The position numbers and the translations under genes were made by a program. From positions 17,719 through 81,718 of the forward strand of contig DASSQD010000035.1 of NCBI GenBank assembly GCA_035702665.1: a stretch of DNA of 64,000 nucleotides. Direction: 5' to 3'. The notes under the pieces are model-generated. The model was not told where the DNA came from. It saw only the letters and a list, made by a program, of their open reading frames with translations, and did not search any database. This DNA comes from Burkholderiales bacterium (GTDB lineage: Bacteria; Pseudomonadota; Gammaproteobacteria; Burkholderiales; SG8-39). Shown piece after piece: positions 1 to 64,000 of this stretch (its first letter is position 1; every line of letters begins with the position of its first letter).

Positions 1-332
1 ACGCGCTCGATCTCGACCTCGAGCTCCGAGGCGAGGCTGTCGAGGGTGGGATCGAGTCGCGCGGCGATCCGCTTGTTCGCCCACAGCAGCTTTTCGCCGA
101 GGGGAGTCAGCACCGCGCCGCGGCCTCGCGTCATGGCGACCAGCGGCGCTCCGAAGATCCGGCTTCCGCCGCGCACCAGCTCCCAGGCATAGCGATACGA
201 CACGTCAAGCTTCTTTGCCGCGGCCGCAAGCTGTCCTGCCTCGTCCATCCCGGTCAGCAGCTCTATCAGTTGATGCAAAGGGCGGCGCACGGCGTCGGGT
301 CCTTCCACGAGCCACTGAGGTTTGATGGACAT
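1..332 (-). CDS. ModE-like winged-helix transcriptional regulator (N-terminal part only; gene runs off the left edge of the window)
   Basis: Own minus-strand translation from the ATG at 330-332: MSIKPQWLVEGPDAVRRPLHQLIELLTGMDEAGQLAAAAKKLDVSYRYAWELVRGGSRIFGAPLVAMTRGRGAVLTPLGEKLLWANKRIAARL... The pattern SY(K/R)xAW...G(G)AxLTxxG matches the ModE/LysR-type N-terminal HTH. It is absent from the ORF track because no stop codon lies inside the window. Divergent from the MFS gene. Confidence 0.6.
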   Translation of the reverse strand, partial: MSIKPQWLVEGPDAVRRPLHQLIELLTGMDEAGQLAAAAKKLDVSYRYAWELVRGGSRIFGAPLVAMTRGRGAVLTPLGEKLLWANKRIAARLDPTLDSLASELEVEIER

Positions 333-400
333 CTTGAACATGATTTTTTTACCTTCCTATGTCGCGAAATGCATGTTGAACGATTCTGGCTCCGCCGTGG

Positions 401-447
401 AATATGTCGGCAAAAGCATATCTCAATATGTTCGAAGACTCATATTG
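401..447. promoter_or_regulatory. Two tandem inverted repeats AATATG-N10-CATAT(T/C), candidate operator pair in the regulator/MFS divergent intergenic region
   Basis: Site A: AATATG (401-406), N10, CATATC (417-422), 5/6 symmetric. Site B: CAATATG (424-430), N10, CATATTG (441-447), perfect 7/7. The two sites are offset by 24 bp. They lie between the regulator start (332) and the MFS start (568). Confidence 0.45.
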
Positions 448-567
448 CCCGGATTTGAGACGGGATGTTAGGTTCGCCGACGGTGTCAACGGGAACGCAC
501 AAATGGTTTCCGCACATCCAATAACAATTTTTCAGCACGCGACGACAATAAATAGGAGGGAACGAGC

Positions 568-2238
568 ATGGCTGAGGCGATTACAGTACCCGAGGGGGAC
601 ATCGGACAACGGATCTGGGATCTGCTCTCCAAGGAGCGCATCGTCGCTGGACCGGGATTCAATCGGTGGCTGGTGCCGCCCGCGGCGTTATGCATTCACC
701 TGTGCATCGGCATGGCCTACGGCTTCAGCGTGTTCTGGCTGCCGCTCTCCCATGCGATCAACGCCAAGGCGGCCATCGCCTGCCCGGCGGACATGTCGTT
801 CTTCGCGCGCATGTTCGCGACAGGCTGCGATTGGAGGATCAGCGAGCTGGGTTGGATGTACACCCTGTACTTCGTCTTCCTCGGAGCGGCGGCGGCGGTC
901 TGGGGCGGATGGCTGGAGCGCGCCGGCCCACGCAAGGCGGGCTTCGTCGCAGCCTGTTGCTGGTGCGGCGGGCTCGTGTTCTCTGCAGCGGGCGTCTTCC
1001 TGCACCAAATCTGGATGATGTGGCTGGGAACCGGAATCATCGGTGGCGTCGGACTCGGCTTGGGCTACATCTCGCCCGTGTCGACGCTGATCAAATGGTT
1101 CCCCGACCGCCGAGGCATGGCCACCGGGATGGCGATCATGGGCTTCGGCGGGGGCGCAATGATCGGCGCGCCCCTCGCGGACATCCTCATGAAGCACTAC
1201 GCGACCGAGACCTCGGTCGGCGTGGTCGAAACGTTCGTAACGATGGCGGTGATCTACTTCATCTTCATGACAATGGGCGCGTTCGGCTACCGCATCCCGG
1301 CGCCCGGCTGGAAGCCCGAAGGCTGGAACCCGCCGGCGCAGAACGGGAAGAGCATGATCACGACGCGTCACGTGCACCTGAACGAGGCGCACAAGACGCC
1401 TCAGTTCTGGCTGATCTGGTGGGTGCTGTGCCTTAACGTGACCGCGGGCATCGGGATCATCGGCATGGCCTCGCCGATGCTCCAGGAGGTCTTCGCCGGC
1501 AAGCTGATAGGCATCACCGCGACCTTCAACGAGCTGACCGCGGGGCAAAGAGGGCAGATCGCGGCGATTGCGGCGGGCTTCACCGGCCTGCTTTCCCTGT
1601 TCAACATCGGCGGGCGCTTCGCCTGGGCATCGAGCTCCGATTACCTCGGCCGCAAGCTCACCTATTACACGTTCTTCGTGCTGGGCATCGTGCTCTACGC
1701 CTCGGCGCCCTGGTCGGGCCATCTCGGCCACGTCGCGCTGTTCGTCGGCGCGTTCTGCATCATCCTGTCGATGTACGGCGGCGGATTCTCGACGGTTCCG
1801 GCTTACCTCGCCGACATGTTCGGCACGCAGATGGTGGGCGCGATCCACGGCCGGCTTTTGACGGCGTGGTCGGCGGCGGGCATCTTCGGCCCGGTGATCG
1901 TCAACTACATGAGGGAGTATCAGCTCGACCACGGAGTGCCGCGCGCGCAAGTGTACGACACCACGGCCTACATCCTGTGCGGCCTTCTCGTGATCGGCTT
2001 CATCTGCAACTGGCTGGTGAAGCCGGTCGCCGACAAGCACTTCATGACCGACGCCGAGCTCGAGGCCGAGCGCAAGCTGGCGCACGAGGCGGCGAGGGCG
2101 GCGACGGTGAGCGGGCGAGCCGCCAGCGACGAGAAGACGCCGACCTGGCTCGTGGTCGCGGCGTGGCTCGTCGTCGGCATCCCGATCCTGTGGGGTGTCT
2201 GGGTCACGCTGGAAAAGGCCTGGATCCTGTTTAAATAG
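568..2238 (+). CDS. MFS transporter, oxalate/formate antiporter (OFA) family
   Basis: 556-aa ORF with about 12 predicted TM segments. The N-terminus NRWLVPPAALCIHLCIGMAYGFSVFWLPL and the overall layout are typical of OFA/OxlT-like MFS proteins. AGGAGG-like RBS (ataggaggg) upstream of the ATG. Oxalate/formate gene context. Confidence 0.8.
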   Translation: MAEAITVPEGDIGQRIWDLLSKERIVAGPGFNRWLVPPAALCIHLCIGMAYGFSVFWLPLSHAINAKAAIACPADMSFFARMFATGCDWRISELGWMYTLYFVFLGAAAAVWGGWLERAGPRKAGFVAACCWCGGLVFSAAGVFLHQIWMMWLGTGIIGGVGLGLGYISPVSTLIKWFPDRRGMATGMAIMGFGGGAMIGAPLADILMKHYATETSVGVVETFVTMAVIYFIFMTMGAFGYRIPAPGWKPEGWNPPAQNGKSMITTRHVHLNEAHKTPQFWLIWWVLCLNVTAGIGIIGMASPMLQEVFAGKLIGITATFNELTAGQRGQIAAIAAGFTGLLSLFNIGGRFAWASSSDYLGRKLTYYTFFVLGIVLYASAPWSGHLGHVALFVGAFCIILSMYGGGFSTVPAYLADMFGTQMVGAIHGRLLTAWSAAGIFGPVIVNYMREYQLDHGVPRAQVYDTTAYILCGLLVIGFICNWLVKPVADKHFMTDAELEAERKLAHEAARAATVSGRAASDEKTPTWLVVAAWLVVGIPILWGVWVTLEKAWILFK

Positions 2239-2248
2239 TTCGTTCCGT

Positions 2249-2275
2249 CGCCCACCGCTTTCCAGACGGTGGGCG
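2249..2275 (+). terminator. GC-rich hairpin directly after the MFS stop codon (possible terminator or RNA-stabilising element; no U-tract)
   Basis: CGCCCACCG (2249-2257), 9-nt loop, CGGTGGGCG (2267-2275): a perfect 9-bp stem 11 nt after the stop codon. It is not followed by a T-run, so function is uncertain. Confidence 0.35.
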
Positions 2276-2283
2276 GCCGGAAC

Positions 2284-2297
2284 TTGACTCGTGTCAA
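2284..2297. promoter_or_regulatory. Crp/Fnr-family box TTGAC-TCGT-GTCAA upstream of the formate dehydrogenase operon
   Basis: Perfect palindrome, extended to CTTGAC...GTCAAG. The -10-like TAAAAT at 2321-2326 starts 30.5 bp from the box centre, which is class II activator geometry. Confidence 0.65.
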
Positions 2298-2332
2298 GCT
2301 TTTGCGCGTGCGCTCGGACGTAAAATGAGCGC

Positions 2333-4027
2333 ATGAACGACCGCGGTTCCGTAACGACCCAAGCGAAGGGAAAGCGCGCGCGCGTGCGCGGCACGCCCAA
2401 GGGGCGCCAGGTCGACCCGAAGGCGCGCGACGAAGTCCGGGCGCTGCTGAACGACGATCCGCGCCGGCGCGACCTGCTGATCGAATACCTGCACCGTGTC
2501 CAGGATCGCTATGGACATCTCTCGGCCGCGCACCTGGTCGCGCTCGCGGCGGAGATGAAGCTCGCGATGACCGAGGTCTACGAGGTCGCGACTTTCTACC
2601 ACCATTTCGACGTCGTAAGGGAAGATGAAGCCGCCCCCGCGGCGATCACCGTGCGCGTCTGCGATTCGATCTCGTGCGAAATGGCGGGGGCGAACGAGCT
2701 GCTCGCGAAGCTTCCGGGAATCCTCGGCAGGGACGTGCGCGTGCTGCACGCACCCTGCATCGGGCGCTGCGAGACCGCCCCTGCCGCGGTCGTCGGGCAG
2801 AATCCGGTTCCGCACGCGAGCGCCGAGAAGGTCGCTGCGCTCGTGAAGGCCAAGGCGGTGAAGCATCCGCCGCAGCCCTACATCGACTACGCTGCCTATC
2901 GCGCGAAAGGCGGCTACGCCCTCGCCAAGTCGTGCGTCGGCGGCGCGCGCAAGCGCGAGGACGTCATCGCCGTGATGGAGAATTCGGGCCTGCGCGGCCT
3001 GGGGGGCGCGGGCTTTCCCGCGGGAAGGAAATGGAGGTCGGTCGCGGCGGAGCCGGCGCCACGCCTGTGCGCGATCAACATCGACGAGGGCGAGCCCGGC
3101 ACCTTCAAGGACCGCTGGTACCTGGAGCGCGACCCGCACCGCTTCATCGAGGGCGCGCTGATCGCGGCCTGGGCCGTCGGCATCGACGAGATCTACATCT
3201 ACTTGCGCGACGAATACCACGGCTGCCGCGCCATTCTCGAGCACGAGCTCGCGGCGCTCAAGGCCGATCCGCCGTGCAAGCTGCCGCCGATTCACCTGCG
3301 CCGCGGAGCGGGCGCGTACATCTGCGGCGAGGAATCGGCGATGATCGAGTCGATCGAGGGCAAGCGAGGCATGCCGCGCCTGCGGCCGCCTTACGTCGCG
3401 CAGGTGGGCCTTTTCAATCGGCCCACCCTGGAGCACAACATGGAAACGCTGCACTGGGTGCGCGAGATCCTGGAGCGGGGCGCCGACTGGTTCGCCTCGC
3501 ACGGCCGCAACGGCCGCAAGGGCCTGCGCTCGTTCTCGGTGAGCGGGCGCGTGAAGAAGCCCGGCGTGCACCTCGCGCCCGCCGGCATCACGGTGAAGGA
3601 GCTGATCGCCGAGTATTGCGGCGGGATGCTGGACGGCCACACGTTCTACGGCTACCTGCCCGGCGGCGCCTCGGGCGGAATCCTGCCCGCGTCGATGGCC
3701 GACATCCCGCTCGATTTCGACACGCTCAACCAGTATGGCTGCTTCATCGGCTCGGCCGCGGTGGTGATCCTCTCCGACAAGGACCGCGCGACGGCCGCCG
3801 CGCGCAACCTGACCAAGTTCTTCTCCGAGGAGTCGTGCGGCCAGTGCACGCCCTGCCGGGTCGGCACCGCCAAGACGCTGAAGCTGATCGCGGAAAGGAA
3901 GTGGGACCAGCCGCTGCTCAAGGAACTTTCCGCGGCGATGATGGACGCATCCATATGCGGGCTGGGGCAAGCGGCGCCCAACCCCGTGCTTTCCGTGATG
4001 AAGTATTTTCCGAACGAGATAACGTGA
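2333..4027 (+). CDS. fdsB: NAD-dependent formate dehydrogenase beta subunit (fused NuoE-like 2Fe-2S plus NuoF-like FMN/NAD/4Fe-4S diaphorase)
   Basis: 564 aa. The N-terminal third is NuoE/thioredoxin-like (RVCDSISCEMAG...APCIGRCETAP). The rest is NuoF-like (GLRGLGGAGFPAGRKW, EGEPGTFKDR, ESCGQCTPCR). Sits immediately upstream of the Mo/W-pterin alpha subunit. Confidence 0.85.
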   Translation: MNDRGSVTTQAKGKRARVRGTPKGRQVDPKARDEVRALLNDDPRRRDLLIEYLHRVQDRYGHLSAAHLVALAAEMKLAMTEVYEVATFYHHFDVVREDEAAPAAITVRVCDSISCEMAGANELLAKLPGILGRDVRVLHAPCIGRCETAPAAVVGQNPVPHASAEKVAALVKAKAVKHPPQPYIDYAAYRAKGGYALAKSCVGGARKREDVIAVMENSGLRGLGGAGFPAGRKWRSVAAEPAPRLCAINIDEGEPGTFKDRWYLERDPHRFIEGALIAAWAVGIDEIYIYLRDEYHGCRAILEHELAALKADPPCKLPPIHLRRGAGAYICGEESAMIESIEGKRGMPRLRPPYVAQVGLFNRPTLEHNMETLHWVREILERGADWFASHGRNGRKGLRSFSVSGRVKKPGVHLAPAGITVKELIAEYCGGMLDGHTFYGYLPGGASGGILPASMADIPLDFDTLNQYGCFIGSAAVVILSDKDRATAAARNLTKFFSEESCGQCTPCRVGTAKTLKLIAERKWDQPLLKELSAAMMDASICGLGQAAPNPVLSVMKYFPNEIT

Positions 4028-4043
4028 TGGCTGGAGGTAGCCG

Positions 4044-6851
4044 ATGGACCGCATAAGCACCGCGCAAGCGGCGACGATGCCCGTCGAGTTCAAGTTGAAC
4101 GGCAAGAGCGTCGTCGGCAGATCGGATGAGACCCTCATCGAGACCGCGAAACACTACGGTATCGACATCCCGCACATCTGCTACAAGGAAGGCATGCGGC
4201 CGGACGGAAACTGCCGCGCCTGCGTGGTCGAGATCAAGGGGGAGCGCGTGCTCGCGCCTTCCTGCTGCCGCACCCCCAAGGACGGCATGGAGGTCACGAC
4301 CGACAGCGCGCGCGCGGTCGCGAGCCAGAAGATGGTGCTAGAGCTGCTGCTTTCGGATATCCCGGAAAAATCCTACACCCTAGACTCCGAACTCGACCAC
4401 TGGGCGAAGCATCTGAAGCTCGGCAAGCCGAGGTTCGAAGGGCGTCACCAGCCGAAGTCCGATCTGTCGCACGCGGCCATCGCGGTGAACCTGGACGCCT
4501 GCATCCAGTGCACGCGCTGCCTGCGCGCCTGCCGCGAGGAGCAGGTCAACGACGTCATCGGCTACGCGTTCCGGGGCGAGCACTCCAAGATCGTCTTCGA
4601 CCTCGACGATCCCATGGGCGACTCGACCTGCGTCGCCTGCGGCGAGTGCGTGCAGGCCTGCCCGACGGGCGCGCTCATGCCGGCGCGCGAGGTGGGCAAG
4701 ATCCAGGCCGACAAGACGGTGGATTCGGTATGCCCGTATTGCGGCGTGGGCTGCCTCCTCACCTACAACGTCAAGGGCAACAAGATCATCTGGGTGCAAG
4801 GCCGTGGCGGCCCGGCGAACTCGAACCGGCTGTGCGTGAAGGGACGCTACGGCTTCGACTACGTACAGCACAAGCACCGCCTCAGGAAGCCCCTCATCCG
4901 CAAGCCGGGCGTTCCGAAGCACAAGGACTTCACGGTCGATCCTGACAACTGGTCCCAGGTGTTCCGCGAGGCGAGCTGGGAAGAGGCGCTCGACTTCGCC
5001 GCCAAGGGCCTGCGCGACATCCGCGATCAATTCGGAAAAAAAGCGCTCGCCGGTTTCGGCTCGGCGAAGGGCACGAACGAAGAGGCCTATCTCTTCCAGA
5101 AGCTGGTGCGCACCGGCTTCGGCTCGAACAACGTCGACCACTGCACGCGCCTCTGTCACGCCTCGTCGGTCGCCGCACTCATGGAGGGCATCAACTCGGG
5201 CGCGGTGTCGAACCAGGTGCGCGACGTGATGAAGGCCGAAGTGATATTCCTGATCGGCGCCAACCCCACGGTGAACCATCCTGTCGCCGCGACCTGGATG
5301 AAGAACGCGGCGAAGGCCGGCGTGAAGCTGATCGTCGCCGACCCCCGCAAAGGCGAGCTCGCGCGCCACGCGACCTACAACCTGCAGTTCAAGGCGGACA
5401 CCGACGTCGCTTTGTTGAACGCGATGCTGCATACGATCGTCGAGGAAGGGCTCGTCAACGAGGCCTTCATCCGCGATCGCACCTCGGGCTACGAAGCGCT
5501 TGCCGAGAACGTGAAGAAGTTCTCGCCCGAGGCGATGGCCCCGGTCTGCGGCATCGACGCGAAGACCATCCGCGAGGTCGCGCGTCTCTACGCCACGTCC
5601 AAGGGCTCGATGATCATGTGGGGCATGGGCATCTCGCAGCACGTGCACGGCACCGACAACGCGAGGTGCCTGATCGCGCTGGCTCTTTCGACCGGCCAGA
5701 TCGGCAAGCCGGGTTCGGGGCTGCACCCGCTTCGCGGCCAGAACAACGTGCAGGGCGCCTCCGACTCCGGCCTCATCCCGATGTTCTACCCGGACTATCA
5801 GCGCGTCGCCACGCCCGAGGCCAAGGCGCGCTTCGAGAAGCTCTGGGGGATGGAGCTCGACCCCAAACCGGGCCTCACCGTGGTCGAGACTATCCATGCC
5901 GCGAAGAAGCGCGAGATCCGCGGCATGTACATCATGGGCGAGAACCCGGCGATGTCCGACCCCGACGTCGACCACGCGCGCGAGGCGCTCGCCACGCTCG
6001 ATCACATGGTGGTGCAGGACATCTTCCTCACCGAGACGGCCTACCTCGCCGACGTGGTGCTGCCGGCGACCGCCTGGCCGGAAAAGGTTGGCACGGTGAC
6101 CAACACCGACCGCATGGTGCAGCTGGGCAGGAAGGCGATCGAACCGCCCGGCGAGGCGAAAGAGGACCTCTGGCTCATCAACGAGCTCGCCAAGCGCATC
6201 GGACTACCCTGGAGCTACACGCATCCGCGCGACGTGTTCAACGAGATGCGCCAGTGCATGGACTCGATCGCCGGCATCACCTGGGAGCGCCTCGAGCGCG
6301 ACTCCTCGGTCACCTATCCCTGCGAGAAGGAGGGCGATCCGGGCGAGCCGGTCGTGTTCACCACGCATTTCCCGACGACCACCGGCCGCGGCAAGTTCGT
6401 GCCCGCCGACCTCATTTCTGCCGACGAGCGCCCCGACACCGACTATCCGATGGTGCTCATCACGGGGCGGCAGCTCGAGCACTGGCACACCGGCGCGATC
6501 ACGCGGCGCGCCACGGTGCTCGACCACATCGAGCCCGAGCCGGTCGCCTCGCTTCACCCGCTCGATCTGGACCGCTTCGGCGTGAAGCCGGGAGAGATCG
6601 TCACCGTCGAGTCCCGCCGGGGAAAGATCGCGCTCTACGCGCGCGCCGACGAAGGCACCCCGGTCGGCGCCCTGTTCATCCCGTTCTGCTATTACGAGGC
6701 CGCGGCGAACATGCTCACCAACCCCAAGCTCGACCCGTTCGGCAAGATTCCGGAGTTCAAGTACTGCGCCGTGAGGGTGACGAAGGGCGGCCCAGAGCCG
6801 GTGCACTCGAGCTTCGGCGGCGGCAAGGCGCTGGCGGAACTCCAACGTTGA
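4044..6851 (+). CDS. fdsA: Formate dehydrogenase alpha subunit (molybdo/tungstopterin, N-terminal 2Fe-2S and 4Fe-4S domains; Cys-type, not Sec)
   Basis: 935 aa. NuoG-like N-terminus (CYKEGMRPDGNCRACVVE, CIQCTRCLRAC, CVACGECVQACP), then an MopB domain with VDHCTRLCHASSV (active-site Cys; no in-frame TGA). GGAGG RBS 6 nt upstream of the ATG. Confidence 0.9.
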   Translation: MDRISTAQAATMPVEFKLNGKSVVGRSDETLIETAKHYGIDIPHICYKEGMRPDGNCRACVVEIKGERVLAPSCCRTPKDGMEVTTDSARAVASQKMVLELLLSDIPEKSYTLDSELDHWAKHLKLGKPRFEGRHQPKSDLSHAAIAVNLDACIQCTRCLRACREEQVNDVIGYAFRGEHSKIVFDLDDPMGDSTCVACGECVQACPTGALMPAREVGKIQADKTVDSVCPYCGVGCLLTYNVKGNKIIWVQGRGGPANSNRLCVKGRYGFDYVQHKHRLRKPLIRKPGVPKHKDFTVDPDNWSQVFREASWEEALDFAAKGLRDIRDQFGKKALAGFGSAKGTNEEAYLFQKLVRTGFGSNNVDHCTRLCHASSVAALMEGINSGAVSNQVRDVMKAEVIFLIGANPTVNHPVAATWMKNAAKAGVKLIVADPRKGELARHATYNLQFKADTDVALLNAMLHTIVEEGLVNEAFIRDRTSGYEALAENVKKFSPEAMAPVCGIDAKTIREVARLYATSKGSMIMWGMGISQHVHGTDNARCLIALALSTGQIGKPGSGLHPLRGQNNVQGASDSGLIPMFYPDYQRVATPEAKARFEKLWGMELDPKPGLTVVETIHAAKKREIRGMYIMGENPAMSDPDVDHAREALATLDHMVVQDIFLTETAYLADVVLPATAWPEKVGTVTNTDRMVQLGRKAIEPPGEAKEDLWLINELAKRIGLPWSYTHPRDVFNEMRQCMDSIAGITWERLERDSSVTYPCEKEGDPGEPVVFTTHFPTTTGRGKFVPADLISADERPDTDYPMVLITGRQLEHWHTGAITRRATVLDHIEPEPVASLHPLDLDRFGVKPGEIVTVESRRGKIALYARADEGTPVGALFIPFCYYEAAANMLTNPKLDPFGKIPEFKYCAVRVTKGGPEPVHSSFGGGKALAELQR

Positions 6852-6943
6852 TCTGATTCGCCGCTCGCTCCCCGGAACGTTGCGGTAGACTCCCGTCGTC
6901 GGCCCGGCGCATCCGCCAGGCCGCGCCGTCTGGGAGGACAAGC

Positions 6944-8011
6944 ATGAAAACCGTCGGAATCATCGCTGCGATCGCGCTTGCCGGCGCGATGTCTCTTTCG
7001 CTCGCCGCGCGCGCGGCGGGTACGGACGCTCTGTGGGAGGTCACCACGCAGATGAACGTGCCCGGGATGCCCCCTGGGATGGGCGGAAACACGTCGCAGC
7101 AGTGCTTCGAGAAGGACATGCGCAAGAACGTCACCAAGGGCAAGAACGCGCAGGAGTGCACCGTGACGGACTACAAGGAAGCCGGGAACAAGCTGACCAT
7201 CACGATGAGCTGCAAGAACAACCGTTCGGCGGTCATGGAGTACGTGTTCAACTCGGGCCGCACGGAGTACAAGGGCACGATGCGCATGAAGGACGGCGGC
7301 CGGGACATGGTCATGAACACGAGCGGCAGGAAGATCGGCACCTGTGACGCGCAGCAGGCGAGGAGCGAGCGCGAAGGGCAGGTCGCGGCGATGAAGGCTC
7401 AAGCCAACAGCGCCCAAGCGCAGGCCGATCAAGCGAAGAAGCAGGCGACGGATTCGCAGATCGCGGAGTGCAGCAAGGCGGTCGACGCCATGGACATGGG
7501 AAAGCTGGGCATGTACGGCCGCTGCTACAAGAAGAGCGACGACACCTGCAACAGCATGATGAACAGCTACGGCAAGATGTACCCCGAGGTGCAATCGGCG
7601 TGCACCGCCAAGGCCGCCGAATTCTGCAAGCGCTACCAGACGCAGGACGGCTTCGCGAAGGCCGGGGGCGACCCGAAAGCAGCGGAAATGTGCGGCCTGT
7701 CCGCGGACAAGGTTAAGGCGTCGTTGTGCCCCGGCGCCGCGAAGACCGAGTCGCTCGACTTCCTCGGCCGCTACTGCCCGAACGAAGCCAAGCCGCTCGC
7801 GAAGAAGTACTGCACCGGACGCGACTATACCTCGCGGGAAGGCGGGAAATACGCGGCGCTGTGCTCGAGCTACGCCCTGGAATCCGCCGAGGCGCCGCAG
7901 CGCCCCGCGGGCAGCGGGCAAGCGCCCGGGCAGAAATCGCCCGCGAGCGGCGCGGTCCAGCAGGGCGTCGACAAGGGGATCAACAAGCTGAAGGGCCTGT
8001 TCGGAAGGTAG
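6944..8011 (+). CDS. Secreted DUF3617-like protein with a long coiled-coil/Cys-rich C-terminal extension
   Basis: Signal peptide MKTVGIIAAIALAGAMSLSLAARAAG. LWEVTTQMNVPGMP...QQCFEKD...ECTVTDYKEAGNKLTITMSC...YKGTMRM resembles DUF3617. Roughly 200 further residues are rich in Q/A/K and Cys. Confidence 0.55.
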   Translation: MKTVGIIAAIALAGAMSLSLAARAAGTDALWEVTTQMNVPGMPPGMGGNTSQQCFEKDMRKNVTKGKNAQECTVTDYKEAGNKLTITMSCKNNRSAVMEYVFNSGRTEYKGTMRMKDGGRDMVMNTSGRKIGTCDAQQARSEREGQVAAMKAQANSAQAQADQAKKQATDSQIAECSKAVDAMDMGKLGMYGRCYKKSDDTCNSMMNSYGKMYPEVQSACTAKAAEFCKRYQTQDGFAKAGGDPKAAEMCGLSADKVKASLCPGAAKTESLDFLGRYCPNEAKPLAKKYCTGRDYTSREGGKYAALCSSYALESAEAPQRPAGSGQAPGQKSPASGAVQQGVDKGINKLKGLFGR

Positions 8012-8012
8012 C

Positions 8013-8804
8013 GTGCTTCGTCGCCTCGCGCTCCTCGCTCTTTTCGCAGCGGGCTGCGCGCACGCGCAACAGGACCGCTATCCGCGGGTCGCAGACGCCT
8101 ATCTGGTCAAGCGCGACGGGATGCTGCTGTGGGCGGGGAGGGCTGGCGACAGGCTGCCGCCCGCGAGCCTCGCCAAAATGATGACCGCGCTACTCGTACT
8201 CGAGAACGGCGACCTGGATCGCGTGATCGTGCTGGACCGAGGCGTGGCGCTTGAGACAGGACGGCGTCTCGGTCTCAGCCCAGGGGAAAAGTGGCGCGTC
8301 CGCGACCTGTTCACGGCGATGGTAGTCCGGTCGGCGAACGACGCCTGCCGGGCGCTCGCCGACGACGCGGGTCCGAGCGCGCCGAAGTTCGTCGACCGGA
8401 TGAACCGCCGCGCGGCGGCGCTCGGGCTCCGGGATACGCACTTCGCCGACCCCTGCGGACACGACCGCGAGCAGCAGTACTCCAGCGCGCAGGATCTCGC
8501 CCGGCTCGCCGAGGAAGTGATCCGGTATCCGGATTACCTGCGCCTGGCGGGGAGGAGGCAGGCGGCGATTCGCAGCGCAGATGGGACGCGCTCGTTCGCG
8601 TTCGACAACACGAATGCGCTGATCGGGCGCTATCCCGGCGCGATCGGGGTGAAGACCGGATACACCGAGCTCGCAGGGACCTGTCTGGTCGCGCTCGCGG
8701 AGCGTGACGGCGTGCGCGTGCTGGTGGTGATGCTCAACGCGCGCAACCGCTGGTGGCAGGCGGTGGGCCTGCTCGACCGCGCGTTCGACGCCCGGCCGCA
8801 ATGA
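8013..8804 (+). CDS. D-alanyl-D-alanine carboxypeptidase (serine peptidase S11, PBP5/6-like)
   Basis: 263 aa. SxxK (SLAKMMT), SxN (RSANDA) and KTG (VKTGYT) motifs in the correct order. N-terminal signal/lipobox-like LFAAGC. GTG start. Confidence 0.8.
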   Translation: MLRRLALLALFAAGCAHAQQDRYPRVADAYLVKRDGMLLWAGRAGDRLPPASLAKMMTALLVLENGDLDRVIVLDRGVALETGRRLGLSPGEKWRVRDLFTAMVVRSANDACRALADDAGPSAPKFVDRMNRRAAALGLRDTHFADPCGHDREQQYSSAQDLARLAEEVIRYPDYLRLAGRRQAAIRSADGTRSFAFDNTNALIGRYPGAIGVKTGYTELAGTCLVALAERDGVRVLVVMLNARNRWWQAVGLLDRAFDARPQ

Positions 8805-10141
8805 GGCGCGGGTGGTTGCCGGCGCTCGTCGCTGTTGCCGCCTACCTGCCATCTCTTGCCGGTGTGTTCCAGTTCGACGACTACAACGTCATCGTCAACG
8901 CCCCGAGCGTGCATTCCTGGCACGCGCTTCTCGGGAACCTCGGGATACGGCCGCTGCTGAAGGCAAGCTACACGCTGAACTGGACGCTGGGCCCGGGAGA
9001 GTTTGGCTTTCACCTGCTCAATATCGCGGCGCACGCGATCAATTCCGCGCTGCTCTACGCGGTCGGGTCGACGCTGTGCGCGCGCTGGTTCGACGAAGGC
9101 GGATCGGACCGGTCCCGCGGAGTGGCGCTGGCCGCGGCGCTGCTCTTCGCGCTGCATCCGGCGCAGACGGAAGCGGTGACGTACATCAGCGGGCGCTCGT
9201 CTTCGCTGATGGCGAGTTTCTATCTCGCAGCGCTGCTCGCGTATCTTCGCGGCGGGCACCGCGCGGTGTCGACGCTGCTGTTCTTGCTCGCCCTGGCCAC
9301 GCGCGAGACCGCGGCGACTCTTCCTGCGGCGCTGCTCTTGTGCGAGGCCTGCGGACGGGACCTGCGGCGCTGGAGGACATTCTTGATCGAGGTGGCGCGC
9401 CGGCAGTGGACGCACTGGGCTGCGCTCGCCGGGGCCGCGATCGTCGCGATGCTGCATCCACGCTATGTCGAACTGCTGAGCTTCGGCTTCACGCAGCGGG
9501 ACGCGTGGAGCAACCTCCTCACCCAGGTGAGCGGCGTCTCGTATCTCGTCTGGCGGCTGGTCGCGCTGCGGGGATACAACATCGACCCCGCGCTGACGCC
9601 GGTCGTCGAATGGGATGCGGTGCTGGTGGCGCAGGCGGCGCTGCTCGCCGCTCTGCTGGCGCTCGGCGTCGCCAGCGTTCGCTCGCGCCCTTGGATCGGA
9701 TTCGGCGTGCTGTGGTTCTTCCTGCAGCTCGCGCCGACGAACTCGATCGTGCCGCGCCTGGATGCCGTCAACGACCGCCAGCTGTACCTCGCCGGCTGGG
9801 GGCTGTTCCTCGCCCTCGTCGCTCAGGTCTCGTGCCTGCGTCTGCCGCCCGTGCCGGCGCGCGCGGGGCTCGCAATATTGTTCGGCTTATGCGCGCTGTC
9901 TTGCATTGCGCGGCAGCTTGACTACGTGAGTGAAATCGCTCTGTGGGAGGCGAGCGTGCGCGAGGCTCCGTGGAATCCTCGCGCGCACAACAATCTGGGA
10001 TACGCATACCATCTGGCCGGCCGAATCGACGACGCGGATCGCGAGTATCGCTCCGCGCTCATTCTGCGGCCCGGCTACGCGAAGGCACGCTTCAATCTCG
10101 AGGCGGCCGAGCGGGACCGCGAGCTCGCGCCACCGCAGTGA
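8801..10141 (+). CDS. TMTC-like polytopic membrane protein (GT-C/PMT-like N-terminal domain plus C-terminal TPR repeats), paralog 1
   Basis: The ATG at 8801 overlaps the dacA-like stop (ATGA). MRRGWLPALVAVAAYLPSLAGVFQFDDYNVIVNAP has the acidic FDD motif after TM1. Multiple TM segments. C-terminal TPR (AHNNLGYAYHLAGRIDDADREYRSALILRPGYAKARFNL). Confidence 0.6.
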   Translation: MRRGWLPALVAVAAYLPSLAGVFQFDDYNVIVNAPSVHSWHALLGNLGIRPLLKASYTLNWTLGPGEFGFHLLNIAAHAINSALLYAVGSTLCARWFDEGGSDRSRGVALAAALLFALHPAQTEAVTYISGRSSSLMASFYLAALLAYLRGGHRAVSTLLFLLALATRETAATLPAALLLCEACGRDLRRWRTFLIEVARRQWTHWAALAGAAIVAMLHPRYVELLSFGFTQRDAWSNLLTQVSGVSYLVWRLVALRGYNIDPALTPVVEWDAVLVAQAALLAALLALGVASVRSRPWIGFGVLWFFLQLAPTNSIVPRLDAVNDRQLYLAGWGLFLALVAQVSCLRLPPVPARAGLAILFGLCALSCIARQLDYVSEIALWEASVREAPWNPRAHNNLGYAYHLAGRIDDADREYRSALILRPGYAKARFNLEAAERDRELAPPQ

Positions 10142-10166
10142 CCGCGCGCAACGCGGGGCAACCGTC

Positions 10167-10180
10167 TTGACTTCCGTCAA
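10167..10180. promoter_or_regulatory. Crp/Fnr-family box TTGAC-TTCC-GTCAA upstream of fhs
   Basis: Perfect palindrome. TATAGT at 10204-10209 starts 30.5 bp from the box centre. fhs ATG at 10256. Confidence 0.65.
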
Positions 10181-10255
10181 TGTCGCGGGAAATGTTCACA
10201 CCGTATAGTGCTCGTCCGAAGCGAAAGATCCCTCGGAATCCCCAAGGAGCTGCAG

Positions 10256-11926
10256 ATGCCGTCCGATATCGAAATCGCACAGAAAGCCAAGCTCGAGCGC
10301 ATATCCAAGATCGCGCTGTCGAAGCTCGGCATCCCCGAGGAGCATCTCGAGCCCTACGGTCACTACAAGGCGAAAGTCTCGCTCAAGTATCTCGACAGCC
10401 TGAAGGCACGGCCCAACGCGAAGCTGGTCCTGGTGACCGCGATCAGCCCGACGCCCGCGGGCGAGGGCAAGACCACCACCACGGTGGGCCTGGGCGACGC
10501 GCTCAACCACATCGGCAAGAAGGCGATGATCTGCCTGCGCGAACCCTCGCTCGGACCGGTGTTCGGAATGAAGGGCGGCGCCGCCGGCGGCGGCTACGCG
10601 CAGGTCGTCCCGATGGAGGACATCAACCTGCATTTCACGGGCGACTTCAACGCCATCGCGCTCGCCAACAATCTGCTCGCTGCGATGATCGACAACCACA
10701 TCCATCACGGCAACGAGCTCGGGATCGACGTGCGCCGCATCACCTGGAAGCGCGTCGTCGACATGAACGACCGCGCGCTGCGCGACATCACCGTCAGCCT
10801 GGGCGGCCCGGGCAACGGCTACCCGCGCCAGGACGGGTTCGACATCGTCGTCGCCTCGGAGGTCATGGCGATCTTCTGCCTGTCGACCTCGCTCGACGAT
10901 CTGAAGGAGCGCCTGGGCAAGATCGTCGTCGGCTACACGCGCGAACAGAAGCCGGTCCTCGCCCGCGACCTGCAGGCGCACGGCGCGATGACGGTGCTGC
11001 TGAAGGACGCGATCCAGCCCAATCTGGTGCAGACGCTCGAGAACAATCCGGCGTTCATCCACGGCGGGCCCTTCGCCAACATCGCGCACGGGTGCAACTC
11101 GGTGATCGCGACGAAATCGGCGATGAAGCTCGTCGACTACGTGGTCACCGAGGCGGGTTTCGGCGCCGACCTAGGCGCAGAGAAATTCATCGACATCAAG
11201 TGCCGGAAGTCGGGGCTGCGCCCTTCGGCCGCGGTGATCGTGGCGACCGTGCGCGCGATGAAGTACCACGGCGGCGCGGATCTCAAGACCATCACCCAGG
11301 AGAACCTGGAAGCGCTGGAGAAGGGCATCACCAATCTCGAGCGCCACGTCGAGAACGTGCAAAAGAACTACGGCATTCCCTGCGTGGTCTCGATCAACCG
11401 CTTCACGCACGACACGCCGGCGGAGCTCGACCTGCTCAAGTCGCGCATCGCGAAGCTCGGCGCCAAGGTGGTGCTCGCGACGCACTGGGGTGACGGCGGC
11501 AAGGGCGCGGCGGAGCTGGCGCGCATCGTCGTCGACCTGTGCGAGCAGAAGAACGACTTCCAGTTCGTGTACGACGACAAGGACGCGCTCTGGGACAAGA
11601 TCAACAAGATCGCGAAGAAAATCTACCGCGCGAGCGAGGTCACCGCGGATGCCAAGGTGCGCGGCCAGATCAAGAAGCTGCAGGAGGACGGCTACGGGAA
11701 CTACCCGGTGTGCGTCGCGAAGACGCAGTACTCGTTCTCGACCGACCCGCAGTTGCGCGCGGCGCCCTCGAACCATGTGGTGAACATACGGGAGGTGCGC
11801 CTTGCCGCGGGCGCCGAGTTCATCGTGATGGTCTGCGGCGACATCATGACGATGCCGGGATTGCCCAAGGTCCCCTCGTCGGTCAAGATCGACCTGGTCG
11901 ACGGCAAGGTGGTCGGGCTGTTCTGA
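10256..11926 (+). CDS. fhs: Formate--tetrahydrofolate ligase
   Basis: [16 protein letters not shown]..., [16 protein letters not shown]-loop, about 556 aa, conserved throughout. AAGGAG RBS at 10244-10249. The track ORF start at 10208 is an upstream extension. Confidence 0.95.
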
Positions 11927-11975
11927 CCGGGCGCAGCGCGGGCAGGCCGGCTGGCGCGGGAGGAGCGTTCGCTGG

Positions 11976-12674
11976 ATGGAAGAGTTTCTGACGGCGCAGT
12001 TCTGGCTGGGACTCGGGACGATCGTCTGGGTCAACGTCATCCTTTCCGGCGACAACGCGGTCGTTATCGCGCTCGCCGCCCGGTCCCTTCCGGAGCCCCA
12101 GCGCAGACAGGCGGTGCTGTGGGGCGCCGGTGCGGCCGTGGTGCTGCGGATCGTCCTCACCGTCGTCGCCGTCAAGCTGCTCGAGCTGCCGTATCTCAAG
12201 CTGATCGGCGCCGTGCTGCTCCTCTGGATCGCCGTGCAGCTGCTGGTTCCCGAGGACGAGAGCGGCGAGGACGACGCGCACTCCAGCGCCCATCTGCTGG
12301 GGGCGATCAAGACCATCCTGATCGCGGATCTGGTCATGAGCGTGGACAACGTTCTCGCCGTGGCCGCGGCCGCGAAGGGGAGCTTTCTGCTGCTCGTCAT
12401 CGGCCTGGCGATCAGCATCCCGCTGGTGGTATTCGGCGCCACCATGCTCATGGGGCTGATGGAGCGATACCCACTGATCGTAACGCTGGGTGCCGCGATT
12501 CTCGGGTGGACCGCCGGGGACATGGGGGTCACCGACCCAGCGCTCGCTCATTGGATCGTGACCAACATGCAATGGATACGCACCTTCGAGGTCGTGCCCT
12601 CGCTCGGCGCCGTGGCGGTGGTCGCCGTCGGCAAGTGGCTCGCCGGGCGCAAGCGGCGAGCGCCGCCGGCCTAG
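11976..12674 (+). CDS. TerC/YjbE-family integral membrane protein
   Basis: 232 aa. GTIVWVNVILSGDNAVVIAL and a second ADLVMSVDNVLAVA repeat are typical of the TerC family. Confidence 0.75.
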   Translation: MEEFLTAQFWLGLGTIVWVNVILSGDNAVVIALAARSLPEPQRRQAVLWGAGAAVVLRIVLTVVAVKLLELPYLKLIGAVLLLWIAVQLLVPEDESGEDDAHSSAHLLGAIKTILIADLVMSVDNVLAVAAAAKGSFLLLVIGLAISIPLVVFGATMLMGLMERYPLIVTLGAAILGWTAGDMGVTDPALAHWIVTNMQWIRTFEVVPSLGAVAVVAVGKWLAGRKRRAPPA

Positions 12675-12698
12675 GGTGGGGCGGACATCGGCTCAGAC

Positions 12699-12712
12699 TT
12701 GATTCCAATCAA
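12699..12712. promoter_or_regulatory. Crp/Fnr-family box TTGAT-TCCA-ATCAA (exact FNR consensus) upstream of tctCBA
   Basis: Perfect palindrome, extended to CTTGAT...ATCAAG. TGgTAATAAT at 12731-12740 supplies a -10 element about 29.5 bp from the box centre. Confidence 0.65.
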
Positions 12713-12866
12713 GAGTGCTTCCGGTATTTCTGGTAATAATGGTCCCGCTGTGCGAGGTCGAGGTCGCCGACGCGGTCCGGCAGGTGCGGGGCCGCGCAAT
12801 ATAAAATGTCACAGGCGAGGCATGGGGCCGACGCGGAAAGGGACGCAAGTTCCAAAGGAGAGAGAG

Positions 12867-13868
12867 ATGCCGTTCGATACCTATCGTGTGAGAGTTCTGT
12901 TGCTGGCTGCGATTGGCGCGGCCGTTCCCGGCGCGACGTTCGCGGCCTGGGAGCCGACGAAAACGGTGGAATTCATCGTGCCCGCCGGAACGGGCGGCGG
13001 CGCCGATCAGATGGCACGCTTCATCCAGGGCATCGTCGCCAAGCATAAGCTGATGAAGCAGCCGATGGTCGTCATCAACAAGGCGGGCGGCGCGGGCGCC
13101 GAAGGCTTCCTCGACGTCAAGGACGCCAAGGGCGACGCGCACAAGCTCATCATCACGCTGTCCAACCTGTTCACCACCCCGCTCGCCACCCACACGCCGT
13201 TCAACTGGCGCGATCTCACGCCGGTGCAGATGATGGCGCTGGACAATTTCGTCCTCTGGGTGAACGCCGAGACCCCGTACAAGACTCCGAAGGAATACGT
13301 CGACGCGGTGAAGGCGGGAGGCGGCAAGTTCAAGATGGGCGGCACCGGATCCAAGCAGGAAGACCAGATCATCACCGTGGCCATCGAGAAGCAGACGGGC
13401 GCGAAGTTCACCTATATCTCGTACCGCGGCGGCGGCGAGGTGGCGGTGCAGCTCGTTGGCAAGCACATCGATTCGACGGTCAACAATCCGATCGAAGCGG
13501 TGGCGCAGTGGCGCGCCGGAACCCTGCGGCCGCTGTGCGTGTTCGACTCGAAGCGCATGCCGTACAAGACCTTGGTCACCAAGACGATGTCCTGGTACGA
13601 CATTCCCACCTGCAAGGAGAAAGGTCTCGACGTCGAGTACCTGATGCTGCGCGGGATCTTCATGGCTGGCGGCGTGACCGCCGATCAGGTCCAGTACTAC
13701 GTCGACCTCATGAAGAAGGTGCGCGAGACGCCCGAGTGGAAGGACTTTCTCGAGCAGGGCGCGTTCAACCAGACCACATTGAACGGCAAAGATTACGAAG
13801 CCTGGGTCGCGCACGAAGAAGCCCGGCACATGCTCCTCATGAAGGAAGCGGGGTTCCTCGCGAAGTAG
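12867..13868 (+). CDS. tctC: Tripartite tricarboxylate transporter substrate-binding protein (TctC/Bug family)
   Basis: MPFDTYRVRVLLLAAIGAAVPGATFA signal peptide, then EPTKTVEFIVPAGTGGGADQMARF, the Bug-family hallmark. AAGGAG RBS. The track start at 12699 is an extension. Confidence 0.85.
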   Translation: MPFDTYRVRVLLLAAIGAAVPGATFAAWEPTKTVEFIVPAGTGGGADQMARFIQGIVAKHKLMKQPMVVINKAGGAGAEGFLDVKDAKGDAHKLIITLSNLFTTPLATHTPFNWRDLTPVQMMALDNFVLWVNAETPYKTPKEYVDAVKAGGGKFKMGGTGSKQEDQIITVAIEKQTGAKFTYISYRGGGEVAVQLVGKHIDSTVNNPIEAVAQWRAGTLRPLCVFDSKRMPYKTLVTKTMSWYDIPTCKEKGLDVEYLMLRGIFMAGGVTADQVQYYVDLMKKVRETPEWKDFLEQGAFNQTTLNGKDYEAWVAHEEARHMLLMKEAGFLAK

Positions 13869-13869
13869 C

Positions 13870-14433
13870 TTGTCGCGCGGGCGTGCTCCGCGCGCACCGG
13901 GCCGGCGGGCAGATCGAGGGGGCGAGGGCGTGGAAAACGGTACGGATCGTTCGGCGGCGTCGGCGCGCGCGGTTGAAATCGGCGTCGCGGCGGTGATCCT
14001 GCTTTTCGGTCTGGTGGTCGCGGTGGACAGCCTTCGGCTGGGCGCGAGATGGGGGGAGGACGGGCCGATGCCTGGATATTTCCCCTTCTACGTCGGCCTG
14101 CTCATCTGCTTCTCCAGCGCGATGGTTCTCGTGCGGGGAATACGAAACCGCGCGCTCGCCCGGGAATCCTTTGTGTCGCGCGGCGAGCTGGGGAAGATCC
14201 TGGTGGTCCTGGTGCCCTCGATCGTCTACGTCGGAATCATCGCTTACCTGGGCTTCTATGTGGCCTCGGTGCTGTTCATCGCGTACTTCATGCGGCGGCT
14301 GGGCAAGTATTCGTGGCTCATGGTCGTGCCCGTTTCGGTCGGCGTGATCGTGGCCTTCTTCCTCACATTCGAAATCTGGTTCGCGGTTCCCCTGCCCAAG
14401 GGGCCCCTTGAAGCCGCGCTTGGCCTAGGCTGA
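13870..14433 (+). CDS. tctB: Tripartite tricarboxylate transporter TctB small membrane subunit (start uncertain; GTG at 13930 is an alternative)
   Basis: Four TM segments. GPMPGYFPFYVGLL motif. Located between tctC and tctA. Confidence 0.7.
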   Translation: MSRGRAPRAPGRRADRGGEGVENGTDRSAASARAVEIGVAAVILLFGLVVAVDSLRLGARWGEDGPMPGYFPFYVGLLICFSSAMVLVRGIRNRALARESFVSRGELGKILVVLVPSIVYVGIIAYLGFYVASVLFIAYFMRRLGKYSWLMVVPVSVGVIVAFFLTFEIWFAVPLPKGPLEAALGLG

Positions 14434-14470
14434 GATCCGGCGAGGCGCGCAGCGGGCAAGGAGGAGCCTG

Positions 14471-15988
14471 GTGGAAGAAATCAACGCGTTGCTGCAGGGC
14501 TTCGGGGTCGCGCTGTCGCCCTTCAACCTGCTGCTGATGTTCGTGGGCGTCGTTCTCGGCATCATCATCGGAGTGCTGCCCGGCCTGGGCGGGGCCAATG
14601 GCGTCGCCATCCTGCTGCCGCTCACGTTCTCCATGTCGCAGCAGCCTGGCGGGACCACTTCCGCGATCATCCTTCTTTCCTGCATCTACTGGGGCGCGCT
14701 TTTCGGCGGGGCGATCACTTCCATCCTGTTCAACATCCCCGGCGAGCCGTGGTCGGTCGCGACGACGTTCGATGGCTATCCGCTCGCGCAGAAAGGGCGC
14801 GCGGGCAGCGCGCTGACCGCGGCGTTCACATCGTCCTTCTTCGGCGCCTTCATCGCCGTGGTCATGATCACGTTCCTGTCGCCGGTCGTCGCGAAGTTCG
14901 CGCTCGAGTTCGGGCCGCCGGAGTTTTTTTCGGTCTATCTGCTCACCTTCTGCGCCTTCGTGGGAATGAGCAGCGGCAACGCGTTCAAGACGATTTCCTC
15001 GATGATGATCGGTTTCGCTCTCGCCGCCGTGGGCCTGGACAGCGTCACCGGGACGCTGCGACTGACGTTCGGATTCACCGTGCTGCTGAAGGGGTTCGAT
15101 TTCCTGATCGCCGTCATCGGGTTGTTCGGCATCGGCGAGATCCTGGAGACGCTCGAGGAAGGACTCGCCTTCAAGGGAGCCCAGGCCAAGATCAACGCCA
15201 AGGTGGTGCTGGAGACCTGGAAGGAGCTGCCGCGCTATTGGGCGACGTCGCTCCGCGCCGCCGCCGTGGGCTGCTTCATGGGGATCGTTCCGGGCGGCGC
15301 GACGCCGGCGTCCTTCATGAGTTACGGCCTGGCGCAGCGCCTGTCGAAGAACGGCTCGAGCTTCGGCACCGGAATCGTCGAGGGCGTGGTGGCGCCGGAA
15401 ACGGCGGCCCATGCCGCGGGAACCTCCGCGCTCTTGCCGATGATCACCCTGGGGGTTCCGGGGTCGCCCACCGCGGCGGTGCTGCTCGGAGGCCTGCTGA
15501 TCTGGGGGCTGCAGCCCGGGCCGCTGCTCTTCGTCGAGAAGCCTGATTTCGTGTGGGGCCTGATCGCCAGCATGTACCTGGGGAATATCGCGGGACTGAT
15601 CGTAGTGCTTACCTGCGTGCCCCTGTTCGCCGCGATCCTGAGGATTCCGTTCTCGATCATCGCGCCGGTGATCATCGTGATCTGCGCGATCGGCGCGTAC
15701 ACCGTGCACAACTCGATGTTCGACGTCTATCTGATGCTGATCTTCGGCGTGATCGGCTACGCGTTCAAGAAGCTCGGCTATCCCCTCGCGCCGATGGTGC
15801 TGGCCTTGGTCCTGGGCGATCGGGCGGAGGAGAACTTCCGCAACGCGATCAAGGGATCCCAGGGGGATCTGACGGTGTTCTTCTCCAATCCCCTCGTGGG
15901 AGGGCTGACGGGCCTCGCGCTCTGCCTGCTCTTCTGGCCGCTGCTCAGGGCGCTCTGGGGCGCGGTGTTGGGCAGACGCGCGGTCTAG
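14471..15988 (+). CDS. tctA: Tripartite tricarboxylate transporter TctA large permease
   Basis: 505 aa polytopic protein. VLPGLGGANGVAILLPLTF and GIVPGGATPASF are typical of TctA. AGGAGG RBS before the GTG start. Confidence 0.9.
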   Translation: MEEINALLQGFGVALSPFNLLLMFVGVVLGIIIGVLPGLGGANGVAILLPLTFSMSQQPGGTTSAIILLSCIYWGALFGGAITSILFNIPGEPWSVATTFDGYPLAQKGRAGSALTAAFTSSFFGAFIAVVMITFLSPVVAKFALEFGPPEFFSVYLLTFCAFVGMSSGNAFKTISSMMIGFALAAVGLDSVTGTLRLTFGFTVLLKGFDFLIAVIGLFGIGEILETLEEGLAFKGAQAKINAKVVLETWKELPRYWATSLRAAAVGCFMGIVPGGATPASFMSYGLAQRLSKNGSSFGTGIVEGVVAPETAAHAAGTSALLPMITLGVPGSPTAAVLLGGLLIWGLQPGPLLFVEKPDFVWGLIASMYLGNIAGLIVVLTCVPLFAAILRIPFSIIAPVIIVICAIGAYTVHNSMFDVYLMLIFGVIGYAFKKLGYPLAPMVLALVLGDRAEENFRNAIKGSQGDLTVFFSNPLVGGLTGLALCLLFWPLLRALWGAVLGRRAV

Positions 15989-16650
15989 GCGACGCGCTGC
16001 TTGAGCCGCGAGAGGGTCTCGGGCGTGAGGTTGAGGTAGGACGCCAGTTCTTTCTTGGGGATGCGCCCGATCAGGTCGGTGTGCTTGCGCATGAAGCGCG
16101 CGAGCCGGCCCGGAGCGTCGAGCAGGTGCAGAGTAATCGTGTGCGCCATGACCTCGGACATGAGGCGCATGACCTCGTGCTCGAAGCGGAGCTTCACTTC
16201 GGCGTGGCGCTCGAGGAACTCGACCCAATGAGGCATCGACAAGCGCGCGACCCGCACCTTGGTGACCGCGGCGATGCTGTACGGCATCGGGGTCTTCATG
16301 CGCCACGCCGCGTAGGAGGTGTCCATGTCGGTTTCGGCCGCGAAGCGCAGGATCATCTCCTTGCCCTGAGGATTGCTCACGACGCGCTTGAGTATCCCGT
16401 CCAGGATGAAGAACTGCTCCATGTTCGTGCCGCCCTGCCTGACCAGTGGCTCGCCCTTGCGGTACTCGGCGACCTCCAGCTGGGGCTCGAGGTCGTCCCA
16501 GGCGGCACCCGGCATTTCGCGCAGGATCAGGTTCTGCTTGAGCTGCAGCCGGATGGTATTGCGCTGCGGGTGATTGACGATCCCCGACACGGATAGCGGG
16601 TGCACGAACGGTGAGCCGGCAATTAAGCGGGATTTATTGACTACAGTCAA
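15985..16650 (-). CDS. Crp/Fnr-family transcriptional regulator (cNMP-binding-like effector domain plus C-terminal HTH). Start uncertain: TTG at 16650 or GTG at 16605.
   Basis: The beta-roll region contains EYRKGEPLVRQGG...FFILDGILKRVV. The C-terminal HTH is ELASYLNLTPETLSRLKQ, with the FNR-type E-x-x-S-R recognition motif. There is no N-terminal Cys cluster. Convergent with tctA and divergent from oxc. Confidence 0.8.
   Translation of the reverse strand: MTVVNKSRLIAGSPFVHPLSVSGIVNHPQRNTIRLQLKQNLILREMPGAAWDDLEPQLEVAEYRKGEPLVRQGGTNMEQFFILDGILKRVVSNPQGKEMILRFAAETDMDTSYAAWRMKTPMPYSIAAVTKVRVARLSMPHWVEFLERHAEVKLRFEHEVMRLMSEVMAHTITLHLLDAPGRLARFMRKHTDLIGRIPKKELASYLNLTPETLSRLKQRVA
16637..16650. promoter_or_regulatory. 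Crp/Fnr-family box TTGAC-TACA-GTCAA in the crp-like/oxc divergent region
   Basis: Perfect palindrome. TAGACT at 16673-16678 starts 29.5 bp from the box centre on the oxc side. The box overlaps the annotated TTG start of the regulator ORF, which favours the downstream GTG start and autoregulation. Confidence 0.65.
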
Positions 16651-16732
16651 GGTTGAGGTCGCAGTACGACCTTAGACTTTTCAAGTTTTGGGAGACCGCA
16701 GCGTGCGGTCCGGCCAACGCAAGGAGACCACC

Positions 16733-18481
16733 ATGGGAACAGTCGAGCCGCAAGTCGCGTCCGGTCCCGACGCGCAAGCACAGCAGGTGACCGACGGCTT
16801 CAACCTGGTCATCGATGCCCTGAAGCTCAACGGCATCGACACGATCTACGGGCTGCCCGGCATTCCGATCACCGACCTCACCCGCCGCGCGCAGGCAGCG
16901 GGCCTGCGCGTGCTTTCCTTCCGTCACGAGCAGAACGCCGGCTATGCCGCGTCGATCGCAGGTTTCCTGACGCAGAAGCCCGGCATCTGCCTGACCGTAT
17001 CGGCGCCGGGCTTCCTCAACGGACTCAACGCGCTCGCGCACGCGACCGTCAACTGCTTTCCGATGATCCTGATCAGCGGCTCGAGCGAGCGGGAAATCGT
17101 CGACCTCCAGCAGGGCGACTACGAGGAGATGGATCAGCTCGCGATCGCCAAGCCGGTCGCCAAGGCGGCCTTCCGCGTGCTGCACGCCGAGGATATCGGC
17201 GTCGGCGTCGCGCGCGCCATCCGCGCCGCTGTCTCCGGCCGCCCGGGCGGCGTCTACCTCGACATGCCCGCGAAGCTCTTTGCGGAGAGCATCGACGCCG
17301 CGGCGGGGAAGAATTCGCTGATCAAGGTCGTCGACGCCGCGCCGCGCCAGATACCCGCGCCGGAGGCGGTCAAGCGTGCGCTCGACCTGCTGAAGGGCGC
17401 GAAGAAGCCGCTCATCATCCTCGGCAAGGGCGCGGCGTATGCGCAGGCCGATGCCGACATCAAGTCCCTGGTGGAGAAGTCCGGGATTCCCTACTTGCCG
17501 ATGTCGATGGCCAAGGGGCTGCTGCCCGACACGCACGAGCTATGCGCCTCCGCCGCCCGCTCCTTCGTGCTGCCCGGCGCCGACGTGGTGATGCTGATCG
17601 GCGCGCGCCTCAACTGGCTGCTCTCGCACGGCAAGGGCAAGACCTGGGGCGGCAAGGGGTCCAAGGACTGGGGTGGCCAGAAGTTCATCCAGATCGACAT
17701 CTCGCCTCAGGAAGCGGACAGCAACGTGCGCATCGACGCGCCACTGGTCGGCGATATTGGGTCCTGCGTATCCGCGCTGCTTGCGGGCGTCGGATCGCTG
17801 CCCAGGCCGCCGGCCGAGTGGCTGAACGCGGTACATGAGAAGAAGACGACCAACGTCGCCAAGATGGCCGAGACGCTGTCGAAGAATCCCTCGCCGATGA
17901 ATTTCCACAGCGCGCTGAACGTGGTGCGCGATGTCGTCAAGGCCAACCCGGACGCGATGCTCGTCAACGAGGGCGCGAATGCCCTCGACTTCACGCGCTC
18001 GATCGTCGACATGTACAAGCCGAGAAAGCGCATCGATGTCGGCACCTGGGGCATCATGGGCGTCGGCATGGGCTACTGCGTCGCAGCGGCCGTAGTCACC
18101 CAGCAGCAGGTGATCGCGATCGAGGGCGACAGCGCCTTCGGCTTCTCCGGCATGGAAGTCGAGACGATCTGCCGCTACAACCTGCCGGTGTGCATCGTGA
18201 TCATGAACAACAACGGCGTCTACAAGGGCACCGACGTCGATCCGAACGGCCGCGATCCGGCGCCGACCGTGTTCGTCAAGGGCGCGCGCTACGACAAGCT
18301 GATCGAGGCTTTCGGCGGCGCCGGGGTGAACGCCACGACCCCCGCCGAGCTGAGGAAGGCGATGGAAGACGCGATCCGCTCGAAGAAGCCCACGCTCATC
18401 AACGCCGTCATCGACGAGACCGCGGGCACCGAGAGCGGTCGCATCACAAGCCTGAACCCGAACGCCGGAAAGAAGAAGTAA
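16733..18481 (+). CDS. oxc: Oxalyl-CoA decarboxylase (ThDP-dependent)
   Basis: About 582 aa. [28 protein letters not shown] at the N-terminus, ThDP motif [31 protein letters not shown], adjacent to frc. AAGGAG RBS. Confidence 0.9.
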
Positions 18482-18484
18482 GCC

Positions 18485-19756
18485 ATGCAAGCCCTCAAGG
18501 GAGTCCGCATCCTCGACATGACGCACGTCCAGGCGGGCCCGACCTGCTCGCAGTTGCTCGCCTGGATGGGCGCCGACGTGATCAAGTTCGAGAACCCGCA
18601 GGGCGACGCGACGCGCGGCCAGCTGCGCGACGTGCCCAACGCCGACTCGCTGTACTTCACCATGCTCAACTGCAACAAGCGCTCCATCACGGTGAACATG
18701 AAGAGCGCCGAGGGCAAGACGGTGTTCGTCGATCTGCTGAGGAAATGCGACATCATCATGGAGAACTTCGGGCCCGGCGTGCTCGACCGCTTCGGCTTTT
18801 CCTGGGAGAAGATCCACGAGATCAACCCCAAGATCGTGATGGGCTCGATTAAGGGTTTCGGCTCCACCGGGCCGTACGCCGACTTCAAGGCCTACGAGAA
18901 CGTCGCGCAGGCGATGGGCGGCGCGATGAGCACCACCGGCGTGCCCGACGGGCCGCCGTTTGTCACCGGCGCGCAGATCGGCGACTCGGGGACAGGCCTG
19001 CATCTCGCGATCGGCCTGCTCGCCGCGCTGCGCCAGGCAGACAAGACCGGCCAGGGTCAGTACGTCGAAGTCGCGATGATGGACGGGGTGATGAACTTGT
19101 GCCGAGTCAAGTTCCGCGACCATCAGCGCCTGACGCGCGGGTCCCTCTCGGAATACTCGGTGCCGACCTACCAGAACATGGGCGATGTGCCGCGCGCCGG
19201 CAACGACTCGGGCGGCGGCCAGCTCGGCAACGCGGTCCATTGCAAGCCGCACGGAGCGAACGACTGGCTTTACGTGGTCGTGCAGGAAGCGGTGTGGGAA
19301 GACCTCGCGAAGCGCATCGGTCCGGACGTCGGCGTACCCGACCTCGCGACCGATCCGCGGGTGGCGACCATCGGCGAGCGCCGCAAGAACCAGAATCTCG
19401 TGTGGACGCTGCTCAACAAGTTCGCCGAGAAATACACCAAGCGCGAGCTGATGGCGATCCTCAACCCACTCGACGTGCCCTGCGGCCCGATCATGTCCAC
19501 CGAAGACCTGGCTACCGACGAGCACGTGCGCGGCCGCGACATGTGGGTCGAGCTCGATCATCCCAAACGGGGCAAGTGGTACAACGTCGGCATGCCGATC
19601 AAGCTCTCGGCCTCGCCCGCTGCGATCAAGCGCTCGCCCATGCTCGGGGAGCACACCGATGAGATCCTGAAGGAAGTCCTTGGGTACGACGACGCCAAGG
19701 TCGCCGGCCTCAAGCAGGCGGGCGCGTTCTCGATTCCTCCGAAGAAGGCGGCGTAG
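18485..19756 (+). CDS. frc: Formyl-CoA:oxalate CoA-transferase (family III CoA-transferase)
   Basis: [36 protein letters not shown]..., 423 aa, 3-nt gap after oxc. Confidence 0.9.
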
Positions 19757-19758
19757 GA

Positions 19759-20691
19759 ATGAAAATAGCCATCATCGGCCAGCAGGACTTCGGCAAGGCG
19801 GTCCTCGACGCCTTTCTCGCGCGCGGCGACCAGGTCGCCGGCGTGTTCTGCGCCCCGGAGAAGGAAGGCGCCAAGGCCGACGTCCTCAAGGTGGCCGCGC
19901 AGGAAAAGGGCGTGAAGGTGTTCCAGTTCTCTTCGCTGCGGGACAAGCAGGCGCACGATACGATGCGTTCGCTCGGCGTGGACCTAGGGGTCATGGCCTA
20001 CGTGCTGCAATTCGCGCCGCAGGATTTCGTGAACATCCCGAAGAAGGGCACCCTCCAGTATCACCCGTCGCTCCTCCCCAAGTACCGCGGCCCGAGCTCG
20101 ATCAACTGGCCCATCATCCGCGGAGACACCAAGACCGGTTTGACCATCTTCCGTCCGAATGACGGACTCGACGAAGGTCCGGTGATCCTGCAGAAAGAGA
20201 CGCCGATCAGCGCCGACGACACCCTGGGTAGCGTATATTTCGACCGCCTCTTTCCCATGGGTGTGAAGGCGATGCTGGAAGCGGCGGACCTGGTGACGGC
20301 GGGCAAGCACAAGGAGACTGTCCAGGATGAGGCCCTCGCGAGCTACGAAGGCTGGTGCCGCGCCGCCGAGGCCAAGATCAACTGGGCGAACCACGTCGAT
20401 TTCACCTATAACCTCATCCGAGGCTGCAATCCGGCCCCGGGCGCATGGACCACGCTCGCCGGCAAGAAGGTCCAGATCTTCGACGCCCGCAAGCACCTGG
20501 TGCGCACGTTCGGCGCAGTAAAGGGCAAGATCGGCGAGATCTCGGAGATCGGCCCGCAGAGCTTCTTCGTAACCGCCCAGGGAGGTCGGATCGAGGTGCT
20601 CAAGGCGAAGCACGAAGACGGCAAGAAGGTCTCCGCTGCGGAATTCGTCTCGCAGAACGGCATTGCGTCGGGCGCTCTGCTCGGCGGCTAG
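19759..20691 (+). CDS. Formyltransferase-family protein (Fmt / 10-formyl-THF dehydrogenase N-terminal hydrolase-like, N- and C-terminal domains)
   Basis: 310 aa. QYHPSLLPKYRGPSSINWPIIRGDTKTGLTIFRPNDGLDEGPVILQ carries the formyltransferase His and Asp. The start lies 2 nt after the frc stop. Confidence 0.7.
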   Translation: MKIAIIGQQDFGKAVLDAFLARGDQVAGVFCAPEKEGAKADVLKVAAQEKGVKVFQFSSLRDKQAHDTMRSLGVDLGVMAYVLQFAPQDFVNIPKKGTLQYHPSLLPKYRGPSSINWPIIRGDTKTGLTIFRPNDGLDEGPVILQKETPISADDTLGSVYFDRLFPMGVKAMLEAADLVTAGKHKETVQDEALASYEGWCRAAEAKINWANHVDFTYNLIRGCNPAPGAWTTLAGKKVQIFDARKHLVRTFGAVKGKIGEISEIGPQSFFVTAQGGRIEVLKAKHEDGKKVSAAEFVSQNGIASGALLGG

Positions 20692-20937
20692 TCCTCTCCC
20701 CTAACCCCGTCGCGCCGCGGCGGACTCTCGGCAGGATTTGACGGGCCCAGCATTCACTGCAAGAATGCCGCCCAGGATTCTGTTTATTCAGGAACTTATC
20801 GCATCTTGGGAAAGCTCCGGCCGCAGACCCCGAGGTCGGGTCCGGCCGGAAACGGAGAAGGTGGGTAGCGTAGAATGCGAGTGCGAAACGGGGGCATTTC
20901 CCTCGCCAAACAATAATAAGAACAAGCGGGAGAGGCG

Positions 20938-23505
20938 ATGAGCAAAGCGGGCTTCTGGAAAAAGGACTGGTTCCTCGGTCTGGTGGTGTCGCTCGTGCTG
21001 TTGTTCGCCGGTGGCTCGCAGCTGATCCAGAGCCTGGAGCGCACGGCCTACGACTGGGGCGTCAGGGCGTCCTCGCGGATACCTTCCGACAAGGTCGCGA
21101 TCATCGCGATCGACAAGCAGAGCATCGACAACATCGGCCGCTGGCCCTGGTCGCGCGAGATTCACGCGAAGATGATCGAGCGACTCGCGGGCGTGAAGGC
21201 GAAGGTCATCGGCTACACGGTGTTCTTCTCGGAGCCGCAAATCGACCCGGGGTTCGCCTACGTCAACCGGCTTCTCGAGACCTACCACAAGATCGTTCCG
21301 GCCGACGCGAGCACGCCGCCCCGCGGCGTCTCCCCCGAAGTGCTGGAGATGGGCACTACGCTGCAGGAAGCGGAAAACGCGCTTAACACCGACCGGAAGC
21401 TGGCAGACAGCTTCGCCAAGGCGGGAAATGTGGTGCTGCCGATACTCTTCACCTTCGGCGAGCCACGCGGCAAGCCCGACAAGCCGCTTCCTGACTTTGT
21501 GCGGAAGAACGCGCTCGCCTTCCAGGGCAAGAGCGAGGACCTGCCGTTGCTCACGTCGGGGGTCGAGGTCCCCGTGGTCGAGAGCCTGGGCGCCGCGGCC
21601 GCGGCGGTGGGGCACCTGAACGCGGTTCCCGACGTCGACGGAGCGATTCGCACCGAGGCTTTGGCGATCACCTACTACGACGAGTTCTACCCGTCGCTCG
21701 CGGCGATGCTGGTGGCCAAGAGCCTCAACCTCACGGCCCAGGACATAAAGATTCGCCCGGGCGAGGCGCTGCAGATCGGGAATTTCAAGGTGAGCGCCGA
21801 TCCAACGATGCAGATGTACACGTACTTTTACAAGGACCGCGACGGCAGGCCCGCAATTCCGGAGGACTCGTTCTTCGACGTCGCGAGCGGCAAGATCCCG
21901 CTGGACAAGTACCGCGACAAGATCGTTCTTATCGGTCCGACCGCGGCCGGCGTCGGCAGTGTCTTCGTGACGCCGGTGAATCCGGCGATGTCGTCGGTCG
22001 AGCTCCTCGCCCACACGGTTTCCTCGCTGCTGCAAGGGCATTTCTTCGTCGCGCCCACCTGGGGCTGGATCGTCGAGAGGCTGGTGTTCCTGGTGGTCGC
22101 CGCGTACCTGATCGCGCTGCTTCCGCGTCTGTCCGCGGGCTTGGGCGCCGGTATCACTGCCGGCATCGTCGCATTGCTGCTCGCAACCCACTTCGTGCTC
22201 ATGACGGGTCAGGGGATGTGGCTGCAGCTCATGCTGCCGCTCACGCTCCTCGTCGTGGGGCACGTGCTGCTCGTGACCAAGCGCTTCATGGTCACGGAAC
22301 GCGGCAAGGAAGTGTCCGATGCACAATCGGCCGCGAACGCGCGCATGCTCGGCCTGGCGTTCCAGGGTCAGGGCCAGCTCGACATGGCCTTCGACTATTT
22401 CCGCAAGGTCCCGCTCGACGACACCGTGATGGACAACCTCTACAACCTCGCGCTGGACTTCGAGCGCAAGCGCCAGTTCAACAAGGCCGAGGCGGTGTTC
22501 AGCTACATGGCCGGGTACAACCCCAAATTCCGAGACCTCGAATCCAAGCTCTCCCGCGCCAAGCAGATGTCGGAGACAGTCATTCTCGGTGGGGCGACGA
22601 CCCACCCGGGCGGCACGCTGGCGCTGGGCGGAGGGACGGAAAAGCCGATGCTCGGGCGCTACCAGGTCGAGAAAGAGCTAGGCAAGGGCGCCATGGGTGT
22701 CGTATACCTGGGTAAGGACCCGAAGATCGGCCGGGTCGTCGCTATCAAGACGATGGCGCTGTCGCAGGAATTCGAGGCGGACGAGTTGGCCGAGGTAAAG
22801 GAGCGGTTCTTCCGGGAGGCGGAGACGGCGGGGCGCTTGAGCCACCCGAACATCGTGACGATCTTCGATGCCGGCGAAGAGCACGACCTGTGCTACATCG
22901 CGATGGAGCTTCTGAAGGGAAAGGACCTGATTCCCTATACCAAGGCCGGCAGCACCCTCCCGCTGGAGAAGGTCGTATCGATTGTCGCGCGGGTCGCCGA
23001 TGCGCTGGGGTACGCGCACAAGCACAACGTGGTGCACCGGGACGTCAAGCCGGCGAACGTCATGTACGAGCTGGAGAACGACGTGGTCAAGGTGACCGAT
23101 TTCGGCATTGCCAGGATCACCGACTCCTCCAGGACGAAGACCGGTATGGTGCTGGGCACGCCGTCCTACATGTCACCCGAGCAGCTGCAGGGAAAGAAGA
23201 TCGACGGTCGCAGCGACCTGTTCTCGCTCGCGGTCAGCTTGTACCAGTTGGCCTGCGGCGAGCTGCCCTTCAAGGGAGAATCGATGGCGCAGCTCATGTA
23301 CAAGATCGCGAACGAGGACGCCCCTGATATCCTGAAGTACAACACCACGCTTCCCCCGGCGTTCGTCGCGTTTCTGGACAAGGCCATGTCGAAGGAGGCC
23401 GATCAGCGCTTCCAGACCGGCGAGGAGTTCGCCTCTGCGTTACGGGCTGCCGTTGGCGGTACGGGTGCCGCTGCGGCGGGCACCGGGGTCGACATCACCC
23501 TCTGA
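20938..23505 (+). CDS. CHASE2 sensor / TM / TPR-like / Hanks-type Ser/Thr protein kinase
   Basis: 855 aa. The N-terminus has TM1 then IAIDKQSIDNIGRWPWSR (CHASE2), and three TM segments at about residues 380-450. The C-terminal kinase carries GKGAMGVVYLG, VAIKTM, HRDVKPANV, DFGIAR and GTPSYMSPE. Confidence 0.85.
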   Translation: MSKAGFWKKDWFLGLVVSLVLLFAGGSQLIQSLERTAYDWGVRASSRIPSDKVAIIAIDKQSIDNIGRWPWSREIHAKMIERLAGVKAKVIGYTVFFSEPQIDPGFAYVNRLLETYHKIVPADASTPPRGVSPEVLEMGTTLQEAENALNTDRKLADSFAKAGNVVLPILFTFGEPRGKPDKPLPDFVRKNALAFQGKSEDLPLLTSGVEVPVVESLGAAAAAVGHLNAVPDVDGAIRTEALAITYYDEFYPSLAAMLVAKSLNLTAQDIKIRPGEALQIGNFKVSADPTMQMYTYFYKDRDGRPAIPEDSFFDVASGKIPLDKYRDKIVLIGPTAAGVGSVFVTPVNPAMSSVELLAHTVSSLLQGHFFVAPTWGWIVERLVFLVVAAYLIALLPRLSAGLGAGITAGIVALLLATHFVLMTGQGMWLQLMLPLTLLVVGHVLLVTKRFMVTERGKEVSDAQSAANARMLGLAFQGQGQLDMAFDYFRKVPLDDTVMDNLYNLALDFERKRQFNKAEAVFSYMAGYNPKFRDLESKLSRAKQMSETVILGGATTHPGGTLALGGGTEKPMLGRYQVEKELGKGAMGVVYLGKDPKIGRVVAIKTMALSQEFEADELAEVKERFFREAETAGRLSHPNIVTIFDAGEEHDLCYIAMELLKGKDLIPYTKAGSTLPLEKVVSIVARVADALGYAHKHNVVHRDVKPANVMYELENDVVKVTDFGIARITDSSRTKTGMVLGTPSYMSPEQLQGKKIDGRSDLFSLAVSLYQLACGELPFKGESMAQLMYKIANEDAPDILKYNTTLPPAFVAFLDKAMSKEADQRFQTGEEFASALRAAVGGTGAAAAGTGVDITL

Positions 23506-23520
23506 ATCGGGCCGAGCGCC

Positions 23521-24345
23521 ATGAGCCTGTCGGGAGCACTGGAGATCGCGAGCTGTACGGATCCCGGGATGGTGCGGGCTCACAACGAGGACTCGATCGC
23601 CTCCGACGGGGAAAAGGGACTGGTGGTCCTCGCCGACGGAATGGGGGGCTACAACGCGGGGGAGGTGGCGAGCGGCATGGCGACGACGGTGATCATCACC
23701 GAGTTGCAGCACTTGCTCGACAAGAGGACCCCGTACGAAACCGACGCGGCGAGCGGCCAGGTGATCGCGCACCAGCTGCTTCACGAGCAGATCGCCAAGG
23801 CGAACACCTCGATCTATCAGGCAGCGCAGAGCCAGCCTCAGTACGCCGGCATGGGGACGACACTGGTCGTCGCCCTGTTCTACGACAACAAGATGACGGT
23901 GGCGCATATCGGCGATTCACGCCTCTATCGCATGAGAGGCGACGAGCTGAAGCAGATCACCAAGGACCACTCCCTGCTGCAGGAGCAAATCGACAGCGGG
24001 GTGATCACCCCTCAGCAGGCCAAGCAATCGCAGAACAAGAACCTGGTCACGCGCGCTCTGGGCATCGATCCGATCGTCGAGCCCGAGATCCACGATCACG
24101 AGACGCAGCCGGGAGACATCTATCTGCTCTGCTCGGACGGCCTTTGTGATATGGTTGGCGACGAGGACATCGGCCTGGCGCTGCAAACACTGAGCTCCAA
24201 CTTGAAGCTGTGCGCACAGCATCTGGTGCAGACGGCGAACGACAACGGGGGCCGGGACAATATTTCGGTAATACTCGTTCGGGTGCTGCGGGACTTCCCC
24301 GCTTCGCGCGGCATCGTTGGCAAGCTGATGAGCTGGTTTAGATAG
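23521..24345 (+). CDS. PP2C-family Ser/Thr protein phosphatase
   Basis: 274 aa with RAHNEDS, LADGMGG, GTTLVV and SDGL..., NGGRDNISV motifs. Confidence 0.85.
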   Translation: MSLSGALEIASCTDPGMVRAHNEDSIASDGEKGLVVLADGMGGYNAGEVASGMATTVIITELQHLLDKRTPYETDAASGQVIAHQLLHEQIAKANTSIYQAAQSQPQYAGMGTTLVVALFYDNKMTVAHIGDSRLYRMRGDELKQITKDHSLLQEQIDSGVITPQQAKQSQNKNLVTRALGIDPIVEPEIHDHETQPGDIYLLCSDGLCDMVGDEDIGLALQTLSSNLKLCAQHLVQTANDNGGRDNISVILVRVLRDFPASRGIVGKLMSWFR

Positions 24346-24365
24346 TTGAGCAGAGGGATACTGCT

Positions 24366-25124
24366 ATGGCGAAGCTGATACTGAGCATGGACGGCCTGGT
24401 TCTGAAGGAAATCAACTTGACCAAGGAACGTACCACCATCGGCCGCAAGCCGCATAACGACATCCAGATCGACAATCTCGCGGTGAGCGGGGAGCACGCC
24501 GTGATTGTCACCATCCTGCAGGATTCGTTTCTCGAGGACCTCGGCAGCACGAACGGAACGGTCGTGAACGGACAATCGATCAAGAAGCACTTCCTGCAGA
24601 ACAACGACATCATCGAGCTAGGCAAGTACAAACTCAAGTACGTCAACGAGACGCCCGCGGGCATGGCGAAAGCCGCCGATTTCGAGAAAACCATGGTTCT
24701 GCGCCCCGGCGCGACTAGGCCAGCGGCATCCGCTGCTCCCGCCGCGCCGGTAGCCGCGGCCGCACCGGCACCCGCGGCGGCGAAGGCTGGCGACACCGTC
24801 CAGGGGCCTGCCACGACCATGCCACCGGCGGCTGCCAAGCCGGCGACGAGCGCCCCGCAGAAATCGGCGGCCCTGCAACTCCTTTCCGGGGCGAACGCCG
24901 GCAAGGAGCTCGATCTCACCAAGCCGCTCACGACGCTCGGCAAGCCTGGCGTGCAGGTCGCCGTCATCACGCGCAGGCCCCAGGGGTTCTTCATCACGCA
25001 TGTCGAGGGGGCCAGCTTTCCGGTGGTGAACGGCAAGCCGCTCGACGCCCAGGCGCACGCGTTGAACGATCACGACGTGATCGAGCTGGCCGGAGTCAAG
25101 ATGGAATTCTTCCTGAAGGCGTGA
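24366..25124 (+). CDS. FHA-domain protein (canonical N-terminal FHA, Ala/Pro-rich linker, degenerate C-terminal FHA-like domain)
   Basis: N-terminal TIGRKPHNDIQIDNLAVSGEHAVI...STNGTVVNG carries the G-R / S-x-x-H / N-G signature. The C-terminal domain (TTLGKPGVQVAVI...ITHVEG...VNGK) lacks the Arg and Ser. Confidence 0.8.
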   Translation: MAKLILSMDGLVLKEINLTKERTTIGRKPHNDIQIDNLAVSGEHAVIVTILQDSFLEDLGSTNGTVVNGQSIKKHFLQNNDIIELGKYKLKYVNETPAGMAKAADFEKTMVLRPGATRPAASAAPAAPVAAAAPAPAAAKAGDTVQGPATTMPPAAAKPATSAPQKSAALQLLSGANAGKELDLTKPLTTLGKPGVQVAVITRRPQGFFITHVEGASFPVVNGKPLDAQAHALNDHDVIELAGVKMEFFLKA

Positions 25125-25158
25125 GCCCGGGGCCCGACGTCCGCCGCGGGGAGGGAGC

Positions 25159-27420
25159 CTGAAGCAGCATATCGTCCGAATTGCGCTTGGCCTCCTCGTC
25201 ACGCTGGTCTTTCTGGGGCACGCCGCCAAGCTCTATCAGATAGGGTTCATTACCCAGCTCGACAACATCATCTACGACTATCGGCTGCGCCTGACCATGC
25301 CGGGCACGGTCGACGACAGGATCGTAATCCTGGACATCGACGAGCGCAGCTTGGACCCGCGCGCTCTGGGGCGCTGGCCATGGAGCCGCGACAAGATCGC
25401 AGTGCTCCTCCAGAAGCTGTTCGACAAGTACGGCGTTCTCATCGTCGGCTTCGACGTCGTCTTCGCCGAGCCGGACGAGAGCTCCGGCCTCCCGGTCCTC
25501 GAGCGGCTGGGTAAAACACGTCTCAAGGACATCGGCGCCTTCCAGTCCGCGCTCGTGCAGTTGCGCCCCGAGCTGGATTACGACACGAGCTTCGCGAACT
25601 ACATTCGCGGACGGCCCGTGGTCCTCAGCTACTATTTCAACAGCGACAAGAACGCGGTCGAGAGCGGCGCGCTGCCCGAGCCCGTTCTCCCAGCCGAAAC
25701 GTTCAGCGGAAGGCGGATCACGATCCTCGATTGGCGCGGGTACACGGGTAACCTGGCCGAGTTCCAGGCGAATGCCAGCGCCGGTCATTTCAATCCGCGG
25801 GTGGACGACGACGGTGTATCACGGCGCGTGCCGATGCTCGCGGAATACAAGGGCCAGTACTACGAGGCGTTCTCCCTGGCGATCGTGCGGATGTACCTCG
25901 CGATCCAGGAAGCGGCGAGAAGCAAGGCGGCCGCGGTCAAGCTGCCGGATGTCAAGATCAACGCGATCCCGGATCGCTTCGTCACGCGCGGCTACACGGG
26001 AGTGGAGTGGCTCGAGGTGGGCCCCCTCAAAGTGCCCGTAGACGACGAAATTGCCGCGCAGGTTCCGTACCGCGGCCCGAGAGGCAGCTTCCCCTATGTT
26101 TCGCTGGCGGACATCTGGTCGGACAAAGTTGCGTCGGAGAAACTCCGAGGCAAGATCGCGCTGGTCGGCGCTACCGCGCCCGGCCTGTTCGATCTTCGTT
26201 CCGCACCGGTCGGGAATGTCTACCCTGGGGTGGAAATACACGCCAACCTGGTTGCAGGAATTCTCGACGGCAAGCTCAAGCAAAAGCCGCCGTACATGCT
26301 CGGTGCGGAAGTGGTGCTCCTTGTTATCGGCGGCATCGCGCTCACGTTTTTGATTCCCTTGCTTTCGCCCCTCTGGGCCTCGGCCGCGGCGCTGATCGGG
26401 ACGGCCCTCATTACACTCGTCGACCTCGCGCTGTGGTCGTATTCCGGCTTGGTGCTGCCCCTCGCCGCGTCGGTCCTGATGACTGCCACTCTGTATACGG
26501 TCAACATGGCTTACGGGTACTTCGTCGAGGCGCGTTCCAAGCGGCAGTTCACGGAGCTCTTTGGGCAATATGTCCCACCAGAGCTGGTGGACAAGATGGC
26601 CGAAGACCCGCAGCAGTATACGATGGAGCCGCACAACGCCGAGCTCACCATCCTGTTCTCCGACGTACGCGGATTTACCAGCATTTCGGAAGCGCTCAGC
26701 CCCGAGCACCTGCGCGAATACATCAACGAGTACTTGACCGACATGAGCGACATCATCCGCGCGAAGCACCGCGGCACGCTCGACAAGTACATCGGCGACG
26801 CGATCATGGCGTTCTGGAATGCCCCGGTCGAGGACAAATTCCACCCCCGCAGTGGCGTTCTCGCTGCGATGGAGATGCTGCGCCAGTGCGATGTCTTGAA
26901 CCAGAGGTTCGCCGCGCGCGGATGGCCGACACTCAAGATCGGCATCGGCGTCAACTCCGGAAACGTGCGCGTCGGCGACATGGGGTCCAAGATACGCAAG
27001 GCGTACACCGCGATGGGCGATGCGGTGAACGTTGCCTCGAGACTGGAAGGCAGGACCAAGCATTACGGGGCAGGGATACTCGTCGGTGAGGAGACACGCA
27101 AGGTTGTCCAGGACGTGGTTTTCAAGGAGATCGACAAGATCAAAGTCAAGGGGAAGGACGAGGCAATCACGATCTACGAGCCGGTCGGGATGGAGACCCA
27201 CGTCGAAAAGCGGGTTCTCGAGGAGCTCAAGCTCTGGCACCAGACACTGCGGCAATATCGCCTGCACCAGTGGGACCAGGTCGAGGTGGGTCTACTGAAT
27301 CTGCAGCGCATGAATCCCGACTGCTACCTCTACAAGCTGTACGCCAGCGAGGTCGCCGACAAGCGCCGTAATCCGCCGCCGGCCGGGTGGGACGGCGTAA
27401 CGGTGTTCGATGAAAAATAG
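25159..27420 (+). CDS. CHASE2 sensor / TM / class III adenylate cyclase (IIIb-like), probable non-canonical CTG start
   Basis: The first ATG (25297) would remove TM1 and the start of CHASE2. The frame is open from 25117 and encodes LKQHIVRIALGLLVTLVFLGHAAKLYQ..., homologous to the N-terminus of the kinase's CHASE2 domain. GGAGG at 25150-25154. Catalytic domain: ILFSDVRGFT, LDKYIGDAIMAFW, YTAMGDAVNVASRLE. Confidence 0.75.
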   Translation: MKQHIVRIALGLLVTLVFLGHAAKLYQIGFITQLDNIIYDYRLRLTMPGTVDDRIVILDIDERSLDPRALGRWPWSRDKIAVLLQKLFDKYGVLIVGFDVVFAEPDESSGLPVLERLGKTRLKDIGAFQSALVQLRPELDYDTSFANYIRGRPVVLSYYFNSDKNAVESGALPEPVLPAETFSGRRITILDWRGYTGNLAEFQANASAGHFNPRVDDDGVSRRVPMLAEYKGQYYEAFSLAIVRMYLAIQEAARSKAAAVKLPDVKINAIPDRFVTRGYTGVEWLEVGPLKVPVDDEIAAQVPYRGPRGSFPYVSLADIWSDKVASEKLRGKIALVGATAPGLFDLRSAPVGNVYPGVEIHANLVAGILDGKLKQKPPYMLGAEVVLLVIGGIALTFLIPLLSPLWASAAALIGTALITLVDLALWSYSGLVLPLAASVLMTATLYTVNMAYGYFVEARSKRQFTELFGQYVPPELVDKMAEDPQQYTMEPHNAELTILFSDVRGFTSISEALSPEHLREYINEYLTDMSDIIRAKHRGTLDKYIGDAIMAFWNAPVEDKFHPRSGVLAAMEMLRQCDVLNQRFAARGWPTLKIGIGVNSGNVRVGDMGSKIRKAYTAMGDAVNVASRLEGRTKHYGAGILVGEETRKVVQDVVFKEIDKIKVKGKDEAITIYEPVGMETHVEKRVLEELKLWHQTLRQYRLHQWDQVEVGLLNLQRMNPDCYLYKLYASEVADKRRNPPPAGWDGVTVFDEK

Positions 27421-27435
27421 GACGGGCGCCGCTCC

Positions 27436-28203
27436 ATGAAGCTCAGGATTCTGGGCTGCAGCGGAGGCATAGGCGGGCGGCACCTCCGCACGACGTCCAT
27501 GCTGCTGGACAACGATATCCTCGTCGACGCCGGGACCGGGGTAGCAGATCTTTCCCTGACCGAGCTCTCCCTCATCGACCACGTTTTCCTGACACACTCG
27601 CACCTGGACCACATCTCGAGCATCCCGTTCATGGTGGACACGGTCGGTGGAATGCGCGACCAGCCGCTCACGGTCTGGGCAGTACCGGCGACGCTCGAGA
27701 TCCTGCGCAGCCACATCTTCAACTGGAGCGTCTGGCCGGACTTCTCACAGATTCCAAGCCCGGACCAGCCGTTTCTCAGGTATCGCGAGATCCAGGTCGG
27801 CGACACGGTCGAGTTGAAAAAGCGAAAGCTGACGGCGCTTCCCGCCAACCATGTCGTACCCGCCGTCGGGTATCACCTGGATTCCGGAAAGGGCAGCCTG
27901 GTATTCACCGGTGACACCACGACGAACGATCCTCTTTGGGTTATCGTCAACAAGATATCCAATCTGAAGTACCTGATCATCGAGACCGCCTTCTGCAACC
28001 GCGAGAAGGAGCTGGCGGTGATCTCGAAACATCTCTGCCCGAGCATGCTCGCCGACGAGTTGGGCAAGCTCGAGCGCACCGCGGAGATCTACATCACCCA
28101 TCTAAAGCCGGGTGAAATCGAGTTGACCATGCAGGAAATCGAGGAGGACGCAGGCCAGTACCGCCCGCGGATGCTGCAAAACAATCAGGTTTTTGAGTTC
28201 TGA
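27436..28203 (+). CDS. Class II 3',5'-cyclic-nucleotide phosphodiesterase (metallo-beta-lactamase fold)
   Basis: 255 aa. MKLRILGCSGG..., the HSHLDH motif (THSHLDHISSIP) and the overall length match the class II cAMP PDE family. Confidence 0.75.
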   Translation: MKLRILGCSGGIGGRHLRTTSMLLDNDILVDAGTGVADLSLTELSLIDHVFLTHSHLDHISSIPFMVDTVGGMRDQPLTVWAVPATLEILRSHIFNWSVWPDFSQIPSPDQPFLRYREIQVGDTVELKKRKLTALPANHVVPAVGYHLDSGKGSLVFTGDTTTNDPLWVIVNKISNLKYLIIETAFCNREKELAVISKHLCPSMLADELGKLERTAEIYITHLKPGEIELTMQEIEEDAGQYRPRMLQNNQVFEF

Positions 28204-28215
28204 GGCGGGCGGAGG

Positions 28216-29283
28216 ATGTGCGCGACTAGAGTGAGCGCGGAGACGTTGAAAGGCTTCGAGCCCATCGGCTCGCTGCCCGACTCGCGCCTCAACGAGCTCG
28301 CGGGGCTCTGCAAGCTCGAGACGGTCGGCAAGGACTCCGAGTCGTTTCTGGTTCGCAACATCTCCGGACAGGCCGTCTATCTGCTGCGCGGGGAACTAGT
28401 GCTGACCTACCCGGACGGTACGTCGAAGATCCTCGTGGGAGGCTCGGAGCGCTCGCGATATCCGCTCGCACATCGCGGCGAAGTCTTCACGAGCGCCAAG
28501 GCCGTCACGGAAGTGGAGCTGATGCGCATCGACGACGACCTTCTCGACGTCATGGCAACTTGGGATCAGGTCGCCGCGGTCGAGAGCTCGCCGAAGAAGA
28601 CCGCAAAGGAGAGCGGCGCATTCGCCAACTGGTCGATGATGTCGGGGATGTTCAGCGTCAGCAGCCTGAAGTACGGTGCTTTCTCGCAATTGCCGCCGGC
28701 ACATATCGACGAGCTGCTGGGTCGCTTCGAGCGCGTTACGTTCAAGAAGGGCGATGTCGTGATTCGCGAGGGTGCGGAGGGCGACTTCTATTTCGTGATC
28801 GAAACGGGCCGGTGCAGGGTCGAGCGGATGGTCGGGGGAGTGTCCATGCTGCTCGCCGAGCTGAAGAGCGGAGACGCTTTCGGCGAGGAGGCGCTGGTGT
28901 CCGAGGTCAAGCGCAATGCCACGGTGACGATGAAGAGCGACGGCACATTGCTGAAGCTATCGAAGAAGGATTTCGTGGAGCTGCTGCGCGAGCCGCTGCT
29001 GCAGCGCATATCCGCGGAGGACGCGCGCGCGAAGGTGGTCGACGGTGCGCAGTGGATCGACGTGCGCTATCCGTCCGAATACCAGTACGACAAACTTCCC
29101 GGGGCCATCAATATTCCCCTGTCGGACATTCGCAATGCCTTCGGCGCCCTGGACAAGGGAAAGGAGTACGTGCTCTACTGCCAGAGCGAGCGCCGCAGCG
29201 CCGCGGCGGCGTTTCTCATGGCCCAGCGGGGGTACCGGGCGTACGTGCTCGCGGGCGGCCTCTGGGGCGAAACGAAGCGGTGA
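28216..29283 (+). CDS. Cyclic-nucleotide-binding domain protein with a C-terminal rhodanese domain
   Basis: A degenerate N-terminal CNB-like domain. A second CNB domain has an intact phosphate-binding cassette (GDAFGEEALVSEVKRNATV). The C-terminal rhodanese has WIDVRYPSEY...YCQSERRSAAAA, including the active-site Cys loop. Confidence 0.8.
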   Translation: MCATRVSAETLKGFEPIGSLPDSRLNELAGLCKLETVGKDSESFLVRNISGQAVYLLRGELVLTYPDGTSKILVGGSERSRYPLAHRGEVFTSAKAVTEVELMRIDDDLLDVMATWDQVAAVESSPKKTAKESGAFANWSMMSGMFSVSSLKYGAFSQLPPAHIDELLGRFERVTFKKGDVVIREGAEGDFYFVIETGRCRVERMVGGVSMLLAELKSGDAFGEEALVSEVKRNATVTMKSDGTLLKLSKKDFVELLREPLLQRISAEDARAKVVDGAQWIDVRYPSEYQYDKLPGAINIPLSDIRNAFGALDKGKEYVLYCQSERRSAAAAFLMAQRGYRAYVLAGGLWGETKR

Positions 29284-29451
29284 GGGCGCGCGCAAAGCGG
29301 GTATTCCGACCGGTCAGGCGCGATTCTCGCTTGCTGGAAAGCAGTTGCAGGCTCCGGCGCGTGAATAACGCCCGGCCGCGCACGGGTGAACGGTGGTAAA
29401 GTAATTGATTATCTGGCCATTTCGGGTGCTGGACACTAGGGTGGGTTGCCA

Positions 29452-31818
29452 ATGAGCGCGGTACTACAGACGCACGTGGGCGCGGCCGGCGATGTCAACA
29501 GCCGGTTGAATTTCCAGAAGAATCTCCAGAGCGTCACCAACAAGATCCACGCCACCACCAACGTGGATGAGATCATGCTGGAAGTCAGCGCCGACATCTG
29601 CACCTTGTTCAACGCCGACCGCCTGACGATCTACACCGTGGGCGAGGACAAGCAGAGCATTGTCTCCAAGGTCAAGACGGGCCTCAACTCGTTCAAAGAC
29701 CTCAAGCTGCCCATCGCAGAGCACTCCATCGCAGGCTTCGTTGCGCTGTCGAAGAAGATGCTCAGCCTGAGGGACGTCTACGACGAGAGCGAGCTCAGGG
29801 CACACAATCACAATTTGCGCTTTCTGCAGGAAGTCGACAAGCGCACGGGCTATCGCACCAAGCAGATGCTGGTTGCGCCGGTGGCGGAGCCCGGAAGCGG
29901 GGAACTGGTCGGTGTAGTCCAGTTAATCAACAACAAGGCCGGCGTTCCCTTTGGCCAACTCGCCGAAGAGGGCGTGAGCGAGCTTTGCCAGACGCTGGCT
30001 ATCGCCCTCAAGCAGCGCCAGAAGCCGCAGGTTCTCAAGACCAAGTACGACTTCCTCGTCGGCGACGCGGTGATCTCCGCCGCGGAGTTCGAGCTGGCGG
30101 CGCGCTCGGCGCGCAAGAAGGCGGTCGACGTCGAAGATGTGCTGACCCAGGAATTCCAGGTCAAGCTTCCCGCGATAGGCGCGGCGCTGGCGAAGTTCTT
30201 CGGGACGCCCTACGAGCCTTTCAAGCCGGATCGCATCAAGCCGATGGATCTGCTGAAGAACCTGAAGCGCGAGTACGTGGATTCCAATCAATGGGTCCCG
30301 ATCGAGGATTCCAAGGAAGGCCTCGTTATCCTTTGCCTCGATCCGGAGCGAATCAAGAGCTCGCGCATCGTCCAGAACGTCTTCCCGGGCCGCAAGCTGA
30401 CGTACCGCGTCACGACTCTCAAGGAGTTCAAGGACACGCTCAAGGCCTTCTATGGCGCGGACGCGGTCGACAGCGGCGACATCGGCGACATGCTTCACGA
30501 CCTCCAGGAAGACGAAGGTCCGGCGGAGACGGGGGATGACGATGTTTCGGCGGCGGCCGACAACGAGTTGGTCAAGCTGGTCAACAAGATCATCATCGAT
30601 GCCTACAACCAGGGTGCCTCCGACATCCACATCGAGCCTTATCCGGGCAAGGGGAAGACCGAGATCCGACTAAGAAAAGACGGCTCGCTGGTTCCCTATA
30701 TCGAGGTCCCGGGGTCCTACCGGAACGCCATTGTGGCGCGCATCAAGATCATGTGCGATCTCGACATCTCGGAAAAGCGCAAGCCGCAGGACGGCAAGAT
30801 CAAGTTCAAGAAATTCGGGCCGCTCGACATCGAGCTGCGGGTGGCGACGATTCCGTCCCAGGGCGGCGTCGAGGACGTGGTCATGCGTATCCTCGCCGCG
30901 GGGGAGCCTATCCCGATCGACAAGCTGGGGCTTTCGCCTTCAAACCTGCCAAAGCTCAAGGAGACGGTCAGCAAGCCCTACGGGCTGTTCTTCTGCTGCG
31001 GTCCCACTGGCTCGGGCAAGACCACGACGCTGCACTCGGTGCTGGGTTTCCTGAACACGCCCGACACCAAGATCTGGACTGCCGAGGACCCGGTCGAAAT
31101 CACGCAGAAAGGCCTGCGCCAGGTGCAGGTCAACAAGAAGGCGGGTCTCGATTTCGCTGCGGTCATGAAGTCCTTCCTCCGCGCGGATCCGGACATCATC
31201 ATGGTCGGCGAGATGCGCGACAAGGAGACCACCGGGACCGGCATCGAGGCCTCGCTCACGGGTCACTTGGTGTTCGCGACGCTGCATACCAACAGCGCTC
31301 CCGAATCCATCATCCGCTTGCTCGACATGGGTATGGACCCCTTCAATTTCGCCGACGCGCTGCTGGGGATTCTCGCGCAGCGGCTGGCCAAGCGCCTCTG
31401 CAGCAAGTGCAAGCAGCCCTACGCCGCCGGCGCGGACGAGATGAAGCATATCCTGCAAGAGTATTGCACCGAACTTCTGAATACCGGCCCGTTCAAGAAG
31501 GACGCCAAATCAGCCTACGAGCATGTCTACCGTGACCTTGCGAAGCACTACGCCAACGACAAGGGGCAGTTCACCCTTTACAGGGCCAAGGGCTGCGATG
31601 CCTGCGGCAATACGGGATACAAAGGGCGGGTCGGTCTGCACGAGCTCCTGATTGCGTCCGATCACCTCAAGAAGTTGATCCAGGAGCACGCGCGGGTAGC
31701 CGAGATCCTGGCGCTCGCCCTTGAAGAAGGTATGCGGACCCTGAAGATGGATGGCATCGAGAAGGTGCTTCAAGGCATTACCGACATGCCGCAGGTCCGC
31801 GCGGTCTGCATCAAGTAA
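29452..31818 (+). CDS. PilB/GspE-family secretion ATPase with an N-terminal GAF domain and a T2SSE_N domain
   Basis: About 788 aa. The GAF domain lies at about residues 30-190 (...FLQEVDKRTGYRTKQMLVAPV...GVVQLINNK). Walker A GPTGSGKTT, Walker B DPDIIMVGEMRD, His box GHLVFATLHTN, tetra-Cys CSKC...CDAC. ATG at 29452 (track start: TTG at 29446). Confidence 0.85.
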   Translation: MSAVLQTHVGAAGDVNSRLNFQKNLQSVTNKIHATTNVDEIMLEVSADICTLFNADRLTIYTVGEDKQSIVSKVKTGLNSFKDLKLPIAEHSIAGFVALSKKMLSLRDVYDESELRAHNHNLRFLQEVDKRTGYRTKQMLVAPVAEPGSGELVGVVQLINNKAGVPFGQLAEEGVSELCQTLAIALKQRQKPQVLKTKYDFLVGDAVISAAEFELAARSARKKAVDVEDVLTQEFQVKLPAIGAALAKFFGTPYEPFKPDRIKPMDLLKNLKREYVDSNQWVPIEDSKEGLVILCLDPERIKSSRIVQNVFPGRKLTYRVTTLKEFKDTLKAFYGADAVDSGDIGDMLHDLQEDEGPAETGDDDVSAAADNELVKLVNKIIIDAYNQGASDIHIEPYPGKGKTEIRLRKDGSLVPYIEVPGSYRNAIVARIKIMCDLDISEKRKPQDGKIKFKKFGPLDIELRVATIPSQGGVEDVVMRILAAGEPIPIDKLGLSPSNLPKLKETVSKPYGLFFCCGPTGSGKTTTLHSVLGFLNTPDTKIWTAEDPVEITQKGLRQVQVNKKAGLDFAAVMKSFLRADPDIIMVGEMRDKETTGTGIEASLTGHLVFATLHTNSAPESIIRLLDMGMDPFNFADALLGILAQRLAKRLCSKCKQPYAAGADEMKHILQEYCTELLNTGPFKKDAKSAYEHVYRDLAKHYANDKGQFTLYRAKGCDACGNTGYKGRVGLHELLIASDHLKKLIQEHARVAEILALALEEGMRTLKMDGIEKVLQGITDMPQVRAVCIK

Positions 31819-31865
31819 GGCGGCGCGACGCCGCTCGATCCACGGCCGGCTACCCTGGGGGGTTC

Positions 31866-33521
31866 TTGGAGACCGACGAAGATCTGTTTCGCCGTCTCGA
31901 GCAGCTTAACGAGATCGGCTCTGCCCTCTCGCAGGAGAAAGATATCGATCACCTGCTGGAGAAGATCCTTCTCGCGGCGAAGGCGATCACGCGTGCCGCG
32001 GGCGGTACCCTGTACGTCCTGGAGCCCTCCGATGAGGGCCCGCGGCTCAGGTTCGCGATCATGAGGAACGAGGCATTGGGCATTGCGATGGGAGGCACCA
32101 CCGGCAACCCCATACCCTTCTATCCGGTTCACCTGTACGGAAAGGACGGAAAACCGAACAACCAGATGGTCGCTGCGTATGCGGCCCTTACCAGCAAGAC
32201 GGTCAACATCGCAGACGCCTATTCGGAAGAGGGTTTCGATTTCTCCGGGACACGCAATTTCGACAGGAAGACGGGATACCGATCCAAAGCTTTCCTCACC
32301 GTTCCGATGAAGAACCACGAAGGCGAGATCATCGGCGTGCTCCAGTTGATCAACCGCATGGAGCCGGGAACGAACGAGGTAGGCCCTTTTGCCTCGTCCG
32401 ACCAGCGTCTTGCGGAATCTCTCGCGTCGCAGGCTGCCATCGCGCTTACGAATCGGCAGCTCATCAATCAGCTCGAGGTATTGTTCGAGTCCTTCATCGC
32501 GCTCATCAACACCGCTATAGACGAGAAGTCCCCGTACACGGGGGGGCACTGTCAGCGCGTCCCTGTGCTCACGATGATGCTCGCCGAGGCTGTCAACGAG
32601 ACTTATGAAGGGCCGCTTCGCGAATTCAAGATGACCGACAAGGACCGCTATGAGCTTAAGATAGCCGGCCTGCTGCACGATTGCGGGAAAGTGACGACTC
32701 CGGTGCACGTCGTGGACAAGGCCACCAAGCTCGAGACGATCTTCGACCGGATCAATCTTCTGGACACGCGTTTCGAGGTGCTCAAGCGCGATCTCGAGAT
32801 CGAGGCGTTGATGCGCAAGCTTGAGGTCGCGCGGAAGCGTGGCCTGAGCGAGAGCGCTGCGCGCGAGGAATCGGCGCGCGTCGACGAGGGCTATCGCGAA
32901 GGTCTGCGGGCCCTGGAAAGCGACCGCGAGTTCCTGCGTCACGCCAACATCGGGGGTGAGGTCATGTCGGCTGAGGCGCGTGATCGCGTGGTCCGCATCG
33001 GTACCGGGCGCAAGTGGGTCGACGCGACAGGGAACATGGCGGACTTCCTCACGCCCGACGAGATCAACAACCTCACGATCGCTCGCGGTACGCTGACCCA
33101 GGAGGAACGCGAGACCATCAACCACCACATCGTCGCTACGATAAAGATGCTTGAGGCGCTGCCTTGGCCCAAGCATCTGCGCAACGTCCCGGAATACGCC
33201 GGCGGTCACCACGAACGCATGGACGGGAAGGGCTATCCCCGGGGACTGACGCGCGAGAAGATGTCCGTCCAAGCCCGGGTCATGGGGATTGCCGACATAT
33301 TCGAGGCACTGACGGCGAAAGACCGGCCGTACAAGCGCGGCAAGACTCTCTCCGAGTCGCTGAAGATTCTAGGCAACTTCCGGTTGAACGGCCACATCGA
33401 TCCGGACCTGTTCGACGTATTCGTGCGCAAGAAGGTGTATTTGCGCTATGCCGAACAGTTCCTCGACCGTGATCAGATCGACGAGGTCGAAGAGTCCAAG
33501 ATCCCGGGATTCGTGCCGTAG
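31866..33521 (+). CDS. GAF-domain HD-GYP phosphohydrolase (putative c-di-GMP phosphodiesterase)
   Basis: 551 aa. N-terminal GAF (...NFDRKTGYRSKAFLTVPM...GVLQLINRM). HD-GYP core: LLHDCGK ... GGHHERMDGKGYPRGL. TTG start. Confidence 0.85.
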   Translation: METDEDLFRRLEQLNEIGSALSQEKDIDHLLEKILLAAKAITRAAGGTLYVLEPSDEGPRLRFAIMRNEALGIAMGGTTGNPIPFYPVHLYGKDGKPNNQMVAAYAALTSKTVNIADAYSEEGFDFSGTRNFDRKTGYRSKAFLTVPMKNHEGEIIGVLQLINRMEPGTNEVGPFASSDQRLAESLASQAAIALTNRQLINQLEVLFESFIALINTAIDEKSPYTGGHCQRVPVLTMMLAEAVNETYEGPLREFKMTDKDRYELKIAGLLHDCGKVTTPVHVVDKATKLETIFDRINLLDTRFEVLKRDLEIEALMRKLEVARKRGLSESAAREESARVDEGYREGLRALESDREFLRHANIGGEVMSAEARDRVVRIGTGRKWVDATGNMADFLTPDEINNLTIARGTLTQEERETINHHIVATIKMLEALPWPKHLRNVPEYAGGHHERMDGKGYPRGLTREKMSVQARVMGIADIFEALTAKDRPYKRGKTLSESLKILGNFRLNGHIDPDLFDVFVRKKVYLRYAEQFLDRDQIDEVEESKIPGFVP

Positions 33522-33540
33522 GTCCCGGGAATACGGTTTG

Positions 33541-41709: not shown

Positions 41710-42960
41710 CTACCGGTCGCGGATGATTCCTTGCTTCAGGTAGACCGGCCTCACGGCGCTCGCCCAGCTCTTGAGGCGCAGCGCGAACACGCTGCCGGCC
41801 ACGGCGACAACCGCGCCGCAAGCAAGGAGCGTGTAGTGGACTCCGATCGATTCTGCCACTGCGCCCGCCGTGAAGTTGCCTATGGGTGCGAATCCGAGGA
41901 AGCACGTGACGTACATGCTGATGATTCGTGCACGCTTGTCTTCGTCGGCCAGCGTTTGCAGGACCGTGTTGATCGAAGCCGCGGTGACGACCAGCCCGGC
42001 CCCGAAGACGGCGAGGAATACCAGCGATAGCCACAGCGTGCCCGAGAGGGAGAAGGCCATCAGCGCACCGCCGGCGGTGACCGTTGTCGTCGCGATGACT
42101 CGCCCCAGTCCTCGGACGGACTTCCGCGCAGCGAGCACGAAAGTACCCAGCACCGCTCCCATGCCCACGGCCCCGATCAGGAACCCGAAGGTCCTGGAGT
42201 CGCCGCTGAAGGTCTGGCCCGCGAATATCGGCATCAGGGATTGCCAGGGTGCGGAAAAAAAGCCGACCGTCATGAGTAGCAGCAGCAAGCGCCGGCTGCC
42301 GGTGAAACCGAACGCGTACGTGAATCCGGAGCCGAGTTGGCGCCACCACTCGACGCTGCTCTGGGGAAGGTCGCGCGGCTTCACGCGCACCACCGCGTAC
42401 GTCGCAATAATCGCCAGATAGCACAGGGCGTTGGTCAGGAAGCACCATCCTTCGCCGAGCACGGCGAGGAGCAATCCGGCCAGGGAAGGTCCGACGAAGC
42501 GCGTGCACTGGAACAGCATCGACTGCAGTGCGATCGCATTGGGCAAGTCCTCGCGGTGGTGGATCAGCTCCAGCAGGAAGGCTTGGCGGGTCGGCGTTTC
42601 GAAGGAGGTGGTGACCCCGAGGAGCAGGGCAAGGCCGATCAGATAGGGGACGCGGACCGCGTCCGCGAAGGTAAGCGTAGCAAGCGTCAGCGCCTGAACG
42701 AAGGCGATCGTTTGGATGATCACAAGCAGGCGGCGCCGATTGACGCGATCCGCCCACACGCCGGCGATGGGCGAAAGAAACAGCACCGGCAGTTGCTGCG
42801 CGCCGGCGGTCACGCCGAGCAGCAGCGCGGAACCGGTTACGCGATAGACGAGCCAGCCCATCGCCACGTTCTGAATCCAGTTACCCAGCAGCGCGAGTCC
42901 CTGTCCGGCGTAGAAGATCCGGAAGTTCTTGGAGCGGAACGCTCGCAGCGCTGGGATCAC
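41710..42960 (-). CDS. MFS transporter (EntS/MFS_3-like)
   Basis: 416 aa, 12 TM segments. N-terminus FRSKNFRIFYAGQGLALLGNWIQNVAMGWLVY...WADRVNRRR. Confidence 0.75.
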   Translation of the reverse strand: MIPALRAFRSKNFRIFYAGQGLALLGNWIQNVAMGWLVYRVTGSALLLGVTAGAQQLPVLFLSPIAGVWADRVNRRRLLVIIQTIAFVQALTLATLTFADAVRVPYLIGLALLLGVTTSFETPTRQAFLLELIHHREDLPNAIALQSMLFQCTRFVGPSLAGLLLAVLGEGWCFLTNALCYLAIIATYAVVRVKPRDLPQSSVEWWRQLGSGFTYAFGFTGSRRLLLLLMTVGFFSAPWQSLMPIFAGQTFSGDSRTFGFLIGAVGMGAVLGTFVLAARKSVRGLGRVIATTTVTAGGALMAFSLSGTLWLSLVFLAVFGAGLVVTAASINTVLQTLADEDKRARIISMYVTCFLGFAPIGNFTAGAVAESIGVHYTLLACGAVVAVAGSVFALRLKSWASAVRPVYLKQGIIRDR

Positions 42961-42968
42961 GCGAGGGC

Positions 42969-45755
42969 CTACCCGCTGAGCCTGTCGAGTTGCGCTTTGA
43001 CTTTGTCCAGAGTGCCCGTGAAGGCAGCGAGGCGTTCCTTTTCTTGAGCGACTACTGCGGGCGGCGCACGTTCGATGAAGCTCGCGTTGGCGAGCTTCGT
43101 GTTCGCCTTCGCGATTTCTGCCTCCAAGCGGACCACTTCCTTCTGAAGGCGGGCTCGTTCGGCGGCGGTGTCGACTTGAACCTCGACCATCGAGTGGGCG
43201 CCGTCGATTATCGCCACTGGTGAGTCCGATTGCGGGAGCGTATCTACTCTGGTGAACGAGCTGAGCCGTCCCAGTGACATGATCGCGGCAGTGGTTGTGC
43301 CTAGGTCGAAGATCTTGGGATTTTCAGTCGTGTAGAACGGAACCTTCTCCGCTGGCGGCACATTGCTCTCGCTCCGCAGATTTCTGGTCTTGTCTGTCCA
43401 TAGCTTCAGGACGGCCATGTCGCGCTCCGCAGCTTCGTCGATTCTCTCGGGCTGCGATCTCGGGTATGGGGACAGCATGATGGTCTTGCCGGTCTTGCCG
43501 GCGAGCGGTGCGACACCCTGCCAAAGGTCCTCGGTGATGAAAGGGATGATCGGGTGCGCCAGCCGCAGAGTGGCCTCGAGCACTCGAACGAGCGTTCGGC
43601 GCGTGGCGCGCAGCACCTCCCGGTCGGTCGATCGGAGTTGCACCTTGGCCAGCTCGACGTACCAATCGCAATATTCATCCCAGACGAACCGATAGATGGC
43701 TGCTGCGGCGTTGTCGAAGCGGTATTCAGCGAACGCGGTCTCTACGTCTTTCTCGGTTCGCTGAAGAACGCTGATGATCCAGCGGTCTATGTACGACAGT
43801 TTGACGGGGGCCTTCTCGTCCTGGCCGCAGTCCTGTCCCTCGGTATTCATCAGCACGAACCGCGTCGCGTTCCAAAGCTTGTTGCAGAAATTGCGGTAGC
43901 CTTCGCAGCGGCTTAGGTCGAAATTGAGGGTGATGGCGAAGCTCGCGAGGGAGGCAAAGGTGAAGCGCACGGCATCGGCCCCGAACGCCGGGATACCGTT
44001 CGGATAGTGGCTGCGCACGTACTTCTGGATCCGCTCCTGGTGTTCTCCCTTCAGCAATCCAACGGTTGATTTCTGCATCAGCGCTTCGAAGGTGATCCCG
44101 TCAATCAGGTCGAGCGGGTCGATGGTGTTCCCCTTGGACTTCGACATCTTCTCGCCCTCGGCGTCGCGCACGATGGCGTTGATGTAGACGTGGTGGAACG
44201 GCACCTTGTCGGTGAAGTGCAGCGTCATCATGATCATCCGCGCAACCCAGAAGAAGATGATGTCGTTGCCGGTGACGAGCACGTTGGAGGGCAGGAAGCG
44301 CTCCAGGTCCGGCGTCTTCCCCGGCCAGCCGAGCGAGGTGAATGGCACGAGCGCGGAGGAGAACCAAGTGTCGAGGACGTCCTCGTCGCGCCTCAGCGGG
44401 CCGCGCCGGCCCTTCGCGGCGGCTTGCTTCTTCGCTTCCTCTTCGCTCCGGGCGACGTAAGCGTTTCCATCCTCGTCGTACCACGCCGGGATCTGGTGGC
44501 CCCACCAGAGTTGGCGCGAGATGCACCAGTCCTGAATCTTCTCGAGCCACTGGTTGTAGGTGCTGGTCCAGTGCTCAGGAAAGAACTTGACGTCGCCCTT
44601 GGCTACGGCGTCCAGCCCGCGCCTCGCCAGCCCCTCCATTCGCACGAACCACTGGTCGGTCAGCATGGGCTCGACGATCACGCCGGTGCGGCCGGAGCGC
44701 GGCACGCGCAACCGGTAGGGTTTTTCGGAGACCAGAAATCCCTGGGATTGGAGGTCGGCGACGATTCGCTTGCGCGCCTCCAACCGCTCCAGCCCGCGAT
44801 AGGCCTGCGGCGCAGCGTCGTTCATCTTCGCTTTCAGGTCCATCACGACGATTTGCTGAAGACCGTGGCGCTGACCGACGGCGTAGTCGTTGAAGTCATG
44901 CGCCGGCGTGATCTTCACGCAGCCTGTGCCGAATTCCGGATCGACGTAGTCGTCCGCGATCACCGGGATCGCGCGGCCGGCCAAAGGCAGACGCACGCGC
45001 CTGCCGACGAGCTTGGTGTAGCGACTGTCCTTGGGATTCACCGCCACCGCGACGTCGCCGAGCATGGTCTCTGGCCGGGTGGTGGCGACGGTGACCGAGC
45101 CGCTGCCATCATCTTCCAATGGATAGCGGATCTCCCAGATCTTTCCGTTCTCCTCCTCGCTTTCGACTTCCAGGTCGGACACGGCGGTGCCTAGCACCGG
45201 GTCCCAGTTCACCAGGCGCTTTCCGCGGTAGATCAAGCCCTGCTCATGCAGGCGCACGAACACCTCGATGACCGCGCGCGACATGCGCTCGTCCATCGTG
45301 AAATAGCCCGCGTTCTGTCCATCGGCTGCGGCGAAGCTCCAGTTCGCAGACGCTCCGAGGCGGCGCATCTGGCGCGTGATGGTCGATCCGGATTGCTGCT
45401 TCCAGTCCCATACGCGCTTGACGAAGGCCTCGCGGCCGAGATCGCGGCGGGTCTTGCCCTCGGCCTCGAGTTGGCGCTCGACCACGATCTGCGTGGCGAT
45501 GCCCGCGTGATCGGTGCCGACCACCCAGTTGGTGTCGTCGCCGCGCATGCGGTGATAGCGGATGAGCGCATCCATCAGGGTCTGCTGGAACGCGTGCCCC
45601 ATGTGCAGGGTGCCGGTGACGTTCGGGGGTGGGAGCTGGATGCAGTAGGGCTCCCCCTTGCGCCCCGCGGCATGCGCGAAATAACCTCGCGATTCCCAGA
45701 CGGGATACCAGCGCTTCTCGACCTCGTGCGGGTCAAAGCTCTTGGCGAGTTCCAT
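42969..45755 (-). CDS. valS: Valine--tRNA ligase
   Basis: 928 aa. [14 protein letters not shown] (HIGH) and KMSKSKGN (KMSKS) motifs, C-terminal coiled coil. Confidence 0.97.
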
Positions 45756-45835
45756 TCGCGGCCAAACGAAAAAAAGCGCGTCGAGCGGTGCTCACGTGGA
45801 GCCCGGTCCGACGCGCTCTCAGGGGATTATAGCTT

Positions 45836-46183
45836 TCAGGCGCCCCGCGAAGGCCCCCGGAGGCGGGCGACTTCGGCGGCGACGGCCCGGGCTACGGTAT
45901 CGCGAATGACAGCTTCCAGATCGGCCTTGAGCTGGCTGCTGAGGCCCGCGAGCGCGCGTTGCAAATGAGCGTCGATACTCTGCTGGAGCCTCTGCTCGAG
46001 TTCGGCCAGCTCGGCTTTCGCCAGAGAGCCGGGCGGCGCCGCGCCGGTGGTAGACCGCGGAGGTCGACCCTCGTCGACTATCTCCGTGAGCACCGGAACG
46101 TCCTGCTTGCCCGCGCTGCTCGCGGGATGGAAGCGCTTCAGGAACGCGTCGGCCTTTCCCAGCAGATCATCCGGCTCGCTCAT
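45836..46183 (-). CDS. Small hypothetical protein (coiled-coil-like), translationally coupled to holC
   Basis: 115 aa, MSEPDDLLGKADAFLKRFHP... Its ATG overlaps the holC stop (ATGA at 46180-46183). No recognisable domain. Confidence 0.45.
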   Translation of the reverse strand: MSEPDDLLGKADAFLKRFHPASSAGKQDVPVLTEIVDEGRPPRSTTGAAPPGSLAKAELAELEQRLQQSIDAHLQRALAGLSSQLKADLEAVIRDTVARAVAAEVARLRGPSRGA

Positions 46184-46608
46184 TGCGTCGATCTCGACAG
46201 ATCGTGGTGATGGATCTCGTAGCCGCGGTCGCGGTAGAAACGGAAGCGATTCCTCGCGCGCTGGCGATCCTCGTCGTCCCTGCCGACGACTTCGATCAGC
46301 CGCTCGAAGCGGCTGAAGGCGGGGGGAGATTCCTCGTGCAAGTTGAGCATGACTCGATGGTGGGTGCTTTCGGAGTCGTCGACCGCAATGACCACGGGGG
46401 TCTCCGGTGACAGCGTATCGCCCGCCAGACAGTGGGGGACGAATCCGATCGCCTGATAGGTCCATAGCAACCTGTCGAAGCTGCGGGCCGTGTCCTGGTC
46501 GGGCGCGTAGACGACGACCGGCAGCCGCTCCCGGAAAGCCTTCGCAACCAGCTGGCAGGCTGCCTGAAGCTTGGATTCGGCGTTGGAATAGAAGTCGATG
46601 CGCGTCAT
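46180..46608 (-). CDS. holC: DNA polymerase III chi subunit
   Basis: 142 aa. MTRIDFYSNAESKLQAACQLVAKAFRERLPVVVYAPDQD... matches the HolC pattern. Conserved position next to pepA and valS. Confidence 0.85.
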   Translation of the reverse strand: MTRIDFYSNAESKLQAACQLVAKAFRERLPVVVYAPDQDTARSFDRLLWTYQAIGFVPHCLAGDTLSPETPVVIAVDDSESTHHRVMLNLHEESPPAFSRFERLIEVVGRDDEDRQRARNRFRFYRDRGYEIHHHDLSRSTQ

Positions 46609-46652
46609 GTGATCGGCGCGGAGGCGAGAGCGCTGTCGGCCGGGACTCCTGC

Positions 46653-48140
46653 TCAGGCCCCGGCGCGCTTCATCAGGAAGGTGGTCAGCAGCGGGACCGG
46701 CCGTCCCGTCGCTCCCTTTTCCCGGCCCGATTTCCACGCGGTCCCGGCAATGTCCAGGTGGGCCCAGTCGTACTTGCGCGTGAATTTCGACAGGAAGCAA
46801 GCGGCGGTGACGCTGCCGGCGGGGCGCCCCCCGATGTTCGCGAAATCGGCGAAATTGCTCTTGAGGGCCTCGTGATAGTCGTCCCACAGCGGCAGCTGCC
46901 ACACGCGATCCCACGACTCTGCGCCTGCGGATTGCAGCTCCTGCGCCAGGTCGTCCCGGTTGGCGAACAGGCCCGAGCACACGTGGCCGAGCGCGATGAC
47001 GCAGGCGCCGGTGAGCGTGGCGATGTCGACCACGGCCTGGGGATGATAGCGCTCGGCGTAGCTCAGCGCATCGGCCAGGATGAGGCGCCCCTCGGCGTCC
47101 GTATTCAGGATCTCGACTGTTTGGCCCGACATGCTGGTCACGATGTCTCCCGGCTTCGTCGCCGCGCCCCCGGGCATGTTTTCGCACGTCGGTATCAGCC
47201 CGACGACGTTGAGCTTGAGCTTGAGCTCCGCCACCGCCCGCAGCGTACCCAGGACGCTCGCGGCGCCGCACATGTCGAACTTCATCTCGTCCATCTCGGC
47301 GGCGGGCTTCAGCGAGATACCGCCGGTGTCGAAGGTGATGCCTTTGCCCACGAGGACCACGGGCCGTTCCTTGTTGCTGGCGCCCGAGTAGCGCAGGATC
47401 ACGAACTTGGGCGGCTGATGCGATCCGCGGGTCACCGAGAGCAGAGTGTTCATCCCGAGCTTTTCCATGTCCTTCCGCTCGAGCACCTCCACTGCGAGCT
47501 TCCATTCGCGCCCGAGCTTCACGGCGCTCTCGGCCAGGTAACTGGGCGTGCAAATGTTCGCCGGAAGGTTCCCGAGATCGCGGGTGAGCGACATTCCGGC
47601 GGCGATCGCGCGTCCCTCGAGCACCCCGCGCTGCAGAGAGGGAGCATCGCGCTGCTGCAACGTCGAGACGGCTACGCGCGCGAGCGCGCTGCCGTCCGAC
47701 TTCTTGCTCTTCATCCGGTCGAAGCGGTACGCGACGTCGGCGGCGGCCAGAACGACCTGCCGCGCCTTCCACGCCGCATCGCAGCCGGCGACGGCAAGGT
47801 CGGGCAGATAGACGCAGACGTCGCGCGTCCCGGTTTCCCGGAGCGCGAGGAGGGCGGCGCGCGAGCAGTCCCGATACTGGCGCTCGCCGAACTCTTTTTC
47901 CTTCCCGAGTCCCACCAGAAGAACCCGCTCCGTCGCGACACCGCGCACGCGGTACAGCATGCGCGTGCTTCCGGACTTGCCCTCCATATCACCGGAGCGG
48001 AGCACCTCGCGCAGTTCGCCGCGCGCGGCCCGATCGAGCGTTTCGGCGGCACGGGAGAGCTTGTGCGATTCGAATACACCGACGACGACACAGGCGCTCG
48101 CCTGCTTCTCCGGCGCCGCAATTTTTGTGCTAAATTCCAT
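46653..48140 (-). CDS. pepA: Leucyl aminopeptidase (M17)
   Basis: 495 aa. VGKGITFDTGGISLKP and NTDAEGRLILADAL motifs. Confidence 0.95.
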   Translation of the reverse strand: MEFSTKIAAPEKQASACVVVGVFESHKLSRAAETLDRAARGELREVLRSGDMEGKSGSTRMLYRVRGVATERVLLVGLGKEKEFGERQYRDCSRAALLALRETGTRDVCVYLPDLAVAGCDAAWKARQVVLAAADVAYRFDRMKSKKSDGSALARVAVSTLQQRDAPSLQRGVLEGRAIAAGMSLTRDLGNLPANICTPSYLAESAVKLGREWKLAVEVLERKDMEKLGMNTLLSVTRGSHQPPKFVILRYSGASNKERPVVLVGKGITFDTGGISLKPAAEMDEMKFDMCGAASVLGTLRAVAELKLKLNVVGLIPTCENMPGGAATKPGDIVTSMSGQTVEILNTDAEGRLILADALSYAERYHPQAVVDIATLTGACVIALGHVCSGLFANRDDLAQELQSAGAESWDRVWQLPLWDDYHEALKSNFADFANIGGRPAGSVTAACFLSKFTRKYDWAHLDIAGTAWKSGREKGATGRPVPLLTTFLMKRAGA

Positions 48141-48252
48141 GCGACCCTGACTCGGGAAAAAGTGTGAGGATTATCTCCGGTTTGCTTCGCCGAAGTCAAA
48201 GCGACTCGACGTTTCTCGGCTCATTTTCGGGCCGTTCTCCCGTTCCGGAACC

Positions 48253-49332
48253 GTGATCTTTCAGCGAGCACTGCTGCGTGAATTCGGAAATCTCGCGCTG
48301 GCGGTGTTCTCCGCCCTGTTTGCCATCACGCTGACGACGCAGCTGGTCCGTTTGCTCGGGCAGGCGGCCGTCGGCAACATTCTCTCCGAGGCCGTGGTCG
48401 CGCTGCTCGCGTTCTCTGCGCTCAATTACCTGCCGGTGCTCCTGTCGCTGACGTTGTTCATCACCGTCCTGATGACGCTCTCGCGCAGCTACCGCGAGTC
48501 GGAAATGGTGATCTGGTTCAGTTCCGGCCTTTCGCTGCTTGCGTGGATTCGTCCGGTCCTCCTGTTCGCCGCCCCGCTGGTCGCGCTTACCGCCGTGCTA
48601 TCGCTGTTCCTCTCGCCCTGGGCGATCGGCAAGGCCGAGGAGTACCGACATCAGATGAAAGTGAGAGACGAGGTTTCGCGCGTGGCGCCCGGTGTGTTTC
48701 TCGAGGCTCCCGCGGCGGACCGGGTGTTCTTCGTAGAAGAGATCGCTGGAGACCGGACCAACGTGCAGAACGTCTTCATCGCCCAGATGAAGGAAGGGAA
48801 GCTCGGCATCACCGTGAGCAGGCGCGGGTACCGGGAGACGACGGAGAACGGCGACCGCCTGGTTGTTCTGCTCGACGGACGGCGCTACGAGGGAATCCCC
48901 GGCAATCTCGATTTTAAGGTGATGAACTTCGAACGCTACGCCATGAAGATCGAGACGCGCGAGACGCAGGCGGAGGAGACTTCGACCAAGGCGATGTCGA
49001 CGCTCGGGCTGATCCTAGCGCCCACCAACCCTCACCTGGCGGAGCTGTTGTGGCGCATCGGCCTGCCGATAGGTGCGTTCGTCCTGGCCCTACTGGCGAT
49101 TCCGTTGTCTTTCGTCAATCCCCGGGCCAGCCGCTCGGTGAACCTCCTGTTCGCCCTGTTCACGTACATGGTCTACGCGAACGTCCTCAGTATCGTCCAG
49201 GCCTGGGTATCGCAAGGCCGCATCGGCTTCAACATCGGCTCGTGGGTGGTTCACGCCGGCATGCTGATTGTTCTTGCGCTGTTGTTCTTCCGGAGGATTC
49301 GAGTCGGCTCCCTCTTCGCGAGAAGGCGCTAG
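48253..49332 (+). CDS. lptF: LPS export ABC transporter permease LptF
   Basis: 359 aa. IFQRALLREF... YjgP/YjgQ-family topology. Divergent from pepA, which is the classical arrangement. Confidence 0.9.
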   Translation: MIFQRALLREFGNLALAVFSALFAITLTTQLVRLLGQAAVGNILSEAVVALLAFSALNYLPVLLSLTLFITVLMTLSRSYRESEMVIWFSSGLSLLAWIRPVLLFAAPLVALTAVLSLFLSPWAIGKAEEYRHQMKVRDEVSRVAPGVFLEAPAADRVFFVEEIAGDRTNVQNVFIAQMKEGKLGITVSRRGYRETTENGDRLVVLLDGRRYEGIPGNLDFKVMNFERYAMKIETRETQAEETSTKAMSTLGLILAPTNPHLAELLWRIGLPIGAFVLALLAIPLSFVNPRASRSVNLLFALFTYMVYANVLSIVQAWVSQGRIGFNIGSWVVHAGMLIVLALLFFRRIRVGSLFARRR

Positions 49333-50406
49333 GTGGATACGCTACGAACGTATCTGGCGCGCGAAATCTACGCGGCAACGCTTTTCGTGCTTGCCGCGTT
49401 CCTCAGCCTGTTCGCATTTTTCGACCTGATCAACGAACTGACCGACATCGGCAGGGGCGGCTATCGCCTGCAGCATGCCCTGGCTTTCGTCGCACTGACC
49501 ATGCCGAGTCGCGCCTACGAGTCGTTCCCGCTGGCGGTGCTGATCGGGACTCTCTACGCGCTGTCACACCTCGCCGCCAATTCGGAATACACCGTGATGC
49601 GCAGCGCCGGTCTCGCGCCCTGGCGCGCAATGAGCACTCTGTTTCGCATCGGCGTAGTGTTTGCGGTAGCGACATTCGTGTTCGGGGAGCTGGTCGCGCC
49701 CGTCTCGGAACGGGCGGCGAAGGAACTCAAGCTGTCGACGACAAGCACGATCGTGGCGAGCGAATTTCACACGGGTCTCTGGGTGAAAGACGATCGCCGC
49801 TTCGTCAACGTGCGCGAAGTCCAGCCGGATACGACTCTGACCGACGTCCGTATCTTCGAGTTCGACGACCAATATCGCCTGAAAACGATCAGCTTCGCGA
49901 AACATGGCCAGTATCTCGGGAACAACCAGTGGCGATTGCACGATATCGTCAACACGATATTCACTGCCGACGGAACCAGCGTTCAGCGCCTTGCGGAAAT
50001 GGACTGGGCCTCGGTCCTGACGCCGGACATCCTCGCGGTCCTTTTCATCGTCCCGGACAGGATGTCCGCCTGGAATCTATACCAGTATTCGCGTCACTTG
50101 ACTGAGAACAAGCAGAGGGCGGAGCGCTACGAGATCGCGATGTGGAAGAAACTCGTCTACCCATTCGTGTCGCTGGTCATGATGGCGCTCGCCTTGCCCT
50201 TCGCCTACGTTCACGTTCGCGCGGGAGGTGTGGGCGTGAAAGTGTTCTCCGGGATCATGCTCGGCGTCCTGTTCCACTTCCTGAACAGCCTTTTCTCCCA
50301 CCTCGGCCTACTTCAGAACTGGGAGCCCTTTCTCGCGGCGGTCCTTCCCAGCATGGTCTTTCTCACGGCTGCGACCCTGATGATGTGGTGGGCCGAGCGT
50401 CGATAG
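49333..50406 (+). CDS. lptG: LPS export ABC transporter permease LptG
   Basis: 357 aa. LRTYLAREIYAATLFVLAAFLSLFAFFDLINEL... Directly follows lptF. Confidence 0.9.
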   Translation: MDTLRTYLAREIYAATLFVLAAFLSLFAFFDLINELTDIGRGGYRLQHALAFVALTMPSRAYESFPLAVLIGTLYALSHLAANSEYTVMRSAGLAPWRAMSTLFRIGVVFAVATFVFGELVAPVSERAAKELKLSTTSTIVASEFHTGLWVKDDRRFVNVREVQPDTTLTDVRIFEFDDQYRLKTISFAKHGQYLGNNQWRLHDIVNTIFTADGTSVQRLAEMDWASVLTPDILAVLFIVPDRMSAWNLYQYSRHLTENKQRAERYEIAMWKKLVYPFVSLVMMALALPFAYVHVRAGGVGVKVFSGIMLGVLFHFLNSLFSHLGLLQNWEPFLAAVLPSMVFLTAATLMMWWAERR

Positions 50407-50414
50407 CTAGCGCA

Positions 50415-50870
50415 CTAGCTTTTGGCGCGCGAATCGCCGGTCATTATGATGCAGGTTCCCGCGAGGCGGTCGTGCAGGAACTGGCGGTCGCGATCGAGAC
50501 ACGCCCAGAGAAAGCCGGCGCCAAGAGGCAGCAGAGAGAACCAGGCGAGGGCGTAGCGCAGGGCGGCGCGGCCAACGCCGAGCGAAGCGCCGTCTCGCTT
50601 CACAATCCGCATTTTCCAGGTCTGCATTGCCAGAGTCCTTCCGCCTCGGCTCCAGCACGCGACGAAGTAGATCCCTAGGACGAGAAAGAGGTAGGCCTGA
50701 AACAGCAGGCGCATTTCTCCCGCGAGACGTCCTTCGGCTGCGCCGTAGAATGCCAAGCCGGCGAAAAAAGCCATCGCGAAGGCGAGCAAGCTCTCGTACA
50801 GCATCGAGAGCAAGCGTCTGCCGAGCCCGGGTACGATGCTCGCTGGGGGAAGCAGAGCACCCGGCTCCAT
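50415..50870 (-). CDS. RDD-family membrane protein
   Basis: 151 aa, 3 TM segments. C-terminal DRDRQFLHDRLAGT matches the RDD motif. Confidence 0.7.
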   Translation of the reverse strand: MEPGALLPPASIVPGLGRRLLSMLYESLLAFAMAFFAGLAFYGAAEGRLAGEMRLLFQAYLFLVLGIYFVACWSRGGRTLAMQTWKMRIVKRDGASLGVGRAALRYALAWFSLLPLGAGFLWACLDRDRQFLHDRLAGTCIIMTGDSRAKS

Positions 50871-50880
50871 TGACGCCGGG

Positions 50881-51420
50881 TTACTGGCTTGCGGAACTAG
50901 GTGCCGGGACCGGCGCGGTTCCAGGCGGAGAGCCTTCCTGAGGTGCAGGCGCCGCCGCGGGTACCGGGGCTGCGTCTGCCGGAGATTTTGGAGCGGCCGA
51001 AGCGATCGGTCCCTTGCGCGGGGTGCTGCCCAGCTTGCGCCGTTCCTGCTCCGGCAGGCGGTTGTACTCCTCCCACTGCTTCGTCAAGCCCTGCTTCTTT
51101 TCCGGCGGAAGCTTCGCCATCCTCTTGTAGTTCTCGCGGGCCGTCTGCCGCTCCTTAGGCGTGAGCTTGGCCCACGCCTGCATCCGCCGCTGCACGCGCA
51201 CTTGCGCGTCCGGCTTCATCTTCGGATAGCGCTTGGCGATGCCGAGCCACTTGCGCTTGCGCTCCGGCTCGAGCTTGTCCCAGTCGCTCGCGAGGGGCGC
51301 GAGAACCTGCTGCTGCTCAGGAGACAACTCAGCCCAGTTGGGGGGCTTTTTGGGTGCCGCAGCGAGGACCGGAAGGGAGATACAGAGCCAAAGTGCTAGT
51401 GCGAGGAGCGCTTTAGCCAT
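50881..51420 (-). CDS. DUF3106-like secreted protein
   Basis: Signal peptide MAKALLALALWLCISLPVLAAAP. Repeated W..L.P..R..(W/Y) helices (WAELSPEQQQVL, WDKLEPERKRKW, WAKLTPKERQTARENY). Pro/Ala-rich tail. Confidence 0.65.
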   Translation of the reverse strand: MAKALLALALWLCISLPVLAAAPKKPPNWAELSPEQQQVLAPLASDWDKLEPERKRKWLGIAKRYPKMKPDAQVRVQRRMQAWAKLTPKERQTARENYKRMAKLPPEKKQGLTKQWEEYNRLPEQERRKLGSTPRKGPIASAAPKSPADAAPVPAAAPAPQEGSPPGTAPVPAPSSASQ

Positions 51421-51773
51421 GCATCGAATCCCTTGTCGAGGTAGGCGTCCAAAGGCAGGTCCCCGGTCAGCACTGCGGCGTCGATCTCTTCGATTTCCGC
51501 TGCGGTCTGCGTATCCCGCCATTGGCTGACCGCAGTCAGCCCAAGGATCAGCAAGGCCGCCGGCAACAGCATCCGCGGGACAAGAGATGCTGGGCCGCCG
51601 AACCGACCGATGGCGTTGTCGGCCCAGGCTAGCACGAATGCGGGCGCGGTGACCCGCTGGCGCGCAAGAGCACGCTCGCGCGCCGCCTTCAGGCGAGCGA
51701 GCTGGCCCGCGTCCAGATCGAGCCCCCGGTTGAGGAGCTGCCTGATGCGGTACGCAGTCTGCTGTTCGTTCAT
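51396..51773 (-). CDS. DUF3619-like membrane protein (putative ECF anti-sigma partner)
   Basis: 125 aa, MNEQQTAYRIRQLLNRGLD..., one TM segment. Its ATG overlaps the sigma factor stop (ATGA). Confidence 0.6.
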   Translation of the reverse strand: MNEQQTAYRIRQLLNRGLDLDAGQLARLKAARERALARQRVTAPAFVLAWADNAIGRFGGPASLVPRMLLPAALLILGLTAVSQWRDTQTAAEIEEIDAAVLTGDLPLDAYLDKGFDAWLKRSSH

Positions 51774-52297
51774 AGTTCGATCCCCTTTGCTCTTAGGGCT
51801 ACAGCCAATGCATGCGCTGCGCGGGAGCAATGGGTCTTGACGCTGCCTTCCGAGCAGCCCATTACGGCTGCCGTCTCGGCAACGTCCAACTCTTCCCAAT
51901 AACGCAGCAAGAATGCCTGTCGTTGACGCGCCGGCAAGCGCTGGAGTTCTTTCTCAACTATTTCAATCACTTGAAACTGTTCCAGCCGATCCACGGGAGC
52001 CGCACCCGCACCCGAGGGGTCGGCGGCGGCAAGCGTCTCAAGAGGATCGGAATCCTCGTCCTCCCGCCCCGCCGAAAGCGAGGAGAAAAGCGTCACCCAT
52101 AGCGAGCGAACCTTCTGCCGGCGATAGAAGTCGCGTATGGTGTTCTGCAGGATTCGTTGAAACAGCATGGGGAACTCCGCTGGCGGCTTCGCTCCATACT
52201 TCTCCGCCAGCTTGAGCATGGCGTCCTGCACGATGTCCAGGGCATTCTCGGAATCCCGTACGGCGAACAGCGCCTGTTTGTATGCGCGCCGCTCCAC
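51770..52297 (-). CDS. ECF-type RNA polymerase sigma-70 family factor (start uncertain)
   Basis: Region 2 is ALDIVQDAMLKLAEKY...FPMLFQRILQNTIRDFYRR. Region 4 is LPARQRQAFLLRYWEELDVAETAAVMGCSEGSVKTHCSRA. The GTG at 52297 is the first canonical start, although homologous-looking residues (ELAEFLAS) continue upstream without an ATG, GTG or TTG. Confidence 0.8.
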   Translation of the reverse strand: MERRAYKQALFAVRDSENALDIVQDAMLKLAEKYGAKPPAEFPMLFQRILQNTIRDFYRRQKVRSLWVTLFSSLSAGREDEDSDPLETLAAADPSGAGAAPVDRLEQFQVIEIVEKELQRLPARQRQAFLLRYWEELDVAETAAVMGCSEGSVKTHCSRAAHALAVALRAKGIEL

Positions 52298-52514
52298 GCT
52301 CGCGAGAAACTCGGCTAGTTCGTTTGCGGAGGCCAGGAAACGATCCTTTTGTCGGCCCGGGTGAACGACCGCGGCTGTCGGATGGTATCAAAAGCACGCT
52401 TTCGTCAGGGTAGTGATCCTATCGGGGACCACTACCTGCGTCCTGGAAAACTTGACCAATCAGGTGTCACCAATTAGGCTCTAAAGTTTTACCGGTTTTT
52501 CTCTCGGAAATCGC

Positions 52515-54221
52515 ATGGAATTGACGGGTGCGGAGATCGTCGTCCGGTCCCTCCAGGCCGAGGGAGTCGAGTACGTTTTCGGCTACCCCGGCGGAGCGGT
52601 GCTTTTCATCTACGACGAGCTTTTCAAGCAGGACAAGGTCAAGCACGTTCTGGTGCGCCACGAGCAGGGCGCAACTCACGCCGCTGACGGCTATTCGCGC
52701 TCGAGCAACAAGGTCGGTGTCGCGCTGGTGACCTCGGGGCCCGGAGTTACCAACGCGGTCACGGGGATCGCCACGGCGTACATGGATTCGATCCCGATGG
52801 TGATCATCACGGGCCAAGTGCCGACGCACGCGATCGGCCTGGACGCCTTCCAGGAATGCGATACCGTCGGGATCACGCGACCCTGCGTGAAGCACAATTT
52901 CCTGGTGAAGGACGTGAGGGATCTCGCCGTCACGATCAAGAAGGCTTTCTACCTCGCGAAGTCCGGAAGACCCGGGCCGGTACTCGTCGATATCCCCAAG
53001 GACGTGACCACGGCGAAGGTCGCCTTCGAATATCCGGAAACGGTAACGATGCGCTCGTACAACCCGGTGGTGAAGGGACATCCGGGGCAGATCAAGAAGG
53101 CCGTGCAGCTGCTGTCCGATGCGAAGCGCCCGATGGTCTACACCGGGGGCGGCGTGATCCTTTCGGACGCGGCCAAGCAGCTCAGCAAGCTCGTCAGGAT
53201 GCTCGGGTTTCCGTGCACGAATACCCTCATGGGTCTCGGAGGGTACCCTGCGACCGACCCGCTGTTCCTGGGAATGCTCGGGATGCACGGCACCTACGAA
53301 GCAAACATGGCGATGCAGAACTGCGACGTGCTGCTCGCGGTCGGCGCGCGCTTCGACGATCGTGTCATCGGCGATCCGCAGCACTTCGGACAGGTGCAGC
53401 GCAAGATCATCCACATCGATATCGACCCGTCCTCGATCTCGAAACGCGTGAAGGTCGACGTCCCGATCGTCGGCAACGTATCCGACGTGCTCGACGAGCT
53501 CATTCGTCAGCTCGAAGGCGCGGGCTACAAGCCCGACCAGAAGGCGCTCAGCGCCTGGTGGTCCCAGATCGGCCTGTGGAAATCCAAGGACTGCCTGAAG
53601 TACGACAAGAAGAGCAAGATCATCAAGCCACAGTTCGTGCTCGAGCGGCTCTACGAAGTGACGAAGGGCGAGGCTTTCGTGAGCTCCGACGTCGGCCAGC
53701 ACCAGATGTGGGCGGCGCAGTTCTACAAGTTCGACAAACCGCGCCGCTGGATCAACTCGGGCGGGCTGGGGACCATGGGGTTCGGTCTGCCGGCCGCGAT
53801 GGGCGTGCAATTCGCGAACCCGGGTGCGACCGTGGCCTGTGTCACGGGCGAGGCGAGCATACAGATGTGCATCCAGGAGCTGTCGACCTGCAAGCAGTAC
53901 CGACTACCAATCAAGATCATCAACCTCAACAACAAGTACATGGGGATGGTGCGCCAGTGGCAGCAGTTCTTCCACGGCAACCGCTACTCCGAGTCCTACA
54001 TGGACGCGCTGCCCGATTTCGTGAAGCTCGCCGAGAGCTATGGGCACCGGGGCGTGCAGATCGACGAACCCGCCGACGTCGAATCTGCGCTGCGTGACGC
54101 GTTCAAGCGGAAGGACGAGTTGGTGTTCCTCGATTTCATCACCGACCAGACCGAGAATGTCTATCCGATGGTACAGGGCGGTAAGGGTCTGACCGAGATG
54201 ATTCTCGCCGAGGAACTGTAG
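52515..54221 (+). CDS. ilvI: Acetolactate synthase large subunit
   Basis: 568 aa. [30 protein letters not shown]... ThDP motif [14 protein letters not shown]...[12 protein letters not shown]...[10 protein letters not shown]. Confidence 0.95.
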
Positions 54222-54338
54222 AAGCAGGAGTCGTGAGCCCGACGCAGAATCGGGTCTGATCAACGCAAGCTGAAGGGAGCCGGATCCGGCGGCGCCACGA
54301 GCGCCGTGGTCGAAGGGTCTGGCCTCAGCGAGGGAACG

Positions 54339-55887
<1,549 letters not shown>

Positions 55888-55898
55888 CCTCTGCTCGG

Positions 55899-56552
55899 AT
55901 GAGCGCTCGCTACCCCCACCCCATCATCGCCCGGGAAGGGTGGCCCTTTCTCGCGGCAGCAATCGCGGCCGCGGCTGTCGCGAGCTGGTTCGCCGGCTGG
56001 TGGTCTGTGCCGCTCTGGCTCGCCGCCCTGTTCGTGCTGCAGTTCTTCCGCGACCCGGCGCGGGAAGTTCCGGGTGATGCGCGCACCGTGCTATCGCCCG
56101 CGGACGGCCGCATCGTCGCAGTCGAATCGGCGCGCGACCCCTACCTCGAGCGCGATTCGCTCAAGATCAGCGTGTTCATGAACGTCTTCAACGTCCATTC
56201 CAATCGCGCGCCAGTGGACTGTCGCGTGCAGAAGCGCTGGTACAACCCTGGAAAGTTCCTCAACGCCGCACTCGACAAGGCGTCCGTCGAGAACGAACGC
56301 AACGCCCTGTGGCTGAAGACCGGAGGCGGCGCGGATGTTACCTGCGTGCAGGTCGCCGGCCTGATCGCCCGGCGCATCCTCTGCTACGTGGGCGAGGGAG
56401 ACGGTCTTGCGAGGGGACAAAGGTTCGGGTTCATCCGCTTCGGCTCCCGGGTCGATGTCTACCTCCCCAAGGACGCCCATCCAATCGCCGCGCTCGGTGA
56501 CAAGGTGTACGCGAGCAGTACGGTGATAGCCACGCTCGCCGATCATGTTTGA
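55899..56552 (+). CDS. psd: Phosphatidylserine decarboxylase (short, Asd-type proenzyme)
   Basis: 217 aa. FGSRVD self-cleavage site ([12 protein letters not shown]). Upstream of pssA. Confidence 0.85.
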
Positions 56553-57318
56553 GCCACCGTTTCGCAAGCCGCTTCTGAATAGCGAGATCCGGCGGCGGGG
56601 AATCTACCTGCTGCCAAATCTCTTCACGACCGCGGCGCTGTTCACCGGGTTCTACGCCATCGTGATGGCGATGAACCAGCGCTTCGTCGATTCGGCCATC
56701 GCGATCTTCGTCGCCATGTTTCTCGATTGGAGCGACGGGCGCGTGGCCCGGCTGACGCATACGCAGAGTGAGTTCGGCGCGGAGTACGACTCGCTGTCGG
56801 ACATGGTGTGCTTCGGCGCGGCGCCGGCCCTTGTCATCTATGAGTGGGCCCTCAAGGACCTGGGGCGCTTCGGCTGGATTGCGGCGTTCGTCTATGTCGC
56901 CGGCGCGGCGCTGCGACTCGCGCGCTTCAACACCAACATCGACGTCGTCGACAAGCGCTTCTTCCAGGGGCTGCCCAGCCCCGCCGCTGCGGCCCTCGTC
57001 GCCGGGTTCCTGTGGCTGGCGAGCGATAACAAGATTCCCGTCGACGATTACGGCCTGCCGTGGGTCGCGGCGTTCCTGACCCTGTACGCCGGGTTGACGA
57101 TGGTGAGCAGCGTTCCCTTCTACAGCTTCAAGGTCATCAACCTGCGGCGCTCGGTACCGTTCGCCGTGATTCTCCTCATCGTCCTCGGCTTCGTCCTGAT
57201 CTCCACCGATCCCCCGATCGTCCTGTTCCTGCTGTTCGTTGCGTACGGGCTGTCGGGGTACGTCTACTGGCTTTGGAGAAAGCGCCGGCCGCCCAAACCA
57301 CCTGCCCAGTTGCAGTGA
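56545..57318 (+). CDS. pssA: CDP-diacylglycerol--serine O-phosphatidyltransferase
   Basis: 257 aa. CDP-alcohol phosphatidyltransferase motif [10 protein letters not shown]...GAEYDSLSD. 8-nt overlap with psd. Confidence 0.9.
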
Positions 57319-57525
57319 CGCTGGAAACCCGCTATATTCCGCGCGTGCATTCCACCCGCACGTCGTTGAAGCTTCACTTCGGCAGCCTGCTTCTCGCCGG
57401 TCTGCTGCTGCGCCTCGCGCGCTAAATACTCCACTCCCAATTCAGCAGTACCCGGTTCGCGGCACCAGCAGGTGCGGCGAAGTCCTTTCAAGCCTCATTG
57501 CTTGCATTGAACACGGAGCCTCACC

Positions 57526-59061
57526 ATGAAGGAACACTTGATCATATTCGACACGACCATGCGCGACGGCGAGCAGAGTCCCGGCGCATCGATGACGAAG
57601 GAAGAGAAGCTGCGCATCGCCCGCCACCTCGAGCGAATGCGTGTGGACGTGATCGAGGCCGGTTTTGCGGCGTCCAGCCCGGGGGATTTCGAGGCGGTCC
57701 GCGCAGTCGCCGGCATCGTCAAGGACAGCACCGTTTGTTCCCTGGCGCGCGCGAACGACCGCGACATCAAGCGCGCCGCGGAAGCGATCGAGCCGGCGAA
57801 ACAGGGGCGCATTCATACCTTCATAGCGACTTCGCCGATCCACATGGAAAAGAAGCTACGCATGACACCGGACCAGGTGTTCACCGAGGCGGTGAACGCC
57901 GTGCGCTTCGCGCGCAAGTTCACCGACGACATCGAGTTCTCCCCGGAGGACGCGGGGCGCTCGGACTTCGATTTCCTGTGCCGCGTCCTCGAGGCGGTGA
58001 TACGTGAAGGCGCGAAGACCGTCAACATCCCCGACACGGTGGGGTACACGATGCCCGAGCAGTTCGGTTCCCTCATCCGGCGCCTGCGCGAGCGCGTGCC
58101 GAACGCCGACAAGGCGGTCTGGTCGGTGCACTGCCACAACGATCTCGGGCTGGCGGTGGCGAATTCCCTTGCGGCGGTGATGAATGGAGCGCGCCAAGTC
58201 GAGTGCACGGTGAACGGCCTGGGCGAGCGTGCCGGCAACGCGTCGTTGGAGGAGATCGTCATGGCTGTGCGCACGCGCCAGGATGTGTTCCCTTGCGACA
58301 CGCGCCTCGACAGCACCCAGATCGTGCCGGCGAGCCGGCTCGTTTCCGGCATCACCGGCTTCCCGGTGCAGCCCAACAAAGCGATCGTCGGCGCCAACGC
58401 CTTCGCTCACGAAGCCGGAATCCATCAGGACGGCGTCCTCAAGAGCCGCGAGACCTACGAGATCATGCGCGCGCAGGACGTGGGCTGGGCGGCGAACAAG
58501 CTGGTGCTCGGCAAGCACTCCGGCCGCAACGCCTTCAAGCAGCGCTTGAAAGAGCTGGGCATCGACCTCGAGTCCGACGACGCGTACAACAAGGCCTTCC
58601 AGCGGTTCAAGGAGCTCGCCGACAAGAAGCACGAGATTTTCGACGAAGACCTGCAGGCGCTTGTGTCCGACGAGGCCGACGCCATGGCGGCAGAGCGCTG
58701 GAAGCTCGTGTCCCTCCAGCAGGAGAGCGGCACCAGCAAGCGCCCTCGCGCGAACATCGTGCTGGCGGAGGCGGGGGCAGAGCGCCCGGCCGCATCCGAT
58801 GGCGACGGGCCGGTGGACGCGACCTTCAAGGCGATCGAGAGCCTGGCGGCGAGCGGCGCGGAACTCCAGCTCTATTCGGTCAACGCGGTCACGCAAGGGA
58901 CCGAGTCACAGGGCGAGGTGACAGTGCGGCTCGCGAAAGGCGGGAGGGTCGTCAACGGCGTCGGATCCGACACGGACATCGTGGTGGCGTCCGCGAAAGC
59001 CTACGTAAATGCCCTGAACAGGCTGCAGGACAAGATGCTGCGGATCAATCCGCAGCGCTGA
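57526..59061 (+). CDS. leuA: 2-isopropylmalate synthase
   Basis: 511 aa. [35 protein letters not shown]-terminal LeuA dimerisation/regulatory domain. Confidence 0.95.
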
Positions 59062-59074
59062 GTCCTATCGGCAG

Positions 59075-60310
59075 GTGCGTTCTCGTAGAATGCGCTTGAT
59101 GAGCTCGAAGCTGCGACAGCTCGGCCGGTTCCTTGCGCACGTGTTCCGGCGCTTTGATCAGGACCGTTGTCTGCAGATTGCCTCCAGCCTCACCTTCACG
59201 ACCCTGCTGGCGCTGGTGCCGCTCATGACCATCATGCTTACGCTGATGTCCGCGTTCCCGGTCTTTTCCGGGCTCGCCGAGCACATCCACGCCTTTCTCC
59301 TCGCGAACATGCTCCCGGAGAAGGCGGGGGACGTCGTCAGCGGGTACATCGAGCAGTTCACGGGGCGGGCTGGCCGCCTTACCGCGCTGGGCACCGGCTT
59401 TCTCGCCGTGACGGCCTTCATGATGATGTTTACCATGGAGCGAGCGTTCAACTCCATCTGGCGGGTATCGCGCCCGCGGCCCGTGGCACAGCGCATTCTC
59501 GTCTACTGGGCGGCGCTCACGCTCAGCCCGGTCCTGATCGGCGCGAGCCTTTCGATCACCTCGTACCTGGTGGGCGCATCGCTGGGAATCACCCGGCAGA
59601 CGCCGATCGCGGGGTCGGCGATCCTCTGGCTCGTCCCCTTCGGGCTGACATGGGCCGCGTTCACGCTGCTTTACTTCGTGGTGCCGAATCGCGCGGTCAA
59701 GCCGCGCCACGCCCTGATCGGAGGCCTCGTTGCTGCCTTTGTCTTCGAGCTGATGAAGCGCAGCTTTGCCGTCTTCGTCGCGCAGATCCCCTCCTATACA
59801 CTGGTCTACGGTGCGTTTGCAGTGATCCCGATTTTCCTGCTGTGGATCTACTTCTCCTGGGTCGTGATCGTTATCGGCGCGCTCATTGCGGCGCTCGCGC
59901 CGGATTTCGCAGTCTTGGGCGAGACGCTTGGACGCACCCCGGGCGTCGGGTTCGGCGACGCGTTGGCGACTTTGCTGGTCTTGGCTCGCGCACAGCAAGG
60001 CCCAGGGCTCCTCGGATTGAGGGCAATCGCCTCGGGCGCATTGCTTACGGTGGATCAGGCCGAGCTGCTGCTAGAGCGCATGGCAGCACGGGGCTGGGTC
60101 GCGAGGTCGAGCGGCGAGAGATACGCGATGGTGTGCGACAAGGAGCGCCTCCTCGTGGCCGAGGTCTACCGCGAGTTCGTTCCGGACGGCAAAGGATACG
60201 GAAAAGTGCGCAGCGAGACATTGGACCGCTTGATGAAGCAGTTCTCGGCGCACGCGGACGAGGCCCTGAATCTGCCGCTCGGGCGGCTCCTCGAAGGAGA
60301 GACCGTTTGA
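59075..60310 (+). CDS. YihY/BrkB (virulence factor BrkB/ribonuclease BN-like) family membrane protein; start could be the ATG at 59090 or 59099
   Basis: 411 aa. RFDQDRCLQIASSLTFTTLLALVPLM..., six TM segments, YGAFAVIPIFLLWIYFSWVVIVIGA. Confidence 0.8.
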   Translation: MRSRRMRLMSSKLRQLGRFLAHVFRRFDQDRCLQIASSLTFTTLLALVPLMTIMLTLMSAFPVFSGLAEHIHAFLLANMLPEKAGDVVSGYIEQFTGRAGRLTALGTGFLAVTAFMMMFTMERAFNSIWRVSRPRPVAQRILVYWAALTLSPVLIGASLSITSYLVGASLGITRQTPIAGSAILWLVPFGLTWAAFTLLYFVVPNRAVKPRHALIGGLVAAFVFELMKRSFAVFVAQIPSYTLVYGAFAVIPIFLLWIYFSWVVIVIGALIAALAPDFAVLGETLGRTPGVGFGDALATLLVLARAQQGPGLLGLRAIASGALLTVDQAELLLERMAARGWVARSSGERYAMVCDKERLLVAEVYREFVPDGKGYGKVRSETLDRLMKQFSAHADEALNLPLGRLLEGETV

Positions 60311-61029
60311 GCCCGGCGGCCCCAAAGGGCATCCCGCGGGAGGAACGCCTGATCGCGGCCCTCGACGTCGCCGATAGCGAGCAGGCGAAGGCCTTGGTGC
60401 ACCGCCTGGGCGACACCGTCCGCTTCTACAAGGTAGGCCTGGAGCTCTTTATGGCTGGCGGAGTATTCGAGCTTATCGACTGGTTGACGAAGAGGGGCAA
60501 TAGGGTTTTCGCCGACCTGAAGTTCTTCGACATTCCCGAGACGGTCGCTGCGGCGGTGCGGGGCCTGCGCAGCCGGGGCGTGACCTTCGCGACGGTGCAC
60601 GGCAATCAGGGCATGCTCGAAGCGGCCGGCGCGGCGAAGGGAGATGTGAAGATTCTCGCGGTCACGGTGCTCACCAGCCTGGACCAAGGTGATCTCGACG
60701 ACCTCGGCTTCCAGTGCGATATCGAGAAGCTGGTGTTGTCACGGGCGCGGCGGGCGCTCGCGGCGGGGTGCGACGGCGTGATCTCGTCCGGGATGGAAGC
60801 GGCGGCGCTCAAGCGCGAGCTGGGCGACCGGCTCCTCGTGGTAACGCCGGGAATCCGCCCGGTGGAGAACCGCGCCAGCGACGACCAGAAGCGCACGGTC
60901 GACGTCACCCAGGCCTTCGCGAACGGCGCCGACTACATCGTCGTGGGCCGGCCCATACGTCAGGCGGCCGACCCGCGTGCAGCGGCGCAGGCGATTCAGA
61001 CGACGATCGCACACGTGTTTCCCGCTTGA
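60307..61029 (+). CDS. pyrF: Orotidine 5'-phosphate decarboxylase
   Basis: TTG start overlapping the upstream stop. LIAALDVADSEQA...FYKVGLELF...FADLKFFDIPETV...TVHG...IVVGRPI. It is the 3' third of the long track ORF 59167..61029. Confidence 0.9.
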   Translation: MSPAAPKGIPREERLIAALDVADSEQAKALVHRLGDTVRFYKVGLELFMAGGVFELIDWLTKRGNRVFADLKFFDIPETVAAAVRGLRSRGVTFATVHGNQGMLEAAGAAKGDVKILAVTVLTSLDQGDLDDLGFQCDIEKLVLSRARRALAAGCDGVISSGMEAAALKRELGDRLLVVTPGIRPVENRASDDQKRTVDVTQAFANGADYIVVGRPIRQAADPRAAAQAIQTTIAHVFPA

Positions 61030-61036
61030 TTCCGTG

Positions 61037-61669
61037 CTACGAGATCCCGGAATCAGGAGCTGTCGCCGGGGCGAGGGTCAGCCTGCCCTGGTAGTGCCAG
61101 GTGCTTCGCCAGGCGCCGATCACCATGTTCGGATAGTCGGACCGGCCCAGGGTGCCGTTGTAGCGTGCGAGCGCGCGTCTTAGGTCGCCCTTCTCGGTGT
61201 CGATGTAGTATTTGAGAATGACGCAGCCGTAGCGCAGGTTGTTGCGCAGGCTGAACAGGTTGTCGCCCGGACGTCCGATCAGCCCCACCCAGAAGGGCAT
61301 GACCTGCATGTAGCCGCGGGCGCCCGAGCGCGAGACCGCATACTTGCGGAAATTGCTCTCGACCTGGATTACCGCCAGCACCAACTGCGGGTCGATCTTC
61401 GCGCGGGTCGCCTCGTAGTGCACGGTGCGCAGGAACTGCACGCGCGAATCGAAGTTGGCCATTCGCGACTCCAGGCGCAGCGACATCTCGGTCAGCCAGT
61501 CGACCGCCGCCTCGGCGTTCTTGAAAGCGTGTGGTGTCGGCTTGTCGGCGATCGAGGCTTGAAGACCCGCGCGGACCTCGGCGGCGAGCGGCTCATAGAT
61601 CTGCGCGCCGGCGAGCGCCGCCACGGGAGCGAACATTCCCAGCGCGAGCCAGGCCAAGCGCGCAGTCAT
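61037..61669 (-). CDS. Lytic transglycosylase (SLT domain) with signal peptide
   Basis: 210 aa. [30 protein letters not shown] carries the catalytic Glu motif. Its ATG overlaps the proS stop. Confidence 0.8.
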
Positions 61670-63372
61670 GAACGGGGCCGCAGCGGCGAGAGCGCCTGGT
61701 CGACGGGAATCCTCCGGCTTTCCTTGTCGCGCCGGCCTTGGTATTCGATCATCTTGTCCTTGAGTCCCCGCTCGCCAACCACGAGGCGATGCGGAATGCC
61801 GATCAGCTCAGCGTCGGCGAACATCACGCCGGGACGCTCGTCGCGGTCGTCGAGCAAAACCTCGAACCCGGCATCCGTGAGCTCGCGGTAGATCGAGTCC
61901 GCGGCCTCGCGCACCGCCGCGTTCTTGGCGTAGCCGATGGGGACGAGCGCGACCTGGAAGGGCGCAATCGGCTCCGGAAAGGCGATGCCGCGCTCGTCAT
62001 GGTTCTGCTCGATCGCGGCGCCGACGATCCGGGTAACACCGATGCCGTAACAGCCCATTTCGAACGGGCGGCTGGCGCCGGATTCGTCGAGAAAGGTCGC
62101 TTTCATCGATTCCGAGTACTTGGTACGTAGCTGGAATATGTGGCCGACTTCGATGCCACGCACGATCTCGAGCGTCCCCTTGCCATCGGGGCTGCGATCA
62201 CCCGCCACGACATCGCGGACATCGGCGACGCGGGACGGCTCGGTGCAGTCTCGCCCGAAGTTGACTCCTGTTAGATGATAGCCCTCTTCGTTCGCGCCGC
62301 AGACGAAGTCGCTCATCGCCGCGACTGCGCGGTCGGCGATGACGCAGACATCGCTGCGCACGCCCACCGGCCCGATATATCCCGCCTTGCACCCTAGGAA
62401 CCGCTCGATTTCCGCGTCGCTCGCGAAGCGAAACGGGTCCAGGCCGGGGAGTTTCTGCACTTTGATCTCGTTCAGCGAATGATCGCCGCGAAGGAGCAGC
62501 AGGAAGAACTCGGTGTCGTGCATGACGGCGATCGCCTTGACCGTCTTCTGAAGCGGCAGGCGAAGAAGGTCGGCCACGTCCTCGCAGCGCGTCTTCCCGG
62601 GGGTGGCTACTTTCTTTATCGGTTCGCCGGGCACCCCGCGCGGTGTTTCAGGCGCCAGTGCCTCGGCGAGCTCGACGTTGGCCGCGTAGTCGGACTTCGG
62701 GCAGTATGCGATGGCGTCTTCGCCCGAATCGGCGAGGACGTGAAACTCTTGCGACCCGGTACCGCCGATGGCACCGGGGTCCGCGGACACGGCGCGAAAC
62801 TTCAATCCGAGCCGCGTGAAGATGCGCGTGTACGTGTCGTACATGTTCCGGTACTCGCGCTGCAGATCGGCGTAGTCGGCGTGGAAAGAATAGCCGTCCT
62901 TCATGGTGAACTCGCGACCGCGCATGACCCCGAAGCGCGGCCGGATCTCGTCTCGGAACTTGGTCTGTATCTGGTAGAAATGAACCGGCAATTGGCGATA
63001 GCTGCGGATCTCTCGGCGCGCTACGTCGGTGATCACTTCCTCATGCGTGGGGCCCACGCAGAAATCGCGATCATGGCGATCCTTGAGGCGTAGCAACTCC
63101 GGCCCGTATTTCTGCCAGCGCCCGGATTCCTGCCACAGTTCCGCGGGCTGCACCGCGGGCATGAACAGCTCGATCGCACCGGCGCGATTCATTTCTTCGC
63201 GTACTATCGCCTCCACCTTGCGCACGACTCGCAGTCCGAGCGGCATCCACGTATAGATCCCGCCAGCGAGCCGGCGAATCAGCCCGGCGCGGACCATCAG
63301 CTTGTGGCTGATCAGCTCGGCGTCAGAAGGGGCTTCCTTGAGCGTTGCGAGAAAGTATCGGGACGCGCGCAT
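61666..63372 (-). CDS. proS: Proline--tRNA ligase
   Basis: 568 aa from [34 protein letters not shown]... Class II motifs and an INS editing domain. The track ORF extends spuriously to 63837. Confidence 0.95.
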
Positions 63373-63501
63373 AGCGCCAAACCACGTAAAACGCGACATT
63401 CTACTTGAACTCACCTGCCTACTTCGGCGTCGAAGGCGCAGCTTCAAATCCCCCGGGATTTGTGAAAGAATGAGGTCGGACAGACTCTTGCTGGATTGCG
63501 T

Positions 63502-64000
63502 ATGCTCGATCGAGACGGCTACCGGCCGAACGTCGGCATCATTCTCTGCAACTGGCGCAACGAGGTTTTCTGGGGTAAGCGCGTCAAAGAGCACTCGTGG
63601 CAATTCCCGCAGGGTGGAATAAAGCTCGGGGAAACGCCGGTGCAAGCAATGTACCGCGAGCTGCGGGAAGAGGTGGGCTTGCTGCCCTCGCACGTGAAGA
63701 TCCTGGGGCGGACGCGAAACTGGTTGCGCTACGAAGTTCCGACCCGATGGCTGAAGCGCGATTGGCGCGGCAACTACCGGGGGCAGAAGCAGATATGGTT
63801 CCTGCTTCGATTGGTCGGCCGGGAATGCGATGTGCACCTGCGGGCATCGGAGAAGCCCGAGTTCGATGCCTGGCGCTGGAACGACTACTGGATTCCACTC
63901 GAATCGGTCATCGATTTCAAGCGCGACGTCTACCAGCGCGCGCTCACCGAGCTCTTCCGCTATCTCTCTCGCGATCAGGACCGCAAGCCGCTCCGGGCGG
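63502..64000 (+). CDS. rppH: RNA pyrophosphohydrolase (Nudix), 3' end outside the window
   Basis: Own translation: [60 protein letters not shown] contains the Nudix box GGx5Ex7REUxEExGU. Divergent from proS. Confidence 0.9.

Follow-up and report, generated by a model that had tools for sequence, protein, structure and literature searches.

A conserved betaproteobacterial operon suggests cAMP control of a PilB-like assembly ATPase with an N-terminal GAF domain

Gene content and conservation of the locus

The DNA analyzed, referred to as the window, is a stretch of 64,000 nt from Burkholderiales bacterium (SG8-39), assembly GCA_035702665.1, contig DASSQD010000035.1, positions 17,719-81,718, forward strand. 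The following features were annotated, with the supporting evidence in brackets.

20938-23505, + strand: CHASE2 and Hanks-type Ser/Thr protein kinase, 855 aa (Pfam CHASE2 1.9e-54, Pkinase 3.8e-54)
23521-24345, + strand: PP2C-type Ser/Thr phosphatase, 274 aa (NCBIfam Stp1_PP2C_phos 254.9 bits, cut-off 230; Pfam PP2C)
24366-25124, + strand: FHA-domain protein, phospho-Thr reader, 252 aa (Pfam FHA 4e-22, residues 23-86)
25297-27420, + strand: CHASE2 and class III nucleotide cyclase, adenylate-type, 707 aa (Pfam CHASE2 2e-49, Guanylate_cyc 4e-22)
27436-28203, + strand: metallo-beta-lactamase-fold, class II cNMP-phosphodiesterase-like protein, 255 aa (Pfam Lactamase_B_2 5e-17, PDEase_II 6e-14)
28216-29283, + strand: cNMP-binding and rhodanese fusion, 355 aa (Pfam cNMP_binding 3e-19, Rhodanese 5e-15)
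29452-31818, + strand: GAF-MshEN-T2SSE ATPase, PilB/GspE-like (Pfam, PDB matches, motifs)
29503-30030, + strand: GAF of the ATPase, residues ~20-195, cAMP-type pocket signature (1YKD 2.6e-25)
30040-30462, + strand: MshEN-like region of the ATPase, residues ~199-339, fold kept, c-di-GMP motifs lost (Foldseek, motif scan)
31866-33521, + strand: GAF-HD-GYP phosphodiesterase, PmGH-type, 551 aa, with inserted helical segment (Pfam GAF, HD, HD_5)
33448-35856, + strand: TPR repeats and GT41-like glycosyltransferase (Pfam TPR families, Glyco_transf_41 5e-22)
36034-36525, + strand: type IV pilin (type IVa-like), 163 aa from ATG 36034 (Pfam Pilin 1.4e-12, N_methyl 1e-09; TIGR02532)
36583-38274, + strand: polytopic membrane protein, C-terminal TPR (Pfam PMT_2 (GT-C) 5e-04, below cut-off; TPR families)

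The ORF of the ATPase opens with TTG at 29446 (790 aa), from which its residues are numbered here; the ATG at 29452 is the likely start and gives 788 aa, the length of the homologues. Pfam places GAF at residues 40-188 (E 4e-08), MshEN at 252-339 (2e-07), and T2SSE at 371-784 (9e-114) of the ATPase, and GAF at 26-194 (6e-13), HD at 227-300, and HD_5 at 396-515 (2e-44) of the HD-GYP protein. The ORFs and Pfam matches therefore confirm the earlier note, made from the sequence alone, in describing an ATPase with an extra GAF ahead of MshEN-T2SSE, followed by a GAF-HD-GYP gene. The motif strings quoted in it were found at residues 126-164 of the ATPase (FLQEVDKRTGYRTKQMLVAPV...GELVGVVQLINNK) and 131-164 of the HD-GYP protein (NFDRKTGYRSKAFLTVPM...GEIIGVLQLINRM).

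The best solved relative of the cyclase is CyaB from P. aeruginosa (3R5G, 2e-32). The window cyclase has Lys (DKYIGD) and Thr (YTAMGD), in contrast to the Glu and Gly of the guanylate cyclase Cya2, of which the engineered adenylate version has Lys; the co-encoded cAMP cyclase that had been postulated is thus upheld by an adenylate-type Lys/Thr pair, as in P. aeruginosa CyaB. In the translation of the metallo-beta-lactamase-fold protein, the HxHxDH motif is seen as THSHLDH.

Synteny was compared across related loci from 80 species-level genomes. The HD-GYP gene was found in 72 of the 80 loci, the cyclase in 68, the phosphodiesterase in 65, the FHA gene in 60, the kinase (upstream of the ATPase) in 58, the cNMP-binding gene in 55, and the PP2C gene in 52, with all 8 operon genes present in 22 of the 41 loci that had enough flank. 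This conserved operon (CHASE2-kinase, PP2C, FHA, CHASE2-cyclase, phosphodiesterase, cNMP-binding protein, GAF-ATPase, GAF-HD-GYP, and often a pilin) appears to be undescribed. The TPR/GT41-like gene is, at this position, specific to the window, related loci giving weak or displaced matches only, and the gene at 36583-38274, possibly encoding a pilin-modifying enzyme, was found in the closest relatives only (e.g. loci L002, L004, and L010).

The GAF domain of the ATPase

In phmmer searches of the PDB, the ATPase GAF matched CyaB2 best, followed by PDE10A and PDE2A, and Foldseek searches with an AF2 model (mean pLDDT 78) gave PmGH, CyaB2, PDE2A/5A/10A, and cAMP-bound Lcd1 as top matches. Most blocks of residues 21-190 in this model have a pLDDT of 70-93; two blocks score 66 and 70, and in loop 78-82 the value falls below 50. 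The contacts of CyaB2 GAF-B to cAMP are R291, T293, I308, D356, and N359 (PMC4411481), which align with R59, T61, V76, D131, and T134 of the ATPase, where the pocket blocks read ADR59-L-T61, V76, D131, T134, and TGYRT138. ADRxT is common to the ATPase GAF and the cAMP binders CyaB2 GAF-A/B and PDE10A (ADRCA), whereas the cGMP-specific PDE2A reads AEICS at this position, and all 120 of 120 betaproteobacterial GAF-ATPase orthologues carry the pattern [AS][DE]R.[TS]. In alignment A3 of betaproteobacterial and Nitrospinota GAF-ATPases, R59, D131, T138, and N162 do not vary, and conservation at T61 and T134 is at least 90%. Because contact residues of the CyaB2 type are invariant or nearly so across two phyla, it can be argued that a ligand pocket is conserved. 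By sequence and fold, the ATPase GAF is a member of the cNMP-binding GAF subfamily, and its likeness to the PDE and CyaB GAFs, noticed earlier, is real. The NKFDE signature is incomplete: N162, K164, F169, and E174 are kept, and Asp is replaced by Ala173.

It is rather unlikely, in our estimation, that this GAF is no cAMP sensor and instead binds cGMP or another nucleotide or metabolite, or acts only as a dimerization or docking module (e.g. for the FHA protein), in which case linkage to the cyclase would reflect shared regulation and not direct sensing. GAF domains bind many ligand types, their nucleotide specificity is hard to read off sequence, CyaB2 GAF-B in isolation accepts cGMP as well as cAMP (PMC4411481), and PmGH, a top structural match, has a GAF whose ligand is not known. 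The loss of the NKFDE Asp speaks for such an alternative, as do 120 Nitrospinota-like sequences (about 30 of single-GAF length), of which 29 carry ADRxT and 46 TGYxT, most of the tandem-GAF relatives in Nitrospinota lacking these signatures. No cyclase, phosphodiesterase, or pilin was found near the Nitrospinota relatives, which are flanked by housekeeping genes, so the fusion does not depend on the operon. Against a different ligand or a docking role stand the (near-)invariance of the CyaB2 contact residues in the two phyla, the exclusive presence of cNMP-binding GAFs among the best matches by sequence and by fold, and an operon in which the adenylate-type cyclase is accompanied by a cNMP-phosphodiesterase-like enzyme and by another protein with a cNMP-binding domain. 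The reading preferred here is that the ATPase GAF senses cAMP.

The GAF-MshEN-T2SSE fusion is not rare: it occurs in at least 585 species-level genomes of betaproteobacteria and also in Nitrospinota, and it was catalogued in 2016. Supplementary Table 4 of Wang et al. 2016 (PMC5013675) lists "GAF - MshEN - T2SSE" (Geobacter lovleyi Glov_1971, uncharacterized) as an example of MshEN associations, without reference or function and with a distribution in gamma- and delta-proteobacteria. A frequent, already characterized architecture with a different ligand had been named as evidence against the idea of a GAF-gated ATPase; the architecture proved frequent and previously listed, but the listing came without characterization.

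The HD-GYP protein and its GAF domain

The two GAFs of the locus align in BLASTP with 33% identity over 104 aa (52 bits, E 3e-13 in a single comparison), a sequence similarity that is well beyond chance and covers the C-terminal half of the domain only. With phmmer, the ATPase GAF scored 33 bits against the HD-GYP GAF, compared with 51 against CyaB2 GAF-B, 44 against CyaB2 GAF-A, and 38 against PDE10A. A search with the ATPase GAF against 1.84 billion representatives returned 942 proteins at E<=1e-10, and among the best 150 of these 942 matches, those classifiable by length were nearly all GAF-ATPases, with only 2 HD-GYPs. The proposed paralogy of the two GAFs thus holds at the subfamily level but not as close kinship. 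The HD-GYP GAF has Gly46 at the position of the adenine-N1 Arg of cAMP-binding GAFs and a 35-residue insertion, so the two GAFs need not have a ligand in common, and the HD-GYP GAF may sense something other than the ligand of the ATPase GAF.

The HD-GYP motifs are intact, with HD at 271 and HHERMDGKGYP at 448-458. The best solved relative is PmGH (4MCW, 4e-30), in a two-piece alignment around an insertion of ~115 residues, and the second-best PDB match is a cGAMP phosphodiesterase; c-di-GMP and 3'3'-cGAMP are the candidate substrates. The AF2 model of the HD-GYP GAF is of poor quality (pLDDT 60). That the HD-GYP protein could link cAMP with the turnover of c-di-GMP had been suggested in the earlier note, and a mechanism of this kind is already known from the GAF-HD-GYP protein Tlr0485 of Thermosynechococcus, in which binding of cAMP to the GAF is described as activating c-di-GMP hydrolysis (Enomoto et al. 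2020). Further cNMP precedents are the cAMP-GAF control of GGDEF (Lcd1) and the cNMP control of EAL (Bd1971).

The ATPase core, its MshEN-like region, and the adjoining pilin

The MshEN-like region superposes on the N-domain of V. cholerae MshE (5HTL) with a TM of 0.70 over 140 columns (Foldseek). Neither the strict nor the relaxed form of the 24-residue c-di-GMP motif (Wang et al.) matched in the MshEN_N of the ATPase, and the relaxed form matched in 0 of 240 family members; a PilB fragment, used as a positive control, did match. Both 24-residue motifs are lost in the ATPase, with KYD or DVE standing in for RLG and no Gln at the end; the family consensus likewise has KYD at the RLG position and a replaced terminal Gln. 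The absence of the motif throughout these family members strengthens the idea of a mechanism that differs from c-di-GMP binding to MshEN.

Residues 203-665 of the ATPase align with residues 8-466 of M. xanthus PilB (3JC8, 1.4e-108). This protein is among its best solved relatives, which also include T. thermophilus PilF and Geobacter PilB and are ATPases of pilus extension. All motifs that assembly ATPases use for catalysis and zinc binding are intact (Walker A GPTGSGKT at 519, Walker B IIMVGEMRD at 584, TGH at 605, and CxxC at 652 and 717). Downstream lies a pilin with an N-terminal methylation motif. No platform, alignment, or secretin genes (PilC, PilMNOPQ) and no PilT were found in the 64-kb window, so the ATPase had rightly been called an orphan with respect to this machinery, but not with respect to the pilin. 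Linkage of the pilin to the operon is frequent and not universal: of the 56 loci that could be evaluated, 35 have a + strand pilin after the HD-GYP gene, 12 of them at a distance of no more than 700 nt, and 21 have none downstream.

These 21 loci, the missing platform and secretin genes, and the true orphans among the Nitrospinota homologues would all fit an ATPase that powers a different type IV filament, or a system resembling type II secretion, encoded elsewhere, or that acts mainly in signaling, with the adjacent pilin being incidental. The scores of the ATPase lie under both NCBIfam equivalog cut-offs (PilB, 481 versus 675.65; GspE, 440 versus 630.25), and M. xanthus PilB, through its part in exopolysaccharide control, sets a precedent for a signaling ATPase. 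Such an output is nonetheless judged unlikely in view of the close match to extension ATPases, the intact motifs, and the pilin in the majority of evaluable loci. Assembly of the adjoining pilin is the output retained in the proposal below.

Proposed mechanism

We propose, with middling confidence, that the locus is a conserved betaproteobacterial cAMP signaling operon in which a cAMP-type GAF gates a PilB-like ATPase that drives pilus assembly. The level of cAMP would be set by the membrane CHASE2 adenylate cyclase and the metallo-beta-lactamase-fold phosphodiesterase; its candidate readers are the cNMP-binding/rhodanese protein, the PilB-like filament assembly ATPase, and possibly the GAF-HD-GYP protein. 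In the ATPase, the cAMP-type GAF would take the place of the degenerate MshEN_N c-di-GMP site as nucleotide input. Binding of cAMP would on this view act as a switch for the hexameric motor, both the existence and the sign of this allosteric control being predictions, and would most likely turn on polymerization of the adjoining downstream pilin through type IV pilus machinery presumably encoded elsewhere in the cell. The HD-GYP protein would lower c-di-GMP (or cGAMP), and the CHASE2 Ser/Thr kinase, PP2C phosphatase, and FHA protein may supply a phospho-threonine input. The make-up of the operon thus suggests direct cAMP control of pilus assembly.

A Pycsar-like anti-phage system, with the cyclase signaling infection and cNMP-binding-domain proteins as effectors, is highly improbable: PADLOC models of PycC match the cyclase domain (best 2.8e-28, partial), the cNMP part of PycTIR matches the cNMP-binding domain, and PD-T4-6 models match the kinase, but these matches reflect generic domain similarity, PADLOC gives none for the ATPase or HD-GYP, a TIR or transmembrane effector is missing, the cyclase combines a CHASE2 sensor in the periplasm with the Lys/Thr pair of purine (adenylate) cyclases, and both the constant gene order in 80 species genomes and the position between housekeeping genes in the window are atypical of a variable defense island.

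Comparison with known systems

In P. aeruginosa, cAMP made by CyaB, whose membrane input domain is MASE2, controls type IV pili through the transcription factor Vfr (CyaB-cAMP-Vfr/Pil-Chp). A CyaB-like membrane class III adenylate cyclase is tied to type IV pili in both systems, whereas here the cyclase input is CHASE2 instead of CyaB's own membrane domain, and the predicted cAMP receptor is the assembly ATPase instead of Vfr.

Among solved structures, the ATPase GAF is closest to CyaB2/CyaB1 of Anabaena and human PDE10A (1YKD, 2ZMF). Besides the fold, it has in common with them ADRxT, a hydrophobic side chain where CyaB2 has I308, the counterpart of D356, and TGY(R/T)T. It differs from them in being a single GAF and not one of a tandem pair, in the Asp-to-Ala change in NKFDE, and in its output, a secretion-type ATPase in place of a cyclase or phosphodiesterase. 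The 551-aa protein has the architecture of PmGH (4MCW) and Tlr0485, with HD and HHExxDGxGYP intact; unlike these two, its HD-GYP domain carries the ~115-residue insertion, at the site described for LIC_11189-type enzymes, and its GAF has Gly46 for the adenine-contacting Arg and the 35-residue insertion.

The Glov_1971 entry has the same domain order as the window ATPase; compared by description only, the family studied here differs in its occurrence in betaproteobacteria and Nitrospinota, its degenerate MshEN motif, and, for the betaproteobacterial members, its place in a conserved cAMP operon. ATPases of the MshE/PilB type (V. cholerae MshE 5HTL, P. aeruginosa PA14_29490; Wang et al. 2016, PMC5013675), which are regulated by c-di-GMP through MshEN, share with the window ATPase the MshEN fold, N1/N2, and the T2SSE core with Walker A/B, His box, and tetracysteine zinc site. 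The logic, in which the motor senses a nucleotide second messenger through a module at its own N-terminus, is predicted to be shared as well, but in the window ATPase a cNMP-type GAF has been added ahead of the MshEN region, and the predicted messenger is cAMP instead of c-di-GMP.

Results

An assembly ATPase that keeps the MshEN fold

The ATPase is encoded by an open reading frame at 29446/29452-31818 of the window (+ strand), which gives 790 aa from a TTG codon or 788 aa from the ATG at 29452; the latter is the likely start, and 788 aa is also the length of most homologues. Residue numbering counts from 29446. Pfam assigned GAF (residues 40-188), MshEN (252-339), and T2SSE (371-784) domains, the last (PF00437) far above its cut-off (380 versus 24.9 bits), which identifies a secretion ATPase core. 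Walker A (GPTGSGKT, 519), Walker B (IIMVGEMRD, 584), and the His box (TGH, 605) were all intact, and the C-terminal domain carries the tetracysteine zinc motif (CSKC 652 and CDAC 717). The two CxxC pairs (residues 652-720, window 31399-31605) lie 61 residues apart, apparently above the usual spacing. The T2SSE profile, with 370 positions, stretches over 414 residues, so the metal-binding subdomain has an insertion, which is conserved in the consensus of the family.

Among solved structures, the closest relative of the core was Myxococcus xanthus PilB (3JC8), residues 8-466 of which aligned to ATPase residues 203-665 (E 1.4e-108), followed by Thermus PilF and Geobacter PilB. The ATPase reached neither the PilB equivalog cut-off (TIGR02538, 481 versus 675.65) nor that of the T2SS ATPase GspE (TIGR02533, 440.3 versus 630.25), and was therefore placed in a distinct subfamily inside the assembly-ATPase clade.

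The c-di-GMP site of MshEN domains is defined by two tandem 24-residue motifs, RLGxx(L/V/I)(L/V/I)xxG(L/V/I)(L/V/I)xxxxLxxxLxxQ, together with a relaxed pattern (Wang et al. 2016, PMC5013675). Neither pattern, strict or relaxed, matched the ATPase, and a control fragment of M. xanthus PilB did match. The relaxed pattern was likewise found in 0 of 120 betaproteobacterial and 0 of 120 Nitrospinota-type members of the family. Alignment to M. xanthus PilB shows KYD at the RLG of motif 1 and DVE at that of motif 2, and neither motif retains its terminal Gln. The domain itself scored 31 bits in Pfam (cut-off 23.1), and its region of the AlphaFold2 (AF2) model (pLDDT 81-95 at residues 201-330) was aligned by Foldseek with the c-di-GMP-bound N-terminal domain of Vibrio cholerae MshE (5HTL_B, TM 0.70, 140 columns). 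By profile and model, the ATPase is thus predicted to keep an MshEN fold (helical MshEN_N plus MshEN_C/N1) that is devoid of the c-di-GMP motifs. The earlier note had proposed a nucleotide input unlike the MshEN/c-di-GMP mode, and this is supported by the loss of the motif in the ATPase and 240 relatives with retention of the fold.

A CyaB2-like pocket in the GAF domain of the ATPase

In GAF-B of Anabaena CyaB2, Arg291 contacts adenine N1 of cAMP and Thr293 contacts N6 and N7, Ile308 stacks against the base, Thr309 provides a backbone contact, and Asp356 and Asn359 reach N3 through water (PMC4411481). A MAFFT alignment of the two GAF domains of the window with segments of CyaB2, PDE10A, PDE2A, and PDE5A placed R59, T61, V76, D131, and T134 of the ATPase at the cAMP-contacting positions R291, T293, I308, D356, and N359. 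The pocket is contained in the strings N-A-D-R59-L-T61 and TGYRT138. The sequence ADRxT is common to the ATPase GAF and both CyaB2 GAFs; the cAMP binder PDE10A has ADRCA, and the cGMP-specific PDE2A has AEICS. Four of the five NKFDE residues are kept (N162, K164, F169, and E174, with Asp to Ala at A173). An alignment of 45 betaproteobacterial and Nitrospinota ATPases showed R59, D131, T138, and N162 to be invariant and T61, T134, K164, and F169 to be at least 90% conserved. The AF2 model of residues 1-375 had a mean pLDDT of 78 (70-93 in most of the GAF core), and its Foldseek matches were PmGH, CyaB2, PDE2A, PDE5A, PDE10A, PDE6, and cAMP-bound Lcd1.

Given this alignment, conservation, and set of structural matches, the ATPase GAF is best read as a cyclic-nucleotide sensor whose ligand is probably cAMP. 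Isolated CyaB2 GAF-B binds cGMP as well as cAMP (PMC4411481), so the choice between the two nucleotides is not decidable by sequence. A GAF domain with another ligand, or with a purely structural role, appears rather unlikely: an Arg-Asp-Thr-Asn set invariant across 45 proteins speaks for a conserved ligand pocket, and the dual binding by CyaB2 speaks on the other side.

The adjacent GAF-HD-GYP enzyme

The next gene, also on the + strand, encodes the HD-GYP protein (31866-33521, 551 aa), and both sequence strings quoted for the pair in the earlier note are present. Pfam assigned GAF (26-194), HD (227-300), and HD_5 (396-515). With the catalytic motifs, HD at 271 and HHERMDGKGYP at 448-458, these domains give it the architecture of PmGH, which was also its best solved relative (4MCW, 4e-30). 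That alignment falls into two pieces flanking an insertion of ~115 residues (residues ~290-404, window 32733-33077), which, in comparison with PmGH, divides the HD-GYP domain and which a low-confidence model predicts to form two long helices. An insertion at the same HD-GYP site has been reported for REC-GAF-HD-GYP enzymes of the LIC_11189 type (PMC12943098). The third-metal Glu of PmGH appears to pair with Tyr224.

In the GAF domain of this protein, the string R-A-A-G46-G-T48 has Gly46 in place of the Arg, and a 35-residue insertion follows the second strand. T48, D133, T136, and S140 are retained, as are four of the five NKFDE positions (N163, R164, F175, and D179, with Glu to Gln at Q180). 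The AF2 model, built from a shallow alignment (84-91% identity), reached a pLDDT of 60 and fell below 50 in the GAF pocket region; its first Foldseek match, PmGH, repeats the sequence result.

The two GAF domains were 33% identical over a stretch of 104 residues (E 3e-13) confined to the C-terminal half of the domain, and on these values the likeness is genuine. The best solved matches were CyaB2 (1YKD, 2.6e-25), PDE10A GAF-B (1.1e-08), and PDE2A GAF-B for the ATPase, and PDE5A (5e-21), CyaB2 (3e-12), and PmGH for the HD-GYP protein. These matches bear out the resemblance to the cNMP-binding GAFs of PDE2/5/10 and CyaB that had been noted from the sequence. By closest relatives and fold, both domains belong to the cNMP-type GAFs, an assignment that rests on sequence for the HD-GYP protein because its model is of low confidence.

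Recent paralogy was considered and rejected. In phmmer, the ATPase GAF scored 51 bits against CyaB2 GAF-B, 44 against GAF-A, 38 against PDE10A, and 33 against the HD-GYP GAF; a Nitrospinota ATPase GAF scored 131 bits. An exhaustive search over 1.84 billion cluster representatives returned 3618 matches to the ATPase GAF at E<=1e-3, of which 942 reached <=1e-10 and 133 reached <=1e-30. The best 150 of the 3618 were classified with phmmer, and essentially all those long enough were GAF (tandem or triple GAF)-MshEN-like-T2SSE proteins or had GAF joined directly to the ATPase; only two were HD-GYP proteins. The nearest relatives are thus almost all GAF-ATPases, and the description of the two inputs as paralogous stands for the broad cNMP-type subfamily and falls for any nearer kinship.

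A cyclase, kinase, and pilin operon

The ATPase and HD-GYP genes lie inside a block of 11 co-directional genes with short intergenic gaps.

Genes of the co-directional block (window coordinates, strand, product)
20938-23505, +, CHASE2-Ser/Thr kinase
23521-24345, +, PP2C phosphatase
24366-25124, +, FHA protein
25297-27420, +, CHASE2-class III cyclase
27436-28203, +, metallo-beta-lactamase-fold, class II phosphodiesterase (PDE)-like protein
28216-29283, +, cNMP-binding-rhodanese protein
29452-31818, +, GAF-ATPase
31866-33521, +, GAF-HD-GYP protein
33448-35856, +, TPR-GT41 protein
36034-36525, +, type IV pilin
36583-38274, +, membrane GT-C-like TPR protein

The cyclase domain (Guanylate_cyc, 79 bits in Pfam) was closest to Pseudomonas aeruginosa CyaB (3R5G, 2e-32). 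Its Lys (DKYIGD) and Thr (YTAMGD) align with the adenylate-specifying pair of that enzyme; the guanylate cyclase Cya2 has Glu and Gly at these positions, and an engineered adenylate version of Cya2 has Lys. Co-encoding of the ATPase with a cAMP cyclase, as the earlier note had it, is therefore upheld at the level of a predicted adenylate-type enzyme. The CHASE2 regions of the kinase (20938-22500) and cyclase (25297-26640) shared only 25% identity (E 2e-22), indicating two old, distinct inputs in one operon and not a recent duplication.

Several further features of the region were recorded. About 160 N-terminal residues of the cNMP-binding-rhodanese protein lie outside its assigned domains. If the TPR and GT41-like open reading frame starts at the ATG at 33448, its first 74 nt are shared with the 3' end of the HD-GYP gene. 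The protein encoded directly after the pilin is polytopic, matches PMT_2 (GT-C) weakly, ends in TPRs, and is confined to the closest relatives (loci L002, L004, and L010 from other genomes); we take its arrangement with the pilin to resemble that of pilin-glycosylating accessory genes, e.g. P. aeruginosa tfpW. Scanning 20.4-38.7 kb for promoters and terminators gave counts like those in shuffled sequence. The genes flanking the block are housekeeping or C1 metabolism genes. Directly upstream is a formate/oxalate-type C1 block (2333-6851, 10208-11926, 12699-15988, and 16688-20691) with Nuo51-like and molybdopterin subunits (formate-dehydrogenase-like), formate-THF ligase, a TctCBA transporter, a TPP enzyme, a family III CoA-transferase, and a formyltransferase. 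Within it, 15985-16650 (- strand) encodes a 221-aa protein with a cNMP_binding match (8.7e-10), a second candidate cyclic-nucleotide receptor.

Distribution and synteny

One genome per species was scanned with five close sequences as the query, and GAF-ATPase relatives were found encoded in at least 585 species genomes. The best 80 of these were all betaproteobacterial with at least 69% identity, as follows from the closeness of the query sequences; most were metagenome-assembled, and Ca. Desulfobacillus denitrificans (AP021857) was represented by a complete genome. When the proteins of the window cluster were compared with these 80 loci by tblastn, the same order and strand were found for the HD-GYP protein in 72, the cyclase in 68, the PDE in 65, the FHA protein in 60, the kinase in 58, the cNMP-binding protein in 55, and PP2C in 52. 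Missing genes are largely explained by short contigs. Among the 41 loci with enough flank, 22 had all eight genes, 5 lacked only the cNMP-binding protein, and 4 lacked both the PDE and the cNMP-binding protein.

A + strand pilin gene was found downstream of the HD-GYP gene at 35 of 56 evaluable loci, directly adjacent at 12. In relatives, the gene after HD-GYP is usually that of the pilin, so the TPR-GT41 gene looks like a lineage-specific insertion, particular to the lineage of the window. An output of the ATPase other than a pilus is judged unlikely. In its favor, the pilin is the only pilus component among the open reading frames of the 64-kb window, where no gene was found for a PilC/GspF platform, the alignment complex (PilMNOPQ), a secretin, or PilT; the recurrent downstream pilin and the PilB-like core argue for a pilus. 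The idea that the operon is a Pycsar-like anti-phage defense system is highly improbable, as PADLOC matched generic domains only, the effector-like cNMP-binding protein carries a rhodanese and neither TIR nor transmembrane segments, and gene order is conserved through 80 genomes where a defense locus would be expected to vary.

A more distant branch, abundant in Nitrospinota, comprises proteins with one GAF (~770 aa) or with two in tandem (~950-1000 aa). The ADRxT and TGYxT signatures are missing from most of the tandem-GAF ATPases, an indication that the ligand of this branch is a different one. At two Nitrospinota loci, L082 (10001-12844, Ca. Nitronauta litoralis CP048685) and L081 (10001-12319), no cyclase, PDE, HD-GYP, or pilin gene was found nearby; the ATPases are true orphans among housekeeping neighbors (gyrA/gyrB, topA, dprA, and carAB). 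A cAMP operon traveling with the fusion beyond the betaproteobacteria is thus not seen at these loci.

Discussion

Second-messenger control of type IV pilus and secretion motors is at present understood to work through c-di-GMP on MshEN or through PilZ and FimX adaptors. To our knowledge, cAMP acts on pili solely via transcription (Vfr and Sycrp1), and we know of no demonstration in bacteria of a motor as a cAMP receptor. The pocket, the motif loss, and the operon together yield a sharp hypothesis, direct cAMP control of a pilus motor. The operon would make and degrade cAMP, as its domain families and specificity residues suggest; the GAF of the PilB-like motor, its pocket conserved and its ancestral c-di-GMP site defunct, would read cAMP; and binding would alter motor activity or docking to the pilus platform, such that the adjacent pilin is polymerized. 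We consider this picture evenly balanced between right and wrong. In parallel, the HD-GYP enzyme, with its catalytic motifs in place, could lower c-di-GMP or cGAMP; with no Arg in its GAF, it may respond to something other than cAMP. A second, phosphorylation-based branch would be formed by the CHASE2 kinase with the PP2C and FHA proteins.

More broadly, and tentatively, cAMP may gate a type IV filament motor directly in a large and mostly uncultured betaproteobacterial clade, with the GAF replacing c-di-GMP sensing by MshEN and with the extracytoplasmic CHASE2 sensors of a self-contained operon (cyclase and Ser/Thr kinase) steering pilus assembly post-translationally while c-di-GMP is cleared. 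If the GAF binds cAMP and switches the ATPase, the pilus motor would have a direct and fast cAMP input, the motor would itself be the cAMP receptor, and the family would offer a natural case of a sensor module swapped on one machine. All parts for a defined test are in the operon (cyclase, phosphodiesterase, receptor ATPase, c-di-GMP phosphodiesterase, and pilin), which may also provide a handle on what CHASE2 domains bind. Members of the family are numerous in metagenome-assembled betaproteobacterial genomes from soil, groundwater, and wastewater, so the behavior that the family controls is probably ecologically common.

The earlier note was right in its observation and is supported in part in its interpretation. 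The fusion is neither rare nor unique, given the number of species genomes, the Nitrospinota branch, and its place in Supplemental Table 4 of Wang et al. 2016 (PMC5013675). That table lists GAF - MshEN - T2SSE, represented by Glov_1971 (ACD95687) of Geobacter lovleyi, from gamma- and delta-proteobacteria and with neither reference nor function, and also MshEN - T2SSE - cNMPbind. In the full-text literature, mostly outside subscription journals, we found no functional study of a GAF-PilB/GspE ATPase and no description of the operon. Three elements appear to be undescribed: the loss of the c-di-GMP motif of MshEN throughout the family, a putative CyaB2-like cAMP-type pocket on a pilus-type motor, and an adenylate cyclase/phosphodiesterase/kinase/HD-GYP/pilin operon kept in hundreds of betaproteobacterial species. 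Novelty is limited, and the finding is not categorically new: the fusion is frequent and catalogued, cAMP regulation of GAF-HD-GYP enzymes is known, and the mechanism throughout is one that we infer.

The HD-GYP half follows a known precedent. Tlr0485 (BAC08037) of Thermosynechococcus is a cAMP-activated GAF-HD-GYP c-di-GMP phosphodiesterase, and further cross-talk from cAMP to c-di-GMP occurs in Lcd1 (cAMP-GAF-GGDEF) and Bd1971 (cNMP-binding-EAL). For the proposed coupling of cAMP to c-di-GMP through the sibling enzyme, the intact catalytic motifs and the Tlr0485 precedent count in favor; the Arg-less GAF counts against. GAF-HD-GYP proteins have been named the PmGH family, and the HD-GYP protein of the window has the same GAF plus HD-GYP architecture as PmGH, from which it differs by its insertion of ~115 residues.
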